A DNA stretch of 64,000 nucleotides from Candidatus Undinarchaeota archaeon. Its GTDB lineage: Archaea; SpSt-1190; JASMDC01. Numbering within the stretch: the first letter of the stretch is position 1; every line of letters begins with the position of its first letter. The notes beneath the pieces were generated by a model that made no database searches, had not been told where the DNA came from, and saw only the letters and a list, made by a program, of their open reading frames with translations. Shown one piece after another: positions 1 to 64,000 of this stretch. The stretch covers positions 1-64,000 of the forward strand of contig CAZFHY010000001.1 in NCBI GenBank assembly GCA_964519305.1, in the 5' to 3' direction. Position numbers and translations under genes: made by a program.

Positions 1-167
1 CGAAAAGAATAAATAGATTTAGCGCCTATATTAGTTACTGAGCTAAAATACACCCTAAAATCTATAACGGACTTATTTTCAGTAATAATACTCCAATTTA
101 AGCTTATTCCTTCGCCCACTCCCTCCCTTGGCTCTATTCCTTCTGACAGGTAGTCGGAGTTATCCAC
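1..167 (-). CDS. Possible 5' end of an AT-rich hypothetical gene running off the left edge
   Basis: Open minus frame from GTG at 167 (VDNSDYLSEGIEPREGVGEGISLNWSIITENKSVIDFRVYF...) to the edge; alternative GTG at 119 after GGGAGGGA; TATAT at ~186-190. Confidence 0.35.
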   Translation of the reverse strand, partial: MDNSDYLSEGIEPREGVGEGISLNWSIITENKSVIDFRVYFSSVTNIGAKSIYSF

Positions 168-224
168 AGACGGAGGGAGAACACATATATTCCATGGAGA
201 GGCACATTGTGCCGGTGATGCGCG

Positions 225-1490
225 ATGACCGATGAGAGGGTACTGTTCGTCAATCCCCGGACCGAGGCACCGGGCAAGCGCTTCAACCGGGAACCGCCCA
301 TCGGGCTCCTCTCCATGGGCGCTGTGCTCCTTGAGCGTGGTGTCGAGGTCGAGGTGCTCGACCTGTCGGTATCGCGTGATCCGGAGCAGGACCTTGACCG
401 CGCGCTGGACCGTGGACCATCCCATGTCGGTTTCACTTGCCTGACCAACACCTTCCCGGTCACATGCGACCTGGCGCGTCATGTCAGGGAGAGCAGTGAC
501 ACCTCTGTGGTGTTCGGTGGCCCCCACGCCGCATTCGCTGCCGATGATGTGCTGGGGACGGGGCTTGCCGATGCAGTCGTCCTTGGCGAGGGCGAGAACG
601 CGATCGTCCAGCTCGTGGCGGAAGGTAGGGCGCCCACTGACGTTGACGGAGTGGCGTGTCTAACGAACGGCGTCGTACACAGAAGTGAGCAAAGTAATGC
701 GGTGGACCTCGAATCACTGCCCCTCCCGGCCAGGGACCTCCTGCGCGAACGTTACGATGTCGCCTCGATCATCGTCAACCGAGGGTGTCCCTATCGATGT
801 ATCTACTGCGTCCGACAGCGTCTGTTCGCCACGGTCCGTCTGAGGCCGATAGACCTTGTGGTCGATGAGCTCGATCAGGTCGCAGGGCTCGGCTACCGGT
901 ACGCTAACCTCTATGATAACATCAACATCGACCCACGTTACGCCGTTGGGCTCTGCGATGCCATCGGGGACGCAGCTCCGGCCATACCATGGGGTTGCGA
1001 GCTGAGAGCCGATGCCGTGTCAGCCGCTATGGCACGAGCGCTAGCGAAGGCCGAGTGCGTTGCCGTGGGTGTGGGCGTCGAGTCCGGGAGCGAGGCCGTG
1101 CTCCGCTCGGCAGGCAAGCACCAACGACCGTCAAAGGTCCGGGCAGGCATCCGCCGCCTCAAGGAGCAGGGCATCATCGTCCAGGCCTACTTCGTTGTAG
1201 GACTGCCGGGGGAGACAGAGACCACGTTCGAAAAGACCCTGTCATTCCTGGAAACGCTGGCGCTAGAGCCTGGTGTCGACCGTGTCAACTTCTTCGCAGC
1301 GACGCCCTACCCGGGCTCTACTCTCGAACGCGATGCCGAGCGGCTGGGGGTCACCATCCTCTCACGGGAGTGGGAGAAGTACGACAACGAGCACGTTCTC
1401 ATCGGTACGCGGGACCTCACGCCCGACCAGATCACGCGGATGTTGGCCCGCGGAAAGGAGCTGGAAGCGTACTACCGTGGCGAGGGATGA
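225..1490 (+). CDS. B12-binding domain radical SAM protein
   Basis: N-terminal cobalamin-binding region (PPIGLLSMGA, FGGPHA, GEGE); RGCPYRCIYC CxxxCxxC motif; GVESGS; GLPGET; PYPGS. Confidence 0.9.
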   Translation: MTDERVLFVNPRTEAPGKRFNREPPIGLLSMGAVLLERGVEVEVLDLSVSRDPEQDLDRALDRGPSHVGFTCLTNTFPVTCDLARHVRESSDTSVVFGGPHAAFAADDVLGTGLADAVVLGEGENAIVQLVAEGRAPTDVDGVACLTNGVVHRSEQSNAVDLESLPLPARDLLRERYDVASIIVNRGCPYRCIYCVRQRLFATVRLRPIDLVVDELDQVAGLGYRYANLYDNINIDPRYAVGLCDAIGDAAPAIPWGCELRADAVSAAMARALAKAECVAVGVGVESGSEAVLRSAGKHQRPSKVRAGIRRLKEQGIIVQAYFVVGLPGETETTFEKTLSFLETLALEPGVDRVNFFAATPYPGSTLERDAERLGVTILSREWEKYDNEHVLIGTRDLTPDQITRMLARGKELEAYYRGEG

Positions 1491-1496
1491 GGCGGT

Positions 1497-2612
1497 TCAG
1501 CCCACTGTGAAATCCGAGGTCTCCGAGATACGCTGGCCGTCGTACACGACGACTATCTTCATCTGGTAGTCCCCCGCGTCCACCGGTGATTTCAACGAGA
1601 GCTTGTACACGCCCCAGTTGTCGGTGCCCACGCAATTGCACATGAGGCACTGCGGGTCCACCTCGCACATGGTTTCACCTTTCTGGCACACTTCCTCGTC
1701 CAGCTCCGGCTTGACACAGATGATTGACGCACCCACGGAGGCCTGCTTTGCAGGGGAGCCATCGGGCTTTGAGACCGAGCCCTCCATCACGATAGGCTCG
1801 TCCGGATAGAAATACGATGACACGATCAGGGGGGTCATGGTGATCGCGTCCGAGGAAGGTACGATGAGAACTTGCCCGAGGACGGCCAGCAGGACACCGG
1901 CCACGACACCGTATGGGACTGCCTTACCCAGGTCGCGGCGGAGCACATAGCCGACCTGTATACCGAGGAGGGTCACACTGGTGATGCTCACGAGGAGGAA
2001 GTCCTTGGCGAACGAGCCCATGAGGGGCTTGAGCGGGCCGGAAGTGATGGCCTTGGCGATCCCCGATGTGTTCTGCATCAATAGGAACTCATCGACGATG
2101 CCGACAACGCCACGGTACACCCACAGGTGGCCGAGGAACATGAACCCCAGCAATATTGCATGGCTCCCGGTCACCTTGTGTATGAGCTGGAGTATGAACA
2201 GGGTAAGGAACGCGTTGAACAGACCTCCGGCGATGACGCCGACGCCCTCGATGCCGAAAGCGCCGGTGACGGCGATGAGGATGATCACGCCCGCCCCGGC
2301 GAGATGGTACTTGTACTGGTCGTAGGTGTCAGGGTCATCTAGGAACGCCTTTAGGAGCGAGTAGATGAGCACGTGCATCACGATGATCCCCGCGATCCCT
2401 CCCTTGAGGTACAGGGAATAGTCAGCACCGAACACGCCGACGAGAACAGCGAACACGGGAACGTACACGGTAGGGATGACGCTGACTATGTACAGCGCGT
2501 AGATCGTCGTCAGGTCGGAGAAAGCATCCACCGGCCCCTTTTCTACTACAGCATCGTCATCGACCACGACCGGTATATCATCGTCGATGGATCCCCCCTC
2601 TCCCCCTTCCAT
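1497..2612 (-). CDS. Multi-pass membrane protein with C-terminal beta-sandwich domain carrying a Cys-rich insert
   Basis: About 8 hydrophobic segments, then EGSVSKPDGSP...TDNWGVY...AGDYQMKIVVVYDG with 6 Cys inserted. Start moved to the ATG at 2612. Confidence 0.7.
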   Translation of the reverse strand: MEGGEGGSIDDDIPVVVDDDAVVEKGPVDAFSDLTTIYALYIVSVIPTVYVPVFAVLVGVFGADYSLYLKGGIAGIIVMHVLIYSLLKAFLDDPDTYDQYKYHLAGAGVIILIAVTGAFGIEGVGVIAGGLFNAFLTLFILQLIHKVTGSHAILLGFMFLGHLWVYRGVVGIVDEFLLMQNTSGIAKAITSGPLKPLMGSFAKDFLLVSITSVTLLGIQVGYVLRRDLGKAVPYGVVAGVLLAVLGQVLIVPSSDAITMTPLIVSSYFYPDEPIVMEGSVSKPDGSPAKQASVGASIICVKPELDEEVCQKGETMCEVDPQCLMCNCVGTDNWGVYKLSLKSPVDAGDYQMKIVVVYDGQRISETSDFTVG

Positions 2613-2749
2613 GAGGGCTATATGTGGGCTATCTTTTATCTTATTGTTGGCACTTGGGCACGGCGGACGCCGACGAAAGATTGATATAATTCCGCACGAC
2701 CGGATGTGCACGGATGTCCTTTCGTTCTGGAGGACCCCCTGGGGAAAAC

Positions 2750-4564
2750 ATGGTAACGGCTGAAGGTTACAGACGAGCGCAGATGTCCCTGTACGCGCTC
2801 ATCGCCGTGGCCGTCGTCCTCATGATCCTCATGGGCGCGTTCACCCGCTGGCGGTCCACCGAAGCGACCGAGGAAGTGCGCGAGGTCCGTGCTCGCCATA
2901 CGAAACGGCTCATGGAGAAGGCCCAGGACCTTCTCGGGACCTCTCTGGAGAGCGCTGTCCACCGCGCGACCGACGAGATGGCTACTCACGGCGGATACCT
3001 TGCATCGAACGTTCCTAAGGAGTCGGTCCGTTCCGTCCCCTATTGGTTCCTCCGAGGAAAGGTCGTGAGCATCCCATCGGTCGAGACCATGGAGGATATG
3101 CTCTCCCACCACATCGCCGAGCTCATCTCCAAGGACCTCGAAGAATCCCGCGAGGAAGCTCTGCGAATGGGATTCCCTGAGGTGAGCGTCCGTCTATACG
3201 ACACGGGATTGCTCGTAAAGGCCTCGGTCGACGCCAAGGGGGGAGAGGACGGCGAACTAAGTAAGCTCACGAGCGAGCAGGAGGTCCCGCTTCGGCTCAA
3301 ACCGCTCAGGGACCTTGCCGAACGCTACGTGCGTAACTACACCGTCGAACGCACCATCGAGGCGTCACTGCTGAACGCGCTCATACAGGACCCGCGCATA
3401 CCTGCACCGCCCGGTATGGTCTCTAAGAACCTGGGTTGCTCCGAGCGGGAAGCGCTGGCCTACAAACGCGATATGATCGCGCCCATGCGCGAGAACGCCC
3501 GGATGGCCGTGGCCCTGGAACTGCGGCGGTTGTCAGAGAGCGAGCTGGTCACAAGGGACACGGACTGGTCGATCGAGGCTGACGAACGTGGCCTTGAGTT
3601 CTCTCTCCTGGCCAACGAGGGTGTGCAGGCCGAGGGCCAGGACTGGGAGAGCACCAATGTCGTATACTTCGTCCCGGCCCGTATGCCCCACTCCGCTCTT
3701 GCCGAGGAGGGGATGTGCTCTTCCTACTACACTGTCGCGTACACTGCCCGGTTCCCGGTCGAGGTCACCATCACCGACCTGTCCAAGCCCGGGAGGCTGA
3801 AGGGCGTGGACGGCACGGCCGCCACCCGACCACTTACGTTCAAGATACTGCTCGGGATACTGGTGGAGCACAACGAGCCCGATGCTGTCGACCTCAATAT
3901 CACGCTCGACGAGAACGTCACCGACCTCTGCACGGGTGCATGCTCGCTCAGGGTCATCGTGGAGAACTCCAAAGCAGGCAGGATCTCTCTGGACTCGTGC
4001 TCGTACGAGTACAGGGGCGAGGTCTTCAATGCTCCAAAGGTCCCGTGCGGAGTCCATTCCCTGGTCGTGGAGTCAGGGGAACCAATCGGTCTTGCACGAT
4101 ATTCCAAGCAGGTGAACATCATCGCCAATCACACCGAGCAGATCGCGTTCACGGAACGGAGCACGGTGCTCGGTAAGGCGGTCGTGCGCGAACGGGTCTA
4201 CTGCACCACCTCAGGTACCGTAAGAGAGCTTGGTGACCGTCCCGCCGGGTTCGTCGACGGTGAGCCGCCCATGTATATCAAGGTGGTCATCCGCTCACTG
4301 GAGGGTGATGGCCTTGAGACGCGGTCCACTATCGCTGACGAGGACGGGCGGTTCCTCATCTCCGGCCTCGATCCGGGGAAGTACCTCATTCTCGCCCGTA
4401 GCTCTCTAGACCTCACCAACATCCCCTCCTATAAGGTCCAGCCCACCGCTTTCATCCAGGACGTTCTGCCAGGTCGGAACGAGCTCGAGATCGTGCTCGA
4501 ACCGCTCCTCATGGAACTCGTCGATGACACATACGTGGCCGTCAGCTCGCGCAAGGAATGCTGA
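2750..4564 (+). CDS. Large pilin-like protein 1 (class III signal peptide; C-terminal CnaB/carboxypeptidase-regulatory-like domain)
   Basis: RRA|QMSLYALIAVAVVLMILMG; shared core EMATHGGY...VPYWF.RGK...IPS; DEDGRFLISGLDPGKY. Paralog of 7528 and 36982. Confidence 0.7.
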   Translation: MVTAEGYRRAQMSLYALIAVAVVLMILMGAFTRWRSTEATEEVREVRARHTKRLMEKAQDLLGTSLESAVHRATDEMATHGGYLASNVPKESVRSVPYWFLRGKVVSIPSVETMEDMLSHHIAELISKDLEESREEALRMGFPEVSVRLYDTGLLVKASVDAKGGEDGELSKLTSEQEVPLRLKPLRDLAERYVRNYTVERTIEASLLNALIQDPRIPAPPGMVSKNLGCSEREALAYKRDMIAPMRENARMAVALELRRLSESELVTRDTDWSIEADERGLEFSLLANEGVQAEGQDWESTNVVYFVPARMPHSALAEEGMCSSYYTVAYTARFPVEVTITDLSKPGRLKGVDGTAATRPLTFKILLGILVEHNEPDAVDLNITLDENVTDLCTGACSLRVIVENSKAGRISLDSCSYEYRGEVFNAPKVPCGVHSLVVESGEPIGLARYSKQVNIIANHTEQIAFTERSTVLGKAVVRERVYCTTSGTVRELGDRPAGFVDGEPPMYIKVVIRSLEGDGLETRSTIADEDGRFLISGLDPGKYLILARSSLDLTNIPSYKVQPTAFIQDVLPGRNELEIVLEPLLMELVDDTYVAVSSRKEC

Positions 4565-4798
4565 CCGTTCGGAGGACGTCTGTCCGGCAACACAGCGAAC
4601 AGAGGATAATACTTCAGAATCTAGACCGAATAAGGATGTTTAGGCCGCAGGAAAGCGTGAGGAACAACAAGCAACCATCGGCACAAGGTGGACACCACTT
4701 CCAACGATTCGATGAAAAAGACGCAACAACGCCCCAACAACTCATATATATAGTTGCAGCCTACAAGTACGAGTGAGCTAAGGCTCTGGAGTGGTCCC

Positions 4799-7528
4799 AT
4801 GATGGGGAAGGCACGTTTGTTCACGGTTCTGATTGCAGTTTGTATTGCGCTCCTGCCCGTAGCGGTAGGAGTAGCGGATGCAGGTATCGAGGAGGTGGCC
4901 GATGTCTCTACATTGGCACTGATCCGGGGAAAGGTGACGTTCCATATGCCCTTGGGCACCGCCCCGCCACAGGACACCCTCGACGCAGTATGTCGTCGGC
5001 TCACTGACGCTGTATCCTGCATCCCGAGCGTTGTGGACTCGCCCGCGGGCTCGGATGTGAGCTTCAACGTCGATCTCCCTCACGATATCTCAATCATCTC
5101 CGCCGAGGGAGATGGACCGGATCGTCTCGTGCTCCTCTCCAAGCTCCGTCCGGTCCAGTTCGCCCTCGGTGCCGGGTTCGGTGACATGACCCGGGCACTG
5201 AGCATACGATACCCGACCCATACAACTGTCGTTGAGGAGGTCAGGGACACCGAGATCACTGCGACCATCCCACTGGACATTTCCGCTGCGCGGGACCTTC
5301 CACTAGCGGATCCCGGCCCCGTGTCCGTGGGCGAGGTGTTCAGCGTTCCTGCTCCCGGGGGCGACATGTGCATCTTCGCTATCATCGATGGATCGAGCGT
5401 CGCCGAGTCGCGTCTCGCGCCCGGCTGTCGCGATGCCGTGCTCTCCACCGCAGGGCTCAATGCGGGGAGCTCTTACAGGCTTCTCGTCGTGTCCGTGGAC
5501 GTCGGGGGCATCCGTGCTGCTACCAAGGACCTGTTCCTCGAGAGCGTGGACAATCCGTTGTCCATGGCGCTCGACAGGGATGCTGTGGTCATGGGCGATC
5601 CCTTCACCATCGAGCTCGGCCTCACTGCGGAGTCTTGCACGGTCACACTAACGGATCCGTCAGGGGTCGTGGCCGACCGACTGGAGCTCACAGATTGCGA
5701 CCGTGTCCCCGTGGGGACGTCCTCAGGCCTTGCTCCGGGTAGGTATATCGTCAGGGTAGAGGCCAAGACCGGCAATAAGATCAGCACTGCAGCGCGCACC
5801 ATCGAGGTCCGCTCAGGCGGTATGGACGCCACGTCCATGAAGGTCGAGAAGCGCTCATACCTTCCGGGCGAGACAGCGAGCATCCACGTGGACACCCCCG
5901 GCGATTACTGTTACACGGGCGTGTACAACATGGACAACATCAAGGTCGGTGAGGACGCTTCATTCGGATGTGGTTCGTACGAGATGAAGCTCGACGAGGC
6001 ACTCCCGGCCGGGAAGTACCTCATCAAGACAGAGGTGTTCGACAGGGGCACCCTCAAGGCCGTTGCCTCCACACCTATCGAGGTCGAGGCATGGGAACCG
6101 CGTATGCGTACCACCCAGGCCGAGCTGTGCACTCACGGGTTCATCGCCGTGGACGACCACCGGATCCAATGCATTTCAGAGAGCGACTCGTGCATCCCAT
6201 CATCCATCTCGGCACCGTTCTGCGTTTGCTTTGTCGAAGGCGATGCCCGGTCCGTGTGCGAGTACGGTGATTCCTGCACGCCTCAGGGGTGCAAACCGCC
6301 AGCAGTCGCGAGCCCGTTCATCATCGTCCACGAGCTTAGCGGCCGATGTCTTGCGAGACGTGGTGCCGATACGCTGACCTGCCTCGAGATCGGTGAGATC
6401 TGCGGCGACGAGTGCGTGTGCCTCTCAGGTGACGGCTCGCCCATATCTGCCTGCACGGACGGTCAGGCGTGCCAACCCGAGGGCTGTCGGACCGCCAACC
6501 TGGAGTTCAAGGTCGAGTCACGCTCCGCAGACCACGTCCGTTCCGATATCCTCAGAGGAGGCCTCACCGTGACCTGGGAGGGTACGGTCGACTTCGAGGG
6601 GCGCCGCCTCGTGACCGGTCCGCTCTCCGGTAAGGCGTTCATCGGGCAGCTTGAGGCCGAGGCGTTCGATGCCTCGTTCGACGGAGAGAAGTGGGCCGTA
6701 AAGGCCGTGTTCAAGGGTGAACTCGGACCGGGAGTGTACGAGCTCTACCTCATGACCGAGCACGGCGGATACACCCACGTCATCCGCAGAGCCTTCGAGG
6801 TCTGGTACTCGGTGGATGCGGGCGATCTCGAGGTCTCGATCGAGCGCGTCACACCGCGCCAGCTCTCCAGAAAGGAGATGGAGACGGGCGCGACCGTCGA
6901 GCTGGGAGCGCGTATCCGCGACGCTCGGGGGACCGATCTCGTATATCTACCCCAGGACGCTTTCTCGCTCAAGGCCGGTGGTCTGACCGCCGACTCCGTG
7001 GGTGTCGAGTACAGCCCTGTCTCCGGTATCTGGACCATCGTTGGCGACCTGTACGGACGCTCTACGGGTGAGGACTCTGTATCCTTGACCGTGGAATACC
7101 TGGGACGCCGGGGCTCGATGAAGAGTCCCATCGCAGTGATGGAACGGGTCCCTCTCTCGATCAGGATCCTAAAAGTGGACCCGGGCACCCGGGACAAGCC
7201 GCTCTTCTACATGCTCACCACACTCGGTTTCGACCTGGACGTGTTCCTCCACATCCGGGGTGCCGACCGCGTGGACAAGGAGAGCTTTGACATCCGTATG
7301 GGCGGCCACCGTGTCAAGCCCGAGGATATATCATACATCGTCAGTTCGCTGGAGGGAACGCGTGTGCACATCACGCGCGTGCGCCTCTGCCCGCCGGAGA
7401 AACCAAACACGCTCGTCCCGCTGGTGGTGGGCGTGACGGTCGGTGGTGAAGGGGCCCAGGACACTACCACCGTCCTTATCAAGCGTAATCCGGGCAACTG
7501 GGACAACGTCGCGGAGGCGAGGTGCTGA
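4799..7528 (+). CDS. Exported ~910-aa protein with Ig/MG2-like repeats and a central Cys-rich region
   Basis: Sec-type signal; repeated DRDAV.MGD / EKRSY.PGE...PGRY beta-sandwich units; two C-x-GE-x-C modules. Full-length paralog of 34169. Confidence 0.8.
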   Translation: MMGKARLFTVLIAVCIALLPVAVGVADAGIEEVADVSTLALIRGKVTFHMPLGTAPPQDTLDAVCRRLTDAVSCIPSVVDSPAGSDVSFNVDLPHDISIISAEGDGPDRLVLLSKLRPVQFALGAGFGDMTRALSIRYPTHTTVVEEVRDTEITATIPLDISAARDLPLADPGPVSVGEVFSVPAPGGDMCIFAIIDGSSVAESRLAPGCRDAVLSTAGLNAGSSYRLLVVSVDVGGIRAATKDLFLESVDNPLSMALDRDAVVMGDPFTIELGLTAESCTVTLTDPSGVVADRLELTDCDRVPVGTSSGLAPGRYIVRVEAKTGNKISTAARTIEVRSGGMDATSMKVEKRSYLPGETASIHVDTPGDYCYTGVYNMDNIKVGEDASFGCGSYEMKLDEALPAGKYLIKTEVFDRGTLKAVASTPIEVEAWEPRMRTTQAELCTHGFIAVDDHRIQCISESDSCIPSSISAPFCVCFVEGDARSVCEYGDSCTPQGCKPPAVASPFIIVHELSGRCLARRGADTLTCLEIGEICGDECVCLSGDGSPISACTDGQACQPEGCRTANLEFKVESRSADHVRSDILRGGLTVTWEGTVDFEGRRLVTGPLSGKAFIGQLEAEAFDASFDGEKWAVKAVFKGELGPGVYELYLMTEHGGYTHVIRRAFEVWYSVDAGDLEVSIERVTPRQLSRKEMETGATVELGARIRDARGTDLVYLPQDAFSLKAGGLTADSVGVEYSPVSGIWTIVGDLYGRSTGEDSVSLTVEYLGRRGSMKSPIAVMERVPLSIRILKVDPGTRDKPLFYMLTTLGFDLDVFLHIRGADRVDKESFDIRMGGHRVKPEDISYIVSSLEGTRVHITRVRLCPPEKPNTLVPLVVGVTVGGEGAQDTTTVLIKRNPGNWDNVAEARC

Positions 7529-9330
7529 TGTTGAACCGACAGCGAGCCCAGTTGTCGATGATGGCGCTCATGGCCATCTCTCTGGCGATCATCGTTATCG
7601 TCGGGGGATATCTCTATCAGGGCCGGACCGAGCGCGAGATAAGGGTAGGCCGCATCGCTTCCGAGTCGACCCGCGAGCTCCTCATCAAGCTCGAGCAGCA
7701 GGTGGACTCTTTCCTCACCGACGCCATGTACGAGACTGCGTACGAGATGGCCACCCATGGAGGTTTCATCTCCGAGAACGTGCCCGATCCGAACCATTAC
7801 GGAGTGCCGTACCTTTTCTATCGTGGGAAGATCGTCAACGTCCCGTCGGCGGAGGTCATGGAACAGATGTACGCCGATGAGGTCAAGCGTCGCATGGAGA
7901 CAAAGATCGCCGAGGTCCGACGTGAACTGGAGGGGCGTGTCATGCTCGCTGTCCCCGAGGTGCAGATCACGATCATCGATGATGCCATCATGGCCAAGAT
8001 GGAGCTGCCCGTCGAGGTACAGGGCGAGTCCCAGGCACGCTCGCGCATCCCCGTCTCTACGACGGTCCCCCTGCGCATCAAGCGCCTGCGGGACCTGGCC
8101 GAACGGTACGTCCACGACTATGCCACCGTAAGACGCATGGAGACCAGCATCCTCCACGGCATCACCAATGACGACCGCATCTCAAATCCACCCGGCGGTG
8201 TCACCCGGACGATCCCCTGTGAGGGGAAGACCATCTTCCGTACCAAGAAGGAACTGGTCACGCCCTTCAGGGAGAACACACAGCTATCGGTGTCCTTGGA
8301 GCTCAAGCGGGTGCGCGAGAACAAGGACCTGACCGCCGACCATCTCGAATGGGACGTGGACCTCAATCCCCGCGAGATCGAGTTCAGCTTCCTCGCGAAC
8401 GAGGATGAGGGGGAATTCAAGAGCACGGACGTGATCTACTTCGTCCCCATCCCCTTCGCTATGTTCGACCTGCGCGATGGGCTGTGCTTCTCAAAGTACT
8501 TCGTCCACTACGACGTCAACTTCCCTGTGCGTTACACCATCCGGGACATCATGCCCACGGCCCAGGTCATCGGGAGCGAGACCAAGCTAGAGGTCCGCCC
8601 CCTGGAGTTCCAGTTCTACATGATGCCGCTGCTCGAGGGCGAGGACGCGTTCGCTGTCGATCCGGCGGTCAAGGCACCCCAGACTATGGACGACATGTGC
8701 CAGGGCTCCTGCTCCGTCGACCTCACCATCACCAACTCCGACGCGGGCACCGTGTGGCTCGACTCGTGCAAGTACCGCTACTCCGGTGGCCGCCTCTCCC
8801 GGGAGGGGGTCGTGTGCAAGCTGCATACCATGGTCGTGGAGCCCGATGCCCAGTTCAGCCTTGCCAAGCACGTGGCACAGGTGAACATCGTCGGTGCATA
8901 CCGCGAGATGATCACGCTCAAACCCTTCGCCACCGTTTCCGGTTCCATCGGCGAGAACCGCCGTGTGTACTGCACTCAGATGAAGTCGATACGCGAGCTG
9001 GGTGCAGAGCCACTTGGTTCGATGGAGGGAGGTGCCGGCGGGTATGTCGAGGTTATCTTCCAACCCCTCTCCCCGCGCATCGAGCGAAGACGTGCCGTGG
9101 CGGACGAGAAAGGTAATTACCTGCTCTCCTTCATCGTCCCTGGCCGCTATCTCGTCATGGCCTTCCCATCGCGCGACGATTCGGGGATGCCTTATGGTAC
9201 GGTGGAATCGAAGGGTATGATCTATGAAGTAAAGGAGGGTAAGAACACACTCGACATCACGCTGGAGCCGTTGGGCGTCCAGAAGATAGGGAACGACTAC
9301 GTGCGAGTATCGGCAACGGAGGATTGTTAA
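7528..9330 (+). CDS. Large pilin-like protein 2
   Basis: RQRA|QLSMMALMAISLAIIVIVGG; TGATG overlap with the upstream stop; same core as 2750; ends TEDC. Confidence 0.75.
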   Translation: MLNRQRAQLSMMALMAISLAIIVIVGGYLYQGRTEREIRVGRIASESTRELLIKLEQQVDSFLTDAMYETAYEMATHGGFISENVPDPNHYGVPYLFYRGKIVNVPSAEVMEQMYADEVKRRMETKIAEVRRELEGRVMLAVPEVQITIIDDAIMAKMELPVEVQGESQARSRIPVSTTVPLRIKRLRDLAERYVHDYATVRRMETSILHGITNDDRISNPPGGVTRTIPCEGKTIFRTKKELVTPFRENTQLSVSLELKRVRENKDLTADHLEWDVDLNPREIEFSFLANEDEGEFKSTDVIYFVPIPFAMFDLRDGLCFSKYFVHYDVNFPVRYTIRDIMPTAQVIGSETKLEVRPLEFQFYMMPLLEGEDAFAVDPAVKAPQTMDDMCQGSCSVDLTITNSDAGTVWLDSCKYRYSGGRLSREGVVCKLHTMVVEPDAQFSLAKHVAQVNIVGAYREMITLKPFATVSGSIGENRRVYCTQMKSIRELGAEPLGSMEGGAGGYVEVIFQPLSPRIERRRAVADEKGNYLLSFIVPGRYLVMAFPSRDDSGMPYGTVESKGMIYEVKEGKNTLDITLEPLGVQKIGNDYVRVSATEDC

Positions 9331-9331
9331 C

Positions 9332-12300
9332 ATGGTAAGGGACCCCATCCTTGCTGTCATCCTCGCCACCGTCCTGATGACCGTGACGGGCCTGGGGGCC
9401 ATTGAATGTATCAACAAGGAGTATGCGCCGCCGTGCGATAGTATCGACTGCGATGCCCCGGGCTGGAGGCTCCCCACCGTCGGGTTCGACGATAACGGCG
9501 CCACGACGATCTCGACCGGCACCGTGACCGCGAACGTAGGCCCGGACCAGGTGATGCGCGGGCTCGTCATCGACGGCGGAGAGGTGAAGGTCGACATCGG
9601 TCAGGAAGGTGTCGACCACGTCATGCTAGTCACCGATACAGGGAACCGCATCAAGGTGGCCAAGGACGGGAGCGTGGATATCGAGGACGGGTCCTATACG
9701 CTCACCGACGGTACGCCCATACAGGTCGTAGGCGGTCGCATGCGGCTCACAGAACCACAGGTATTCTCGTCAGGGAACGTGGACGTCACCATCGATAACG
9801 AGGGTGTCGAGTGGATCACCATGAGGACCGACGAGGGCAACCAGGTCACCGTGATGGCGGACGGCGATACTACCTTCGATGACGGGACCTATCGGCTGCT
9901 TGACGGCACCGAGGTACGCATCGAGGGCGGATCGGTCCAGCTCCCTTCCTCAATGGATTTCAGCAGTGATGACAGGACCGTCTCGGTCTCTGTTGGGAAC
10001 AACGGTCTGGACGGTTTCGTTATCGTACCGCCGGGCGGTGGGAGCATCCGCATCGACGACGACGGCGACCTCCGGGCCGATGATGGTGTTTACACGATCG
10101 ACGGCCGGACGGTCCGGACCGTGGACGGCAGACTCCCCTCGGGCACCATCACGCTCGGTCCCGACGCGTCGTTCAATCTGGACTACGACGTTGCGGACCG
10201 GTTCTCCGGTCGCTTCGACGGTCCGGCAGGAGCCATTACGTTCCGGGACGGGCGGCCATCTGGCCGTCTTGACCTCAGCCGCGATGGGCAGGATTTCGTA
10301 CTGGACCTTGACAGGGGTGACGGGTCATTCTCGTTCACAGGTCCAGATGGGGACGTTGCCACATCCTTCGACCGGCGGGGCGTTGTGGGAGGGACCATCG
10401 ACATGGGCGGCGGGGCCCACATCACCATGGGCCAGGGTCCTCTCGGCGGGAACATGGCCATTGACATGAACGTCGATGGGCAGCACATCACTTTCGATCC
10501 CCATCACGGTCCCAGTGGCAAGATAGCTGCGAACAAGGACGGGGCAAATTACGCGATCGACCTCGAGCGTGGCGCCGGCCATGTGAGCCTTGCTGACGGT
10601 ACATTCGACATGTCCTTCGATGCCCCACGGGGCATGATCGATGGCACGATTAATATCAACGAGGACGGTGTCAACGCCGATATCGACCTCACCGGTGCAG
10701 GCCCGCGCGGTCGGATCGACTTCGGGGAGAACGGAGGGGTCACTTTCGGTCCCAACGGCTTCAACGGACAGTTCTCCACCGGAGACGGTGATGGTGGTAT
10801 AGACTTTCAGATGGGGCCCAATGGTCTCAGTGTCACAGGGGACGCCGATGGCAACCAGTTCGACTTCGGCCTCGGCCCAAACGGCTTCACCGGGGGCATG
10901 AACCTCGGAGGCGACAAGGGCGGTGGAGGTGGAAAAGGCTTCGATATCGGCCAGCTCGGTAAGGTGCTCGGCTCCTTCCCCATGCAGGGCGGCGGACAAG
11001 CGTCGTTCACACCTCAGGGGACACAGCTCCAGTACGGGCCCTCCACGGTGAACCTGAACAACGGTGCCATCTCTACTGGAACGACGCCTCCCGATACGGG
11101 GACCGGTACGGGTGCGGACACAGGTCAGGACACAGGCCAGGAGGGCGGTGGCGAGAAGGGTATGAACGTCTGCACGCCCAGGCTGCTCTCCAAACCCCAG
11201 ACCGCTGGCGGCGGTGGCCCGCCCATGGACCCATCGCTCACCGACTGCGATCCCAAGCGGACCGCCACGAACCAGCGGGAGCACGTCGACAAGCTCGTCA
11301 ACGACTTCAACCGCGCCAACCAGTACTACTCCACCATGCTCGCGAACCTCGAGAGCATCAGGAAAGGATTCGAACAGTGGTGCCAGAACTGCCAGAAGGC
11401 GACACAGGATTTCATACAGAAGCGTTACATGCCCTGCGGCGGCAAGCTCGCAATGAATCCCACCCCTGCCAAGGTGGCAGCTGATCCATCGTTCCGCCCC
11501 GAGATATGCGGCGAGTCGGTGAAGACGCTGTGCGCCCCGGACAACAAGGAAACTGCGGAGTGCACCGCAAATACAAAGCCATTGGACAACGCCAAGGCCT
11601 GCCCCCTGTGCCTGACGCTGAACTGCGTGTACGGGGACAAGTGCGAGATAGGGTTCCCTAACAACAAGGGCGCTGGAAAGGAACAGAAGCCCAAGGAGCC
11701 ACCAAAGGAGGAAGAGGGCGGCGGCGAGAAGGGCAGCGAGGACGACGAGAAAGCCAAATCGGAGGCATGCGGTGCCCAGAGCGAACAGCAGCCTCCCGGT
11801 GGACAACAGCCCCCGGGCGGCCAGCAACCTCCCGGTGGACAACAGCCCCCGGGCGGCCAGCAACCTCCCGGAGGTCAGCAGCCCCCTGGCGGTCAGCAAC
11901 CTCCCGGCGGACAACAGCCAGGAGGCGGCGGTCTGCCCTTCGATCCTAGCAGCCTGATACCTAAGGAGGAAGAAAAGGAGGACGAGCCCGAGCCGACGCC
12001 CCCGCCGACGCCCGAACCCGAGACAGACGAGCCCCTGGACGAAGTGCCGCCCGAGGAGGACCCCCTCGAGGAGCAGGACGAGAACGTCGAGTCGTCATGC
12101 ACGTGCGACGGGACCTACGAGCCGGTGTGCGGTACCGATGGGCGTACCTATATCAACCGGTGCATCGCCGGGTGTTTCAAGGTCGAGGTGGCCCATGACG
12201 CGGCATGCGACGAGTGGTGCGAGACCGACGCGGACTGCATCCCTGAGCGCTGCTGCGCGACCGAGACCAAGTGCGTGTGCGTAGCCAACCGGTGCCAGCG

Positions 12301-15300
12301 AGGCTTCAGGGCCGAGATGGCACCTGTCACGACCATGGCCCGCTCCCTATCGCTCGGGGCCGGGTTCGGAGGCTTCCTGCCTGCATCGGACGCCTCGTGG
12401 GACGAGCTGGTAAGGAGGCCTGCCCGTGGCGGGCTCGAGGGCGCTGACTCTGGCGGTGACGCTTCAAAGTGCCTCAAGGAGGAGGAGCAGAAGAACGCCT
12501 GCAACAGCAACGGCCAGGAGGACAGCTTCGAGGAGAAGGTCAAGGAGGATGGCAAGAACTCCGAGGACCTGGGTGTCAAGGGGTGCGAGACCAAGGGCGC
12601 TGGTCCCCAATGCACGAAGGCGGCCGACTGCAAGAAGTGTAGCACCTGTACCAAATGCTCCAAGGGCGGATGTAATAATTGCAAACAGAAGGTCAAGCAG
12701 GCAGAAACGCCCAAGGGCAAGGTCAAGGAGAAGGGCGCATGCCCGAAGCACCTATGCTGCGGTCCCGGGTTCAAGTGCCAGGACAGGAACAAGGTCACAT
12801 GCACGAAGTGCGGGACGACCAAGAACCGGAAGGACAGGATCACCTGCCAGCTCGAGACCCATACCTGCTCATATGTCACCCAGGCCACGCTGGTCACCAA
12901 GAAGACGCAGAACTCCCTACCATCACCTGGTGGCGTCCAGGAGTGCGCCCAGAACGTGGCAGACCTCAAGGACGTGTGCACCGTGGAGGGCTCCGAGGTC
13001 CTAGGCGGGAACACGCTCGATCCATGTGCCGTGAGCATGCAGCTGGGTATGATCATAGGCCAGCTCCAGGACCTGGTCACCCGCATGGGCGCATCTTCGA
13101 ACGAGCTCAAGAGCATCTCGTCGCGCCTCGGAGCAGAGCACTCCCAGGGATTCTCGGACAGGAAGACCGACGACATCAAGGGGAGCGTCAGCGAGATCGG
13201 CCAGGTGCTCGGGGGAGCACAGGCCGACGTGACCTTCCAGAACCGCCTGGCGAACTTCATCAAGCTCTTCCAGGACCAGAAGTTCCGCTCCGACATCACC
13301 GCCAACGCCAACCATCCTGCACCCAAGTTCACCATGGAGACCAAGGCCGAGGGGAGCCCTGCAGAGGGCATCTGGAAAGGCTACTGCAAGGAGTACGATC
13401 TGTGCGGCAAGTGCCAGGACCAGGACACGCCCGCCGGCTGCCTCGCTCCCACGTCTAAGAAGAGCTTCAAACGGATTAACGACGACTACCGCGGGCGGTG
13501 CGACACTCCCGAGTCCAAGGGAGCGGTCACGGAGCGTTCCTTCGACATCTGGCAGAACACCGCTGCCATCGACAACTTCGCTGGCATCAGTCCCGAGGAG
13601 GACCTGTTCATCGACACAGCGGACTGCTACGGGTACGACGCGCTGCCAAAGGCAGAGCAGCAACAACCGCAGCAGCCCCAGAACGACACGCAAGAGGAGA
13701 AGCCGCAAGAGGAAGAACCGAAGGAAGAGGAGAAGCCCGAGGAGGAGGAGGAGAAGCCTGAGGAAGAGGAGGTCCCCGAGGAGGAGGAACCGCTCGAGGA
13801 AGAGCCTCCCGAAGAAGAGGAGGAGTCGCATCCTGCCTGCACGGCCGCCTGCCGGACCTGCTTCGGTATCGACCGCTCCCACTGCCACGCACATCTGGGG
13901 ATCTGCGTTTGCGAGGCGGGAGGGAGATGGATGCTCACTTCACAGGCCTGTGAACCGGAGGTCATTCCGGACGCTGAGGAGCTCTCTTGCTGTGAGAACC
14001 TGTTCGGTGTCGGGGCGGAGAGCCTGGACATCTCCTCGGATGAACAGTGCGCTGGCCCGACGATCAAAGGGGCCACTGCGGACCGATGTGCCGAGGGCGG
14101 TGGCCTGTGCTGCAAGTACCGGTTCCAGGAGCTTTCCATAGACAAGCACTGTGGGGAGATCGATCCTGAGGATATCGATGATTGCGACGACATGTGTCTG
14201 GCCATCTTCGACCGGGAGACGGCCGACTGGTGCACTGAGCGCTGTCCTACCATCGAGCTGTCCTGCGAGCAGGAGTGCCTGCGCCAGGGCACTGACCTCG
14301 CATGCCTGGAGGGGTGCGATCCGCCCTCCGTCCACTGCATGCGCATCTGCCTCGACGCACACCCCGACAAGGACGAGGCGTGCATACGAGCGTGCAAGGC
14401 CGCGGCCCCAGAGGGCGAAGCAACGGCCGAGCTCACTAGGCCTGGTGCTGAGAACGTCGCCGGTCAGGTGTTCGCAGATGGTGACGAAGTGGAGGTCGGC
14501 GGTATCGTGAACAACACAGGGAAGGTGCCTCTCGTGGGTACGGGCCGCCTGTCCCTGGTCACTCTGAGCGACTGCGCATGTCAGGGCGAGGGCTGTGCGT
14601 GCGAGGAGAAGCTCACCCTGCTCAAGGAGTTCCCTGTCCATCTGGAACCGGGCGAGGGCCTGGACATACCGACGATGGCGACCGCGATCGAGGGCGTCGG
14701 CGCCTCGGTACAGACCCTGGTCGAGGTAGTGGACGACGAAGGCAACGTCCTGTTCTCCCAGCGAAGTCCCATCGCCCATATCGTGGACCCCGGTGCTATC
14801 ACTGTACGGGACGCCTACTTCGTAGGTCCCGGCGGCAGGACCGCGGAAGCGTACCCCGGTACCGACCTCTCGGGGGCAGTGACACTCGAGTCGGTCACCT
14901 ACCCCGTGATGGTGGAGCTCTCGTTGATGAAGGGCGGCTCGGCCCTAGACGGTTCTCCGGCCTCCTACACGCTCACCGGACCCACGGGCGACAATCCCCT
15001 GACCACCGGTGCGTTCACACCGACCGACGAGGATATCGGAGCGGTCATCCGCATCCGTGTAACGGTCCGGGACGCCGGGGGCGCGGTGCTCCTGGAACGG
15101 ACCCTCGAGGAGCAGGGGATGGACGCGGAGGCGTGCGGGAGCGAGATGACCGAGTGGTGCCTCACTGAGCTGGGAAAGGTACGGCCCAGCTACCCGGCGG
15201 CCTATGCCGAGGTGCGCAGATTGAGGCTCTACGTCAAGGACGCCGCCTTCATGAACTTCGACGGGCGACGTATCGACACCGTGTACGGCTCGGCCGACAT

Positions 15301-15757
15301 CGTGGCGGTCGTGTGGTTGCGGAACCTTCTCACGGTCCCATTCTCGGGCAATATCGTGGTGAGAGTGGTGAAGGAGGACGGTACGACCACCGCGTCCCAG
15401 GAGGTCTGGGCCACGGATGAACGGATGCTGGACCGGGGTGATGAGTCGACGGTCCAGATGGAGGCCTTCGGTGTTGAGCCACCGACCGTGTACGGCCTCT
15501 GGGTGACCGCCACTGACGACACAGGAGGCATATGGCTCGATGAGGTCGTGAACGTCGAGACGTTCCCCCACGCCCGTCTGGCCGTGGCTTCACGTGATCC
15601 GTCGGGGACCGGCTCGTCAATCGACACGGTCATAGGGATAGGCTCGTGCCAGCTCAGGGTGACCTGTGAAGGTTGTTCATCCCTGTGCGAACTGCATGTG
15701 AACCCGCAGACGTGCGCGCTCGAACCGTATAATTGTGACTGTGACTGCATATATTAG
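9332..15757 (+). CDS. Giant secreted Cys-rich protein 1 (Gly-rich beta repeats, Kazal-type module, helical and Ig-like C-terminal regions)
   Basis: Signal peptide; DGxYxLxDGT repeats; CTCDGTYEPVCGTDGRTYINRC at 12098-12208; ends NCDCDCIY; no C-terminal TM. Confidence 0.85.
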   Translation: MVRDPILAVILATVLMTVTGLGAIECINKEYAPPCDSIDCDAPGWRLPTVGFDDNGATTISTGTVTANVGPDQVMRGLVIDGGEVKVDIGQEGVDHVMLVTDTGNRIKVAKDGSVDIEDGSYTLTDGTPIQVVGGRMRLTEPQVFSSGNVDVTIDNEGVEWITMRTDEGNQVTVMADGDTTFDDGTYRLLDGTEVRIEGGSVQLPSSMDFSSDDRTVSVSVGNNGLDGFVIVPPGGGSIRIDDDGDLRADDGVYTIDGRTVRTVDGRLPSGTITLGPDASFNLDYDVADRFSGRFDGPAGAITFRDGRPSGRLDLSRDGQDFVLDLDRGDGSFSFTGPDGDVATSFDRRGVVGGTIDMGGGAHITMGQGPLGGNMAIDMNVDGQHITFDPHHGPSGKIAANKDGANYAIDLERGAGHVSLADGTFDMSFDAPRGMIDGTININEDGVNADIDLTGAGPRGRIDFGENGGVTFGPNGFNGQFSTGDGDGGIDFQMGPNGLSVTGDADGNQFDFGLGPNGFTGGMNLGGDKGGGGGKGFDIGQLGKVLGSFPMQGGGQASFTPQGTQLQYGPSTVNLNNGAISTGTTPPDTGTGTGADTGQDTGQEGGGEKGMNVCTPRLLSKPQTAGGGGPPMDPSLTDCDPKRTATNQREHVDKLVNDFNRANQYYSTMLANLESIRKGFEQWCQNCQKATQDFIQKRYMPCGGKLAMNPTPAKVAADPSFRPEICGESVKTLCAPDNKETAECTANTKPLDNAKACPLCLTLNCVYGDKCEIGFPNNKGAGKEQKPKEPPKEEEGGGEKGSEDDEKAKSEACGAQSEQQPPGGQQPPGGQQPPGGQQPPGGQQPPGGQQPPGGQQPPGGQQPGGGGLPFDPSSLIPKEEEKEDEPEPTPPPTPEPETDEPLDEVPPEEDPLEEQDENVESSCTCDGTYEPVCGTDGRTYINRCIAGCFKVEVAHDAACDEWCETDADCIPERCCATETKCVCVANRCQRGFRAEMAPVTTMARSLSLGAGFGGFLPASDASWDELVRRPARGGLEGADSGGDASKCLKEEEQKNACNSNGQEDSFEEKVKEDGKNSEDLGVKGCETKGAGPQCTKAADCKKCSTCTKCSKGGCNNCKQKVKQAETPKGKVKEKGACPKHLCCGPGFKCQDRNKVTCTKCGTTKNRKDRITCQLETHTCSYVTQATLVTKKTQNSLPSPGGVQECAQNVADLKDVCTVEGSEVLGGNTLDPCAVSMQLGMIIGQLQDLVTRMGASSNELKSISSRLGAEHSQGFSDRKTDDIKGSVSEIGQVLGGAQADVTFQNRLANFIKLFQDQKFRSDITANANHPAPKFTMETKAEGSPAEGIWKGYCKEYDLCGKCQDQDTPAGCLAPTSKKSFKRINDDYRGRCDTPESKGAVTERSFDIWQNTAAIDNFAGISPEEDLFIDTADCYGYDALPKAEQQQPQQPQNDTQEEKPQEEEPKEEEKPEEEEEKPEEEEVPEEEEPLEEEPPEEEEESHPACTAACRTCFGIDRSHCHAHLGICVCEAGGRWMLTSQACEPEVIPDAEELSCCENLFGVGAESLDISSDEQCAGPTIKGATADRCAEGGGLCCKYRFQELSIDKHCGEIDPEDIDDCDDMCLAIFDRETADWCTERCPTIELSCEQECLRQGTDLACLEGCDPPSVHCMRICLDAHPDKDEACIRACKAAAPEGEATAELTRPGAENVAGQVFADGDEVEVGGIVNNTGKVPLVGTGRLSLVTLSDCACQGEGCACEEKLTLLKEFPVHLEPGEGLDIPTMATAIEGVGASVQTLVEVVDDEGNVLFSQRSPIAHIVDPGAITVRDAYFVGPGGRTAEAYPGTDLSGAVTLESVTYPVMVELSLMKGGSALDGSPASYTLTGPTGDNPLTTGAFTPTDEDIGAVIRIRVTVRDAGGAVLLERTLEEQGMDAEACGSEMTEWCLTELGKVRPSYPAAYAEVRRLRLYVKDAAFMNFDGRRIDTVYGSADIVAVVWLRNLLTVPFSGNIVVRVVKEDGTTTASQEVWATDERMLDRGDESTVQMEAFGVEPPTVYGLWVTATDDTGGIWLDEVVNVETFPHARLAVASRDPSGTGSSIDTVIGIGSCQLRVTCEGCSSLCELHVNPQTCALEPYNCDCDCIY
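11786..11926 (+). repeat. 18-bp coding tandem repeat, (QQPPGG)x7 plus a partial unit
   Basis: CAGCAGCCTCCCGGTGGA-type units with synonymous variation. Confidence 0.95.
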
Positions 15758-15764
15758 GGGGTAT

Positions 15765-18700
15765 TTGGTGGGAGCTGTCAATAGGCGGCGGAAGTGGTTC
15801 CGCGAAGCGGTGCTCAGCTGTGCCTTCAGCCTCCTCCTCCTTCTAGTACCGGCCCTAGGGCTGACGCAGTGCGTCAACCGTGATTACGGTCCGCCATGCC
15901 AGGGCCTTGATTGCTCCCCGGACCGCGCGGGTGAGCCCCCGAACGTACATCTCGACCTCGACGGTACAACGACCATCTCGGACGGCGTGGTCACCACGAC
16001 GGTCGGTCCCGACCGCACGGTCCGTGGGTTCATTATCGACGGGGGAGACGTCCGTGTGGACGTCGACCATGAGGGCGTGGACACCGTCATGCTCGCGACC
16101 GAGAGCGGCCACCGCATCCGTGTCGAACGTGACGGATCAGTCAATATCGAGGACGGTTCCTACGTGCTCACCGACGGCACCGCTATCCGCGTCGTGAACG
16201 GGCGTATGTCGCTCCTCGATCCCCAGACGTTCACATCGAGGGATGTGAGCGTCACCATCGGTAACAAGGGCATGGAGACGGTCGCCGTTGTGAGCGATGA
16301 GGAGAGGCGGATCGATGTCTCAGCGCACGGCGAGGCCACTTTCGAGGACGGTACATACCGGTTCATGGACGGCACCGAGGTGCGCATGGAAGGCGGGTCC
16401 CCACAGCTCCCTGTCGATATGGTGTTCACGAGCGATGACGGATCGGTCACTCTCTCCATCGGGAACAACGGACTCGGTGACGTACTGCTGGCGACGCCGG
16501 AGGGCGGTGAGGTGCGTCTCGGTCCGTCCGGCGAGCTCCAGGCCGCCGAAGGCAGCTACACACTGGACGGTGACCGTCGCTGGACGCTAGGGGGTACCCT
16601 CCCCGAGGGCACGCTCAGCCTTGGTGACGATGCATCGATGGAGATCGAGTACGACGTGGCCGACAACTTCGCCGGACGTGTGGAGACCCCCGCGGGCTCG
16701 TTATCATTTCAGGACGGTAAACCCACAGGCCGGCTCAAGCTAAGACGCGAGAGCAAGGAGTATATCGTGGAGCTCAAGGAGGGCGACGGCACGCTCGCGT
16801 TCTCAAAGGACGAAGAACAGTTCTTCACGGACTTCGACCGCCGCGGGATTATCGGTGGGACCCTGGACATGGGCGAAGGGACCAGCCTCCGTATGGAGCG
16901 GGGACCGTTGGGGAGGACCACCGTGCTCTCCATGGACGTCGGCGACCAGCAGCTCACCTTCGATGCCACGCGGGGACCGAGCGGCGCCTTGGCAATAAGC
17001 AAGGACGGTAACTCGTACGCGCTCGACCTGTCCGATGGTATCGGCAGCGTCCAGCTCTCTGACGGGGCGTTCGGCATGTCCTTCGATCCCAGCGGTCTGT
17101 CCGATGCATCGATCCAGATCAAGGACGATGTCACGGTTGACCTGGACCTCGACCGGGGTACCGGTGCGTTCGATGCAGGCATCGGGTACAAGGGTGGTGA
17201 CGTCCGGTTCAGTCCCGACGAAGGTTTCTCCGGGAGCTTCTCCTTCGGCGAGGGCGACGGGAAGGTCGACGTGGAAATGGGCAACGGCGGTATCGGCGTC
17301 ACAGGTGGTGGCGGTGGAGGCGGGGGCGGCCAGGGTTTCGACCTCGGTTTCGATCCTACCAAGGGTTTCACGGGTGGAATGGACTTCCCCGGCGGGAACG
17401 GGAACCTGCAGTTCGGTGGCGACGGCCTAACCGGTAACGTCAACACGCCATTCGGTACGGCCAAGTTCGGCCCCCAGGGCATCGACATGGGTTACGGTGG
17501 CGTTTTCAACATGAACGTCGCACCCGACGGTGCGATGACGCCCAGTCTTTCGACAGCGGCCGAGGGTGCCGGTGAATCAGCGACGAGCGGCAAAGCGACG
17601 AACATCTGCACCCCCCGCCTGCTAAAGGAGACCACCGTCAGCGGTGGTGGCGGGCCTCCTCTCGACCCATCCCTCACCGACTGTGACCTGAGCCAGACGG
17701 CAACCAATCTGCGCGAACATGCCGATAACCTCATCAACGACTTCACCCGGGCGATCGAGTACTACTCCGCCCTGGTCACCAATCTCGAGACCATGAAGGG
17801 CGGTTTCGACCAGTGGTGTTCGAACTGTATGCAATCGGTCTCAGGGTTCATGGCCAAGGGGTACGTACCCTGTGGCGGTAAGCTCGCACCACCGCTCACG
17901 CCCGCATCGATCGCTGCGGACCCCGGGTTCCGACCGACCATCTGTGCTGCAGCGGCGATGGAGAAGTGTCCGCCCGGAGCGGCGCAGACGGCCCAGTGCA
18001 CGGCATCGTCCATGCCCAATCCCCTGGCCAAGGCATGTCCCCTCTGCCTGACGCTCAACTGCGTGTACGGGCACGAGTGCAAGATAGGCTTCCCCAATCC
18101 CGCGGCTGCAGGATCATCGGCGCAGGGAGAAGCGGGCGGCGCCGCAGCCGCCCAGGGCGCGGGCGGCAAGGCCGCGTGCGGAGCACAAGGCGCGGCCGGT
18201 GCAGGAAGTCTGGGCGGGCTGGGTGACGCGCTCGGTGGGATCGGCGACGCCCTGGGCCAGGCCAAGAGCATGATGGACAAGGCCAAGAGCTTCATGCCCG
18301 GTGGCGGTCAGCCCGGAGGAGGTCAACCGGGCGGTGGACAGCCCGGAGGGGATCAGCCGGGAGGAGGTCAGCCCGGTGGTGGCCAGCCTGGAGGAGACCA
18401 ACCGTCCGGCGGTGAGCAGCAGCCACAACAGCCCGGATCGTCCGATAATCCCAACCCTACATGTTCCTGCAGCGCCGAGGAGGCTCCCGTCTGCGGTACA
18501 GATGGGCGGACCTACTTCAACCGCTGTCTGACAGGATGCTTCGGTATAGAGGTAGCGCACGAGGGAGAGTGCGAGACGTGGTGCAATACGGATGCGGACT
18601 GTATCCCCGACCGATGCTGCACGACCGACACCCGGTGCACGTGCGTCAACAACCGATGCCGCTCGGGCATGCGCGCGACGCTGGCGCCCCTGAGCACGAT

Positions 18701-21700
18701 CGCCCGGGCCACACCGATGACCGCAGGGTTCGGCGGTCTGTACAGCACGATCGTCGAGGAATGGCGGTCGCTCCCGGAACGGCCTGCCACTGTAGAGCTC
18801 CAGGGCGCAGGCCAGTGCATCCCATTCCAGGGCAAGACATCGTGCAACAGCGGTGGGGCACCGGATGTGTACGACGTACCCCCTCCCCCAATCGGCAGCA
18901 ACATGAACGACCTCGGCGTCAAGGGGTGCACCACCAAGGGCGCACCGCAGATGTGCTCGGTCCCCGACTGCATCAAGTGCCAGACGGACTGCCAGGGAAA
19001 ATGCAAGGAAACGGCCGGATGTCCGATGTGCAAGGCGCTCATCAAGGCTATCGAGGCGCCGAAGCGCAACCCGCCCATCATGGGGGCCTGCACGAACCAT
19101 CATTGCTGTGGCCCTCCCTTCAACTGCCAGGACATGAACAAACCGGTCGGTTGCCCGCCATGCAAGTTCTGTGGTGTGCCCCCGACCCCATGCATGTGGC
19201 TGGTAGCAGGTTGTGCTCCCGAGACCCACGACTGCGCCGACGTCACCCAGGCCACCCTGGTCACCAAGATGAAGCAGAACTCCATCCCGTCACCGGGCGG
19301 GGTCCGGGAATGTGAGCAGAACGTGGCGGACCTCAAGGACGTGTGCACCGTCGAGGGCTCTCCTGAACTGGCCTCCGGCATGCTCGATCCATGCGCGGTC
19401 GGAATGCAGCTCGGGATCGTCATCGGAGAGCTGCATGACCTCATCCAGCGCATGAGCCAGGCGGTCGGCACCCTCAGCCAGGTCTCAGGTCGGTTGGGTT
19501 TCGAGCACTCTCAAGGCTTCTCTGACCGCCAGGCGGCCACCATCGAGTCCAGCATCCAGGAGATCAGTTCCGTACTGGAGGGCGCGAGCGCCACAGTGGA
19601 CTTCCAGGTGCGTCTCGCCAACTTCGTCCGTCTCTCCCAGAACCAGGAGTTCAACAAGGACATCATGTCCGATGCCAGCTTCCAGGCCCCCAAGTTCGAC
19701 ATCCTGCCCAAGGCCGAGGGATCTCCCGCCCAGGGTATCTGGAGCGGCTACTGCACAAACTACGACCTTTGCGCCGCTTGCACGGACAAGCCCACTCCCG
19801 CGGGATGCCTGGGACGCACGTCAAAGACGAGCTACAAGCCCAACGACCTCGACTACCGGGGCAGGTGCATGTCCAAGCAGAGCTCATCATCCATCACCGA
19901 GCGCTCGTTCGACATCTGGCAGAACAAGGGCTCAGTCGACAACCTTGCTTCCATCGATGCCGAGGAGGACCTCTTCATCGACATGATGGACTGCTACAAG
20001 TACGACGCTCTGCCCCAGGCGGAGCAACCGCAGCCGCCCGGTGGTCAGCCGGGTGGCGGCCAGCCCGAGGAGGAACAGCCCGAGGACGAGATGCCGCCCC
20101 CCGAGGATGAGCCCGATGCCGGATGCGTGTCCGTGTGCAAGGGATGCTATGGTGTGGACAGGACACACTGCCACCAGCATCTTGGCGTCTGTGTCTGTGA
20201 GGCCGGGAAAAGGTGGTTCCTCACGTCGCGGTCGTGCGAGCCCGGCAGCGGAGTCAGTGATGACGACCTTGCCTGCTGCGCGCAGGCCTTCTCCGTGGGG
20301 GCCGAGGTCCCTGACACGACCTCCGGCGAGGTGTGCTCGGGTCCGGTAATCCGCGGGATCACCGTGGACCGTTGTATTGATGGTTCAGGACCATGCTGCA
20401 AGTACCGGTTCCAGGAGGTACCCTTGGCAGGTCTCTGCGATGCTCCCGACGACGGGGATGATACCGGGGAACCCGGCGATGAGCGCACGTGCGATGCTAC
20501 GTGCAAGACCATCCTTGACCGGGACACGGCCGAGTGGTGCGTCCGGCGATGCCCTGACGTGGAGCTTACCTGTGCCCAGGAATGCTTGCGAGGACCATCT
20601 TACACGGAATGTCTAGCCGACTGTTCGCCCGCTGCAGCGGACTGCATGACAAAGTGCATGGACGAGCCCGGGAGCAGTGAGAACTACTGTGTGCGCACCT
20701 GTACTGGGGAGTCGCCGTCGGGTGATGCCGAGGTCTTCGTGGGACGCCCCGGTGGCCCGTCCATCGCAGGCCAGGTGTTCGCCTCGGGAGATAGCGTGCA
20801 GGTGGGCGGTGTGGTCAACAACACCGGCGATATCCCAATAGAGGGCATGGGCCGTCTCTCCCTGGTCACCCTGACCGATTGCGATTGCGAGGGCGCGGGC
20901 TGTACGTGCAGGGAGGAGGTCAAGCTCCTCAAGGAGTTCCCCGTGCGGCTGCGACCCGGAGATGACCTCGAGATCGACGAAGTGTCCACTTTCCTTGAGC
21001 AGGCCGATACATCGGTACAGGTCCTTGTCGAGGTCGTGGACGAGGACGGAAGGGTCGTACTCTCCCGCCGCAGCTCCATATCTCATGTGGTGTCCCCCGG
21101 TGCGATCGCTGTGCGGGACGCTTACTTCGTCGGCCAGGGTGGGAGGACCGACAAGACCTATCCGGGCGCCTCAATCGCCGGCGCTGTGACCATCGAGTCG
21201 ATCGTCCATCCTATCACGGTCGTGGTCTCTCTGGTGAAGGGCGACCTCCAGGTCATCGGGACTTCGACGGCCTACACGCTCAACGAACCGACCGGCGATA
21301 AACCGCTCCTCTCGGACACCTACACGGTCCTTGACGGGGATGTCGGTAAGCTGCTCCGCATCCATGTCGTCGTCCGGGATTCGGGCGGTGCAGTGCTCCT
21401 TGACAGGACCCTTGATGAGCAGGGCATCAATACTGATGTATGCGGCAACGAGATGACCGAGTGGTGCCTCACCCAACTGGGGAAGGTGCGACCGAGCTAC
21501 CCTGCCGCTTTCGCGGAGGTGCGCAGGCTGCAGCTCGAAGTGCGGGACGCCGCTTTCATGAACTTCGGCGGACGTCGTATCAGTACCGTGTACGGTTCGA
21601 CCGATATGGTCGCCATCGTGTGGTTGCGGAACCCGCTCACCGTCCCGTTCTCAGGGCAGGTCATCGTACGCGTGGTGAAGGAGGATGGTACCACCGCTGC

Positions 21701-22064
21701 GCGTAAGGAGCTCTGGATGACCGATGGACGGGTCCTTGACCGCGGCGACGAGGAAGTCGTTCAGGTGGATGCCTTCAGCGTCGAGCCGCCCACTGTCTAC
21801 AGCCTGTGGGTGACCGCCCAGGACAACGATGGGAGGAGCTGGCTCGACGATGTGGTGAACGTTGGTACGTTCCCTAACGCGCGGCTCTCCGCAGCGACAC
21901 GGGACCCCTCGTCACCCGGGACGTCCATCGACACGGTGATAGGAATCGACTCGTGCCAGCTCAGGGTGTCCTGCAAGGGCTGTTCGCCACTGTGCGAGTT
22001 GCACGTGAATCCGCGGACCTGCGTCCTCAAGCCTTATAACTGCGATTGTGAGTGTATCTATTAG
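15765..22064 (+). CDS. Giant secreted Cys-rich protein 2
   Basis: Colinear paralog of 9332; Kazal CGTDGRTYFNRC at 18462-18573; ends NCDCECIY. Start TTG 15765 or GTG 15768 after GGGGG. Confidence 0.85.
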   Translation: MVGAVNRRRKWFREAVLSCAFSLLLLLVPALGLTQCVNRDYGPPCQGLDCSPDRAGEPPNVHLDLDGTTTISDGVVTTTVGPDRTVRGFIIDGGDVRVDVDHEGVDTVMLATESGHRIRVERDGSVNIEDGSYVLTDGTAIRVVNGRMSLLDPQTFTSRDVSVTIGNKGMETVAVVSDEERRIDVSAHGEATFEDGTYRFMDGTEVRMEGGSPQLPVDMVFTSDDGSVTLSIGNNGLGDVLLATPEGGEVRLGPSGELQAAEGSYTLDGDRRWTLGGTLPEGTLSLGDDASMEIEYDVADNFAGRVETPAGSLSFQDGKPTGRLKLRRESKEYIVELKEGDGTLAFSKDEEQFFTDFDRRGIIGGTLDMGEGTSLRMERGPLGRTTVLSMDVGDQQLTFDATRGPSGALAISKDGNSYALDLSDGIGSVQLSDGAFGMSFDPSGLSDASIQIKDDVTVDLDLDRGTGAFDAGIGYKGGDVRFSPDEGFSGSFSFGEGDGKVDVEMGNGGIGVTGGGGGGGGGQGFDLGFDPTKGFTGGMDFPGGNGNLQFGGDGLTGNVNTPFGTAKFGPQGIDMGYGGVFNMNVAPDGAMTPSLSTAAEGAGESATSGKATNICTPRLLKETTVSGGGGPPLDPSLTDCDLSQTATNLREHADNLINDFTRAIEYYSALVTNLETMKGGFDQWCSNCMQSVSGFMAKGYVPCGGKLAPPLTPASIAADPGFRPTICAAAAMEKCPPGAAQTAQCTASSMPNPLAKACPLCLTLNCVYGHECKIGFPNPAAAGSSAQGEAGGAAAAQGAGGKAACGAQGAAGAGSLGGLGDALGGIGDALGQAKSMMDKAKSFMPGGGQPGGGQPGGGQPGGDQPGGGQPGGGQPGGDQPSGGEQQPQQPGSSDNPNPTCSCSAEEAPVCGTDGRTYFNRCLTGCFGIEVAHEGECETWCNTDADCIPDRCCTTDTRCTCVNNRCRSGMRATLAPLSTIARATPMTAGFGGLYSTIVEEWRSLPERPATVELQGAGQCIPFQGKTSCNSGGAPDVYDVPPPPIGSNMNDLGVKGCTTKGAPQMCSVPDCIKCQTDCQGKCKETAGCPMCKALIKAIEAPKRNPPIMGACTNHHCCGPPFNCQDMNKPVGCPPCKFCGVPPTPCMWLVAGCAPETHDCADVTQATLVTKMKQNSIPSPGGVRECEQNVADLKDVCTVEGSPELASGMLDPCAVGMQLGIVIGELHDLIQRMSQAVGTLSQVSGRLGFEHSQGFSDRQAATIESSIQEISSVLEGASATVDFQVRLANFVRLSQNQEFNKDIMSDASFQAPKFDILPKAEGSPAQGIWSGYCTNYDLCAACTDKPTPAGCLGRTSKTSYKPNDLDYRGRCMSKQSSSSITERSFDIWQNKGSVDNLASIDAEEDLFIDMMDCYKYDALPQAEQPQPPGGQPGGGQPEEEQPEDEMPPPEDEPDAGCVSVCKGCYGVDRTHCHQHLGVCVCEAGKRWFLTSRSCEPGSGVSDDDLACCAQAFSVGAEVPDTTSGEVCSGPVIRGITVDRCIDGSGPCCKYRFQEVPLAGLCDAPDDGDDTGEPGDERTCDATCKTILDRDTAEWCVRRCPDVELTCAQECLRGPSYTECLADCSPAAADCMTKCMDEPGSSENYCVRTCTGESPSGDAEVFVGRPGGPSIAGQVFASGDSVQVGGVVNNTGDIPIEGMGRLSLVTLTDCDCEGAGCTCREEVKLLKEFPVRLRPGDDLEIDEVSTFLEQADTSVQVLVEVVDEDGRVVLSRRSSISHVVSPGAIAVRDAYFVGQGGRTDKTYPGASIAGAVTIESIVHPITVVVSLVKGDLQVIGTSTAYTLNEPTGDKPLLSDTYTVLDGDVGKLLRIHVVVRDSGGAVLLDRTLDEQGINTDVCGNEMTEWCLTQLGKVRPSYPAAFAEVRRLQLEVRDAAFMNFGGRRISTVYGSTDMVAIVWLRNPLTVPFSGQVIVRVVKEDGTTAARKELWMTDGRVLDRGDEEVVQVDAFSVEPPTVYSLWVTAQDNDGRSWLDDVVNVGTFPNARLSAATRDPSSPGTSIDTVIGIDSCQLRVSCKGCSPLCELHVNPRTCVLKPYNCDCECIY
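18297..18415 (+). repeat. 15-bp coding tandem repeat, (PGG[G/D]Q)x7
   Basis: PGGGQ/PGGDQ units at the position equivalent to the QQPPGG repeat of paralog 1. Confidence 0.9.
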
Positions 22065-22074
22065 GGGGCATCTG

Positions 22075-25000
22075 ATGGTATACGGTATGACGGGACGGAG
22101 CATGGAGGTGAGGGTCATATCGGCCTGTCTCCTCGCGCTCATCCTGCTCGCCCCATCAGCCCTCGGCATCCGTCAGTGCGTGAACCGCGAGTACGCACCA
22201 TCGTGCCAGGGTGTCGATTGCGCTCCTGTGGAGCTGGGGACCCCGCCGGACCTTACCTGGAACGATGATGGATCGACCGTTATCACTACCGCCGACGAGG
22301 TGATCACAACACAAGTGGGGGCCGATCGCATCATGCGCGGTCTCATTATCGACGGTGGGGACATCCGCGTCGACGTTGGCGAGGACGGTGTCCTTTCCCT
22401 GGACCTGGTGACCTCTGACGGTCGACGTATCACGGTCAAACGGGACGGGAGCGTGAACCTTGAGGACGGCACCTACACGCTAACTGACAATACCACCATA
22501 CGCGTTGTCAACGGGAAGATGCACCTCACAGAACCCCAGGTGTTCACATCGCGCAACGTCAACGTCACCATAGGCAACAAGGGTATCGAGCAGATCACGG
22601 CGGTCACTGAAGAAGGCCATGTGGTACGCATCGCGCCGGACGGTGAAGTGACGTTCGACCACGGTTCCTACTGGCTCATGGACGGAACGGAGGTACGTAT
22701 CGAGGGGCGTAACGTCATCCTACCTGAAGTGCGGACCTACTCATCGTCCGACGGTCTTGTAACCGTCACGATTGGTAACAATGGTTTCGAGACACTGCTG
22801 CTCAAGCCCGCTGATGGCGGCGAGGTGCGTATCAACGCCGACGGTGATCTCAAGGCGGCGGCGGGCGACTATGTCATGGACGACGGACCCTATTACTCTC
22901 CGGGTGGGAAGCTCCCCGAGGGCGAGCTTTCACTAGGCCCCGATGCGACCCTGGAGGTATTGTACGACGTGTCCGACCGGTTCGCGGGCACATTGCGTAC
23001 ACCAGCAGGAACGCTGGTATTCAAGGATGGACGTCCCTCGGGTAGGCTCGAACTCGTCACCAAGGACCATACAGAGACGCTCACGTTCGAGGCGGGGACC
23101 GCTCTCGTGCATGCTCTCGAGGACAGACTGGCGGCCATCCTGGAACAAGCCCTCCACGAGACCGCCGATGAGATGGCACAGCACGGCGGGTACACTCTTG
23201 ACAACATCCCCGAGTCGAACCTCGACGATGTCCCCATTCTCTTCAACAGAGGGAAGATAACCAACGTCCCCTCATCGGATGCGATGGAGCAGATGCTCGT
23301 CCGGGGAGTCAAGCGACGTGTCGAGGACAGGATGATCGAGGTACGCCGCCAGCTCAGCGGGAGGGCCGATGCCGGTACGCCCGATATCGAGGTCGACCTT
23401 GATACCAACGAGATCACCGCGATGCTGGTGCTCCCCCTGAAGATCGAAGGCAATACTGAGCTCCCCTCGAGCGTCCCTGTACGGACGTCCGTCCCGCTCA
23501 GGCTCAAGCTCCTTCGTGACCGTCTCGCCCTGTACCTGAGCACGTACGTCGATGGGCGCGCCATGGAGCATGCGCTCTACCAGGCCCTCGTCGCGGACGA
23601 GCGGATCCCGGCACCTCCCGGCGGTGTCGCCGAGATCTCCGAGTGCGACCAGGGTGAGGTGCTCGCCACCATCGGCGACATCGCGCGCCCCGTGGGCGAG
23701 AACATCCATATCACGGTGAACGAGGAGCTCGTGCGCGTGGACCGGACAGCGTCGCTCACCACCGACTCCGTCGGATGGGAGATGGTGCCTGTGGATAAAG
23801 GGGCCCAGCTCTCCCTTCTGGCCAACGAGGGCGTCAAGGATTACGAGAGCCGTGTGGTCATCGCAATGGTGCCCGTCCCCATGGCGATGGGCGAATCCTG
23901 CATGGGTAAGTACTTCGTCGAGTACGATATCAGCTTCCCGGTGAGCGCCAGCGTCAGCGACCACTCGCCCGCGTTCCAGGTCAGGCACGGCGATCCGGCC
24001 AGACCCGAGAAGCGTCCGCTCACCCTCCGGTTCGTCATGGTACCGTTCATTCAGGGTGATGACGTCAATGCTCTAGATGAAGAGGTGTCCGGTCCAGAGG
24101 AAGCGAAGGACCTGTGCTCAGGCAAATGCTCGGTCCACCTGACCGTCCCGGACTCTGGTTCGGGCACAGTATGGATCGGCCCATGCAGCTTCGAGTACAC
24201 CGGTGGTCGCATCGACCTGGAGAATACCCCGTGCGGCGACCATGAGCTCATCGTCGAGCCGGACGAGTTCGAACTGGACCGTCACCGGGGTCGCGTTTCC
24301 GTGAGCGACGTGCACCGGGCAGAGGTGACCCTTCCGCCCCGGAGTGCCGGTCTTGAGCGGCCTAGCGCGGTCACCGTCGACCTTGAGCAGGGTGACGGCC
24401 TCATATCGTTCACGACGGGTGTGGGAAGCTTTTCCACGACCTTCGATGCCCGCGGCGTCATCGGTGGGACCGTGAGCGTCGGTGGGGGCGCGAACGTCCA
24501 GGTCGGACGGGGTCCTTTGGGCAGGAACCTGGCCCAGACCCTGAACGTCGGAGGCCAACAGTTGTCCTTCGACGTGCAGAACGGCATCAGCGGCACTCTC
24601 GGAGTGAACAAGGGCGGCAACTCGTACACGCTCGACGTCCTCAGCGGCGTCGGGGCCGTCCAGATGACCACCGGGCCCTTCGACATGGCGTTCAACACAG
24701 CGGGTCTCGCCGACGCCTCCATCCAGGTGGGCGGCGATACCACCCTCAACATGAACCTCAATCCCGCCACGGGCAATTTCGGTGTGGGCATCGGATTCGA
24801 GGGGGCCAATATCAACTTCGATCCCACGGCCGGCTTCTCAGGTGGTTTCGGTTTCGAGGCCGGGGGCGGTCAGTTCGGCGTCAACCTCGGTGGCCAAGGT
24901 CTCGGTCTCACAGCCAACGTGGGAGGAGAGAACTGGAACGTCGGGTTCAACGACGGCGCGTTCACCGGAGGCATCGGCTTCGGAGGTGGCAACGGTGCCA

Positions 25001-28000
25001 TCAACATCGACCTGGGCGGTGCTGTGACCGGCTCGTTCAACACGCCCTTCGGTACCGCGAACATGGGCCTCACCGGCGATGGCGTGACGCTCGGGTTCGG
25101 TACGTTCGACATGAACATCGGCCTGGACGGCGCCTTCACGAGCAACCTGGCAGAGGGGCTGCAGAACCTGGGCCAGAACATCGTCGACGGGGTAAAAGGC
25201 CTTGTCGAGGACGCGCTATCGGGCAAGCTCACTAACATCTGCAAACCACGTCTCCTTAGCGAGACACAGGTCAGTGGCGCAGGTGGACCGTTCCTCGACC
25301 CAATGCTCACCGACTGCGACCTCGGGCGCACGGCCGACAACCTTCACGAGCATATCAATAACATCATCGTTGATTACGAGAACGCGGTCGAATACCACAC
25401 GACACTCGTGGAGAACCTCGAGTCCCTCAGTGGCGGGTTCGAGGAATGGTGCGGTAACTGCGAGTCTTCCATCAGCGGGTTCATGGCCAAGGGCTACCTG
25501 CCCTGTGGCGGAAAGCTCTCCATGAAGCCGACCCCCAGCAAGGTCGCCTCCGATTCCGGGTTCAAGCCCGAGATCTGTGCCATATCGGTACTCGCGCTGT
25601 GCGCTCCACAGAACCCGCTCACCGCATGGTGCACCGCGGCCTCGTTCCCGAGCCCGCTCGGACTGGCCTGCCCACTATGCCTCACCCTGGACTGCGTGTA
25701 CGGCTCGCAGTGCATGATAGGGTTCCCCAACCCGAAGGCAGCCGCTGCCGCCGCTACCGCTGCAGGGACGGCGGCCAAGGGCGCGGGCAAGGCCATGATC
25801 GGCGGTGTCGCCGGAGCGGCCTCGTGCGCTGCCCAGAGCGCCATGGGAGGTGGAGGTGGCGGCGGAGCGCCCCAGCCACCAGAGGAGCCCCCACTCAATG
25901 AGATGATGCCTGAGGAGGAGTACGATAGGCTGACGCCCGATGTGCTGCAGCAGCTGAACGACCAGCCGCGTAACGGTACATGTATATGCGACGGCTCCGG
26001 CGGACAGGTATGCGGCACGGACGGTCGCACCTACATCAGCAGGTGCGTCGCCGAATGCTTCGAGGTATCGGTCGCCCGGGACGGCGCTTGCGAGGAATGG
26101 TGCACCACCGATGCCGACTGCGTCCCCGACGCCTGCTGCGACACCGTGACGGCCTGCTCGTGCGTTGACAACCGCTGTGTCGGCCCTGAGGACTCGGCAC
26201 CGGACCCGTGGACACCACCGACGGTCACGACCATCGTGGAAGAGGACGAATGGGACCCGTCCGAGATAACCTTGGACCCGGTGGAGGAAGGGGTCACCGT
26301 GGACGAGGGCAACGCCGGGATCCCCATGGAGGTCTGGGAGGAGGCTATCCCCGACATGGGCGGCGGAGGCGGAGACGGTGATGACGGCGGCGGGGGCGGG
26401 GACGGCCCCGGTGTCAGTGTCACCGTGAACATACCCATTGGCGAGATTGGCAACCTCGGCCAGCTCGGCGGCGGGCTTGGGAAGCTCGGCGACGGTCTCG
26501 GAAAGATCGGTGATGGTCTCAGCGCCGTCACCAAACCCGTCCAGGACCTCGCCCAGGGCGTACAGAACGCCGTCGACACGGTGACCAAGCCCGTCACGGA
26601 CGCCGTACAGGGAGTGCAGGACGCTATCGATCAAGGTATCGAGAACATGGGCGATGCCATCACCGGCGGTACTGGTGACCTCTCTAGCATGACCGGCGAG
26701 GCCGGTGGGGAGGCCGGCGGAGAGGCCGGACAGCAGGGCGATGAGGACCCGGGTGTCTGCCTGCCGTTCAAGGGTAAGATGGCCTGTAACAGCATGGGCG
26801 CCCCGGCCGTATACGACGTCCCCCCGGTGCCTATCGGTGCCCCGGTCATGGACCTGGGCGTCAAGGGCTGCATCACCCAGGGCGCGCCCATCACTTGCTC
26901 GATGCCCGACTGTATCGCCTGTCAGACGGAGTGTCTCCCCATGTGCGCGGACGAGCCCGGGTGCCCGGTGTGCCGGGGCCTCATGCAGGCCACCGAGATA
27001 CCCAGACGCGTGCCATCCATACCCGGTGCGTGCACCAACAACCACTGCTGCGGCATGCCGTACTCCTGCATCGATTGGAACATGCCCGATGCCTGCGAGA
27101 TACCATGCGGCTGGTGCGGCCCGGTCCCCTGTATCTGGAAAGCGGCCACATGCCTCCCCGAGATGCACGACTGCTCCGATGTCACCCAGGCCACCCTGGT
27201 GACCAAGAAGAAGCTCAACTCCATCCCGTCGCCCGGCGGTGTCTCAGAGTGCTCACAGAACGTGGCCGACCTCAAGGACGTGTGCACGGTCGAGGGCTCC
27301 AAGGAGCTACAATCGGGAACCCTGGACCCGTGCGAGGTCCAGGAGAAGCTCGACGTCGTCATCGAGGAGCTGCACGACCTGATCGACCGCATGAGCCAGG
27401 CGATCGAAGAGCTCTACGACGTGTCCGACCAGCTGGACTACGAGCACTCACAGGGATTCACCGACCGACGCTCGGCCACAATCAAGGAGACGCTCAAGCG
27501 CATCACCGACATCCTCGAGGGCTCCAAGGCCGACAAGGACTTCCAGGTGCGTCTGGCCAACTTCGTGCGGTTCTTCCAGAGCGACGACCTCCGGGGGGAC
27601 ATCTCCGAGAACGAGCAGCTCACCGCTGCCATGTTCGGTGTGCTGCCCTACGCCGAGGGAGTACCGGGCATGGCCATGTGGATGGGCTACTGCATGGACT
27701 TCCAGCTCTGCGGCGGGTGCTCGGGAGGTGCCGTCCAAGCAGGGTGCCTCGGCCCCACGTCCGTCGGCAGCTACCTGCCCAACATCCTCGACTTCAGGGG
27801 TAGGTGCATGTCGCTGCCCGCGGCCACAGTGGTCAACGAGCGCAGCTTCGACATGTGGGGCGACACGAGCGCACTGGACAACTTCGCCAACATCGATGCC
27901 GAGGAGGACCTGTTCATCGACACCCTGAAATGCTACAAGTACGACTCTGAGAGCACCGGATGGGAGAACCGGACGAGCGGGGAGGGCATCCCGTACGAAG

Positions 28001-29964
28001 AGGGCATGGATACTCCCGGCGGGGAGGGGATCCCTCCTGAGTGCGCTGCTGCCTGTCATGAGTGCTACGGGATCAATCTGGCGCACTGCCACTCCCACCT
28101 CGCCCTCTGCGTGTGCGAGGCCGATGACAGGGAGATCCTCACGTCCCAGTCCTGCGAGCCCGGGGTAGCTGTGAGCGAGGATATGCTCGGATGCTGCGAG
28201 CGGCTTCTCTCGGTGGGAGCGGAGAGCCTCGACAGTCCAGGTGGCGAGCTGTGCACGGGTCCGGTCCTTAAGGGCGTCACGGTCGACCTCTGCTCGGACG
28301 GTTCCGGCCTATGCTGCAAGCACCGGTTCGATGAGGTCCCTCTGGAGGGCAACTGCGAGGCCATAGAGGAGGCCGGGATCGGTACGTGCGAGGACATGTG
28401 CATGGACGTCTTCGACCGTGAGACCGCCGACTGGTGCGCCGAGCGTTGTCCGGCGATCGACATCTCCTGCGAGTCAGCATGCCTCGGGACAGAGGTGGAC
28501 ACGGAGTGCCTGAGCGAGTGCGTCCCGCAGCGACCCCTCTCGTGCATGGAGGACTGCATGGCGGAGCACGAGGGCCAGGAGGCCGAGTGTGTCCGGGCGT
28601 GCAAGGCCGTCTCGCCACGAGCGGACGTGGACGGGTACGTCGGTCGTTCGAAGGCGCCCGATGTACCGGGACAGGTGTTCACCGCCGGGGACGCGGTCGT
28701 CGCTGGCGCCGTGGTGAACAACACAGGTGAGATCCCTCTCATCGGTACGGCCCGCCTCTCCCTTGTCACCCTCTCGGACTGCTCGTGCTCGGGCAGCGAC
28801 TGCACCTGTGATGAGGAGATGCAGCTGGTCCGGGAGATACCAGTACGGCTCGGCCCGGGCCGGTCCATGACGATCCCGGCGCTCCCTGTGGACGTGGGCC
28901 GCGAGGATGTGTCGGTCCAGACGCTCGTCGAGATCCTGGACGAGAACGGGAACGTCATCGTATCCCAGCGCGGTCCCATCTCGCACGTGGTCTCTCCGGG
29001 CGCTGTGACCGTCCGTGACGCCTACATCGTCGCACCGGGCGGCAGGACGACCGAGGTGTACCCCGGCGCCGATGTCCATGGCGCCGTTACCATCGAGTCG
29101 AAGGCCTATCCCGTGGACCTCGAGGTCTCGCTGGTCATGGGTAGCACCACCGCCGCCGGTTCGAAAGCTTCGTTCACGCTCGCCGGCCCCACCCTCGACC
29201 GCGCCGTGGCCAGCGGTTCCTACACGGTAAAGGACGCTGACCTCGGGAAGGTGCTCCGGGTGCACGTCAAACTGACCGATAGCGCCGGTGTCGTGCTCCT
29301 CGAAGAGACCCTCGCCGAGCAGGGCATGACCACTGACACCTGCAGCGACGAGATGACAGAGTACTGCCTATCGAACATCGGGAATGTGAAGCCGAGCTAT
29401 CCCCTCGCCCATGCAGAGGTGCGACCGTTGACCCTAACGGTCCGGGACGCTGCCTTCATGAGCCTGGGGGCCCGGCCCATCGCCGCCATGTTCGGACGGG
29501 CGGACGTTGTGGCCATCGCCTGGGTCCGGAACATGCTTTCCGTCCCCTTCGACGGGCGCATCGAGGTCGAGGTCGTGCGGGAAGGCGGCACCGCTATCGC
29601 CACCAAGGAGACCTGGGCCACCGGGGACCGGATACTCGAACGTGGTGACGAGGTCGCAATCCAGGTCGAGACGTTCGGTGTTGAACCCGGTAACGTCTAC
29701 TCGTTGCATGTGTTCGCTGAGGACGGGGGGGGCAGGGTCTGGTTGGACGAGGTGCTCACGGATACGGTCTTCCCGAACGCGTGTCTGAACGTCGAATCAC
29801 GTGATCCGTCCGCTTCGGGTGGCGATATCAATACAGTGATCACCATCGGCAACTGCAGGCTCAGAGTAGAGTGCGCGGGATGCTCGTCACTTTGCGAGCT
29901 CCACGTCGATCCGTCCGACTGTTCGCTCAAACCGACGAACTGCGACTGCGAATGCGTTTATTGA
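22075..29964 (+). CDS. Giant secreted Cys-rich protein 3 with an internal pilin-like domain
   Basis: Paralog of 9332/15765; Kazal CGTDGRTYISRC at 25981-26091; ~430-aa insertion (EMAQHGGY...RGKITNVPS) homologous to the 2750/7528/36982 family. Start 22075 or 22102. Confidence 0.85.
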   Translation: MVYGMTGRSMEVRVISACLLALILLAPSALGIRQCVNREYAPSCQGVDCAPVELGTPPDLTWNDDGSTVITTADEVITTQVGADRIMRGLIIDGGDIRVDVGEDGVLSLDLVTSDGRRITVKRDGSVNLEDGTYTLTDNTTIRVVNGKMHLTEPQVFTSRNVNVTIGNKGIEQITAVTEEGHVVRIAPDGEVTFDHGSYWLMDGTEVRIEGRNVILPEVRTYSSSDGLVTVTIGNNGFETLLLKPADGGEVRINADGDLKAAAGDYVMDDGPYYSPGGKLPEGELSLGPDATLEVLYDVSDRFAGTLRTPAGTLVFKDGRPSGRLELVTKDHTETLTFEAGTALVHALEDRLAAILEQALHETADEMAQHGGYTLDNIPESNLDDVPILFNRGKITNVPSSDAMEQMLVRGVKRRVEDRMIEVRRQLSGRADAGTPDIEVDLDTNEITAMLVLPLKIEGNTELPSSVPVRTSVPLRLKLLRDRLALYLSTYVDGRAMEHALYQALVADERIPAPPGGVAEISECDQGEVLATIGDIARPVGENIHITVNEELVRVDRTASLTTDSVGWEMVPVDKGAQLSLLANEGVKDYESRVVIAMVPVPMAMGESCMGKYFVEYDISFPVSASVSDHSPAFQVRHGDPARPEKRPLTLRFVMVPFIQGDDVNALDEEVSGPEEAKDLCSGKCSVHLTVPDSGSGTVWIGPCSFEYTGGRIDLENTPCGDHELIVEPDEFELDRHRGRVSVSDVHRAEVTLPPRSAGLERPSAVTVDLEQGDGLISFTTGVGSFSTTFDARGVIGGTVSVGGGANVQVGRGPLGRNLAQTLNVGGQQLSFDVQNGISGTLGVNKGGNSYTLDVLSGVGAVQMTTGPFDMAFNTAGLADASIQVGGDTTLNMNLNPATGNFGVGIGFEGANINFDPTAGFSGGFGFEAGGGQFGVNLGGQGLGLTANVGGENWNVGFNDGAFTGGIGFGGGNGAINIDLGGAVTGSFNTPFGTANMGLTGDGVTLGFGTFDMNIGLDGAFTSNLAEGLQNLGQNIVDGVKGLVEDALSGKLTNICKPRLLSETQVSGAGGPFLDPMLTDCDLGRTADNLHEHINNIIVDYENAVEYHTTLVENLESLSGGFEEWCGNCESSISGFMAKGYLPCGGKLSMKPTPSKVASDSGFKPEICAISVLALCAPQNPLTAWCTAASFPSPLGLACPLCLTLDCVYGSQCMIGFPNPKAAAAAATAAGTAAKGAGKAMIGGVAGAASCAAQSAMGGGGGGGAPQPPEEPPLNEMMPEEEYDRLTPDVLQQLNDQPRNGTCICDGSGGQVCGTDGRTYISRCVAECFEVSVARDGACEEWCTTDADCVPDACCDTVTACSCVDNRCVGPEDSAPDPWTPPTVTTIVEEDEWDPSEITLDPVEEGVTVDEGNAGIPMEVWEEAIPDMGGGGGDGDDGGGGGDGPGVSVTVNIPIGEIGNLGQLGGGLGKLGDGLGKIGDGLSAVTKPVQDLAQGVQNAVDTVTKPVTDAVQGVQDAIDQGIENMGDAITGGTGDLSSMTGEAGGEAGGEAGQQGDEDPGVCLPFKGKMACNSMGAPAVYDVPPVPIGAPVMDLGVKGCITQGAPITCSMPDCIACQTECLPMCADEPGCPVCRGLMQATEIPRRVPSIPGACTNNHCCGMPYSCIDWNMPDACEIPCGWCGPVPCIWKAATCLPEMHDCSDVTQATLVTKKKLNSIPSPGGVSECSQNVADLKDVCTVEGSKELQSGTLDPCEVQEKLDVVIEELHDLIDRMSQAIEELYDVSDQLDYEHSQGFTDRRSATIKETLKRITDILEGSKADKDFQVRLANFVRFFQSDDLRGDISENEQLTAAMFGVLPYAEGVPGMAMWMGYCMDFQLCGGCSGGAVQAGCLGPTSVGSYLPNILDFRGRCMSLPAATVVNERSFDMWGDTSALDNFANIDAEEDLFIDTLKCYKYDSESTGWENRTSGEGIPYEEGMDTPGGEGIPPECAAACHECYGINLAHCHSHLALCVCEADDREILTSQSCEPGVAVSEDMLGCCERLLSVGAESLDSPGGELCTGPVLKGVTVDLCSDGSGLCCKHRFDEVPLEGNCEAIEEAGIGTCEDMCMDVFDRETADWCAERCPAIDISCESACLGTEVDTECLSECVPQRPLSCMEDCMAEHEGQEAECVRACKAVSPRADVDGYVGRSKAPDVPGQVFTAGDAVVAGAVVNNTGEIPLIGTARLSLVTLSDCSCSGSDCTCDEEMQLVREIPVRLGPGRSMTIPALPVDVGREDVSVQTLVEILDENGNVIVSQRGPISHVVSPGAVTVRDAYIVAPGGRTTEVYPGADVHGAVTIESKAYPVDLEVSLVMGSTTAAGSKASFTLAGPTLDRAVASGSYTVKDADLGKVLRVHVKLTDSAGVVLLEETLAEQGMTTDTCSDEMTEYCLSNIGNVKPSYPLAHAEVRPLTLTVRDAAFMSLGARPIAAMFGRADVVAIAWVRNMLSVPFDGRIEVEVVREGGTAIATKETWATGDRILERGDEVAIQVETFGVEPGNVYSLHVFAEDGGGRVWLDEVLTDTVFPNACLNVESRDPSASGGDINTVITIGNCRLRVECAGCSSLCELHVDPSDCSLKPTNCDCECVY

Positions 29965-29981
29965 GCACGTGAGCTAATTGC

Positions 29982-30626
29982 TTACCGAAGGTACACCGTT
30001 ACCTCGACCTCGTCCCCGTCATCGATCCCGAGGACTTCGCGGAGCCTGTCCGCGGCGATTATCTCGAGCACTCCGGTGCGATGCGTACGCTCAGGTATCA
30101 CTACAGCGCACGGGATGTCACTTAGGGATGCGCGAAGGACACGGACCGCTCCGAACGAGCGCTCTTCACCCGTATACCCCGGGAGCACAGCGCCTGTGAG
30201 CCCGTCCATCAGGAACGGCTCATTGGGAAGGATGTTGAGGGTCCCTGGGAAGGGCGTGAAACCGACAAGCGCGGCCAGTCCCTCCTGGTACCCCTTGCGA
30301 GAGAGGTAGTAAGCCCCCTCGCCCATGCCGGATGCTATCCGCCCCTTGATCACGACGGTCCCGGGCTTCCCCGTGATGATGCCCTCGAGCTCCTGCTGGA
30401 GCGCCTTCAATCGTCCACGACCGGCCGTTGTGAGCCGGACCCGCTGTACCCTGCCCACCATCTCGCGCTCCACGAGGCCTTCCCGTTCCAGCTCGATCAG
30501 GTAGCGGGAAGCGCTCTGCTGCGACCGGCCCAAGGCCTGGCCGAGCCGTCTGGAGGGTACCATGACGTACTCCCGATACCCGCCCAATCGAGCGATTGCG
30601 ACGATGGCGGCCAGCTCGAATCCCAC
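29982..30626 (-). CDS. ribK: CTP-dependent riboflavin kinase with N-terminal wHTH (RbkR type)
   Basis: SQQSASRYLIELE HTH; GRIASGMGEGAYY; PFPGTLN; PERTH; LEIIA...LR...DGD. Confidence 0.93.
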   Translation of the reverse strand: MGFELAAIVAIARLGGYREYVMVPSRRLGQALGRSQQSASRYLIELEREGLVEREMVGRVQRVRLTTAGRGRLKALQQELEGIITGKPGTVVIKGRIASGMGEGAYYLSRKGYQEGLAALVGFTPFPGTLNILPNEPFLMDGLTGAVLPGYTGEERSFGAVRVLRASLSDIPCAVVIPERTHRTGVLEIIAADRLREVLGIDDGDEVEVTVYLR

Positions 30627-30688
30627 GTTCCGCGGGGGGCGGGGAGAATTTAAGTAACTTTGCGGCGCTCACCCTGAAAGTGAACGCC

Positions 30689-31525
30689 ATGGACCGGCTA
30701 AGGCTCCTCTTCATCAAGACAGGAAACATCGGGGCATCGACCCTCATCGAGCACATAATCGACGAGCGGGCCACCCGCCAGGACATCGAGGTCCGCGTGG
30801 TCGGTTGCGGCTCACGCCTCGATCCCGCCTCGGTGATCTGGCCGACGGACATCGCTCTCAACGCCCGAGCGAACCTGGTGGTGTACGTCACCCCCAACGC
30901 CTCGCTCCCGGGCCCCATGGAGGTCATCAAGGCGATCAGGTCCGCGGACATACCGCTAATCATCGTCAGCGACGGTCCTGCCGTCAAGGCGCGCGAGGCT
31001 TTCGAGGAGCTGGGTGCCGGGTACATCCTGCTTCATGTCGATCCCATGATCGGTGCACGCTCGGACCTGCTCGATCCGACCGAGATGGTGCTCTTCAATG
31101 CTGACGTGCTCAGGGTGCTGGCCGCCTGCGGTGTAATCCGGACCATCGCCCGGGAGCTCGATGCCACAATCGAACGCCTCAAGGGCGGGGATGCCACCCT
31201 CCCAAGGACCATCATCGACCACCACCTGCCGACCACACTGGACGAGTTCTCGAACCCCTATGCACGCGCTAAGGCCATCGCCGCCCTGGACATGGCCTCG
31301 CGGGTAGGGCGACTGGACGTGGAGGGCTGCTTCATGGAGAAGGAGCCTGCCCGCTATCTCCCGCTCATCGCGGGGGCACATGAGCTCATGCGTGGTGCGG
31401 CCCTCCTGGCCGACGAGATACGTGAGCTGGAGAAGGCCGACGACGCGCTCCTGCGCACTCCGCACCGACGCGACGGCGTGGTGGCCAAGAAACGTCCCCT
31501 GGACGAGCGTCCGGTTTCACCGTGA
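30689..31525 (+). CDS. mtd: F420-dependent methylene-tetrahydromethanopterin dehydrogenase (divergent)
   Basis: IKTGNIG...DERA.RQDIEVRVVG; PNASLPGP; DPMIGAR..LLDPTEMVLFNAD; FSNPYARAKAIAA; AHELMR; RTPH. Confidence 0.88.
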   Translation: MDRLRLLFIKTGNIGASTLIEHIIDERATRQDIEVRVVGCGSRLDPASVIWPTDIALNARANLVVYVTPNASLPGPMEVIKAIRSADIPLIIVSDGPAVKAREAFEELGAGYILLHVDPMIGARSDLLDPTEMVLFNADVLRVLAACGVIRTIARELDATIERLKGGDATLPRTIIDHHLPTTLDEFSNPYARAKAIAALDMASRVGRLDVEGCFMEKEPARYLPLIAGAHELMRGAALLADEIRELEKADDALLRTPHRRDGVVAKKRPLDERPVSP

Positions 31526-32400
31526 GGCAGGGCTGCATGGAGGTCGACACCATCCCCGAGGGCTTCGGTCGGGTCATGGCCCGTGTGCTCGTCACCGCAA
31601 AGGACGCTGCATGGGCCCACCGTGCTGCGGAGGCCGCCTGCGGGTTCGCCACGTCCCTCACCATGTGCCCTGCTGAATGCGGTATCGATGTTGAGGTCAA
31701 AGGTCAGGACACCCCTGATGGCAGGCCCGGCGTTGTGTTCATGGTCGTCCAGCGCACGCTCCCACTTCTAGAGGAGCAGCTCGTGGCCCGCATCTCGCAA
31801 TGTGTTCTGACAACCCCCACAGCGGCCTGCTTCAATGCACTGGAAAGTGACGAGGTCCTGCCCATCGGAAGCGAGGTCCAGCATTTCGGTGACAAGCTCT
31901 CAACCAAGGAGGAACTTACCGGTCGAACACTATGGCACATCCCTCTTATGGGCGGCGACTTCATAATCGAAGATACCTTCGGAGTCGCCCGTGGTGAATC
32001 GTACAAACTCTGGATAATGGGTAGCGAGATGGGCGCGCTCACCGCCGCAACGGCCGCTGCTGGAACGGCCTCGAACGTGGAGGGCGTGTTCCTCCCTTTC
32101 CCGGGCGGGATCTGTGCAGCAGGGTCCAAGGTGGGTTCGGTGCACTACCCCTCCCTCAAGGCCTCCACCAACCATCCCTACTGTCCAACGGTGCGAGACA
32201 AGGTAGAAAGCAGGCTTCCCGATGGGGTCGAGGCCGTGTACGAGCTCGTGATCACCGGTCTCGACCGCCGCCGGGTCGAAGAGGCGATGAGCGGGGCCGT
32301 CGAGGCGGCCGCTGCGAACGGAGCGGCCCGCATCTCTGCAGGTACGTTCGCGAAGAAGATGGTCGCGCGCCGACCCGACCTGTCCGACCTGCTAGACTGA
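31522..32400 (+). CDS. ftr: Formylmethanofuran--tetrahydromethanopterin formyltransferase (divergent)
   Basis: GFATS..MCPAECGID; TPDGRPG; RISQCVLTTPTAACF; PFPGGI..AGSKVGS; ASTNHPYCPT; VYELVI.G. GTGA overlap with mtd. Confidence 0.88.
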   Translation: MRQGCMEVDTIPEGFGRVMARVLVTAKDAAWAHRAAEAACGFATSLTMCPAECGIDVEVKGQDTPDGRPGVVFMVVQRTLPLLEEQLVARISQCVLTTPTAACFNALESDEVLPIGSEVQHFGDKLSTKEELTGRTLWHIPLMGGDFIIEDTFGVARGESYKLWIMGSEMGALTAATAAAGTASNVEGVFLPFPGGICAAGSKVGSVHYPSLKASTNHPYCPTVRDKVESRLPDGVEAVYELVITGLDRRRVEEAMSGAVEAAAANGAARISAGTFAKKMVARRPDLSDLLD

Positions 32401-32439
32401 GAGATCAGGGAATATTACTTGTATATACTATTCTTGAGG

Positions 32440-32452
32440 AATCTATATAAAA
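32440..32452 (+). promoter_or_regulatory. TATA box upstream of micro-ORF 1
   Basis: AATCTATATAAAA; a similar AATCCATATAA lies at ~32739-32749 before micro-ORF 2. Confidence 0.55.
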
Positions 32453-32506
32453 CGATATTAGTATAGTATTGTTTAGAGAGAGCAACCCCCGAGGTGGCGT
32501 GTGAGA

Positions 32507-32584
32507 ATGATAACACTTCCGAGCCTAGCCGTGGCCGTGCTCACCGTGCTGTATGCCGTTAAAGGATACAGCGAGGTCGAGTAA
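32507..32584 (+). CDS. Hydrophobic micropeptide 1, MITLPSLAVAVLTVLYAVKGYSEVE (25 aa)
   Basis: GAGGTG RBS at 32491; gap-free homology to the next two micro-ORFs. Confidence 0.7.
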   Translation: MITLPSLAVAVLTVLYAVKGYSEVE

Positions 32585-32800
32585 CGCGCTGACGTGATCC
32601 CCACTGGTAAACGACCCCTACGGTCCGGTCCAGCCCGACCACACAGATATCGGAGCGACCGTCGTCGCGGATGCTGGTCCATTCCCAGAGAGGTCCACCC
32701 ATCCCCGTTTATAATTATCATATATATTAACAGTGTGAAATCCATATAACCCTGGAAACACATCTACTACTTGTAGCGAGAACACCCCCTGGTGATGCCC

Positions 32801-32890
32801 ATGTTGACAGTACCCGTTTTTGTAATGGCAATTCTGACCGTGCTCTATGCGATCCAAGGATTCCGCGAGGTCAAGAACAATCTCGCCTAG
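32801..32890 (+). CDS. Hydrophobic micropeptide 2, MLTVPVFVMAILTVLYAIQGFREVKNNLA (29 aa)
   Basis: GGTGA RBS at 32791; shares LTVLYA..G..EV with micropeptide 1. Confidence 0.7.
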   Translation: MLTVPVFVMAILTVLYAIQGFREVKNNLA

Positions 32891-33068
32891 CTAGAATCCC
32901 TTGGCTGCGAGCATGTCGCACAGGTCGTTCTATGACCTTTTCTATCGCCTTTTTCACTAGGAAGAGCCTTACATCATAGTAGTGGTATAGTACGATATAT
33001 ACGTTAACGTTATAGCTCAGTAATGATAATACTTACTGTAACGAGAAAATAGTAGGGAGGAACTGCAC

Positions 33069-33176
33069 ATGGTGACACTGCAATTGATCGCACTTGGGTT
33101 GGTCATCATCCTGTACGCAGCGCATGCCTATAGCGAGCTTTCAGAGGACCATCGGTCCCTGTCACACGACTTCTAG
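33069..33176 (+). CDS. Hydrophobic micropeptide 3, MVTLQLIALGLVIILYAAHAYSELSEDHRSLSHDF (35 aa)
   Basis: GGGAGG RBS at 33055; MxT...LYA...YSE in the same register as micropeptides 1 and 2. Confidence 0.65.
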   Translation: MVTLQLIALGLVIILYAAHAYSELSEDHRSLSHDF

Positions 33177-33248
33177 GATGAACGCTTCGGGGGATGTCCC
33201 GGGAAGGCCCAAGTATTGATAGGTACGAATCGGTACGCCCTTGGAACC

Positions 33249-34112
33249 TCAACGCTGGTCCATTAGCCAACGGTTCATCCTTATCCGGTTGATCTTACCC
33301 ACCCTCTCCTTGATTATGACCTTCTTTCGCTCCAGACGCTGGAGCGCGCGCGAGAGCGGGTACTTGTCGAGGGAAAGACGTGAGCGGATCGTGGTCTGTA
33401 GGAGCTCACCGTCCGACTTGAGCAGTTCCTGGACTATCGCCTTCTCAGTATCGTCCAGGGTCTTGAGCACATAGTCCAGTCCGCGCGTCGGTTCACCCTC
33501 TTCCTCCTCAGGCTCCCCCGCCTCTTCGGGATTGCGACTGATGGCCACAAGGTAGGCGGTCCACCCCAGGGCGAACACCAGAAAGACTATGGGCAGTGCA
33601 AGCGCCATCTCACCACTGAGCCTATAGGACACGTTGATGAGGCCAATGGGATCGTCAAAGCTCACGATGCGGGCCTCGACAAGGTGCTGCGAAGGGATCG
33701 TCGAGTTGCGTGGAAGGAAGTGGGCCCGCTCGGGAAGAGCGACCGAGTAGGTGATACCTTGTGTGAAGTGAGGTATGAAGGTCAGAGTGCTCGTCTTCCC
33801 ATCGGTCTTCACCAGACCTGAGATATCGTACTTGACCGTTACCGGGCCACCATAGGGATTATGGACCGAAAGCCGTTTGGAGGCAGCCGCGTAGTCGTAC
33901 GGGAGCATTCCGGAGCCTGTCCGTATATCGAAATCCCTGGGTTCATGGAGGAAGCGCATGGTGAGCGTCGTGTTCCTGACCATGTTGACCACATAGGATA
34001 CGTGGACCAGTCCATCTGCGTCCACGTCCAACCGACAGGAGTTGGGTAGCGCCTGGCCAAGTGTTACTAGGCAGAGCACAAGAGCGATAATTAGGACCTG
34101 GCTTCGGGTCAC
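33249..34112 (-). CDS. Membrane-anchored protein with extracellular domain and C-terminal wHTH (COG2512-like transmembrane regulator)
   Basis: Signal peptide, one TM, then LDDTEKAIVQELLKSDGELLQ...LSRALQRLERKKVIIKERVGKINRI. Start moved to the GTG at 34112. Confidence 0.8.
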   Translation of the reverse strand: MTRSQVLIIALVLCLVTLGQALPNSCRLDVDADGLVHVSYVVNMVRNTTLTMRFLHEPRDFDIRTGSGMLPYDYAAASKRLSVHNPYGGPVTVKYDISGLVKTDGKTSTLTFIPHFTQGITYSVALPERAHFLPRNSTIPSQHLVEARIVSFDDPIGLINVSYRLSGEMALALPIVFLVFALGWTAYLVAISRNPEEAGEPEEEEGEPTRGLDYVLKTLDDTEKAIVQELLKSDGELLQTTIRSRLSLDKYPLSRALQRLERKKVIIKERVGKINRIRMNRWLMDQR

Positions 34113-34134
34113 GGAGCGGACGTTCCTAATCAAC

Positions 34135-34142
34135 TTATATAA
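34135..34142. promoter_or_regulatory. Palindromic TATA box shared by divergent genes
   Basis: TTATATAA, 23 nt from GTG 34112 (-) and 27 nt from ATG 34169 (+). Confidence 0.65.
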
Positions 34143-34168
34143 ATCTTGTCGGGCGTTCGATTGTTCAC

Positions 34169-36982
34169 ATGGCACTTCATCGTCTGTTACGTACCATCTC
34201 AGCCATTGTCCTCGTCGCCCTGCTCCTGACACCGGGCAGCGCTATAGTCGCGGACGAGGTCGTTGAGGAGGTGGACATATCCACATTGAAGTACGCTCAG
34301 GTGGACATCACTTATGTTCTCCCGAGCCGCTACCTCGATACACTCGATGACCAGCTGCTCAACAGCAGATGCTCCCTGCTATCCTCGGTGACCGGGTGCC
34401 GTGCTTCGATCTACGGTGGCGAGGAGAAGGTAGTGTTCAACATGCTCGAGCCCAGCCCCGAGATAGGGGTCAGGGACCTCGACGTCCAAGAGGACCTCAT
34501 CAACGTCGAGTTCTACTTCAAGTACCTGCCCAAGCAATACGTGCTCGCCCAAGGACTGATGGTGCGTGAGCGAGGTATGAAGATCAGGTACCCCACCCAC
34601 ACGACCGTGCTCAACTACGTCCTGGACATGCCCCTCCTCTCGCAGTTCGCCATTTCCAGGCGGGCCGTCCCGTTCTCGGCCACGGTGGACAAGACGTCCT
34701 TCGTCATCGGTGAGACCATCCCTATCCCAAAGATCACAGAGGGCATATTCTGCATCGCCGCCCTCCTGGACGGCGACACGGTCATCGTCCGTGATTACTC
34801 GAGCACCTGTTCACCCTTCGAGCTCGGGACCACTTCGTTCATCCCCGAGGGCAGCTACGACCTATACCTCATCGCGCTCACCGGGAGCGCGACCAAGTAC
34901 AACAGTATCCGGGTGGACCTGGAAGCGTCCGATATCCCGACCTATCTGGATCTGGACAAGGACAGGTGCAACCTGGGCGAATCCTTCGTTGTGAAGGTCA
35001 CATCCTCCGAGGACCTCGACCGGTGCGAGGTGCACTTCATGGACCCCTTCGGCAACCAGGTGGAGGAGCGCACTTCGTACGATTGTGAGAACATAATCCT
35101 CGGAACGTCTCCCGCCCTGGTCCCTGGACGCTATCTCGTCAAGGCATATTCCTGGAAGGGAGAGGAGCGCGGGGCAGCTTCTATGAGCATCACCCTCGTG
35201 GGACAGGGCTACTCCTCCTCCGAGATCACCACAGACAGCAATGTGTACAACGCGGGCGACACTATCGAGGTGTACTCCGAATCCGAGGGCGACTACTGTC
35301 TGACCGAACTCTTCGACTCAGAGTACAACAAGGTCGCCGAGGCCGAATCTGTCGGATGCGAAGCCGTCGACATCCCGGCCCATGACAGTCTTGAGGCGGG
35401 CAACTACCTGATCAAGACCACCGTGAAGAAGAACGGACGCATCATCTCCGTGGCCCCCAAGGGGATCGAGATCAGACCCTGGTCGGAGCATAGCGGCACG
35501 GTCCAGTCCGACCTCTGCCAGCAGGGCAAGCTCTTCATCCTGGGCGAGCGCTTCCCCTGCATATCCACCGGCGAGGTGTGCATCCCGTCATCCTCATCCA
35601 AGCCGTTATGCCTCTGTTTCGACCAGAGCGGTAATCCGAAGGACTTTTGCGATTACGGCCACACATGCGGCCAGACCGGCTGCTCCGAAACGAAGGTGTT
35701 CAAGACGCCTTTCATCATAATCCGCGACCAGGGTAATTGCCTGGCACGCAAGGGCGACCAGACCATCTCCTGCATCGAGCTGGGCGAGATCTGTGGCGGT
35801 AACTGCGTGTGCATCAACGAGAAGGACCAGCCTCTATCTTCCTGTGTGGGTGGCGACTCCTGCACGTTCGAGGGATGCAGTCGCTCCACCATCGAGTTCG
35901 AGGTGACGTCGGTCAGTCCGGAAAGCGTGCGCGCGGACGAGCTGCGTGCCGGAAGTGCCGTTTCGTGGAAAGGACATATGCATATGGACGACCAGCTCTT
36001 CTCAGGGAGCAGGTCCCAGCTAGAGTTCACCATGCGACTGGGAACGATCACGCTCGAGGACGCTGACATCGAGGAGGAGTACGTCTCCGCCGCAGAGGGC
36101 TGGAAGGTGACAGGCACCTTCTCGGGCGACCTTGATCCCGGTAACTACGAGACGTTCCTCATGGTGAAGCGTGGCGAGGACGTCCACATCATGCGCAAGG
36201 CATTCCAGGTATGGTACCCCTTGTCCGAGAGCGCGCTGAACATCGAGCTCCGGTACGTCAATCCCGAGAAGATGTCCTATCGGGAGCTGGGTCTGGAAGG
36301 TGGAGGGATCGAACTGCACGCTCGTGTGACCAACCATGCGGGCCGTGCGCTCACCGGTAAGGACCTGCCACCCGATGTGTTCAATATGAGCCTTGAGGGT
36401 GCTGCTACGTCGCTCGGTGCGTTCTCCATGTCCGAACCGAAGTTCGACAAGAAGCTCGGTCTGTGGGTCATCAAGGGTACGTTCTACACGAAAGTGAGGA
36501 TCACCATCAGCAGGCTCGAACTTTCCATCATGCACCTGGGCAGGACAGGCGAGGCCACATCGCCCTTCGAACTGCTCGAGCACGTGCCACTCGAGATAAC
36601 CATCAGGACAACCGAACCTGGGAGCAACAAACCCATCTTCCACCTCATGGCCATCACCGGGTTCGACATCGATGTGTACGTGGACATCGAAGGCTCGTCC
36701 TCGCTGCAGAGCAAGGACTTCAATATCAAGATCGGGCACGTCGAGATCAAATCCGACTGTGGTACGGCGGACGGGGACCCCTGCATCGGTTACATAGTGG
36801 ACACCGAAAGGGGCGTGCGCATCCACCTCTCCAACATCAAGCTCTGTGAACTGGAGGACGTGTCATCCGACAGCGTCCGCAATCTCAGCATCGAGATCGA
36901 GGAGATGGGGCAGAAGGCCAGGGCCAAGACCCAATTGCGCATCGTCAGCAATCCCGGCAAGTACCAAGTGAGGTGTTCCTGA
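34169..36982 (+). CDS. Exported 937-aa Ig-like/Cys-rich protein, paralog of 4799
   Basis: Shared EEV.D.STL, IRYPTHTTV, CLAR.G..T..C.E.GEICG..CVC and C-terminal NPG...RC. Confidence 0.8.
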   Translation: MALHRLLRTISAIVLVALLLTPGSAIVADEVVEEVDISTLKYAQVDITYVLPSRYLDTLDDQLLNSRCSLLSSVTGCRASIYGGEEKVVFNMLEPSPEIGVRDLDVQEDLINVEFYFKYLPKQYVLAQGLMVRERGMKIRYPTHTTVLNYVLDMPLLSQFAISRRAVPFSATVDKTSFVIGETIPIPKITEGIFCIAALLDGDTVIVRDYSSTCSPFELGTTSFIPEGSYDLYLIALTGSATKYNSIRVDLEASDIPTYLDLDKDRCNLGESFVVKVTSSEDLDRCEVHFMDPFGNQVEERTSYDCENIILGTSPALVPGRYLVKAYSWKGEERGAASMSITLVGQGYSSSEITTDSNVYNAGDTIEVYSESEGDYCLTELFDSEYNKVAEAESVGCEAVDIPAHDSLEAGNYLIKTTVKKNGRIISVAPKGIEIRPWSEHSGTVQSDLCQQGKLFILGERFPCISTGEVCIPSSSSKPLCLCFDQSGNPKDFCDYGHTCGQTGCSETKVFKTPFIIIRDQGNCLARKGDQTISCIELGEICGGNCVCINEKDQPLSSCVGGDSCTFEGCSRSTIEFEVTSVSPESVRADELRAGSAVSWKGHMHMDDQLFSGSRSQLEFTMRLGTITLEDADIEEEYVSAAEGWKVTGTFSGDLDPGNYETFLMVKRGEDVHIMRKAFQVWYPLSESALNIELRYVNPEKMSYRELGLEGGGIELHARVTNHAGRALTGKDLPPDVFNMSLEGAATSLGAFSMSEPKFDKKLGLWVIKGTFYTKVRITISRLELSIMHLGRTGEATSPFELLEHVPLEITIRTTEPGSNKPIFHLMAITGFDIDVYVDIEGSSSLQSKDFNIKIGHVEIKSDCGTADGDPCIGYIVDTERGVRIHLSNIKLCELEDVSSDSVRNLSIEIEEMGQKARAKTQLRIVSNPGKYQVRCS

Positions 36983-38850
36983 TGGTCGAGCGCACACGAG
37001 GTCAGATGGCTCTCATCGGGCTCGCGGCGGTAGCACTGGTAGTCATCATGATCGTTTACATGATGAGCGGTAGCCGCAGGACCGAGACCGAGATCAATAT
37101 CAAGGACATCGAGTCCGCCGGCCTCAAGAGCGAGCTGGAGAAGGTGGAGAGCATCGTTACCGATATCTTCGAGGAGTCGATCCACTCCTCTGCGCTCGAG
37201 CTGGCACGTCATGGTGGGTATGCCCGCGGCAATGTACCGCCCCGCAATCTCGGGCTCACGCCGTACTGGTTCTACAAGGGGAACATCATCAACATCCCCT
37301 CGGTAGAGGTCATGACGGGCATGATGAAGGAGCGTATGGAATGGCGCATCCAGAACGATCTCAATGACCTGCGCAAGAACCTGCGGATGGACATGTTCCA
37401 CATCGGCCAGCCACGGGTCACCGTCACTCTCACCGATGTCCAGATCAACGCTGACCTGGAGCTACCTATCGAGGTAGTGCAGGGCGAGAACAAGGTCAAG
37501 ACCAAGATCGAGTTCACTCACACGGCACAACTACGTCTCAAGCTGTTACGCGACCTGGCCGAGAAGTACGTGCGTAATTACGCTGAAGTGCGTTACATGG
37601 AGCAGCAGTGGATGCACGGCGTCAACAACGATCCGCGGGTACCTAACACCCACGGTGCCGAGCCGGACGCGACGGGTCCCTGTACGACCTGCCAGGTCGT
37701 CAAGTACACGAAGCCGGGTATGACCTCAGCACTGCAGGAGCACGCTCAGCTCCACTCGTCAATGGAGCTCCAGCGTGCACGCAACCTACCTTTCTTCCAG
37801 AAGGACGCCAGTGGCGATCAGGTCAAGGACATCCAGCTCGACTTCAAGGCCAATGAGAAGGACCTCGAGTTCGAGTTCACCGCGAATCCGGGCGAGGCCT
37901 GCGAGAGCAACACCGAGGTATACCTCATCGAGCAGGGCAACACGGGCAGTGCGCCCATGGGCTCGTGCCAACATATGACCGTGACCTCCTATGACCTGTT
38001 CATGTTCCCGGTGGAGATCATCATCAGGGACCTGCTCAAGATCGGCATGGTCATGACCACAGAGACGGCCGAGACGACGACGGACCAGGACGGCAGCGCG
38101 ACAAAGAGCGTCGTCAAGCCCCTTGAGTTCCATATCGCCCTGAACTCCTACTTCACGACCGGTGATCCCAAGGCAGTGGACGGCTCTGTCAACGATCCTG
38201 AGACCGTCGATAACCTTTGTCAGGGAGCCTGCTCTATCGACATAAAGGCTACAAATGTCAACGAGGGCATGCTGTTCATCGACTCGTGCGAGTACGGGCC
38301 CGGCAACCACTTCACTGAGGCCAACGTACCCTGCGGTATCCACACCATCACGTTCAAGTCCATCGATCCCGCGGGCAAGGCCAAGTGGGTGAAGAGGGAC
38401 CCCATCACGGACAACTACCAGCTCGAGATCGAGGTCCAGGACTATGCATCGGTGAAGGGCACCATCAACATGAAGAACAAGGTGTACTGCACCCAGTCCA
38501 AGCGCGTGGAGGACAAGGGCCTCGAGACACTGGCGTACTACGAGGGCGATCCGCCTCGGACGATCAGGCTGTTCTTCTACCCCGTCAACCACAGGCTGGG
38601 AGAGATGGTGCATGCCGACATCGACGAGAACGGTGCCTACGAGGTCCCCGTTATCAATCCCGGGACATATCTGGTGCTTGCCTTCCCCACCGAGGACGCC
38701 TCACACCGCCCTACGCACAAGGTGCTGCCAAAGGGCCTGGTGATGGACATCGAGCCAGGTACTAACGACCTGAACATCGAGCTGGAGCCCATGCGCGTGG
38801 AGAAGGTCGGCGACAAGTACGTCAACGTGGTCGGAACCGAGGACTGTTAG
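36982..38850 (+). CDS. Large pilin-like protein 3
   Basis: RTRG|QMALIGLAAVALVVIMIVY; TGATG overlap; ELARHGGY...PYWFYKG; ends TEDC. Confidence 0.75.
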   Translation: MVERTRGQMALIGLAAVALVVIMIVYMMSGSRRTETEINIKDIESAGLKSELEKVESIVTDIFEESIHSSALELARHGGYARGNVPPRNLGLTPYWFYKGNIINIPSVEVMTGMMKERMEWRIQNDLNDLRKNLRMDMFHIGQPRVTVTLTDVQINADLELPIEVVQGENKVKTKIEFTHTAQLRLKLLRDLAEKYVRNYAEVRYMEQQWMHGVNNDPRVPNTHGAEPDATGPCTTCQVVKYTKPGMTSALQEHAQLHSSMELQRARNLPFFQKDASGDQVKDIQLDFKANEKDLEFEFTANPGEACESNTEVYLIEQGNTGSAPMGSCQHMTVTSYDLFMFPVEIIIRDLLKIGMVMTTETAETTTDQDGSATKSVVKPLEFHIALNSYFTTGDPKAVDGSVNDPETVDNLCQGACSIDIKATNVNEGMLFIDSCEYGPGNHFTEANVPCGIHTITFKSIDPAGKAKWVKRDPITDNYQLEIEVQDYASVKGTINMKNKVYCTQSKRVEDKGLETLAYYEGDPPRTIRLFFYPVNHRLGEMVHADIDENGAYEVPVINPGTYLVLAFPTEDASHRPTHKVLPKGLVMDIEPGTNDLNIELEPMRVEKVGDKYVNVVGTEDC

Positions 38851-38858
38851 TACCCGAG

Positions 38859-38880
38859 GAGCGTCCGGCTACGGGCGCTC
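38859..38880 (+). terminator. GC-rich hairpin just after the stop codon
   Basis: GAGCGTCCG-GCTA-CGGGCGCTC (9 bp, one G-U pair). Confidence 0.4.
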
Positions 38881-38904
38881 GTCTTGACAACGCGGGCAGT
38901 ACTC

Positions 38905-39059
38905 GTAGCTTGGTCCTGCTCCCGAGGATGCTTTCGATGAGCATATCGTTTACTTATGTAAACAACGGTGACAGGATGGACGGTACCATCCGCAAGGTGG
39001 ATGAGCTACCTTTGACCTCGGAAGGTATCACGGTAGTGGACGGGAGCAGCTAGTTCTAC
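38905..39059. ncRNA. Candidate multibranch structured RNA between convergent operons
   Basis: Closing stem CTGCTCCCG (38916-24)/CGGGAGCAG (39041-49) encloses hairpins ATGCT/AGCAT, GTTTAC/GTAAAC, GGATGG/CCATCC, AAGGTGG/CTACCTT and ACCT/AGGT. Confidence 0.4.
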
Positions 39060-40319
39060 TCACTGGCTCTGGCTCCACTGCTGGAACTGCTCCGCCCACT
39101 CGCCCTGGTTCGTAGGCTCTTCAGGCGGCGGCTCGTACGATGGCTGTTCTTCCCTCGGTTCGTTCGACCCAGTCATCATCTTCACGCGCTTGATCAGTTC
39201 CTTGATGCGCGGCATCTCCACACCGGCCAGCAGGATGACCACCTCGAACCGGTCGTAGCTGGAGATGACGGCGTTCCCCCAGCGCACGGTACCGCCGGCG
39301 CCATCATTGAGCTGGCTCCCGAGCCAGCTGATTGCCTCGTGGAGCTCGGAGACCTTGGGCGAAGTGGGTCCGGCGACGATGAGCGCCGCTGAGCGGGCAC
39401 TGGTGTACACCGCCTGGGTCGTCGTCCCCTGGAGCACTGCCATCTGGACCAGATTGGTGAGGCTCGAGCGGGCGTTCCCCTCGGCGTCCACGGGCGCTTC
39501 TGCCCGTCCCAAGCAGCACAGCACGCCGTAGTCGCTGGTCTTTGCCTCGAGGATCGTGTTCTTCAGGTCAGTGGAGTCCATGACCAGGTCCTGCTCCTGC
39601 GAGATGGGCAGGCCCGAGATGGTCAGCAGCTTGATCTGCTTGAGGATCTCCCGGTTGATCTGGTCGAAGATCTCGTTGATACCCACCCGCCCACGGACAT
39701 GGGCAGGGATGCGCTCGTAGAACCACTCGTTGTCGGCGATGATGAGCCCGTCCAGGCGGGGCAGGAGGTTCTTCATTCCCCATAGTGCGTTCTCCTCGTA
39801 CCGGCCGCTCTCGTACCCGAAGGGCAGCAGCCCGATGCCGATCTTGACGAAGTCGTTCGGGTTAACGACGTGGCGCTGGATGAACACCTCGTCGATTATG
39901 TCCGCCGCCACCGGTGAGCACCCGCAGCCGGAACCGCCGCCAAGGGAGGTGACGATAAAGCAGAAGTGGGGCATGATGCCGCGGCCAAGGGTGTTGACTG
40001 TGATGGTGTTTCGGATGAGGTCGCGGTTCTGGTTGGCCACACCCTTGCAGTACTCGGGATTGCCGCCGCACCCCTTTCCTCCGCCGATCAGGATGCGCGA
40101 CTCCTCGGGGATGTTGAGGATGTTGAGGTCGCGGATGTTGGTGTTCAGGGCCACCGAGGCGAAGTAATCGTCCACACGCAGAGTGGAGATGCCCATGGAA
40201 CGGGCGAAGGTCAGCATCTGGCTGACCACCGAGCGCTGGAACTCGGCCACGGCGTCGAGCACGCGGGTGCCCCCCTGACCCAGCCCCATTGCGAATATCT
40301 GGCTTCCTGAGACGTCCAT
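39060..40319 (-). CDS. cetZ: Tubulin/FtsZ-superfamily GTPase, CetZ-like
   Basis: GLGQGG; ALNTN..DL; GKGCGGNP; SLGGGSGCG signature; LLPF..E; IIADN; T7-like MDSTDLKNTI; VVILLAGV.MPRIKEL. Start 40319 or 40328. Confidence 0.8.
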   Translation of the reverse strand: MDVSGSQIFAMGLGQGGTRVLDAVAEFQRSVVSQMLTFARSMGISTLRVDDYFASVALNTNIRDLNILNIPEESRILIGGGKGCGGNPEYCKGVANQNRDLIRNTITVNTLGRGIMPHFCFIVTSLGGGSGCGCSPVAADIIDEVFIQRHVVNPNDFVKIGIGLLPFGYESGRYEENALWGMKNLLPRLDGLIIADNEWFYERIPAHVRGRVGINEIFDQINREILKQIKLLTISGLPISQEQDLVMDSTDLKNTILEAKTSDYGVLCCLGRAEAPVDAEGNARSSLTNLVQMAVLQGTTTQAVYTSARSAALIVAGPTSPKVSELHEAISWLGSQLNDGAGGTVRWGNAVISSYDRFEVVILLAGVEMPRIKELIKRVKMMTGSNEPREEQPSYEPPPEEPTNQGEWAEQFQQWSQSQ

Positions 40320-40337
40320 GATGCACACTTCCCTTGC

Positions 40338-41309
40338 TCAGCCGAACAGGTCCTCCTCGAGCGTCTTCTTCTTAGGCGCGGCCCGCTCGCCGAAGCGTAC
40401 GTCCTCGAGCTCGCCCATGAGGTCGGCCTCGAGACTGACGGCCTTACGCGCTTCTTGTTCGGCCCCTGCACGGACCTCCATGAAATAATTATATATCTTC
40501 TGATAACGCGGCCGGAAAGTCAGGGAGAACAGTTCATAGTCCGGTGTGGGCGCGATGAAGGGGCGCACGCCTGGGATTATGCCAGGTGGTTCCTCGGGCA
40601 TGCACACGTAGGAGAACGAGTTATCGGTGAGGGAGAAGTCGGAGGCGCACACGTTCTGGAGGATGGCCGTGTTCAGGTCCATGCCCTGGAGGCTCTCTGC
40701 GAACGACGGTACGCACAGTTCGCCGGTGAGGCCGTCCGAGGCCAGGTACTGGCGCATGCCGTACTTGCTGTTGAGGCCCCTGAGGATGTCGAGCATGTAC
40801 TGGACGAACGTGTCCATGCGCTCGAACGCCGTGTGCTGGTCGAGCGCCTTTACCTTGCTCGTCAGTCGCTCCTCCTCGAGCACGATGACCAGGTCGGCGG
40901 TCTCTTTCATGTCCACCATCGTGGAGATTAGGTGGCGCTTGGCCTGCATGGGGTACTCCTTCATGTAGGGGAGCAGGAGGACGGCGCAGAGGAAAGCGTC
41001 GGGCTGGTACTGGCGGACGCGCTCGAAAGCGTGTGCGGCCAGCGCCCCGTACTCGGTGGTGGGATTGAGCAATGCCACGCTCATGCCATCGGTCATGTCC
41101 AGGGAGTGGTCCACCCAATCCCGGACAAGCCCCATCTTGAATTCGCGCTTGCTGGTGTCGTCGGAGATCTCGATCTTGAGGCATTTATTCCGATCGAACT
41201 CCTTGAGGTCGCTGATGCTCGCCGACGCCAGTGCGAAGGGTGCGCGGTGGCGCTCAGTGTACCGCTCGATCCATGTGGCGCCGAAGGTCCCGAGCCCGAT
41301 GAGGTTCAT
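40338..41309 (-). CDS. Degenerate tubulin/CetZ-fold protein lacking the GGGTG signature
   Basis: MNLIGLGTFG; AVLLLPY..E; ADLVIVLEEERL; acidic tail ending LEEDLFG. ATGA overlap with the upstream gene sets the start at 41309. Confidence 0.6.
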   Translation of the reverse strand: MNLIGLGTFGATWIERYTERHRAPFALASASISDLKEFDRNKCLKIEISDDTSKREFKMGLVRDWVDHSLDMTDGMSVALLNPTTEYGALAAHAFERVRQYQPDAFLCAVLLLPYMKEYPMQAKRHLISTMVDMKETADLVIVLEEERLTSKVKALDQHTAFERMDTFVQYMLDILRGLNSKYGMRQYLASDGLTGELCVPSFAESLQGMDLNTAILQNVCASDFSLTDNSFSYVCMPEEPPGIIPGVRPFIAPTPDYELFSLTFRPRYQKIYNYFMEVRAGAEQEARKAVSLEADLMGELEDVRFGERAAPKKKTLEEDLFG

Positions 41310-43105
41310 AAGCCAACCCACTCCCGCATGATACGCTTCCAGATGAACTTGCGTGCATGCTCGATCAATTTGAACCTGACGGTCACGTACATGATGCCCC
41401 CGGTCACCGCGAACAGGATGAGCAGGAACAGGACCCGCTGGCGGAACCGGTTCACCTCTACCGCGCAGGTGCCGTCCTCCTGTCTGACGTTGTCGTTCAT
41501 GAGCCCCTGGAACGTACCGAGCTCCTCGCACGCCTGGGGCATGCACACGTCGTTCTCGCAGTAGAAGCCCTTGATGCACCCGCAGTCGCTGCAGCAGTAC
41601 GGCTTCTCGATATCGAGGCAGAGGGTGTCACCGCACTTGATGTCGTACGCTCGGCGAGGTGCGTCGGTGAGGGTGCCCGTGAACCTCAGCCCTTCTTTGA
41701 AGCTCATACCGTCGGGGAGAGACATGGTCACCCATTCGTCCCCCTGGGGGAGTCGGATGCGCCACTCGCCGGCGTTCTTCGTCCTGTCCATGAGGCCCGG
41801 GACGGTGAAGGTGACGTTCTGCTCCTTGACCAGCATCCCCGCGATGGGCGTGACGTCGATATCGTTGCCGTGGACCGTTCCGTTGAGAGGGGATAGGAGG
41901 GCGGGGCCCGTGGCGTTCTCCATCCGCCATTCTACCAGCGACAGCACGCCGTCGGGATTGGCGGAGAGCACGTCGGCCTCGCCGTAGGCCTTCATGTCCT
42001 CGATCTCGCGCAGACGGAGCACGGCATGGCCTGAGCCGTCGGATAACAGGCTGAGAGTGATGTTACGCCTTCTGCTCGGCGGGAAGAGCACCTCCAACCG
42101 GTGCTGGCCTCCACGGTACGCACTCCCGTCCACCTCTACGTGCATTACCGCTTCATTGTGCATGATGTACTTCAGCCCGGGGGTAGCAGGAGCGCGTGTC
42201 CGGTACGCTACCGCCTTGCGCTCGCCAGCACCGAGGCTGAGGTTGACGGATAGGACGTTACCTACACCCTGGATATACACCGGCGCCAGCGCACCACCAA
42301 GGTACTCCAGGCGCGGGTTCGTCGGCTCGTCCAGCCGGATCTTCACGGATTGACGCCCCTGGTTCACCAGTGTGAAGTTTACCTGGAAACCCTCGCCCTG
42401 GACGGCCTTTGCTGGCATCGACCGGCCCATGGACAGCTTCGGGCGTTCCAATGCCCAGGTGATGAGCGTACGAGCGATGGGGAGCTTCTCGCGGAGCACG
42501 CACAGCCTCCTCGAGCAGTTCAGGCCGGGGACAACGTGAATGCCAGGCGCCTCGACATCGAACTTGAAGATGAACCATGTGAAATCGTCGAACCGTGAGC
42601 CGTTGATCCGCAGGGCATAGGGGAAGACCTCCTTGTGGACGTCCTCCAGCGGTGCGGCGGCCGTGTACACCAGGTCGTGCCGGGCGTAGGGGCCGAAGGG
42701 CAGTTCCCGGGTGTGCAGCGCTACAAGCTCCTCCCTCATTCCTGCAGCCTCGCGTGTCAGGTCTGCGCCCATGACCGAGACGTTCATGGCCCCCAGGTCC
42801 TCGCTCAGGTGGTTAGCCAACCGGATAATGGCCTTGCGCACGACCGTGTCATTGGGGCCAAGGACCACCGTGTAGAGCACCTCGTCCACGGTCACCGTGG
42901 TGAGGTCCATCGACCATATGTCAGCGTCGTCCGCAGCAGGCTCCTCGTGGATTTCGACGGGGGCGTCCGTGACATTGGACGGGACATCGGTGGCGTTGAC
43001 CGGGAGGTCGGTGGCGTTGACAGCAGCGGTCCCGTTGTCATCCTGTGCTACTGCCAGGGACATGAGGAGGAGGGCCATCACCAGGATAATCGTAGTTCGC
43101 GCCAT
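41306..43105 (-). CDS. Type I membrane surface protein (Ig-like domains, Cys-rich module, C-terminal TM)
   Basis: Signal MARTTIILVMALLL; NATD repeats (N-glycosylation sequons); FQVNFTLVNQG; CGDTLC...CCSDCGC..G..C; TM plus basic tail. RBS GGTGGTGA. Confidence 0.8.
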   Translation of the reverse strand: MARTTIILVMALLLMSLAVAQDDNGTAAVNATDLPVNATDVPSNVTDAPVEIHEEPAADDADIWSMDLTTVTVDEVLYTVVLGPNDTVVRKAIIRLANHLSEDLGAMNVSVMGADLTREAAGMREELVALHTRELPFGPYARHDLVYTAAAPLEDVHKEVFPYALRINGSRFDDFTWFIFKFDVEAPGIHVVPGLNCSRRLCVLREKLPIARTLITWALERPKLSMGRSMPAKAVQGEGFQVNFTLVNQGRQSVKIRLDEPTNPRLEYLGGALAPVYIQGVGNVLSVNLSLGAGERKAVAYRTRAPATPGLKYIMHNEAVMHVEVDGSAYRGGQHRLEVLFPPSRRRNITLSLLSDGSGHAVLRLREIEDMKAYGEADVLSANPDGVLSLVEWRMENATGPALLSPLNGTVHGNDIDVTPIAGMLVKEQNVTFTVPGLMDRTKNAGEWRIRLPQGDEWVTMSLPDGMSFKEGLRFTGTLTDAPRRAYDIKCGDTLCLDIEKPYCCSDCGCIKGFYCENDVCMPQACEELGTFQGLMNDNVRQEDGTCAVEVNRFRQRVLFLLILFAVTGGIMYVTVRFKLIEHARKFIWKRIMREWVGL

Positions 43106-43107
43106 GA

Positions 43108-44673
43108 TCACCACCCCAGGTACCAGTAGGCCTCCTCGAACTTTTTGACGTACTCCTCGGGCGTGTGCCGCCTCAGGTTCTCCGACTCGACCACGAACTT
43201 GAAGCGGACGATACCGCCTCCTCCACCGATCCGCCATCGGACGAAGAACAGGAACGATACGAAGGCGAAAGCGAACGATACCGCCACGAAGGTGCACTCG
43301 AACCCGTAGATCTCGCACACTAGGCCCGCAGGATGGAGGGTGACCGGGAATGTCTCGTTCCCCGCCTCGAAGCCACGGTAGTAGATACGACCGATGAGGT
43401 TGCAGGCGAGCGGTTCACGGGTCGCGGGCGTGCTCACGTTGCACCGGTCTATACCGTACTCGCCAGCTCCGCAGTGTCGGTCGAGCAACGTCTCGTTCCC
43501 TCCGCAGCGAAGGAAGAGCTCATAAGGAAGACCGGGGTCAGTGAGGCTGGCGAACACGATGGTACTTGCGTTCCCCTCGATGTCCTTTGCTACTGGCCGG
43601 AACTGCTCGAAAGCGGGTGAGAACTCCCTCACCTCGATCTCCAGCCCCTCCTCCTGCTCGTCGCCGTCCGTGGAGAAGGTCACCGATCCCTCGTAGATGA
43701 TCCGGCCCTCGTACTCGTGGAGTGGCAGGCGTCCCAGGTGGAGCGGGCAAGTGATCTCGTCGAGGATGTTGGTGCAGGCCTGGTCCACCGGAAGGGTCTG
43801 ATTGACGTACGCGGTGTTGTTCCAGGTGAGGATGATCGAGATCGTGTTGTCGCGCTGGAGTATATCGTTCCACTTCTCAATGGATGTGTTTACGACCACG
43901 GGATCGTACTGGTTCACGAGCCGGGTGTAGTTGGTAAGAGTGAACAAGGGGTCCTCGGCGTACACGACCGCGAAGGGCGTCTCCATGTAATCGACGATGC
44001 GCGATCCAGTTACGATCTCAAGGCGCGCCGTGTACCTCCCTCGCTCGTCGGGCACGTCCACGCTCACCGCATGTCGGATGCTGCCCTGCATATCGCAGCT
44101 GAGGTCGATCGGTTGATGGCTGCGCGCAACGACCTCCCGGCCCGGCCCGAGCACGTACAGGGTCGTGTTGTAGCTCACACCGTACTCCGGGCGTCGGATG
44201 ACGTAGTCGATATAGAGCTGCTCTCCGGGGCCGAACACGTCCTTGCTCAAGCCAGCCTCGAGCGCGGTGTTGACGAAGAACACGGTATGGATGTTGAACG
44301 GGATGGACTCTGACACGGGGGACGTGACATCGTAGGTGAAGTAGATCGTGTGGTCACCAGGGGTGCTGCATAGCGGGGCCTTCGTCAGGATGGTGAACGC
44401 ACGCTCGACGTCCTTGCGCACCTCGAGCTTGGGCAGACCGCCCGGGTAATCGGTACCCCAGTGGTACTGGGAGTTCGTATCGTTCTTCCGGTTGGCGATG
44501 CCGTACGCGGGCTCATCGATAAGACCGCGTACCGTGACCTTGTGGACGCCCTGGTCGCCAGGGAGGAGCACGTGGCGTACGTTCTGTACGTCGACGAGGA
44601 CCTGCTCGCCCGCAGAGACGCTCGCAGCGCACAGAGCGCATACGAGAACGAGAACAAGAAGCTTGGACGGCAA
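43108..44673 (-). CDS. Type I membrane surface protein with Ig-like domains
   Basis: Signal peptide; LSKDVFGPGE...GRYTARLEI beta-sandwich; many NxT sequons; C-terminal TM with cytoplasmic tail. Confidence 0.8.
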   Translation of the reverse strand: MPSKLLVLVLVCALCAASVSAGEQVLVDVQNVRHVLLPGDQGVHKVTVRGLIDEPAYGIANRKNDTNSQYHWGTDYPGGLPKLEVRKDVERAFTILTKAPLCSTPGDHTIYFTYDVTSPVSESIPFNIHTVFFVNTALEAGLSKDVFGPGEQLYIDYVIRRPEYGVSYNTTLYVLGPGREVVARSHQPIDLSCDMQGSIRHAVSVDVPDERGRYTARLEIVTGSRIVDYMETPFAVVYAEDPLFTLTNYTRLVNQYDPVVVNTSIEKWNDILQRDNTISIILTWNNTAYVNQTLPVDQACTNILDEITCPLHLGRLPLHEYEGRIIYEGSVTFSTDGDEQEEGLEIEVREFSPAFEQFRPVAKDIEGNASTIVFASLTDPGLPYELFLRCGGNETLLDRHCGAGEYGIDRCNVSTPATREPLACNLIGRIYYRGFEAGNETFPVTLHPAGLVCEIYGFECTFVAVSFAFAFVSFLFFVRWRIGGGGGIVRFKFVVESENLRRHTPEEYVKKFEEAYWYLGW

Positions 44674-44699
44674 CCTATCACAACACCACAGCGGGTATC

Positions 44700-44707
44700 T
44701 TTATATC
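44700..44707. promoter_or_regulatory. TATA box midway between divergent operons
   Basis: TTTATATC about 25 nt from both TTG 44673 (-) and ATG 44731 (+) in a 57-bp gap. Confidence 0.55.
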
Positions 44708-44730
44708 TCTTGCACGAAAGGAAGCCCCTG

Positions 44731-46677
44731 ATGGCCTCCCTGAAGCTCGACAGGAACAGGTGCACGAAGTGCGGAAAGTGCGTGGTCGCATGTCCGAACA
44801 ATGCCATCGTCATGCGTAACTTCCCTGCGTTCTGCAAGCACTGCGACCTCAAGGCCGCACCGTGCTACCAGGCCTGCCCGCTGGGCGCCATCGTGGACGT
44901 AGGTAACGGTATTCTCAAGGTGGACGTGAACCGCTGCGATCCCTACCAGTGCAAGAAGGAGTGCCAGAAGTGGTGTCAGTGGGATGGCGTGTTCGTGTTC
45001 GGCGACAAGGCCAAGAAGTGCGATCTGTGCTTCGACTACCAGAACCAGCCCAACTTCATCCCCAAGTGCATCGAGGTGTGCGACGCCAAGGCCATCACCA
45101 CCGACCTCATGCAGGAGGTCGTGCTCGACTACGCAGGATGGAGCGCCGAGTCCATTCCCCAGGAGATCATCGCAGAGGTCCTCCAGAGCTTCACCTACGG
45201 CCAGGTCGTCAAGGTGCAGGGCCAGCCGGTCCCGTACTACTACGTCAACTCGCTACCCCAGCTCACCGACTGGGCCCAGACCAAGCTCCTGGGTCTCACC
45301 ATCAAGAAGTACATCGACACCGGCAAGGCGGACCAGGACCCGTTCTCCTCGCTGATGATGATCATGCGCAAGTCCGCCCAGTGGGTGGGCACCAGCGTGG
45401 ACGAGAACATGCTAAAGGAGCTCGCCAACATCGCTCTCATGAACACGAAGGGCTACGGGCCCTTCGACGTCCTCCTCGAGGACGACCAGCTGGAGGAGTT
45501 GATGTGCATCGGCCTCGGTAAGGAGAGGCCAATGTATGTCTACCACCGCGAGTACGGGATGCTGCGGACCAACCTGTTCTTCCCCGACGAATACATGGAC
45601 TTCACGGTGGACCCACCGGAGAAGAAGTCCGGCGAGGAGGTCCTGTGGAAGATCATCGAGAAGATGATCGAGCCCATGGGGGAGCGTATCGACCGCCAGC
45701 ACCCCAGGGTCAACGCGCAGCTGCCGGACGGCTCCCGTCTCCACGCGTGCATCAAACCAATGGGATTCTCCGGACCGTCGGTGACGATCCGAAAGTTCCG
45801 GGCCGCACCGTTCTCGCCCATCGACACCATCAGGTTCAACACCATCTCTCTGGAGGCCGTGGTGTACTGCTGGATCGCAATGGAGAGCGAGATCTCGATG
45901 ATCGTGGCCGGAAACACAGGTTCCGGAAAGACCACCTCGCTCAACGCATTCTCTACGTTCATCCCTCCCGAGGAGCGCATCCTCATCCTCGAGTCAACGC
46001 CCGAAATCAATCTGCCCCACCCGCACAAGGCACGTCTGGTCACCGTCAACAACGCTGACCCGCCCATCGGTATGCAGGACATCATCGAGGACACGCTGCG
46101 TATGCGGCCCGACCGTGTGGTAGTAGGAGAGGTCCGGAGCGGCCCAGAGGCACAGGCGTTCATGAACTCGGTACTGGCAGGTCAGGCACGCGGTTCCATG
46201 TGCACGTTCCACGCACAGGACGCAGTATCTGTCGTCAAGCGTATGAAGAACCCTCCCATGAACATCTCACCTCTCGACCTGCAGGTCCTGGACCTCGTCT
46301 TCGTCCAGCGACGTATGTCGCGGGTCGAGGGCAGCAAGCGGAAGCAGATCCGTCGCGTCGTCGAGATCGCCGAGATCGACAAGCATAATATGAGCGACGA
46401 GGGCGTACCGGTCATCCATCCGATCTATCGCTACAATCCGGACACCGATGTCGTCGAGCGCGTGCACTCGGGTCTGTCCCCGCTAGAGGAGCGCATATCC
46501 AAGTACAACCTCTGTCTCGACGAGGGGCAGTTCTGGGGCGAGGTACAGGCGAGGACCAAGATGCTCAAGTACCTGATGGCCAACAACATCCGTGACATCA
46601 AGGTCTTCATGGACTACATCATCCAGTACGGTACGGATCCTGCTTTCAAGCAGAGCATAATCAACATGAACATCTGA
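44731..46677 (+). CDS. TadA/CpaF/VirB11-family secretion ATPase with N-terminal multi-[4Fe-4S] ferredoxin domain
   Basis: CTKCGKCVVACP, CKHC...PCYQACP, CDPYQCKKECQKWCQ, CDLC...KCIEVCD; LPDGSR; TIRKF; Walker A GNTGSGKTT; LRMRPDRVVVGEVR; TFHA. Confidence 0.9.
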   Translation: MASLKLDRNRCTKCGKCVVACPNNAIVMRNFPAFCKHCDLKAAPCYQACPLGAIVDVGNGILKVDVNRCDPYQCKKECQKWCQWDGVFVFGDKAKKCDLCFDYQNQPNFIPKCIEVCDAKAITTDLMQEVVLDYAGWSAESIPQEIIAEVLQSFTYGQVVKVQGQPVPYYYVNSLPQLTDWAQTKLLGLTIKKYIDTGKADQDPFSSLMMIMRKSAQWVGTSVDENMLKELANIALMNTKGYGPFDVLLEDDQLEELMCIGLGKERPMYVYHREYGMLRTNLFFPDEYMDFTVDPPEKKSGEEVLWKIIEKMIEPMGERIDRQHPRVNAQLPDGSRLHACIKPMGFSGPSVTIRKFRAAPFSPIDTIRFNTISLEAVVYCWIAMESEISMIVAGNTGSGKTTSLNAFSTFIPPEERILILESTPEINLPHPHKARLVTVNNADPPIGMQDIIEDTLRMRPDRVVVGEVRSGPEAQAFMNSVLAGQARGSMCTFHAQDAVSVVKRMKNPPMNISPLDLQVLDLVFVQRRMSRVEGSKRKQIRRVVEIAEIDKHNMSDEGVPVIHPIYRYNPDTDVVERVHSGLSPLEERISKYNLCLDEGQFWGEVQARTKMLKYLMANNIRDIKVFMDYIIQYGTDPAFKQSIINMNI

Positions 46678-46689
46678 GGGCCCAATCGC

Positions 46690-47967
46690 ATGACGGACGA
46701 CATGTTCTCGGTGAAGGCAGGCCAAGACAAGTCTTGGAACCAGGGGGCACAGGACTGGGCCCAGTCTCCCGGGCAGGCCAACCAAGGCTGGGGAGCACCG
46801 GCACCGCCGGCCATGCAACAGGCACCGAGCCACCCGCCCGGACCCATATCACCGCCGGCCATGCAACATGGACCCGGACCCATGCAACACGGACCTGGGC
46901 CAATGCAGCACGGACCCGGCCCTTCACCCATGGGAGGCGCTACGGCCCCCGTCGGTGGCGGCGACTGGTACTCGACGTCCGTTGGTGAACAGACACAGCA
47001 GACCACTGATGTCGAGGAAAAAGAGGCAGAGCAGCGCTCACGGTTCAAGTTCATGGGCCCAATGCTCCTGCGCATGGGCCCCGAGCGGATCAAGTGGTAC
47101 CGCCAGGCCTGTGATGCCGTGGAGTTCTTCATGTTCGCCGACGACTGGGTGCTTGTCTCCTCGCTGATAGGTATCGCTGTATTCGCCCTGGCGTTCCCGA
47201 TACTCACATCGCTATCTGACGCATTCATCATGATCGTCCTCGTCCCCGTGACCGGAGGCGGTGTGTTCGCCATCCTGATCTCATATCCTATCTTCAAGTT
47301 CGAGAGCCGCAAGGACGAGATCGAGACCAACCTCCCGGACGCCCTGTTCCAGGCGGCGAGCAATCCGCCCCGGACCCACTTCGTGGAGCTGCTGACGGGC
47401 CTGACGAAGATCGGGTACGGACCGCTGACCGACGAGCTGCGGGTCACGGTGAAGGAGATCGAGAAGGGCTCGTCCGTCAAGGAGGGTCTGGAGAAGCTCT
47501 CCGAGCGCAACCAGTCGAAGATCCTGGAGAGGGCCTGCTACCTCCTAATCCGGGCGCAGGAGCAGGGTGTAGATATCGTCGAGGCCCTGGCCGCCCTGGC
47601 CACGGACATCAAGGAGACCAAATACCTCCTGCGTGAACAGGCCGCGTCGCTCCAGCTCCAGAAGATCACACTTCTGGCAGCGGGGGCCGTCCTCATCCCC
47701 CTCATCCTCGGGTTCGTCGTAGGGCTGGCGGAGTCCATGGGCAATTTCAGCGAGGACAAGGCAGAGATCATCGCTGCACAGGTCCAGACGGTGCAACCAA
47801 TCTTCCTCGGGTACGTGGTCATCCACGCCCTCGAGGCGTGTCTGGCCATCGGCCGTCAGGAGGGCGATGCCAAGAAGGCCGTTTACTATGTGATCCCAGT
47901 GCTCCTGATCGCGATTATTCTGTTCCAGTACGTGGCCCCTCAGGCCATGATGATGTTCATGGGGTGA
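46690..47967 (+). CDS. TadB-like type II secretion system F-family membrane platform protein with P/G/Q-rich N-terminal extension
   Basis: IETNLPDALFQAAS; GYGPLTDEL; IEKGSSVKEGL; 5 TMs; follows the ATPase. Confidence 0.85.
   Translation: MTDDMFSVKAGQDKSWNQGAQDWAQSPGQANQGWGAPAPPAMQQAPSHPPGPISPPAMQHGPGPMQHGPGPMQHGPGPSPMGGATAPVGGGDWYSTSVGEQTQQTTDVEEKEAEQRSRFKFMGPMLLRMGPERIKWYRQACDAVEFFMFADDWVLVSSLIGIAVFALAFPILTSLSDAFIMIVLVPVTGGGVFAILISYPIFKFESRKDEIETNLPDALFQAASNPPRTHFVELLTGLTKIGYGPLTDELRVTVKEIEKGSSVKEGLEKLSERNQSKILERACYLLIRAQEQGVDIVEALAALATDIKETKYLLREQAASLQLQKITLLAAGAVLIPLILGFVVGLAESMGNFSEDKAEIIAAQVQTVQPIFLGYVVIHALEACLAIGRQEGDAKKAVYYVIPVLLIAIILFQYVAPQAMMMFMG
46861..46923 (+). repeat. 21-bp coding repeat, (MQHGPGP)x3
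   Basis: Three ATGCA(A/G)CA(T/C)GGACC... units. Confidence 0.9.
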
Positions 47968-47994
47968 TATGAGATAGCAACTTTCGGCGACGAG

Positions 47995-48897
47995 ATGGAG
48001 GTGTACGAGCAGGAGAGCAGGTTCCGCCAGTTCCTGTTCACCTTCAATCAAGCGTTCGCCATCTCGAACCGCCTCCGGGAGAAGGACCGGAACGAGCTGT
48101 CGGTCGTCCTGCGCAAGGCGCGCATGGACTATGATCCTGAAGAGTACGTCACTCTCACCTACGTTGCATGGATCGCTTCGTTCTTCGGCGTACTCCTCGT
48201 CGGCGGTATCTTCGTCATCGCGCTCGGTGACGTCGTAGGCTACACCAACATGATCGTGGGCGACGCCATTCTCGCGTTCTTCGTGAGCACCATCGTCTAC
48301 TCCTACTCCAAGAGCTATCCGTACGGGGAGATCAAGGACATCGGCCTCCGGATCGAGGCGGAGCTGCCTTTCATGGTCCGGAACCTCGCCATCGAGCGCG
48401 AGATGGGCATCCCCATCAAGGACTCCTTCGAGAAGCTGGCCGAGGAGGAGGGGCTCCTGGGACGCGAATCGCGGGTCATCCTTGCCGAGATCGAGCGCGG
48501 CTACTCGGTGACACAGGCACTTCGCGCTTCCTGTCAGCGTACGGAGAGCCGGTTGTACGTGCGCACCATGGCACAGCTCACCCACGCCCTGGAGATAGGT
48601 ACCGAGATCAAGTCTGTGCTCAACGCCATGGCAAAGGAGGCCGAGACCAACCTTCGTATCGCGCTCAAGGAGTACTCGGGCAAGGTATCCACGCTCTCCA
48701 TCATGTACGTCATCGTGGCGGCCGTGGTCCCCGCCATCCTGGGCGCAGCGCTCATCCTCTCGGTGCTCTTCGAGGAGGGCTCCACCCAGCTCCTCTCCGC
48801 GGACATGCTCATGCTCCTCTACTGGGGCCTCTTCCCCCTGGCCAACTACACCATCCTGGCCGTCATGAAGCGGGGACAGCCGTACATAATGGTCTGA
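47995..48897 (+). CDS. TadC-like type II secretion system F-family protein
   Basis: LRKARM; IEAELPFMVRNLAIE...G; EIERGYSV..AL; LKEYSGK; 4 TMs. Confidence 0.85.
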   Translation: MEVYEQESRFRQFLFTFNQAFAISNRLREKDRNELSVVLRKARMDYDPEEYVTLTYVAWIASFFGVLLVGGIFVIALGDVVGYTNMIVGDAILAFFVSTIVYSYSKSYPYGEIKDIGLRIEAELPFMVRNLAIEREMGIPIKDSFEKLAEEEGLLGRESRVILAEIERGYSVTQALRASCQRTESRLYVRTMAQLTHALEIGTEIKSVLNAMAKEAETNLRIALKEYSGKVSTLSIMYVIVAAVVPAILGAALILSVLFEEGSTQLLSADMLMLLYWGLFPLANYTILAVMKRGQPYIMV

Positions 48898-48929
48898 GCC
48901 CCACTTGAGGGTGACCTGAGGTGATCTAC

Positions 48930-49469
48930 ATGGAGCAGGAGTTCCTCGACGGACGTGTGCTAGTTAAGGTGGGCGACCTCACCAGAGAGGACGTGGACGC
49001 TATCGTCAACGCAGCGAACTCCGGCCTGATGGGCGGAGGTGGCGTGGACGGGGCCATACACAGGGCCGGCGGCAGGGCCATCCTGAAGGAGTGCGAGCGC
49101 ATCAGGGGGACGGACTGGCCAGATGGTCTGCCCACCGGACGCGCGGTCATCACCACCGGCGGCGGTCTTGCGGCCAGGCACGTCATCCACACGGTCGGCC
49201 CGGTCTGGAGCAGCCGGCCCGGAAAGGACGAGCAGCTGGCCAGCTGCTACACCGAGTCGCTGCGGATAGCGGTGGACAACGGACTTCGGACGATCGCGTT
49301 CCCGGCCATCTCCACCGGTATCTACCACTTCCCCAAGGACCGGGCAGCGCGCGTGGCGTCAGCGGCCGTCAAGGCTTTCCTGGAAGGGGACAGTACAATC
49401 GAGCAGGTTCGGTTCGTGTTCTTCAGCGAGGGTGATGCGAGGACGTTCCTGGACAACTGCGGGTTCTGA
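48930..49469 (+). CDS. Macro domain O-acetyl-ADP-ribose deacetylase (YmdB-like)
   Basis: GDLT; DAIVNAANSGLMGGGGVDGAIHRAGG; VIHTVGP; AFPAISTGIY. GAGGTGA RBS. Confidence 0.93.
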   Translation: MEQEFLDGRVLVKVGDLTREDVDAIVNAANSGLMGGGGVDGAIHRAGGRAILKECERIRGTDWPDGLPTGRAVITTGGGLAARHVIHTVGPVWSSRPGKDEQLASCYTESLRIAVDNGLRTIAFPAISTGIYHFPKDRAARVASAAVKAFLEGDSTIEQVRFVFFSEGDARTFLDNCGF

Positions 49470-49494
49470 GCAGGTAACGAAAGACTTATAGTGC

Positions 49495-49588
49495 TGGAGG
49501 CCCACGGTCTCAGTATACCGATTCGGTCATCGGGGGCCAGCACCCCCGTGCCATCGTAACAGGTTCATCATCGTCCGGGGGCCCTCCA
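49495..49588 (-). ncRNA. Candidate box C/D guide sRNA
   Basis: Minus strand: terminal stem UGGAGG..CCGG/CCG..CCUCCA; box C AUGAUGA (49571-49565); C'-like CGAUGA; box D CUGA (49513-49510) in K-turn register; D' box degenerate. Confidence 0.6.
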
Positions 49589-49652
49589 CAGGGATGGTCC
49601 CCGGCGGTGATATTGATTTGTGACGACCGTGAGCAGTACTTGGAAAGGCCTT

Positions 49653-50078
49653 TTACTCGTTTCCTGATGCCTTTCCGACCGCTTCCCGTGCGAACCTGGC
49701 AGCGTCCTCGAGGTCGCTCTCGTTCGGCCGACCCCAATTCACGATGAACAGGAACCGTCCCCTGCACAGGAATCCGTCCAGATATTTACCGCCTGCTTTC
49801 TCCACGGCCTGCTTCACGTCGTCAAATGTGTACGGGCTGCCAGCGTTCGTGGCGAAAGGGGCGATAATCTTACCGGACAGTTCGCTCTTGTTGAGCAGCT
49901 CCTTAATGCTGTCATGGGCCGAACCAGCATACACGCCGGACCCGAGGAACACCAGGTCCCCGTCCAGTGAGCTCACGTCCTGTGCGAGCAAAGCCTTCGT
50001 TCCGACCTCACTTGCGATTCGCTCGGCGACCTTCTTCGTGTTGGACCCTCGCGAATAGTAGACGACCTGTACATCCAT
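49653..50078 (-). CDS. Flavodoxin-family protein
   Basis: VVYYSRGSNTKKVAE; FLGSGVYAG; GRPNESDLEDAARFA. Confidence 0.9.
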   Translation of the reverse strand: MDVQVVYYSRGSNTKKVAERIASEVGTKALLAQDVSSLDGDLVFLGSGVYAGSAHDSIKELLNKSELSGKIIAPFATNAGSPYTFDDVKQAVEKAGGKYLDGFLCRGRFLFIVNWGRPNESDLEDAARFAREAVGKASGNE

Positions 50079-50131
50079 AGGTCACGTGAGGGGATGAAGT
50101 CATAAAAAGACCACTATGCTCGCCCGGCATC

Positions 50132-50860
50132 TCACCAGCCGTGCAGCACGTCATAGAGAAGATCGGGCCTGTCCGTGATGATACCGTCGACGCCGATATC
50201 CACCAATCGCTGCATGTCGGGCTCCTCGTTCACGGTATAGGAATATACCTTCAGACCTGCCTCGTGCGCAGCGTTGACGAAGGAATCGTTCAGGGACTCG
50301 TACCCGGGATTGATGGCGTCGGCGCCGGCAAGGAGCGCGGAGTAGATACTGAGCGGATTCGCGCCATGTACTAGAAGGCCGGTCCTGATGGAGGGATCGG
50401 CCTGTTTGGCCTCCCACACCTCCAGGTAGTTGAAGGAGGAGATGAGCGTGCTGGACCCGAGCCCGTACCGGTTCACGGTCTCCACGACCTCACGTGCAAG
50501 ACCGGAGTCCTTAATCTCGACGTTAACAATACCATTGCGTTCGACAGCCAGCTCGAGCGCTTCCTCAAGGGTAGGCACGTACTCCCCGTCGCCCACGTCC
50601 ATCCTCTGGAGCTCCTCGAGAGTGTAGTCGGACACCTTCCCGGTGTAGACGCCACCGGTCACGCGATCGAGGTCGTCATCGTGGATCACCACGATAATGC
50701 CGTCACGCGAGCGTCGGACATCTAGCTCTATGCCGTCCGCGCCCTCGTCGTACGCACGGGCGAATCCCCGCATGGTGTTCTCGGGTTCGAGATCACGCGC
50801 TCCTCGATGGCCGATGTTGAGGAGATCGTCCCAATCCCCGAGAGCGCCCCTGTCGCTCAT
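50132..50860 (-). CDS. Glycerophosphodiester phosphodiesterase
   Basis: IGHRGA...PENT; IELDV..SRDG..VVIHD; PTLEE; NVEIK; YTVN; GVDGIITDRP. Confidence 0.93.
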   Translation of the reverse strand: MSDRGALGDWDDLLNIGHRGARDLEPENTMRGFARAYDEGADGIELDVRRSRDGIIVVIHDDDLDRVTGGVYTGKVSDYTLEELQRMDVGDGEYVPTLEEALELAVERNGIVNVEIKDSGLAREVVETVNRYGLGSSTLISSFNYLEVWEAKQADPSIRTGLLVHGANPLSIYSALLAGADAINPGYESLNDSFVNAAHEAGLKVYSYTVNEEPDMQRLVDIGVDGIITDRPDLLYDVLHGW

Positions 50861-50940
50861 GAACGTGATGGTAACAATTGTCTTATTTGAAGCTTTCGCC
50901 GCTGCGTAGCGGATTGGCATAACTGGGGCGCCAACTATGA

Positions 50941-51017
50941 ATGTTGAATTTCATCAGTAGATTACGGGGTCACCCCCGATATTGACCGGCTAATCTACTG
51001 ATATTACCCTTCAACAT
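50941..51017. repeat. Long imperfect inverted repeat (hairpin)
   Basis: ATGTTGAA/TTCAACAT, ATCAGTAGATTA (50953-64)/TAATCTACTGAT (50991-51002) and GGTCA/TGACC are nested. Confidence 0.8.
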
Positions 51018-51068
51018 CTTCGCACACCCTACGTTGGATTTTTAAGCTTCCTTTCCTCCCCCGGGACC

Positions 51069-51398
51069 ATGGCAGAAGTGGAGCTTGAGCTCGAGCTCGA
51101 TGACACCGAGTACGACTTCGGCGAGGAGATCGACGTATCCTTCACCGTGGAGACCGATGAGGACCTCTCAGTGCGCGGCGTCCGTGTTGAGCTATTGAAC
51201 AACGGCAGCGTCGTTCAGACCATGAAAGAGGAGTTCCCCTCCATCCCTCGAGGCGAGAACGAGTACGAGTTCACCATACCCGTACCCAGGGGTAGACCGA
51301 CCGAGGATGGTGGGCGTTGGACCGTTCGCGGTATCGTGGACATACCTCTTTGGCCCGATAAGTCCGTGAGCAAGGACGTCGTTGTTTGCGAGCCTTAG
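51069..51398 (+). CDS. Small acidic beta-sandwich protein (arrestin-N/Spo0M-like)
   Basis: YDFGEEI; VRGVRVEL; GENEYEFTIPVP; WTVRGIVDIPLWPD; TTTTTAAG promoter upstream. Confidence 0.65.
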   Translation: MAEVELELELDDTEYDFGEEIDVSFTVETDEDLSVRGVRVELLNNGSVVQTMKEEFPSIPRGENEYEFTIPVPRGRPTEDGGRWTVRGIVDIPLWPDKSVSKDVVVCEP

Positions 51399-51446
51399 AG
51401 AACGCCCGTCCTCACCACTAAAGAGGCCGGGAAGGCCCATGTCAAG

Positions 51447-51478
51447 GAAAAGTATAAATTCTTATTAAGCCTTAATAA
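51447..51478 (+). promoter_or_regulatory. BRE/TATA with adjacent palindromic operator
   Basis: GAAAAGTATAAA followed by TTATTAAG-C-CTTAATAA (51462-51478). Confidence 0.55.
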
Positions 51479-51715
51479 TATATTGGACTATCGTGGAGCT
51501 GGCCCGCAATGGCTCCCCTTCTGGAGGGACTGGGAAGTCGGGATCGCGCCTGTCCACAGCCCATGGATGACGTAGGGACCAACGGCGACCTCTGCATTCT
51601 ATGCTGGTCGGAACGACACCTTCCCCCCTGAACGGTGACCGGCCCATGTGGTCGCCGCCCCCTTCGTCACTCGTTTGACATCGGTTTTTTAAAGGAGTGT
51701 GCAATCTCTCCTTGC

Positions 51716-52006
51716 ATGGATGATGACCTTGAGGAGCGTGTTTATGCCCTCGAGCGCGAGGTCAGGCTTCTCACCGAGCAGACCGAGACCATGCGCAGGG
51801 TCGTCGGTCGCCTCGTACCCATCCTTTCCGACAGCGTGCGACAACTTGCTGACATCCAGCATGAGCTAAAGCGCATCAAGGTAGTCCATGTGGGATCGGG
51901 CGATGAGACGCTCGAGGAGCGTGAGGCACGTTTGGCGTCCGAGCGAGATGCCGATGAGGAGGTGGACCATGATGTCCGCCACCCCCACCACATCAAGATA
52001 GGCTGA
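51716..52006 (+). CDS. Small coiled-coil hypothetical protein
   Basis: MDDDLEERVYALEREVRLL heptads; TTTTTTAAA box about 25 nt upstream. Confidence 0.65.
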   Translation: MDDDLEERVYALEREVRLLTEQTETMRRVVGRLVPILSDSVRQLADIQHELKRIKVVHVGSGDETLEEREARLASERDADEEVDHDVRHPHHIKIG

Positions 52007-52074
52007 CCCCGAGGGGTGTCCAGGACCGTTTCTTAAGGATTATTGTCGTTTCCCAGCAGAATATGGTATGTTTT

Positions 52075-52118
52075 TGTAATGTTGTTATCATTATATAAAC
52101 ATTACATATCAATTACAT
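52075..52118 (+). promoter_or_regulatory. Inverted-repeat operator bracketing the TATA box of the RHH gene
   Basis: TGTAATGTT-N14-AACATTACA around TTATATAAA; extra ATTACAT at 52112. Confidence 0.65.
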
Positions 52119-52122
52119 CACC

Positions 52123-52437
52123 ATGCCAGCTGACGTCCTTATCCAGTTCAAGTTATCGCCAGGGCTCGTGTCCATGATCGACGAGGTGCTCGCCTCAGGG
52201 TTCTATGTCAACCGTACCGAGTTCCTCAGGGACGCCGTACGTACTCGACTGGAAGTGCTCCAGGAACACGGGCTTGCCAGGAAGTTACGGGCACACCGGA
52301 GGCCGGGACCCTCCGTCGTCACCGAGAACGTGCATACGGACCATGAGGACCTCTCACACCACGTTCACCACTGGAACGAACATCGCAGTGTCATGGGTGA
52401 CGTTCCGTCGACGGGGCGAGGGGAGGACACGCTCTAA
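52123..52437 (+). CDS. Ribbon-helix-helix (CopG/Arc/MetJ) regulator
   Basis: IQFKLSPGLVSMIDEVLASGFYVNRTEFLRDAVR; His-rich C-terminus. Confidence 0.85.
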   Translation: MPADVLIQFKLSPGLVSMIDEVLASGFYVNRTEFLRDAVRTRLEVLQEHGLARKLRAHRRPGPSVVTENVHTDHEDLSHHVHHWNEHRSVMGDVPSTGRGEDTL

Positions 52438-53606
52438 TCGGATGACGGAGAGGTATCATCGTCCGGTCGCAGCCCCTGTCGCGTCGACCATGCAGGCCAC
52501 AGCCGGCCCCACGGACCCCCGACATGGACCGTCGCCTCAGTGTGGGGGCAATACAGCTCACATTCCATGCAGAGCACGCACTCATCGCTGACCTCAAGGC
52601 CATCGCCCACACGGGATACGGCACCCCAGTCACACACAGCACGGCAGATCTTGCACCGGTCGACCCTATCGCAGCGGATGTCCAGCCGATAAAGCCCGAA
52701 CCGGCTCAAGAGGGCGGTGAGCGCGCCCATCGGGCACATCGTCGTACAGAAGCCCCGCCGCATCGTCAGCGCCAGGAGCGTCACGATGGCCGCTGCCGCC
52801 AACGCCAGCCGGGGATCGGGCGTGAGATAGAAGTAGGAGACGGGGCAGAACGAGCAGATCGCCATGTATCCGAACACGACCATCGCCCACAGTGCGACGG
52901 CCAAGACCTCGTACCTGACAGTAAGGGGACGGGGGACACCGCCCTTGGGCTGGTCGACGGCAGCGTCCACAACGTCGATCATGGTGCCTATGGGGCACAA
53001 CCATCCGCAGAACGCGCGTGAGGCAAGCAGCGAGAATCCTGCTGCGAGCACGGCGAGGGTAGCCCATGCACCGGTGAGATAGTACAGCTGCATCGAGCCG
53101 AACGGACAATCGAGCGCATTCCATGGCCCCGGGAGCCAGACCGGGGCCAGCGAACCGGTGTACGCCCACACATCGGCAGGTCCTGCCGCCAGTAAGAGGA
53201 AGATGAGGAGGACCGCCCCTTGTGACATCTGTCGCCACGTGAACCGTCGCGGTTTCCGTGGGACGACCAATGCATTGCGAGGGCAGGTGGCCGTGCACTC
53301 CTTGCACGTCTCGCACGCCCCGGTGTCAACCTCGAGCTCCCCGTCAACGGTGAGCGCGTCCTCGGGACAGGATAGGAAGCACGCTCTGCAGGCCTTCGTG
53401 CACTGTTCCTCGTCCACCGTCAGAGCGCCGTCGTCAATGGCGATGGCACCCTCGGGACAGGCCCCGATGCAGTTACCGCACTTGCTACAGCGGTCAAGGT
53501 CCACCGAGATGCGCCTGTCACGTACGGACAGCGCTCCCAGTTCGCAGCGTCCGATGCAGTCACCGCATCCGTCGCATACGTCCCTGAGGACCACCGGGAC
53601 GACCAT
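52434..53606 (-). CDS. Polyferredoxin-fused NapH/MauN-like membrane Fe-S protein
   Basis: Four N-terminal ferredoxin motifs; TMs; RAFCGWLCPIG; RGFCTTMCPMG; two C-terminal clusters. Confidence 0.85.
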   Translation of the reverse strand: MVVPVVLRDVCDGCGDCIGRCELGALSVRDRRISVDLDRCSKCGNCIGACPEGAIAIDDGALTVDEEQCTKACRACFLSCPEDALTVDGELEVDTGACETCKECTATCPRNALVVPRKPRRFTWRQMSQGAVLLIFLLLAAGPADVWAYTGSLAPVWLPGPWNALDCPFGSMQLYYLTGAWATLAVLAAGFSLLASRAFCGWLCPIGTMIDVVDAAVDQPKGGVPRPLTVRYEVLAVALWAMVVFGYMAICSFCPVSYFYLTPDPRLALAAAAIVTLLALTMRRGFCTTMCPMGALTALLSRFGLYRLDIRCDRVDRCKICRAVCDWGAVSRVGDGLEVSDECVLCMECELYCPHTEATVHVGGPWGRLWPAWSTRQGLRPDDDTSPSSD

Positions 53607-53638
53607 CACCGATGGCTTTGCCGGGAATGCTTATATCA

Positions 53639-55483
53639 CTATGGGCGGTCAGCGCAACGCCCGTTGCGGGACAGCCGGACCAGGGCCCAGCCGGGTCCGG
53701 TGGAAACCCTCTCGCCCCTTAGCGGGGGATCGAGCGTGCCCACGTCACCCGTGTCGACGAGATATACAGGACGGCCCGAGCACACGAGCGATGTGGTCGC
53801 GGAGAGGTCGATCTCGTACCGGAAGTCGGAGGCGAGCTGCTGTCGTCTGTACGCGAGTGCCGCTCGTCCGTCCCGGACCATGACCACTTGGGGAGCAAGA
53901 GGAACGATGATGACGGCGTTCCTCTCCGTTCCGCGGATCGCCATGGAGAGAGGTAGTTCTTCCGGCAGGACATCACCCAATAAATGTTCGTGACCGCGCT
54001 CCGAGATGGTGAGCTGTGTCAGGGACGCTGGCGTTCTCAGTGCGTGCGAGGCCATATCTTCGATTTCGGCAGGCAGGATCGGCGGATTCGCAAGGAGCGG
54101 GACCATTGCCTCCATCCCGTTTTCACGTTCCTGCACGAAAAAGGCCAGCCACGGCTCCTCAGAGATCTCCAGGTAGCGTGAATCCATAGGTGGTTGCCAC
54201 AATAATGAGAGAGTAGCGAAAAGCACGAGGGCGCTGGCGACCATGCCAATGATGATGAGAGCGAAGTACCGATCGCGACGCCGGGCCCAGGCGACGCCGT
54301 AGGCCGCGAGCAGCAGGAACGCAGGCATCAGAGGTTGCATGTACCTGTTCTTGATGATGCTCCAGTTCTCATTGGAGGCCAGAAGAAGGAACGTGGGAAC
54401 TATCCATAGCACCAACAGGACCGCACGCCCTCGGTCCCTTGTGCACAGGTCGGCGAGCCCGATCAGCGCGAGGGAGGCCAGGGCGGTCCCAAGGGAACGA
54501 AGGATGAACAGGGGTATGAACAGCGCGACTGGCGACGGGAAACCCGGTGTCCGGACAATACGGTCGTGGAAAGGCCAGTTCAGCAATCCCATGAACATGA
54601 AATCGCGTGTCAGGAACCGGTGAGGGAACACGTACCGGTCCCCACCTAGCTTGTACCGCATCGGATCGCACAGTTCAGGCTCCCTATAGGCCGCGGGATC
54701 ACATGACAGGATGCATCCCTGGACCGGGTGGATGAAGATGCTGCCGCATGCACGCTGGTATACCAGCATCCACGGCAGAGCGGCCAAGAGACCGCCGATG
54801 GTGAACAACGCCAGCTGGTGCCATCGATGAGGGCCGCGGCCGTAACGCCAGAGGCAGGCCGGGAGCAGGAGCACGAGCGGATTGGACATCCCCGCGGCCG
54901 CACCCAGGGCAAGGCCTGCCGCAAGGGGCTCACGCCGGCCCTGTCTACGATGGAGCACGGCTAGGAGCACCGTCGCAGCTGCAAGGACCACTATGTTCAG
55001 CAGATCGTTGATGAAGAGCATCATGCCCGTCGGGTCCATGAATTCCTGCGGCGGCTGCACCGCCGAGTACAGGACCACTGCGTTGAGGCTCCCTAGCGCC
55101 CCGATCACAATAGCGGCCACTGTCCCGGCACCTGCACCCTCTGACGCCACGAGGAGCGTCAGGAAGACTATCCCGGACGCGAGGGCGGCGACAATGTAAA
55201 TACCATGGGTCGCAGTGAGCGAACCCGCGGCAGCGAGCACGGTGGACGCGCCGATCTCACGCGAGTGATGGTCATGTCCAAGGTCCATGCGCCGTGATAA
55301 TGACGGTTGGTCCAGGCCCTTCGGGTCCAGGTCGATAAGCTGGCCGAGCATGCCTGCCGCGACATCCAGTGGTTCGGGCAATTTCTGGATGTAGGAGAGC
55401 TTCACGTCCAAGGCCGCGACGTACATGGCACCTATGACCAAGAACAGTGCCACCGCCGCCAATGTGCGGGTTGTTCCTTCCAC
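53639..55483 (-). CDS. Multi-pass GT-C (ArnT/PMT-like) glycosyltransferase-like membrane protein
   Basis: About 11 TMs; AGLALGAAAG; RYMQPLMPAFLLLAAYG. Start uncertain (GTG 55483 or 55513). Confidence 0.6.
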   Translation of the reverse strand: MEGTTRTLAAVALFLVIGAMYVAALDVKLSYIQKLPEPLDVAAGMLGQLIDLDPKGLDQPSLSRRMDLGHDHHSREIGASTVLAAAGSLTATHGIYIVAALASGIVFLTLLVASEGAGAGTVAAIVIGALGSLNAVVLYSAVQPPQEFMDPTGMMLFINDLLNIVVLAAATVLLAVLHRRQGRREPLAAGLALGAAAGMSNPLVLLLPACLWRYGRGPHRWHQLALFTIGGLLAALPWMLVYQRACGSIFIHPVQGCILSCDPAAYREPELCDPMRYKLGGDRYVFPHRFLTRDFMFMGLLNWPFHDRIVRTPGFPSPVALFIPLFILRSLGTALASLALIGLADLCTRDRGRAVLLVLWIVPTFLLLASNENWSIIKNRYMQPLMPAFLLLAAYGVAWARRRDRYFALIIIGMVASALVLFATLSLLWQPPMDSRYLEISEEPWLAFFVQERENGMEAMVPLLANPPILPAEIEDMASHALRTPASLTQLTISERGHEHLLGDVLPEELPLSMAIRGTERNAVIIVPLAPQVVMVRDGRAALAYRRQQLASDFRYEIDLSATTSLVCSGRPVYLVDTGDVGTLDPPLRGERVSTGPGWALVRLSRNGRCADRP

Positions 55484-55544
55484 GTCCTTGATGGATGACT
55501 CCCATGACAACACTTATATTTCTTCCAAGACCACTCTTTTATTG

Positions 55545-56156
55545 ATGGAACAGCCCTCCAGGCGGGCGGTCCTCGCTGCGCTGCCACGCGCCGCTCTCGC
55601 CGCTTTCATTATCTCGGTAGGCCTCGCTCGGGCGGGCCGTGTGCGCCGCTCTCTAGGGCTCGCACCACCAGAGCGCATCATCCGGCCGCCCGGCGCGCTC
55701 CCCGACAAGCAGTTCAAGGCAGCGTGCGTGCGGTGCACGAAATGCGTGGACGTATGCCCCACAAAGGCCATCGAGAAGGTGGGTATGGAGGGCTGGCCCG
55801 ACGAGTACGGCACGCCCCGGCTCGTCACCAAGTGCCTCTTCTGGGACGGGTGCACACAATGCGTGGACGCCTGCCCCACTGACGCCCTCAGCAATTTCGA
55901 TCCGGACAAGGTACGCTTGGCAACGGCGGAGGTCGTCGAGTCGACCTGTATAGTCCATAAACAAGAGAAGCAGTGCTTCGTATGCCAGGAGTTCTGTCCG
56001 TTCGATGCGGTGAAGACCGTGCTCGCACCGGAGAATGATCCGCCCTTCGACAAGGTGCCCCAGATCTCGACCACCGAGTGCATGGGTTGTTTCTTCTGCC
56101 ATGAGGTGTGCCCGACGGACCCCAAGTCCATCAAGATGGGCCCGGTGATGCCATGA
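55545..56156 (+). CDS. NapG/MauM-family ferredoxin with Tat-like signal
   Basis: SRRAVL; IRPPGALP...F...CVRCTKCVDVCPT; GTP; four cluster motifs. Confidence 0.85.
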   Translation: MEQPSRRAVLAALPRAALAAFIISVGLARAGRVRRSLGLAPPERIIRPPGALPDKQFKAACVRCTKCVDVCPTKAIEKVGMEGWPDEYGTPRLVTKCLFWDGCTQCVDACPTDALSNFDPDKVRLATAEVVESTCIVHKQEKQCFVCQEFCPFDAVKTVLAPENDPPFDKVPQISTTECMGCFFCHEVCPTDPKSIKMGPVMP

Positions 56157-57103
56157 GCCGGGACGATGAGGACGATGCTCCCGAGAAGGCAGCGGACGCT
56201 CTAAAGGAGATGAACGCACGAAGGATCTCCCGTCGCGCGATGGTGCGGGCGTTCCTTCTGGGTGGACTGGGGGCCTTGGGCGCTTGGCACATGAGCCGGC
56301 CGGGCGAGCTACCGCTCGATGTCGTGCGTCGAGCGACACCGGACCTGCCGTCCTGCAAGGTAACGGCCGAAGGGGTACAGGACTGGACATCACAGGAAGA
56401 GCTCATCGCTGCGCTCAGGACGGGGCTCGATGGGATAGGTGGTGTCCGCTCCATCGTCCCGAACGGTTCCACCGTGTTCATCAAGCCCAACCTCGTCCGT
56501 CACGACAACCAGTTCGATCCCCGTGTTGTGCCGGCCCTGGTACAGCTCATCGAGGAAGCGGGGGCAGAGCGCGTGCTCGTGGGAGATAATGCGCCGGCGC
56601 CCACTCGATATACGGCCGACAGCATCGGCCTCTTGCGCCATCTGCGTCAGACCGACGCCGAGTTCGTGGAAGTGGAGCGCGGCAAGTTCTCGATGGTGGA
56701 CATCCCGAACGGTGTGGCGGTCAAGAAAGCGCCCATGTCCAACTACATGCTCGACACGGACGTGCTAGTGAACGTGGCGTTCTTCAAGAAGCACCCTCAT
56801 TACAAGGTCAATTACAGCCTGGCCCTCAAGAACCTCATGGGTCTGGTCAGGTTCCAGGACATCGTCCATCTTGTCCACCCGGTGCTCGAGGACGGGATCC
56901 CTGACCTCGTGTCGACGGTGACACCTCAGCTGAACATCGTCGATATGCTCGGGACGCCAGCAAAGACGGTGGTCATGGGCACCCACCCTGTAGCAGTGGA
57001 CCGTGTGGCCATGGACCTATATGGAGAGAAGGACATGCCACTCTATCTTCAGCGCGCGTTCGCGCGTTTCTCCGAGGTGCTCGCCGGATGCGACGGACAA
57101 TGA
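56153..57103 (+). CDS. DUF362-family protein with Tat-like signal
   Basis: ISRRAMVRAFL; LDGIGG; VFIKPN; LALKNLMG; PVAVD. ATGA overlap. Confidence 0.8.
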   Translation: MSRDDEDDAPEKAADALKEMNARRISRRAMVRAFLLGGLGALGAWHMSRPGELPLDVVRRATPDLPSCKVTAEGVQDWTSQEELIAALRTGLDGIGGVRSIVPNGSTVFIKPNLVRHDNQFDPRVVPALVQLIEEAGAERVLVGDNAPAPTRYTADSIGLLRHLRQTDAEFVEVERGKFSMVDIPNGVAVKKAPMSNYMLDTDVLVNVAFFKKHPHYKVNYSLALKNLMGLVRFQDIVHLVHPVLEDGIPDLVSTVTPQLNIVDMLGTPAKTVVMGTHPVAVDRVAMDLYGEKDMPLYLQRAFARFSEVLAGCDGQ

Positions 57104-58905
57104 TCGAACGGACGATAGCCGTCCTGTTGCTCGCGATCCTCCTTGCAGGCTGTTCATCCACACCTCAGCCACCGGGCGCCGATCCGACCCCCACCGCTAC
57201 CATCGTGCCTTCGCCGACAGAACTCCCCGAGCCCACTCCTGCCCCCAGGGAATGGAAATGCGACGGTCTGGATTCCGCTGTGGACCGTTCCATGTGCATC
57301 ATCGCCATGGCCAGGTCACGGGCCCACACGGGCGGTACATGGGCCGTCGGTCTCTGCGAGTCGCTCACCATCGAACCGTTCCGCAAGGAGTGCGTCGACC
57401 ATGTCCTCCCCGCGACACCGCCCTGGAGCGCACCCGTGCTCGAGCGATTGTGCGCAATTGACATGTCCCGGGAGGGATGCAAGGCTCTGGCCGAGGCCAG
57501 GACGACCGGGAACCCCTCCCGATGCCCTCCACTGGACACGCATATCGGGCGGGGGTGTGTGATGACGGTCGCACGGGAGCTCGCGATGGCGGGCGACCAG
57601 CGGGCGGTCACTGCGTGCACCGTGTTCGAGGACCCGTTCTTCGTCGCCCGGTGCTCACGGGCAGCAGCCCGGGCGGCGGTACCGGACCATCCGGAACTGG
57701 CCCGACAGGTCTGCGGCCCGGTCCTGGATTCGATTTTCCACTTCCACTGCATTCAGGGTGCCGCTCTGCTCGCTGGTTCGACGGATGCTGTACAAGCACT
57801 GTGCGACGATATCAATTTCACGGTCTCGCGGACCAGATGCCTCATCGATGCGCTCGCCCGTACACGGCTGGCCGTTCACACGAACATGAGCATGCCCGTA
57901 TGCCGCTCGTCCCCCGAGTGGGTATCCAAATGCACCGCTGACGTAGCTGCACGAGTGGCCGTGGAGGACCACGGCCCCGTCGCGGACCTGTGCGCCGGGC
58001 TCGAGGATGGCGCGGATTGCGCAGTGGTCGTCGCAAGGGTCGTCGGCCGCACTGACCTGGACGCCGCCATTGCCTTGTGCGATCGCTTCGCCACGGGCAC
58101 GTTCGTCCACGACAGTTGTCTTGCTGCTGCCGTCTCATCGTCCCCCTGCATCGATCCTGCGGCGTGTGCGGACGCGTGCACTGGTGCTTCCACACCGGTC
58201 GAGCGCGACGGTTGCCTGCTATCCATACTGACCCGTATCAGCGCGAACGTATGGCAGGACGTCTGCAAGAGGGCAGGATCAGAGGTCACACTGCAGTTGT
58301 GCGCGGCGGCATCCCGTGCGGTAGAGGGTGACGATGGCGCGGCCACATGCGGCGGCCTGGCGGACCGTAGGGACCGGGAGGCATGCTTCGGGATCATCGT
58401 ACCGGGGCTTGCTCCCGATGCGCTCGCACGATTGGCGGACACCTGTGCTGCAATGGACCCTCCGTTCCCTGCGTGCCTCACGGCCATAGCTACCGAGGGC
58501 GCACGTCGCCATATTCCCGAGCCGGCGGCCCCCTGCCTCTCGCTCCAGGATAATGCTGCCCGGGACACCTGTCTCCTCGAGTCGTTCGCCGAGACCATCG
58601 GTCACGACCACCTTACAGCGCGTGCGATGTGCGACCAGTGCGGGGACGGGCCGGAACGCGATATGTGCATGGCCGCAGCCGTGGCCGCAGACATCGCCCC
58701 CGACGCCCTTCCCGTTGCCCTTGACATCTGTGAAGGCCTCGAGCTATCGGAGGAGACCGACAGCTGCCGGTACGGCGTGGCCCGCGCTCTCGCTGCCAGC
58801 GACCCGGTGATGGCCGCCGAGGTGTGCGAGCACGTCATCGGCGTGTTCTGGCGGGACAGGTGCTCAACGGTAGCCGCGGACCATCGATCGAGTGACTTAG
58901 AATAA
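57100..58905 (+). CDS. Lipoprotein with Cys-paired helical repeats
   Basis: Lipobox LAGC; P/T linker; many C-x(8-10)-RD.C repeats. ATGA overlap. Confidence 0.75.
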   Translation: MIERTIAVLLLAILLAGCSSTPQPPGADPTPTATIVPSPTELPEPTPAPREWKCDGLDSAVDRSMCIIAMARSRAHTGGTWAVGLCESLTIEPFRKECVDHVLPATPPWSAPVLERLCAIDMSREGCKALAEARTTGNPSRCPPLDTHIGRGCVMTVARELAMAGDQRAVTACTVFEDPFFVARCSRAAARAAVPDHPELARQVCGPVLDSIFHFHCIQGAALLAGSTDAVQALCDDINFTVSRTRCLIDALARTRLAVHTNMSMPVCRSSPEWVSKCTADVAARVAVEDHGPVADLCAGLEDGADCAVVVARVVGRTDLDAAIALCDRFATGTFVHDSCLAAAVSSSPCIDPAACADACTGASTPVERDGCLLSILTRISANVWQDVCKRAGSEVTLQLCAAASRAVEGDDGAATCGGLADRRDREACFGIIVPGLAPDALARLADTCAAMDPPFPACLTAIATEGARRHIPEPAAPCLSLQDNAARDTCLLESFAETIGHDHLTARAMCDQCGDGPERDMCMAAAVAADIAPDALPVALDICEGLELSEETDSCRYGVARALAASDPVMAAEVCEHVIGVFWRDRCSTVAADHRSSDLE

Positions 58906-58912
58906 GAGCGGA

Positions 58913-58987
58913 TGGGGCCGCCCGGATTTGAACCGGGGTCGCGGGATCCCAAACCCCGAAGGATGGACCAAACTACCCAACGGCCCC
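58913..58987 (-). tRNA. tRNA-Pro(TGG)
   Basis: GGGGCCG/CGGCCCC acceptor stem; CGGGG-TTTGGGA-TCCCG anticodon arm; GGTTCAAATCC; CCA not encoded. Confidence 0.97.
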
Positions 58988-58993
58988 AATGAT

Positions 58994-59100
58994 TGGTAGC
59001 CCCGCCCGGAATCCCGCGCCCCGTCAAATCTGGCGGGACGGTTCGAACCAGGGTCAGCGGCTCCAAAGGCCGCCATGATTGGCCGCTACACCACGGGGCT
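58994..59100 (-). tRNA. tRNA-Gln(TTG) with a 31-nt intron at position 59/60 (59011-59041); CCA encoded
   Basis: AGCCCCG/CGGGGCT acceptor stem; GCGGC-CTTTGGA-GCCGC anticodon arm; T-loop TTCGAA|intron|T with canonical BHB. Confidence 0.93.
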
Positions 59101-59121
59101 GGCGGAATTGACGTGTGTTGC

Positions 59122-59130
59122 TTATTTAAA
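59122..59130. promoter_or_regulatory. TATA box shared by the tRNA pair and nfeD
   Basis: TTATTTAAA, 22 nt from the tRNA-Gln 5' end and 27 nt from ATG 59157. Confidence 0.6.
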
Positions 59131-59156
59131 GCTTGTTCCATTCACCCAATCCGACC

Positions 59157-59822
59157 ATGGGAAGGAGGCAAATCGTACTTCTTATTTGTATACTACTCGC
59201 TCCCGCCATCGCTGTCGAGTGTTCCATCCTCACAGGACAGAACGCCTGCCGTGATGCGCGGTGCGTGTGGGTGAACAATACCTGCGCTGCGTGCAAAGAC
59301 CTGACCGAGAGCGGGTGCGTCGTGGCCAGTGACGCCTGCGTTTGGGACAAGGGCATGTGCACGGCCCAGCCACCTCTGGACCCGACCCTGACGTGGATTA
59401 TCCTGGGTGCGGTGTTCCTTGTACTTGAGATCTTCACCCCAGGGATATTCTTCATCCTGTTCGGAGTGTCGTCGTTCATCGTGGCGGCAGCCGTGGGTAT
59501 AGGCTTCATCAGCGGCACAGCCCTCGGTATACAGACCCTGGTGTTCCTGCTCACTTCCATCGTGCTCCTCGCTTTCGTGAGACCTATGTTCAACGTCGTT
59601 ACCGTTGACACGGGCGAGCGATTTGGCGTGGAGGCCTTCGTGGGGAAGGTAGGTACCGTCACCGAGGACATCGAGCCCGAGGGTGACAAGGGAAAGGTCA
59701 AAGTGACTGGCGAGGAGTGGAGGGCCGATTCCGATGTGCCCCTGGAGAAGGGAACAAAGGTCGAGGTCATCGAGCTGAAGTCCAACACCCTCATCGTGAA
59801 AGAACATACTAAGGAGGAATGA
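59157..59822 (+). CDS. NfeD-like protein (OB fold) with N-terminal exported Cys-rich module
   Basis: WIILG..FLVLEIFTPG; VGKVGTV; GKVKVTGEEWRADSD; next to an SPFH gene. Confidence 0.88.
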   Translation: MGRRQIVLLICILLAPAIAVECSILTGQNACRDARCVWVNNTCAACKDLTESGCVVASDACVWDKGMCTAQPPLDPTLTWIILGAVFLVLEIFTPGIFFILFGVSSFIVAAAVGIGFISGTALGIQTLVFLLTSIVLLAFVRPMFNVVTVDTGERFGVEAFVGKVGTVTEDIEPEGDKGKVKVTGEEWRADSDVPLEKGTKVEVIELKSNTLIVKEHTKEE

Positions 59823-60730
59823 AAATGGATCCATTAACCGCTATAGTGCTCTTAGTGTTTATCGTTGCCATCATAGGCACGAAGGCCTTGAAGATCGTGA
59901 ACCCGTACGAGAAAGCGCTCATCGAGCGGATGGGCCGGTACCAGCGGACGGCCGAGTCCGGTCTGACGATCATCGTCCCCTTCGTCGACAACATCAAGAA
60001 GGTGGACATGCGCGAGACGGTCGTCGACGTTCCTCCGCAGGACGTCATCACAAAGGACAACGTAGTGGTCACGGTCGACGCGGTCGTCTACTACCAGGTC
60101 ACCGATCCCAAGGCCGTGGTCTACAACGTCGGACAGTTCAACCTCGCCTGCACCAAGCTGGCACAGACCAACCTGAGGAACATCGTCGGTGATCTTGAGC
60201 TGGACCAGACACTGACCAGTCGCGAGCGCATCAACACGAGCCTTCGCGAGATCCTGGACGAGGCCACTGACAAGTGGGGCGTCAAGGTCAACCGCGTGGA
60301 GATCCAGAAGATCGATCCACCCGCTGACGTCACCGAGTCGATGCACAAGCAGATGAAGGCAGAGCGAGAGAAGCGCGCCGCCATCCTTGAGGCCGACGGC
60401 CAGAAGCAGTCCCGCATCCTTGAGGCAGAGGGTCAGAAGGAAGCGCAGATCCGCCGGGCAGAAGGTGAGGCCGAGGCCATCAAGCAGGTGGCCCTCGCCG
60501 AGCGTGACAAGTTCATCTACGAGGCACAAGGTAAGGCACAGGCACTGGCAACGGTGTTCGCCGCCATCAAGCAGTCGCAGGTGGACAAGGACATCCTCTC
60601 GATCCAGTACCTCGATACCCTGCGAACGGCCCTGGCCACGAACTCCAAGTTCGTCGTCATGCCCCTGGAGTTCTCAGAGCTCCTCAAGGGCCTGAAGGGC
60701 ATGGGCGGTACCGGCGAGCTGCTCAAGTAG
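59819..60730 (+). CDS. SPFH/band 7 (QmcA/stomatin-like) protein
   Basis: ERMGRY; PPQDVITKDNV; QTNLRNIVG; LTSRERIN; WGVKVNRVEI; QMKAEREKRA. Confidence 0.95.
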   Translation: MKMDPLTAIVLLVFIVAIIGTKALKIVNPYEKALIERMGRYQRTAESGLTIIVPFVDNIKKVDMRETVVDVPPQDVITKDNVVVTVDAVVYYQVTDPKAVVYNVGQFNLACTKLAQTNLRNIVGDLELDQTLTSRERINTSLREILDEATDKWGVKVNRVEIQKIDPPADVTESMHKQMKAEREKRAAILEADGQKQSRILEAEGQKEAQIRRAEGEAEAIKQVALAERDKFIYEAQGKAQALATVFAAIKQSQVDKDILSIQYLDTLRTALATNSKFVVMPLEFSELLKGLKGMGGTGELLK

Positions 60731-60742
60731 AAGCACGAGCAC

Positions 60743-60768
60743 GCCCCCTCCCCGTTCGGGGAGGGGGC
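60743..60768. terminator. Perfect GC hairpin between convergent genes
   Basis: GCCCCCTCCCC-GTTC-GGGGAGGGGGC. Confidence 0.6.
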
Positions 60769-60794
60769 ACACCCCAATAATTATCCCGCACCGT

Positions 60795-62159
60795 CTACTT
60801 ATTCTCTTTCTCTATTTGTGCGAGCATCGCCCTCAGCTTGGGCGATACCCTGACGCTCTGTCCGCTCTCGAGGACCGTCTTCAGGTCCTTGGCCATGACG
60901 AGCAGCTCACGCTTCAACAAGCGGGGGTCCTTGAACTTCGGCTCCAGCTTGTAGTAATGCTCAGCGGTGCGCTGGACGATGTCCTCCAATAGGCAGAGAT
61001 TGTCCATGTACCCGTTGTATGCCATGAGCTCAGGGTCCATGGCGATGCGCAGCCCGTCGGTGAGGTCGTCCAGGTCCGCGCCGGCTCGTTCCAGTGCCGC
61101 ACGGTCATCCTCCTTCACCGCTTTAGCGATGTTGACGATGATCGTGTCCCGTAGATGTGCGAACTGCATCAGGTTGGTGGGTGCCATCAGATAGTCCAGT
61201 TGTGCGTAATAGGCCCCCAGTGCTATGAGCATGGGTGCTATCATGGACACACGGTCCTGGACCGCCGCCCATTTCGAGGTGGACTCGGCAGTGAGCGGGA
61301 TGAGCACAGCTGTCAGCAGGACGACCACAACGGCGCCGAGCGCACCACCGTCGGCGAGCACGTAGAAGATCTTTCTAGCGTACTTGTACAGGAGCCATGA
61401 CGCAAGGATGCAGACCGCGATGAGTGTGAGGCCGTGGTCGTGAACGGTGATCGGGATCAGGAGCCCGAAGAGGGCGAGTATGTTCCATAAGCCCCGGTAG
61501 ACGATGAACAGGATGAACGAGAGCGTGAGCAGTTCTGCAGGATGATCGTACATGGAGGGGACCGAGGCCTGGAGGACCCATCCCATCGCCAGGAACGCGA
61601 TTATGTAGTACACGCTCACCAGCCAGCCCAGAGTACCCTCAGAAGCCCCCGTTCCCGTGCGGACCTCGACCACGACGGCAAGGACGAGCAGGATGAGCAC
61701 AACGGCAGCTCCGCGTGGATCGAGCAGTGGCGTTTCCCGGGGCACTACCTCGATGGGATAGGCGACCACTTCCTCGGCACATTGATCGGCTTTGACGTAG
61801 TTGGGCCCATCCTCGAACAGCTGTACTCCGTGGTAATGGAGAGGTTTCTTCCCCTGGAATGTGATGCGAAGCACGTGCTGGCCTTCACCCTTTCCCTCGT
61901 GGCACGTAGCGGGTTCGTCCCGCCAGCCACGGAAGTACCGTACCTCATCCTCCGACCACAGGACCTTGTCCGGGAGCTTGTCGGCGGGGAACCAGAGCGT
62001 GATCTCGCCGTAACGCTCCTCTACGTACGCTGTCCGCCCACGGTAGCTGATGATGTTCCATATCCACCCGGACATATCGTCCTTTGGATTGTTGGTGACA
62101 CTGACCTTGCCGGTGAGTAGGTCGAACGCGTCCTTCCCAATTCGTCCGTGTTCACGCAT
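60795..62159 (-). CDS. Hypothetical membrane protein (N-terminal soluble domain, ~6 TMs, helical C-terminus)
   Basis: Full-length paralog of 62175 (VEE.YGE.T.W.P...LP; GV.LFE.G.NY; L.DGLRIA.DP). Confidence 0.8.
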   Translation of the reverse strand: MREHGRIGKDAFDLLTGKVSVTNNPKDDMSGWIWNIISYRGRTAYVEERYGEITLWFPADKLPDKVLWSEDEVRYFRGWRDEPATCHEGKGEGQHVLRITFQGKKPLHYHGVQLFEDGPNYVKADQCAEEVVAYPIEVVPRETPLLDPRGAAVVLILLVLAVVVEVRTGTGASEGTLGWLVSVYYIIAFLAMGWVLQASVPSMYDHPAELLTLSFILFIVYRGLWNILALFGLLIPITVHDHGLTLIAVCILASWLLYKYARKIFYVLADGGALGAVVVVLLTAVLIPLTAESTSKWAAVQDRVSMIAPMLIALGAYYAQLDYLMAPTNLMQFAHLRDTIIVNIAKAVKEDDRAALERAGADLDDLTDGLRIAMDPELMAYNGYMDNLCLLEDIVQRTAEHYYKLEPKFKDPRLLKRELLVMAKDLKTVLESGQSVRVSPKLRAMLAQIEKENK

Positions 62160-62174
62160 AGCAACGTCCTCCCA

Positions 62175-63587
62175 TCAGTCCTCTTCCACGACCTCATGCT
62201 CCACCAGACCACGCAGGATCGGGGACACCCGGATGCACATACCACGCTCCAGTGCGTACCTCAGGTCGTGGGTCATGATCTGGATCTCGCGCGCGAGGTC
62301 CGCTGGATCGTCGAAATCCCGCTCGAGCCGGTCGTAATTCTCGGCCGCACCCTTCACGACGCTCTCGAGCAGTCGTAGGTTGTCCAAATAGTTCCGGAAT
62401 GCGGCCAGGTTGGGGTCCTTTGCGATCCGCAGACCGTCTGCCAGATCGTTGAGCTCCTCACCAGCCTCCCGCAGCGCCTCCCGGTCACCGGACCTTACCG
62501 TTCGGTCCATGAGCGTCGCGATCTCGTCGCGGAGCCGGAAGAACTGCTTCTCCGTGTCAGGTGCATTGCGGTAGTCCTTCCATTTGTAATAAGCACCGGC
62601 GACGATGAGGAAGGGCGCGAGCATGGATATGGTGTTAAGCGCCTCATGCCACCATTCGATGTCCTCCTCGATACCCATGTTCCAGATGAAGGCGAGTATC
62701 ATGATGAACAGCGCCCCTGCAGAACCGCCGTCGGTTAGCATGTAGAAGCGCTTTCGGATCATGCGGAACATGAGGAAGGAGAGCACGATCGATGCTGCGA
62801 TGAGCGTGAAGCCGTAGTGCTCGATGGGTAACAGGAACTCCTTACCGAACAAGTAGAAGATGTTCTCAACACCCTTGAAACCTATATAGAGCACGAACGA
62901 GCAGGCAAGTATCTCTGCGGGGATGTCGTAGTCAGTGGGCGTGCCTGCGACGAGCACGAATCCCATGGACACGAAACACATCATGTACCACAAGGCCACC
63001 AGCACCTGGGTCCATCCGGGAAGCGCCCCCGCTCCCGCCTCCAGTTCGAGCCAGAGCGCAACAACGGCGATGCCAAGGATCATTAGAGCGCCCCATGTCC
63101 CCACGAGCGCTTCCTTCCTGGCCAGCACTTCGATGTTGTAGTGGTCCAGGTCCTCGGCGCGGGCGTGGGCGGTGGCGTAGTTCTCCCCGTGCTCGAACAG
63201 CATCACGCCTGTGAAGAAGAGTGGCCTGCGGTCAGGGAACACGATGCGGAGCACGTCCTCGCCGTCCGCCTCGCCCTCCGAGCAGGAGGCAGTACCGTCC
63301 CCCTCCTCGCTCGTCCTCACCTTCCGGGGGTCCCAGAGCACCTCAAGACGGCCTGAAAAGTCTCGCACCGCCTCCTCGTGCCATGAGACATCGGCGGGCA
63401 GTCGTTCGACCGGGGTCCAGACGGTGAGCTCGCCGCCGTACTCCTCGACGAAGACCGTCTTCCGGTCCCACTCGATAGTGTCCCAGCTCCAGCTCTCCTG
63501 GTCCTCTCCTTCCCCCTCGGTCAGTTTGATGATGCCCTCGGGGACGGTGGTGTACCGTTTCCGATTGATCTGGGCCTGTTCTTTCAC
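62175..63587 (-). CDS. Hypothetical membrane protein, paralog of 60795
   Basis: Same architecture; GTGA overlap with the udp stop. Confidence 0.8.
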   Translation of the reverse strand: MKEQAQINRKRYTTVPEGIIKLTEGEGEDQESWSWDTIEWDRKTVFVEEYGGELTVWTPVERLPADVSWHEEAVRDFSGRLEVLWDPRKVRTSEEGDGTASCSEGEADGEDVLRIVFPDRRPLFFTGVMLFEHGENYATAHARAEDLDHYNIEVLARKEALVGTWGALMILGIAVVALWLELEAGAGALPGWTQVLVALWYMMCFVSMGFVLVAGTPTDYDIPAEILACSFVLYIGFKGVENIFYLFGKEFLLPIEHYGFTLIAASIVLSFLMFRMIRKRFYMLTDGGSAGALFIMILAFIWNMGIEEDIEWWHEALNTISMLAPFLIVAGAYYKWKDYRNAPDTEKQFFRLRDEIATLMDRTVRSGDREALREAGEELNDLADGLRIAKDPNLAAFRNYLDNLRLLESVVKGAAENYDRLERDFDDPADLAREIQIMTHDLRYALERGMCIRVSPILRGLVEHEVVEED

Positions 63588-64000
63588 TTCCTAAGCCCCG
63601 GGTACCAGTACCTCTTCCCGCTGTTCTCCTTCTCCTCGTCCATCTCCTTGAGGATGCGCACGGCCTCCACGGCCACCTTCGCGCATTCCTTCTCGCCCGT
63701 GACCTTCAGCTCGTCACGGGGACGGTTGGCGAACACCGTGCACACGCAGCCCGCACGCAGCCCGAAAAGACTGGTGAGGGTGTAGAGCGCGGCGGCCTCC
63801 ATCTCGAAGTTGAGCACGCGGGCCTTCTGGAGGTCGACGACGAGGTTGTCCATCCAGCCCTGCCAGAACCCGTTGAACCCAGGCCTACCCTGGCCGCAGT
63901 AGAAGGTGTTGGTGGATGCCGTGATCCCTACATGATAAGGTATGTTCAGGCATTCTGCTGCCTGGATGAGGGCCAGAGTTACCTCGTACGAACCGACGGC
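63584..64000 (-). CDS. udp: Uridine phosphorylase (PNP/UDP family), 3' part
   Basis: Frame open to the edge: YHVGITASTNTFYCGQGRPG...VLNFEMEAAALYTL...RAGCVCTVFANR. Confidence 0.88.
   Translation of the reverse strand, partial: AVGSYEVTLALIQAAECLNIPYHVGITASTNTFYCGQGRPGFNGFWQGWMDNLVVDLQKARVLNFEMEAAALYTLTSLFGLRAGCVCTVFANRPRDELKVTGEKECAKVAVEAVRILKEMDEEKENSGKRYWYPGLRK

Follow-up and report, generated by a model that had tools for sequence, protein, structure and literature searches.

A putative, very diverged tubulin-superfamily homolog with a degenerate nucleotide pocket, encoded beside a CetZ-like GTPase in an archaeal type IV filament locus

In an archaeal type IV filament (T4F) locus, a gene for a CetZ-like GTPase (P0002) is preceded by a gene for a protein, P0001, that appears to be a very distant member of the tubulin superfamily with a degenerate nucleotide pocket. 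The original prediction, that the pair combines an intact CetZ-like GTPase with a degenerate-pocket homolog, is borne out by the motif comparison and by profile scores above shuffle and genome controls. We favour, with modest confidence, the explanation that P0001 is a diverged superfamily member that acts as a non-catalytic partner of P0002 filaments in the T4F locus. Its inferred elements are that P0001 no longer binds GTP, that it joins P0002 in a heteromer, as an adaptor or cap, and that the membrane proteins are connected with the pair.

Results

Organisation of the locus

Both open reading frames were found at the positions predicted in the 64-kb window (the whole stretch of DNA that was analysed). 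The start of P0001 at 41309, proposed from an ATGA overlap, was confirmed: the minus strand reads ...GGCTT ATGA ACC..., with the ATG of P0001 at 41309-41307 and the TGA of the upstream gene at 41308-41306. The P0001 stop codon (40340-40338) is followed by an 18-nt spacer and by the P0002 ATG at 40319, with GTG at 40328 as an alternative start. With the ATGA overlap upstream and this short spacer, P0001 and P0002 are probably translationally coupled. The features of the locus are the following:

33249..34232, minus strand: candidate membrane-anchored winged-helix (MarR/DUF7343-like) regulator, at the edge of the locus
34169..38850, plus strand: two large secreted proteins, a convergent pair, of 937 aa (with signal peptide) and 625 aa, from ORFs and hydropathy
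39060..40319, minus strand: P0002, 419 aa, CetZ-like GTPase of the tubulin superfamily, with all loops from T1 to T7 intact
40338..41309, minus strand: P0001, 323 aa, putative and very diverged paralog in the tubulin/CetZ superfamily, nucleotide pocket degenerate
41306..43105, minus strand: type I membrane surface protein of 599 aa, by ORF and hydropathy
43108..44673, minus strand: type I membrane surface protein, 521 aa, with signal peptide (1-27), transmembrane segment (~451-482) and 39-aa cytoplasmic tail
44461..46677, plus strand, divergently transcribed: secretion ATPase of type IV filaments (ArlI/FlaI/PilB class) that carries a 4Fe-4S ferredoxin-like domain at its N-terminus
46690-47967 (425 aa) and 47995-48897 (300 aa), plus strand: two PilC/ArlJ-class platform-protein genes (Pfam T2SSF)

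P0001, P0002 and the two single-pass surface proteins form a predicted co-transcribed four-gene operon on the minus strand, which opens with the 521-aa gene, 2 nt before the 599-aa start. The latter is probably the ATG at 43105, an internal start in a listed ORF that extends to 43318. In agreement with the prediction of two transmembrane surface proteins encoded with the pair, a Kyte-Doolittle scan gives both of these upstream gene products a signal peptide, a large ectodomain, a single C-terminal transmembrane segment and a short tail; the 599-aa protein has an ectodomain rich in N-glycosylation sequons and a tail of ~18 residues. It matches no Pfam family, and the 521-aa protein has only a sub-threshold Pfam match (MG2).

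The secretion ATPase matches Pfam T2SSE (3.7e-32) and Fer4 (1.8e-7), and NCBIfam FlaI at 3e-68, under the equivalog cut-off; as listed, its ORF runs into the 521-aa gene, so translation probably begins downstream of 44461. The platform genes match Pfam T2SSF (2e-9 and 3.4e-13) and, weakly, the NCBIfam ArlJ/UpsF/BasF models, with ArlJ/UpsF under their equivalog cut-offs. The 937-aa and 625-aa proteins, for which no Pfam family passes its cut-off, probably serve the locus as filament or adhesin subunits. By eye, the N-terminus of the 625-aa protein (…RTRGQ, then a hydrophobic stretch) resembles a class III (prepilin) signal, and pilin-like N-termini (RGQ or RAQ, then hydrophobic) occur in the 625-, 602- and 616-aa proteins. 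The regulator candidate contains transmembrane segments and matches DUF7343 (2.8e-6) and MarR_2 (8.7e-5), both slightly under the Pfam cut-off. No prepilin peptidase is encoded within the window; a Peptidase_A24 gene lies on contig C15, directly upstream of the closest paralog of P0002 and overlapping it by 4 nt.

With its secretion ATPase and platform genes, the locus is, by gene content, an archaeal T4F locus, a context absent from the original prediction. Such a neighbourhood is already known for CetZ, which excerpts of PMC9856176 and PMC13705601 place beside pilB/pilC regulons, for CetZ2 in Halobacteria and for CetZ in Thermococcales.

P0002 is an intact CetZ-like protein

Judged by its domains and loops, P0002 is a CetZ-like, GTPase-competent protein. 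It scores 61.6 bits with Pfam Tubulin (cut-off 33; 1.5e-16) and 45.3 bits with CetZ_C (cut-off 21.6; 8.4e-12), the two domains (PF00091 and PF21011) of the CetZ family, which includes CetZ1 and CetZ2 of H. volcanii (PDB 4b46 and 4b45) and Methanosaeta CetZ (3zid). Its best solved relatives are 4b46 (E 5e-17) and 4b45 (E 3e-16), the latter titled as H. volcanii CetZ2 in the Foldseek listing. The loops GLGQGG, GKGCGG, GGGSGCG, LPFGYE..EEN, ADN, FDQIN and T7 MDSTD are all intact. P0002 differs from the family by two insertions and by its C-terminal tail, WAEQFQQWSQSQ, which is Gln/Trp-rich (...WSQSQ) and lacks the CetZ hydrophobic end motif. The C15 gene is the nearest paralog of P0002 (E 5.5e-50), and the two form a clade with support of 99/100 in a 25-row tree that has an open backbone and includes no named reference CetZ.

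P0001 is a putative remote member of the superfamily

P0001 shows a weak, remote similarity to the tubulin family, of modest significance and above controls. Public records label the protein 'hypothetical protein'; it has no match in Pfam at E up to 1 (PF00091 and CetZ_C PF21011 included) or in NCBIfam, none among PDB sequences by phmmer or family profile, and none to P0002 by BLASTP. The blanks in Pfam, NCBIfam and PDB sequences would fit a protein outside the superfamily, that is, a lineage-specific alpha/beta (Rossmann-like) protein with a chance or convergent beta-alpha-beta likeness. So would the reverse search of the whole genome with a P0001-family HMM, which was not significant (the best hit is a non-tubulin, with 11 bits and E 0.17, and an FtsZ comes fourth, with E 0.74), and the extent of the statistically supported similarity, which is limited to residues ~98-176, with only ~75 residues spanned.

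Several results argue against that alternative. A custom tubulin-family HMM, built from 18 archaeal sequences, scores P0001 at 18.1 bits, P0003 at 19.9 and P0004 at 14.9, over S5-T5-H5-S6-H7, while 500 shuffles reached at most 4.2 bits. When all six-frame ORFs of the genome with 80 aa or more (20,258) were scored, P0001 ranked seventh (17.4 bits, E 0.0024), behind the six training tubulins, and is the sole non-training, non-tubulin ORF with E <1, the next one having 8.7 bits and E 1. With hhalign, the P0001 family matches the 18-sequence alignment with Prob 69% and E 4.4e-5, in an extended alignment that is collinear end to end; on the other side, Prob is only 5.9% with a CetZ-only alignment and <1% with most single sequences. 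Twenty-two sequences aligned by MAFFT without supervision are also collinear, with near-invariant G5, G7, G10, G88, A94, P114, D139 and G196. Outside the scored core, collinear matches are found in the N-terminal T1 GxGxxG, in S8 (...CMPEEPP vs ...VAGPPE), in S9 (VRPF..P vs VR.G.YP) and in the tail motif.

The structural evidence bears on both readings. The ESM Atlas features of P0001 reach 0.92 with tubulin/FtsZ clusters, and the ten best family-bearing matches all belong to one clan. An alignment-free AF2 model is poor (pLDDT 36), and the Foldseek list obtained with it is dominated by tubulin-superfamily chains, with gamma-tubulin, CetZ 3zid and FtsZ in the top places (E 3e-4 to 1e-2, ~100-125 columns), but also contains NAD synthetase and USP-like Rossmann folds. 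With a mixed, tubulin-containing alignment, the AF2 model improves to pTM 0.71 and pLDDT 65, with Foldseek TM values of 0.54-0.60 to FtsZ/CetZ and a VIA-align Z of ~21 over residues 1-288. The good AF2 and ESMFold2 models are partly circular, because the input alignment already contains tubulins, and this conditioning of the strong models again suits the Rossmann-like reading. The C-terminal domain rests on collinearity, on model regions with pLDDT 51-68 and on weak Atlas leads of 0.85-0.86. The tubulin/FtsZ fold that had been anticipated for P0001 has some backing from the HMM, the Atlas and Foldseek, but not from a confident alignment-free model, and the full two-domain model is alignment-conditioned. 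With P0001 also adjoining a CetZ gene, we consider an origin outside the superfamily distinctly unlikely, and we treat P0001 as a diverged member in what follows.

In the tree, P0002 groups with the C15 paralog, and P0001 has no supported sister and a stem of 3.65 substitutions per site; the branches of both proteins are long, and the backbone lacks resolution.

The nucleotide pocket and the C-terminal peptide

All the strings on which the original prediction was built are present: NLIGLGTFG, LLNPTTEYG, AVLLLPYMKE, ADLVIVL and the LEEDLFG tail in P0001, and the GTP loops (including LLPFGYE) and the tail in P0002. In P0001 the T1 GxGxxG is kept, with GLGTFG aligning to GLGQGG, GIGQAG and GAGGAG at the N-terminus. 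T3 (GxGxG) falls in a ~25-column gap and is absent, the T4 segment reads LLNPTTEYGA and has no GGGTG(S/T)G (identically in 3/3 family members that cover it), and T6 is LEEE vs (D/I)DN elsewhere. The T5 Pro/Glu is retained (AVLLLPYMKE; E118), and so are the Phe and Asp of H7 (AFERMD; F162, D166). At T7 (NxDxxD/E) the assignment differs between methods: MAFFT aligns QYLASD of P0001 with VVDSSE / NLDFAD, which preserves the second acidic residue (D192) but not the first, and hhalign places this region elsewhere. An 11-column gap follows at the expected H8, H7 of the model runs into the following helix with hardly any loop, and P0001 carries deletions around H8 and H10.

Lacking its phosphate-binding loops (T3, T4 and T6), P0001 very probably neither binds GTP canonically nor hydrolyses it. 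The label 'catalytically dead' of the original prediction agrees with this loss, but is too simple, as P0001 retains T1, the Glu of T5 and the Phe/Asp of H7.

P0001 ends in ...TLEEDLFG, and its tail region is highly conserved, down to a family fragment of 63% identity that ends in ...EEELFG. The predicted resemblance to CetZ C-termini holds: according to excerpts of bioRxiv 10.1101/2024.04.08.588506, the C-terminus of H. volcanii CetZ1 is LESLF, and its mutation abolishes rod formation. Canonical CetZ-like tails in our comparison set end in ...DIEPLI, ...DIESL, ...IKPLF and ...ELEPLF. By this comparison, a CetZ1-type acidic-hydrophobic end peptide is present in P0001 and missing from P0002.

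Conservation and predicted association of the pair

Relative to the sister species, P0001 has a dN/dS of 0.10 (dS 0.34; N-terminal half 0.054) and is therefore a maintained gene; the value for P0002 is 0.068. L009, L010 and L011 carry an identical gene, and the 63% fragment, which keeps the tail motif, lies on a contig of 1,055 bp; the P0001 family is confined to one uncultured genus plus this fragment. Persistence of the adjacency in other genomes, on which the original prediction depended, was found in the sister species, the only other one available. There an inserted two-gene module on the opposite strand splits the membrane-protein genes from the pair, with ~1.2 kb between the genes. The 599-aa and 521-aa proteins are 82% and 87% identical to their sister-species counterparts, and their tails, in the original prediction a possible anchor for the pair, show no stronger conservation than the ectodomains.

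A complex prediction for P0001 and P0002, run with custom, uncalibrated alignments and a riding GTP, returned 'weak support', with a score of 0.58 (runs 0.59, 0.48 and 0.58) vs 0.00 for the best of three controls; in the band of 0.58, passes are more often wrong than right unless the complex is likely beforehand. The mark is reached by 58 of 80 solved complexes and by 2 of 110 mismatched pairs, and at 0.60 or below by 7 of the 80 and by both passing mismatches. Partner pLDDT is at least 77 and the runs agree in at least 53% of contacts, and no interface was reported. The pass may reflect memory, because tubulin-family dimers have already been solved. The model lends weak support to a physical P0001-P0002 heteromer.

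P0001 could instead be tubulin-like and independent of P0002, serving as a static scaffold or adaptor for the T4F machinery or for the membrane-protein tails, with the adjacency reflecting shared regulation only. The degenerate nucleotide loops, and possibly T7/H8, suggest that both longitudinal faces of P0001 may be altered; together with the conserved tail, the shared operon of the two membrane proteins and the weakness of the complex prediction, this is compatible with such a role. It is nonetheless P0002, immediately downstream, that the sister species keeps, and the membrane-protein genes that are split off; the tails that P0001 might hold are conserved no more than the ectodomains, and 0.58 is far above all three controls. 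We regard an independent scaffold as unlikely.

In alpha/beta-tubulin and in BtubA/BtubB, both subunits bind GTP and both keep T4, and only the T7 catalytic residue differs. These systems resemble the present one as two adjacent or co-expressed tubulin-fold paralogs with unequal catalytic roles, but P0001 lacks the phosphate loops altogether and its heterodimer is weakly predicted. The asymmetric heterodimer originally put forward by loose analogy with them has weak support from the complex score, and GTP binding by both subunits does not fit P0001, which lacks T3 and T4. An alternating P0001/P0002 heteropolymer of that type would require P0001 to hold a nucleotide or nucleoside non-canonically, as a structural ligand, by T1, the Glu of T5 and the Phe/Asp of H7. 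It can draw on the retained base and ribose contact positions (F162, D166, E118 and the T1 glycines, only the phosphate loops being lost), on the similar purifying selection on both genes and on the weak complex prediction. It is very improbable in our view: complete loss of T3 and T4 removes every canonical phosphate contact, the T7/H8 region, which seems shortened in alignment and model, would break one of the two longitudinal faces required, and the prediction reported no interface.

Discussion

In the mechanism we favour, P0002 would form GTP-dependent CetZ-type filaments beneath the membrane, and P0001 would dock onto P0002 by an interface like that between tubulin subunits, acting without catalysis as adaptor, cap or regulator of assembly. 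P0001 would also provide the CetZ-type docking peptide (...LEEDLFG) that P0002 has lost, so that the jobs of a canonical CetZ, polymerising GTPase and tail-mediated docking, would be split across the two proteins. The two-protein assembly may then give the filament machinery, or its surface proteins, their position or organisation. A stronger form of this proposal, a 'split CetZ', is doubtful: here P0001 would be a nucleotide-free pseudo-tubulin that sits obligately on the end or side of P0002 filaments, sets their polarity, length or nucleation, and docks them by its C-terminal peptide to the T4F base or to surface adhesins.

The excerpts of the CetZ literature consulted hold no mention of a tandem pair of intact and degenerate CetZ. 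P0002 has both Pfam domains and T1-T7, and P0001 is collinear with the family and has a CetZ1-like end peptide, but fails both Pfam models and lacks T3, T4 and T6. Tandem CetZ-like arrays of other archaea (three genes in G041, two in G017; L012, L015 and L032) are likewise adjacent, on the same strand and of unequal length (384 + 338 + 371 aa), with short members that end in ...IKPLF; unlike P0001, every member read keeps GGGTG (3/3 in L032) and none is degenerate.

A closer parallel in the pocket is a GTP-loop-less CetZ_C paralog of Archaeoglobi (Archaeoglobaceae 'cell division protein', e.g. L039:9233-10141). It has ~303-320 aa, keeps the T1 GxGxxG and has lost T3 and the T4 GGGTG (LSLEDEYAF, vs LLNPTTEYGA in P0001), and a canonical CetZ co-exists in the same genome. 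It is class-wide, with matches in 81/81 genomes at E up to 1e-5. In contrast to P0001, it scores ~83-86 bits with Pfam CetZ_C, has a strongly conserved T7 (GEVVVDTSD), and lies among housekeeping genes, apart from the canonical CetZ. It shows no significant similarity to P0001 by hhalign (Prob 0.3%), so the two probably degenerated independently.

A functional analogy may be proposed with plant ARC3, whose FtsZ-like domain is not known to have GTPase activity. Excerpts of PMC12232670, which lists Shaik et al. 2018 among its references, describe a diverged FtsZ-like domain that directly regulates the chloroplast FtsZ polymer; ARC3 differs in being eukaryotic and multidomain (FtsZ-like + MORN), with a gene apart from FtsZ.

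CetZ controls archaeal cell shape and the placement of the motility machinery. P0001, under selection and probably co-transcribed, with its phosphate loops lost and a docking tail kept, would suit a dedicated partner or regulator of the CetZ polymer. Together with the Archaeoglobi paralog, it suggests that the tubulin superfamily has repeatedly given rise to pseudo-GTPases in archaea, and that the more diverged ones escape curated models. If the 'split CetZ' were true, archaea would have invented, independently, a non-catalytic tubulin that works like gamma-tubulin or a cap, and this principle would have its second example in the class-wide, GTP-loop-less CetZ of Archaeoglobi.

An operon pairing a CetZ-like GTPase with a probable diverged homolog

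The minus strand of the window carries, from 44673 to 39060, four closely packed ORFs, which are given here together with the neighbouring genes discussed below.

44673-43108, minus strand: ORF of a 521-aa membrane protein
from 43105 (most plausible ATG), minus strand: second membrane-protein gene, listed as 670 aa, 599 aa from this start
41309-40338, minus strand: P0001, a diverged 323-aa protein, whose ATG overlaps the TGA of the gene before it (ATGA)
40319-39060, minus strand: P0002, a 419-aa CetZ-like GTPase, 18 nt after P0001
44461-46677, plus strand: ATPase of the ArlI/PilB class, its N-terminal part a 4Fe-4S domain (T2SSE 3.7e-32, Fer4 1.8e-7; FlaI model 3e-68, below cut-off)
with the ATPase gene, divergent from the operon: two PilC/ArlJ-class genes
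convergent with P0002: two genes, one for a 937-aa secreted protein, the other for a 625-aa protein whose N-terminus resembles that of a prepilin (by eye)

The ATG at 43105 lies 2 nt past the preceding stop and opens a signal peptide beginning MARTTIILVMALLL... Both the 599-aa and the 521-aa protein have a big ectodomain behind a signal peptide, then a single TM segment at the C-terminal end with a short tail. A promoter and terminator scan, with models that do not cover archaeal promoters, gave nothing above shuffles.

P0002 exceeds the cut-offs of the Pfam families Tubulin (61.6 bits against 33) and CetZ_C (45.3 bits against 21.6), and its best solved relatives are 4b46 (E 5e-17) and 4b45 (E 3e-16), the latter titled H. 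volcanii CetZ2 in the Foldseek listing. Its nucleotide and catalytic loops T1-T7 are all intact. The protein is divergent, with just two other proteins at E < 1e-5 in 5.8 billion clusters, and it is most closely related to a paralog that the same genome carries on contig C15 (E 5.5e-50; clade support 99/100). In this genome (3.63 Mb in 42 contigs, ~60% GC, with 15 other sampled genomes of the class at 0.6-1.2 Mb), Pfam recognizes six genes of the tubulin family, three FtsZ-like and three CetZ-like; by HMM, no P0001-like partner lies beside the two other CetZ-like genes.

Probable remote homology of P0001 to the tubulin superfamily

The original prediction described the protein encoded upstream of P0002 as an apparently catalytically dead tubulin homolog, and the sequence strings on which it relied are all found in the P0001 and P0002 translations. 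P0001 gave no match in Pfam (E up to 1), NCBIfam or the PDB sequences, searched with the protein and with its family profile, and BLASTP against P0002 was empty. A tubulin-family HMM of 18 archaeal sequences, comprising the six of this genome and CetZ-like genes of other archaea, scores P0001 at 18.1 bits, its sister-species ortholog P0003 at 19.9 bits and the 208-aa fragment P0004 at 14.9 bits, over the S5-T5-H5-S6-H7 segment of the tubulin fold. Run with filters off on every stop-to-stop ORF of 80 aa or more in the genome (20,258 in all), this HMM ranks the P0001 ORF 7th with E 0.0024, behind the six training genes, while the next ORF reaches 8.7 bits (E 1); none of 500 shuffles of P0001 rises above 4.2 bits. 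Comparison of the P0001 family with the 18-sequence alignment by hhalign yields Prob 69% and E 4.4e-5, and at low stringency the two are collinear over residues 1-308. The same register is recovered by unsupervised MAFFT of 22 sequences, in which G5, G7, G10, G88, A94, P114, D139 and G196 are near-invariant. By ESM Atlas features, the whole protein groups with tubulin/FtsZ clusters (0.92), and the C-terminal part alone gives weak leads (0.85-0.86), with TubZ_C and CetZ_C clusters in the top five.

Several comparisons were less favourable. Against a CetZ-only alignment the hhalign Prob falls to 5.9%, and against most single sequences to below 1%. The reverse search, with the P0001-family HMM against the whole genome, was not significant (an FtsZ ranked 4th, E 0.74); against ORFs that neighbour CetZ genes in other archaea, the top four matches are all CetZ-like and weak (E 0.019-0.88). 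Phylogeny gave P0001 no supported placement. The remote-homology evidence is weak to moderate. We consider it likely that P0001 belongs to the tubulin superfamily, and the reading as a dead homolog is probably right.

Structure prediction by AF2 without an alignment gave a pLDDT of 36, unusable as a model, for which Foldseek nevertheless lists gamma-tubulin, CetZ (3zid), FtsZ and an Asgard tubulin in the lead (E 3e-4 to 1e-2), over ~100-125 columns and with a few Rossmann-like enzymes mixed in. With the mixed MAFFT alignment, AF2 reached a pTM of 0.71 and a mean pLDDT of 65 (70-89 in blocks of the N-domain, 51-68 in the C-domain and below 50 in the tail). This model matches FtsZ/CetZ with TM 0.54-0.60 and tubulins with Z ~21 (285-288 residues aligned, rmsd ~4 Å), figures that describe the model and do not prove the fold, because the input alignment already contains tubulins.

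Nucleotide pocket and C-terminal tail

P0001 keeps the T1 motif GxGxxG (GLGTFG), the Pro and Glu of T5 (LLPYMKE), the S6 Asp (D139, the sole invariant column) and the Phe...Asp of H7 (AFERMD; compare SFKVAD in FtsZ). The Asn of T5 is His in P0001 of the window and Asn in the three other family members. T3 is lost, falling in an alignment gap, T4 reads LLNPTTEYGA in place of GGGTGSG, and the DN of T6 is replaced by LEEE. T7 is ambiguous: MAFFT aligns QYLASD with VVDSSE and NLDFAD, which would preserve the second acid (D192) and not the first, and an 11-column gap follows at the expected position of H8; hhalign places the register differently, and in the model there is almost no loop past H7. 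With these losses, the phosphate-binding half of the pocket is gone and the base and ribose positions are kept in part, and P0001 would not be expected to bind GTP canonically.

P0001 ends in ...LEEDLFG and P0002 in ...QQWSQSQ. According to bioRxiv 10.1101/2024.04.08.588506, H. volcanii CetZ1 has LESLF as its last residues, and replacing them by AESGG is reported to abolish rod development. The CetZ-like proteins of the analysed set end in ...DIEPLI/V, ...DIESL, ...IKPLF or ...ELEPLF. What a canonical CetZ combines, GTPase and docking peptide, is divided here between P0002 and P0001, and it is mainly for this reason that a partner or adaptor role is favoured for P0001.

Selection, relatives and linkage

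P0001 is a maintained gene. Relative to the sister species (93-94% protein identity), its dN/dS is 0.10, with dS 0.34, and in the degenerate N-terminal half dN/dS drops to 0.054; the value for P0002 is 0.068. The 63% identical fragment P0004 retains extended identical segments, among them ...LMGELE.VRFGERA... and the EE(D/E)LFG at the end. We sought relatives of P0001 in 5.8 billion clusters (with the single sequence and with an alignment), 1.84 billion representatives, 41 related genomes, and metagenome and genome contigs, and found, among proteins of comparable length, only the sister species and this 208-aa fragment; fused or split forms may exist. The family is restricted to one uncultured genus and one fragment. 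Three matches among the 1.84 billion representatives (P0008-P0010) were rejected as spurious, being repeat proteins (two of them were read). Public records label the P0001 cluster 'hypothetical protein', and the MAG labels for this cluster conflict, between Candidatus Undinarchaeales and Methanopyri.

The linkage comparison covers one other species: the gene is identical in L009, L010 and L011, and G001 belongs to the same genus. In this species the order of P0001 and P0002 is kept, with a spacing of ~18 nt, while two opposite-strand genes separate the membrane-protein genes from the pair, in a gap of ~1.2 kb; what lies downstream of P0002 is different as well. This insertion indicates that the conserved unit is the P0001-P0002 pair and not the four-gene block. 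The two inserted genes, between the gene of a 659-aa membrane protein and the P0001 homolog (L011:6792-7806), are a candidate nucleotidyltransferase/HEPN-type pair (by eye; GSxxRG...DxD), and a second candidate pair of this type, also by eye, lies downstream of the P0002 homolog (L011:10253-11265); both modules are absent from the window.

Anchoring of the pair by the tails of the two membrane proteins, as originally proposed, would be hypothetical. The cytoplasmic tails of both are 84-85% identical to the sister species, against 82-87% for the whole proteins, and as they are conserved no more than the rest, the comparison lends tail-mediated anchoring no support.

Predicted contact between P0001 and P0002

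The complex was predicted with ESMFold2, using P0002 with its own alignment and GTP along, and P0001 as the partner with its own alignment, the alignments being uncalibrated. The score is 0.58 (runs of 0.59, 0.48 and 0.58), against 0.00 for the best of three controls, which counts as 'weak support'; the partner pLDDT is at least 77 and the contact agreement at least 53%, and no interface is given. Of 80 solved complexes, 58 attain the mark, as do 2 of 110 mismatched pairs, and scores at the mark but not above 0.60 comprise 7 of the 80 solved complexes and both passing mismatches. Because longitudinal dimers of the tubulin family are solved, the pass may reflect memory of the family rather than this specific pair. 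The prediction modestly raises the odds of direct P0001-P0002 contact, which we place at, or just short of, an even chance. An asymmetric heterodimer, cap or nucleator, the mechanism originally suggested, would be one hypothesis for such a pair.

Degenerate CetZ paralogs and tandem arrays elsewhere

The window is not the only place with a degenerate CetZ paralog. Archaeoglobi encode a paralog of ~303-320 aa (L039:9233-10141, plus strand; L038:9225-10130, minus strand; L040-L051) with a match to CetZ_C only, which keeps T1 and, like P0001, lacks T3 and T4 (the T4 region reads LSLEDEYAF), whereas its T7 is conserved (GEVVVDTSD). It is matched in 81 of 81 sampled genomes (E up to 1e-5), with a canonical CetZ also present, and the T4 signature is absent from all 12 orthologs compared; source records name it 'cell division protein' (Archaeoglobaceae). 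Unlike the P0001-P0002 pair, it does not adjoin the canonical CetZ gene, and hhalign between P0001 and these paralogs was not significant. A possible role of the Archaeoglobi protein is that of a T7-only cap, or of a GTPase activator, for CetZ filaments.

Other archaea also have CetZ-like genes in tandem, three in one genome (G041) and two in another (G017). The G041 array (L032, contig C20) encodes proteins of 384, 338 and 371 aa on the same strand, all three with GGGTG, which P0001 has lost. A 270-aa signal-peptide/TM protein lies between its second and third CetZ-like genes, and same-strand tandem arrays are also found at L012 and L015.

Both subunits of alpha/beta-tubulin and of BtubA/B bind GTP, which makes these the looser analogies to P0001-P0002. 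The closest functional analogy to the role proposed for P0001 is plant ARC3, whose FtsZ-like domain is not known to have GTPase activity. In PMC12232670, ARC3 is described as carrying this FtsZ-like domain and regulating FtsZ assembly. Full-text literature searches and term look-ups in PMC9856176 gave no description of CetZ/FtsZ paralogs without GTP loops in archaea; Table S1 or Figure S1 of that paper may list 'non-canonical TSF'.

Type IV filament context

In the window ATPase, the Fer4 match lies at residues ~96-116, along with more Cys-rich repeats, a fusion that is unusual for this ATPase class. A second paralogous surface-protein block (2714-29964, plus strand) encodes proteins of 616, 924 and 602 aa, the first and third with N-termini that by eye are prepilin-like; the 602-aa protein ends in ...ATEDC (compare ...GTEDC in the 625-aa protein). 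Three giants (2141, 2109 and 2638 aa) come next, with near-identical C-termini, ...NCDC(D/E)C(I/V)Y, and for these no Pfam family turned up. A methylene-H4MPT dehydrogenase and a formylmethanofuran:H4MPT formyltransferase are encoded at 30596-32400.

The gene of the P0002 paralog on contig C15 (382 aa, GGGTG intact; within L030:6024-7813) shares 4 nt with the Peptidase_A24 (prepilin peptidase) gene upstream of it, and this locus is a second link between CetZ and type IV filaments in the genome. It continues with a 425-aa membrane protein and then a PrsW-like protease. The third CetZ-like gene (contig C8, within L031:4564-13550; 427 aa) has a very long branch, ends in ...EMEFFSGG and is followed by three signal-peptide/TM surface proteins (650, 327 and 957 aa). 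The gene that precedes it, in divergent orientation, encodes 620 aa, with domains of the ubiquitin family (Pfam ubiquitin 9.7e-9) and UBX-like type.

According to PMC9856176, CetZ lies beside pilB/pilC regulons in the case of Halobacteria CetZ2 and in all analysed Thermococcales, and PMC13705601 describes a type IV filament 'subsystem 4F' that co-localises with CetZ2. The presence of CetZ among type IV filament genes is therefore an already known theme; what is new here is the combination with a presumably co-transcribed, putative pseudo-GTPase paralog that carries the tail.

Follow-up and report, generated by a model that had tools for sequence, protein, structure and literature searches.

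In the 64,000-nucleotide stretch of a Candidatus Undinarchaeota contig analysed here (hereafter the window), a single reading frame joins what looks like a multi-cluster ferredoxin domain to an ATPase of the kind that assembles pili, and the locus therefore raises the question of whether this union is genuine and, if so, what iron-sulfur clusters might do on such a motor. N-terminal extensions are known to regulate type IV filament ATPases, e.g. by binding c-di-GMP in MshE or by docking to GspL in GspE; to our knowledge, no type IV filament ATPase bearing an Fe-S domain has been characterized.

The fusion and its start

The frame at 44731-46677 of the plus strand is uninterrupted and encodes 648 amino acids (P0001), the open frame as a whole extending from 44461 to 46677, and the AlphaFold2 model of the full-length protein reaches a mean pLDDT of 90.6 and a pTM of 0.74. 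Its parts, delimited with the aid of a 65-row alignment of relatives (A1) and of an ortholog (L001, 96%), are as follows.

44731..46677, plus strand: ferredoxin-domain/secretion-ATPase fusion, whole gene (frame, Pfam and profile scans, AlphaFold2 model)
44731..45105, plus strand: N-terminal ferredoxin domain, residues 1-125 (Cys positions, Fer4, profile and Foldseek matches, Cys conservation, L001 substitutions)
45106..45636, plus strand: linker with G136-W137, then FlaI-like N-terminal domain, residues 126-302 (A1 conservation, FlaI profile, 2OAP and 4II7 matches)
45637..46341, plus strand: T2SSE ATPase core, residues 303-537 (Pfam T2SSE, invariant A1 columns)
44700..44707, no strand assigned: TATA-like box TTTATATC, a putative promoter element (sequence reading; same letters in L001)

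The box TTTATATC sits in the 57-bp gap separating the fusion gene from a divergent neighbor. Its spacing is 24-31 nt to the ATG of the fusion gene (44731) and roughly 27-34 nt to the start of the minus-strand neighbor (44673); being close to both starts, it may be a bidirectional element serving both genes with leaderless transcripts. The start at 44731 is further favored by the relatives, whose N-termini begin ~10 residues ahead of the first cysteine, and by the substitutions in L001 upstream of 44673, 14 of 24 of which fall at third codon positions when read in the divergent minus-strand gene, and not when read in the fusion frame. Taken together, the box, the relatives' starts and this substitution pattern indicate that the database gene call P0002 (701 aa) is probably too long.

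Misassembly near the junction, a concern of the preliminary description, is countered by contigs from other studies that span the stretch or the domain junction with substitutions but no gaps (X13 over the whole of it, X9 over 44671-45695), and by the substitutions against L001, which concentrate at third codon positions in the Fe-S part (17 of 24), the N-domain (19 of 26) and the C-domain (63 of 79) alike. That two genes were joined through misassembly, sequencing error or an over-long gene call is thus extremely improbable, given that contigs of at least two further studies cross the junction gap-free, that the codon-position pattern is unbroken across it and that the same fused frame recurs in L001, in the paralogs L002 and L003, in a metagenome relative (L023) and in dozens of database clusters, while no support for an artefact was found beyond the related issue of P0002 starting too far upstream. 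These comparisons show that the fusion is real, under purifying selection and conserved as a family.

A ferredoxin domain of the four-cluster type

Residues 1-125 hold 16 cysteines, against five in the other 523 residues, and these fall into four groups, I to IV in order (11, 14, 17, 21; 35, 38, 45, 49; 69, 74, 78, 82; 97, 100, 113, 117). Groups I (CxxCxxCxxxCP), II (CxxCx6CxxxCP) and IV (CxxCx12CxxxC) have ferredoxin spacing; group III reads Cx4Cx3Cx3C here and CxxCxxCxxxCP in most relatives, an unusual spacing suggesting that the fourth cluster of the window protein may be atypical or absent. Within A1, each of the 16 cysteine columns is Cys in 54-65 of the 65 rows, figures that are partly circular since rows were chosen for at least nine N-terminal cysteines; none of the five cysteines of the ATPase part is the majority residue of its column.

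Pfam Fer4 matches residues 6-26 with 31.3 bits (cut-off 21.1), and the NCBIfam equivalogs for DmsB, NrfC, TtrB, DsrO and HydN match the domain with scores that all lie far under their cut-offs, the best being DmsB with 36.3 bits versus 214.1. The model of the domain (pLDDT 77) retrieved 21 PDB chains in Foldseek at E<=0.001, and those listed are all four-cluster subunits, with E values of 1e-6 to 1e-4 and TM scores of about 0.45-0.55; they comprise 9mqx_G/E, HycB (7z0s_B), WOR5 (6x1o_B), HycB3/4 of HDCR (7qv7_A/B) and AorA (8c0z_C), in addition to ArrB, PsrB, NarH and FdnH. Alignment at the level of sequence reaches PsrB over residues 23-121 and EbdB over 33-103. The domain therefore shares the order of its cysteine groups and its fold with the four-cluster subunits (DmsB, HycB, HydN, NrfC, PsrB, NarH, FdnH and the small subunits of AOR/WOR5), although the catalytic or membrane partners of DmsB/HycB-type enzymes are absent from the fusion locus and the spacing of group III is atypical. 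Both the cysteine count in the first ~125 residues and the DmsB/HycB-like arrangement claimed in the preliminary description are borne out, the former by the residue positions and the latter by family scans, fold search and cysteine conservation. On these grounds, the predicted cofactor load of residues 1-125 is at most four [4Fe-4S] clusters.

A complete secretion ATPase

Residues ~140-648 constitute a complete FlaI/GspE/TadA-type secretion ATPase with the two-domain NTD/CTD fold, as judged from the model's matches to 2OAP, 4II7 and 8RJF. Pfam T2SSE (PF00437) covers residues 303-537 with 112.1 bits (cut-off 24.9), and the motifs are intact: Walker A GNTGSGKT at 394-401 (nt 45910-45933), an ESTPE box at 421-425, LRMRPDR at 456-462 and the His box at H494. 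The residues G394, T396, S398, G399, K400, T401, E421, T423, P424, E425, L456-R462 and H494 are invariant across the 65 rows of A1 and present here, and G136 and W137 occur in at least 90% of the rows; the FlaI profile alignment begins at residue 208. The claim that a complete VirB11/TadA-type ATPase lies in one frame with the Fe-S part thus holds.

In Foldseek the best match of the ATPase part is GspE of Archaeoglobus fulgidus (afGspE, 2OAP; E 2e-38), with FlaI (4II7) and TadA/CpaF (8RJF) also recovered and CpaF structures as the next best matches. Together with FlaI/ArlI of Sulfolobus acidocaldarius (4II7, 4IHQ), afGspE has the two-domain fold in common with residues ~140-648 (E 2e-38 to 2e-34, target-normalized TM 0.70-0.80, identity 22-27%) but contains nothing corresponding to residues 1-~135; in agreement with the earlier statement that characterized archaeal ATPases lack an Fe-S domain, 2OAP and 4II7 cover ~505-535 alignment columns of the 648-residue model, all after the Fe-S part. 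The archaellum motor was considered and rejected as an identity: the FlaI/ArlI equivalog (NF058587) reaches 231.4 bits where 550 are required and no archaellin match over cut-off is found in the genome, both of which speak against it, and the neighbors are two T2SSF genes, not arlH/arlJ.

Operon and neighborhood

The genes surrounding the fusion that bear on its function are listed below.

46690..47967, plus strand: platform protein 1, 425 aa, T2SSF at residues 235-342 (Pfam/profile scans)
47995..48897, plus strand: platform protein 2, 300 aa, T2SSF at residues 128-248 (Pfam/profile scans)
43108..44673, minus strand: 521-aa protein with signal peptide and C-terminal membrane anchor, no Pfam family (ORF, Pfam, minus-strand third-position substitutions)
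41306..43105, minus strand: large protein of ~600 aa (from the Met before the signal peptide) with C-terminal anchor, no Pfam family (ORF, Pfam)
36982..38850, plus strand: 622-aa protein with a class-III-signal-like N-terminus (..RTRGQ, then ~22 hydrophobic residues) (motif scan)

The fusion gene is first in the operon and is followed by two T2SSF platform genes, the layout of Epd or "system 1"; platform protein 1 starts 13 nt past the ATPase stop codon, and its first ~110 residues form a low-complexity tail rich in Pro, Gly, Gln and Met. System 1 of the archaeal type IV filaments is defined, in the text of a recent census, by an ATPase gene with two separate platform genes (PMC13705601), and the bacterial Tad system (TadA/CpaF-TadB-TadC) has the same order; it is by gene layout that the locus is assigned to system 1 (Epd-like). 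In L023, the only fused metagenome relative examined, a T2SSF-like platform gene likewise comes directly after the ATPase, and the paralog at G000:C1:136436-138892 has no adjoining T2SSF match and adjoins a 406-aa membrane protein without a Pfam match. A complex prediction of the Fe-S domain (alignment A2) carrying four 4Fe-4S ligands with the two platform proteins scored 0.07 and 0.00, the mark being 0.32, and points neither way.

By its proximity, the 622-aa protein is a candidate substrate of the ATPase or pilin-like protein. It has paralogs at 7528-9330 and 2714-4564 with 31-36% identity, and three window proteins of 600-622 aa carry, as judged by motif, R-G/A-Q ahead of a hydrophobic N-terminal stretch, in which they may resemble Epd/Tad substrates. 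The described system 1 ATPases differ in having no reported Fe-S domain, and the candidate substrates here differ in length from short Epd-type pilins, for which no gene was identified beside the operon. Peptidase_A24 has four matches elsewhere in the genome and none within the window. The neighboring surface proteins have Cys-rich ends, e.g. CDCDCIY and ..EDC.

As to the lifestyle of the organism, neither COX1, cytochrome bd nor McrA was found in the genome (rated 99.8% complete), which contains genes of the H4MPT pathway; Mtd, Ftr, polyferredoxins and a flavodoxin are encoded within the window, the flavodoxin and further polyferredoxins at most 10 kb from the fusion gene. An anaerobic and apparently strict lifestyle is suggested.

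Spread and losses of the Fe-S domain

How common the fusion might be among uncultured archaea had been left as an open question. It is common: the fusion occurs in 64 of 119 non-self 90% clusters, and a Cys-rich window is present in 33 of the best 150 50% representatives, the named members being mostly Diapherotrites/Iainarchaeota and Micrarchaeota. Some members (e.g. P0143, P0209 and P0234) have lost cysteine groups and kept the domain, many close relatives are devoid of the whole Fe-S domain, and fused and unfused forms interleave in the tree (a midpoint-rooted FastTree topology, taken without inspection of support values). This interleaving, together with the losses of cysteine groups, makes the Fe-S domain look like an accessory module rather than a part of the motor.

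Scanning metagenome contigs with A1 and generic ATPase patterns recovered 80 loci, mostly of distant relatives; an ATPase-like ORF is present in 79 of them, and one locus is fused (L023). A split form, sought at these loci as an ORF with at least two CxxCxxCxxxC motifs within 3 kb of the ATPase, was not found. Residues 1-140 as a query returned their own cluster only among 11 candidates, the word filter being blind to divergent N-domains. Two further observations may be recorded, namely that PF27713 appears in the Pfam annotation of many fused relatives and that tandem double ATPases occur.

Our literature search, judged partly by title and abstract, returned nothing that joins T2SSE with Fer4 and nothing on an Fe-S-fused archaeal pilus ATPase. 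Neither of two archaeal type IV filament censuses (PMC13705601, PMC4858521) mentions the fusion in its main text, and "Fe-S" or "ferredoxin" has no occurrence in that of PMC4858521.

Discussion

The reading that we tentatively put forward, with confidence that comes close to even without reaching it, is that the protein is an Epd/Tad-like ("system 1") assembly ATPase, co-transcribed with its platform genes, whose Fe-S N-domain serves as a cluster-dependent accessory module tying filament assembly to redox. Each subunit would carry up to four [4Fe-4S] clusters, and a hexamer up to 24, on the N-terminal face of the FlaI-like N-domain, which is the site of docking or regulatory extensions in other secretion ATPases. 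Provided that the clusters are assembled and in the right redox state, the ATPase would interact with its partners and power the building of filaments; should O2, oxidative stress or a shortage of iron oxidize or remove the clusters, the machine would turn off or change its output, and the production of surface filaments in an apparently strict anaerobe would thereby track redox conditions. Gating of pilus assembly by redox, oxygen or iron, as had been suggested, is plausible; against it stands the consideration that a sensor needs one cluster, whereas the strict retention of four groups would sooner be expected of an electron wire, or of a fold that depends on every one of its clusters.

The latter possibility, namely that the clusters or some of them only stabilize a rigid N-terminal domain used for docking or as a spacer and take no part in signaling, strikes us as unlikely, though it deserves serious weight. 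The closest comparisons are bacterial GspE/PilB, with their tetracysteine zinc motif, and the Fe-S domain of ABCE1/Rli1, a mechanochemical ATPase in which an N-terminal ferredoxin-like domain is a moving structural element, albeit with two clusters instead of four, in the ABC superfamily and in another cellular role. A structural role would also fit the retention of the domain in P0143, P0209 and P0234 despite the loss of at least one cysteine group, as well as its complete absence from many close relatives; conversely, four [4Fe-4S] clusters make for a costly and oxygen-labile spacer, and most members keep all 16 cysteines. Variable N-extensions of archaeal type IV filament ATPases are proposed in the text of the 2026 census to be surfaces for binding subsystem-specific partners, a view that also accords with a structural role (PMC13705601).

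A less probable alternative, to which we give little credence, is that the domain is a four-cluster wire conducting electrons from a cytoplasmic donor such as ferredoxin or flavodoxin to a partner at the machine, where they could be spent on redox reactions of Cys-rich surface proteins as these are exported, or on an ATP-coupled electron transfer. The top fold matches are all subunits that transfer electrons along a chain of four clusters, and they include HycB3/4 and AorA; HycB3/4 of HDCR and AorA reportedly form polyferredoxin filaments. The strict conservation of the four groups, the CDCDCIY and ..EDC ends of the neighboring surface proteins and the nearby flavodoxin and polyferredoxins fit a wire as well. 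Nevertheless, the operon encodes no catalytic redox partner, we know of no secretion ATPase that moves electrons, and the ATPase evidently remains in use in lineages that have lost cysteine groups or the entire domain.

Returning to a redox-dependent module, the hexamer with its up to 24 [4Fe-4S] clusters might constitute a redox-coupled machine, in which the ferredoxin pool or oxygen would switch the assembly of surface filaments and large adhesin-like proteins, or in which ATP hydrolysis would be coupled to electron transfer through the four-cluster wire to partners at the membrane platform; we regard this as somewhat less likely than not. If true, its ATP-coupled version would be an ATP-driven redox device of a kind new to the secretion ATPase superfamily. 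More generally, the fusion family would directly link redox or oxygen status to surface-filament assembly in anaerobic archaea. Many DPANN lineages depend on cell-cell contact, and the link would extend to many of these. According to the text of the most recent census, nothing points to a fusion of ATPase genes in archaeal type IV filament systems, a statement which the fusion family and the tandem double ATPases qualify (PMC13705601).

A further parallel, overlooked in the preliminary description, is AapX (Saci_2316, arCOG07320), an Fe-S protein of the Sulfolobus Aap pilus operon that is described in the relevant text as needed for assembly (PMC11178785, PMC13705601). Likened by this description, AapX too is an Fe-S protein in an operon with an archaeal pilus ATPase, but it is a separate polypeptide and belongs to a different subsystem; the fusion may help to explain why the Aap pilus needs it.

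Results

A four-group ferredoxin fold is fused to an intact secretion ATPase in the 648-aa protein encoded at 44731..46677 (+); the fusion is real, conserved and selected, and it lies in an operon with platform genes. The preliminary description of this gene, an ATPase preceded in one uninterrupted frame by 16 cysteines in four groups, is correct together with its coordinates: the plus-strand frame is open over 44461-46677 and yields 648 aa from the ATG at 44731, the cysteines fall at residues 11, 14, 17, 21 (group I), 35, 38, 45, 49 (II), 69, 74, 78, 82 (III) and 97, 100, 113, 117 (IV), with five more over the remaining 523 residues, and Pfam recognises two families, Fer4 over residues 6-26 (31.3 bits, above the 21.1 cut-off) and T2SSE over residues 303-537 (112.1 bits, above its cut-off of 24.9). 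The start is placed at 44731 because an upstream box precedes it, because relatives start about 10 residues ahead of the first cysteine, and because the third-position pattern against the 96% ortholog locus L001 switches there; the 701-aa database call of the gene (P0002) is therefore probably over-extended. The box, a single, near-palindromic, TATA-like TTTATATC at 44700-44707, lies 24-31 nt upstream of the ATG and is identical in L001; the gap separating the divergent genes (44674-44730) measures just 57 bp, and the ATPase operon and a 521-aa surface-protein gene may have one common bidirectional promoter element. Over 44461-44673, 14 of the 24 substitutions relative to L001 are third-position changes in the minus-strand gene that is transcribed divergently (43108-44673), whereas past 44731 third positions of the plus frame take 17 of 24 substitutions across the Fe-S part, 19 of 26 across the N-domain and 63 of 79 across the C-domain; judging from these codon positions, purifying selection acts on the Fe-S part in a frame common with the ATPase.

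An AlphaFold2 model of residues 1-144 (45-row alignment) reached a mean pLDDT of 77.2 and a pTM of 0.66, with residues 132-144 disordered. Foldseek against the PDB returned 21 chains at E<=0.001, and all those listed are four-cluster electron-transfer subunits: tungsten aldehyde oxidoreductase small subunits (9mqx_G/E, 8c0z_C, WOR5 6x1o_B), HycB (7z0s_B), HDCR HycB3/4 (7qv7_A/B), ArrB, PsrB, NarH and FdnH. TM-scores did not exceed about 0.45-0.55, a level that may be expected when the model lacks clusters and is only moderately confident. NCBIfam matches on the N-terminus (DmsB, NrfC, TtrB, DsrO, HydN) lie far under their cut-offs, and the best solved relatives by sequence are the polyferredoxins MvhB and FwdF, with PsrB and EbdB aligning over groups II-IV. 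In a 65-row alignment of fused sequences (A1), each of the 16 cysteine columns holds cysteine in 54-65 rows, and the five cysteines of the ATPase part are unconserved; rows were picked for many cysteines, so that conservation partly restates the selection, and the contrast with the ATPase part is still informative. The Fer4 match, the Foldseek matches and the conserved columns bear out the DmsB/HycB-like arrangement previously proposed. Group III is spaced Cx4Cx3Cx3C in the window protein and in L001, CxxCxxCxxxCP in the paralog and most relatives, and Cx3CxxCx3C in P0224, and is therefore variable within the family; the fourth cluster is putative in the window protein.

The full-length model (pLDDT 90.6, pTM 0.74) best matches afGspE 2OAP (E 2.4e-38, target TM 0.80), then FlaI 4II7/4IHQ and TadA/CpaF. 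These structures match the ATPase part and do not have the Fe-S domain; the alignments span about 505-535 columns, and the first ~135 residues therefore have no counterpart in them. The best NCBIfam model is the FlaI equivalog (231 bits, below its cut-off of 550), followed by TadA, VirB11 and BasE; A1 shows no variation in Walker A, the ESTPE box, LRMRPDR or the His-box residue.

How common the fusion is in uncultured archaea had been left as a question, and the answer is that it is widespread. A first homologue search gave 7946 matches among 7998 scored candidates; in the 120 matches listed, 64 of 119 non-self clusters carry at least 9 cysteines in the N-terminal extension, mostly exactly 16. 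Source names are mostly Diapherotrites/Iainarchaeum, Micrarchaeota, Norongarragalinales and 'archaeon', with one 'Methanopyri archaeon', and product names from JGI already read 'Flp pilus assembly CpaF family ATPase/Fe-S-cluster-containing hydrogenase component 2'. A profile of 65 fused sequences, searched against 1.84 billion 50% representatives, matched 52,319 proteins at E<=0.001, of which 6,124 reached E<=1e-30; 33 of the 150 best matches contain a 140-aa span with 9 or more cysteines (12 or more in 28 of these), which sets a lower bound of about 30 on the number of fused clusters at 50% identity.

In a midpoint-rooted FastTree tree, read for its topology only and built on the ATPase core of 115 sequences (five that missed the Walker A pattern and P0002 were omitted), the window protein clusters with P0003-P0005; the sister of this group is a large clade whose 58 fused forms are interleaved with many unfused ones, and the tandem double ATPases fall outside, as do a few other sequences. 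This interleaving suggests an old fusion that was lost repeatedly, and truncated gene calls may account for some of the unfused rows. The domain has also decayed in part: P0143 retains it without groups I and II, and P0209 and P0234 have 10 cysteines each.

The ATPase gene is followed by two platform genes:
46690-47967 (+): T2SSF platform protein 1, 425 aa, 13 nt past the ATPase stop
27 nt beyond it (+): T2SSF platform protein 2, 300 aa

This layout, an ATPase and then two T2SSF genes, is the one by which the available part of PMC13705601 (section 11) defines system 1, an Epd-like archaeal T4F machine. The N-terminus of platform protein 1 (46690-47020, +) consists of some 110 low-complexity residues, including PAMQHGPGPMQHGPGPMQHGPGP repeats.

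Upstream and divergent from the ATPase gene are two large proteins that each have a signal peptide and a C-terminal anchor. A surface-protein island takes up much of the window's first 45 kb, with a tubulin gene alongside:
2714-4564, 7528-9330, 36982-38850 (+): three paralogs of 600-622 aa, N-terminus ..R-G/A-Q and ~22 hydrophobic residues
4799-7528, 34169-36982 (+): two paralogous secreted proteins, 909/937 aa, with signal peptide, 31% identical
9332-15757, 16089-22064, 22075-29964 (+): three giant paralogs, 2141, 1991 and 2629 aa, no Pfam family
39060-40319 (-): CetZ-type tubulin (Pfam Tubulin and CetZ_C), adjoining surface-protein and pilus genes
40338-41309 (-): 323-aa protein without family, N-terminus (MNLIGLGTFG..) faintly tubulin-start-like

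The 600-622-aa paralogs are class-III-signal-like at the N-terminus by motif only, and their conserved C-terminus ends in E-[DK]-C; in repeated cassettes a 909/937-aa protein precedes one of them. The giant paralogs are 54-59% identical over their C-terminal ~640 residues and end in CDC[DE]C[IV]Y, and residues 339-755 of the third are homologous to the 600-aa pilin-like family. It is plausible that the island's surface proteins, which proximity alone ties to the ATPase, are cargo or filament components.

The host genome (3.63 Mb, 42 contigs, rated 99.8% complete) has seven T2SSE matches, six over the cut-off, and four Peptidase_A24 matches; no archaellin over the cut-off was found in it. The Fe-S domain is present in just two of the genome's FlaI-like ATPases, those of the window gene and of one paralog:
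C1:136436-138892, equal to L010:9436-11892 (-): paralog fusion, 818 aa, ~50% identity, canonical CxxCxxCxxxCP in group III

The paralog has an extra N-terminal tail of ~165 Pro/Lys/Ala-rich residues; next to it are encoded a membrane protein of 406 aa and a coiled-coil protein of 286 aa, and Pfam gives no convincing match for either. T2SSF genes are paired beside ATPases on contigs C18 and C12 and in the window; the genome-wide T2SSF search found none adjoining the paralog. Among the matches listed from the 17 genomes of the phylum, fused forms occur only in the host and its congener G006, two in each, and the other 40 begin at query residue 155 or later.

Genes bearing on the host's metabolism are:
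30689-31525, 31537-32400 (+): Mtd and Ftr (H4MPT C1 pathway)
49653-50078: flavodoxin
52434-53606 (-): membrane polyferredoxin (Fer4 and Fer4_5), <10 kb downstream
55425-56156, 56153-57103 (+): Fer4 protein, then DUF362 protein, within 10 kb downstream

McrA, COX1 and cytochrome bd were not found in the genome search, where a missing match is no proof of absence. The presence of Mtd and Ftr and the missing McrA suggest a non-methanogenic C1 pathway of the archaeal Wood-Ljungdahl type, and the gene content, polyferredoxins and flavodoxin included, fits a non-methanogenic strict anaerobe.

Discussion

We infer that the N-terminal domain binds clusters, and likewise its position on the hexamer and its role. 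The reading that we tentatively favour over its rivals is that it would act as a predicted cluster-dependent accessory module, regulatory or docking, on the ATPase N-terminus, making filament assembly conditional on anoxic, reduced and iron-replete conditions, since the domain has been dispensable over evolutionary time, is located where other secretion ATPases bear regulatory extensions, and occurs in an apparently strict anaerobe, and since Aap, an archaeal pilus, is already known to require an Fe-S protein (PMC11178785, available part). A purely structural module is a somewhat unlikely alternative, and a true electron wire running through the clusters is more doubtful still.

That two genes were joined wrongly is improbable in the extreme, given that contigs from other studies span the junction gap-free and that the same architecture recurs in L001, in the paralog loci L002 and L003 and in the metagenome locus L023. 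A check for misassembly near the junction had been advised, and Logan contigs from four sequencing runs were compared with 44500-46700. Those of X1 and X5 are identical throughout, may be the window's own source and are not counted as independent; those of X13 (another study) cover the whole stretch with 155 substitutions and no gaps, and a single X9 contig (a third study) spans 44671-45695 gap-free, with 49 substitutions. For none of the four runs is an insertion or deletion listed over the stretch; a 159-base skip at 45798-45958 occurs in one X9 contig only, with 24 letters on the joint's shorter side, under the reliability hint.

The available part of PMC13705601 describes archaeal T4F ATPases with variable N-terminal extensions and, in Aap loci, a separate Fe-S protein, arCOG07320, whereas here the Fe-S domain is fused to the ATPase; it also states that fused ATPase genes are not in evidence in archaeal T4F systems. 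The text of PMC4858521 has zero occurrences of Fe-S, ferredoxin, iron-sulfur or 4Fe-4S, and a search of main texts outside subscription papers found no paper on the fusion. The fusion is a widespread variant of archaeal type IV filament ATPase, annotated automatically, apparently undescribed and putative in function.

As a DPANN-lineage relative with a large genome and possibly a free-living habit, the host would merit attention in itself, its contamination standing at 4.3% and its phylum placement being putative: 15 of the phylum's 17 genomes in the collection, those outside the host genus, measure 0.6-1.2 Mb, and the congener G006 3.8 Mb.

A tandem double-ATPase fusion, of which the available part of the 2026 census (PMC13705601) makes no mention, was also observed: clusters P0006-P0014 and P0122 (~1035-1154 aa) comprise two complete secretion-ATPase units in a single polypeptide, with two Walker A motifs each in P0006 and P0122.
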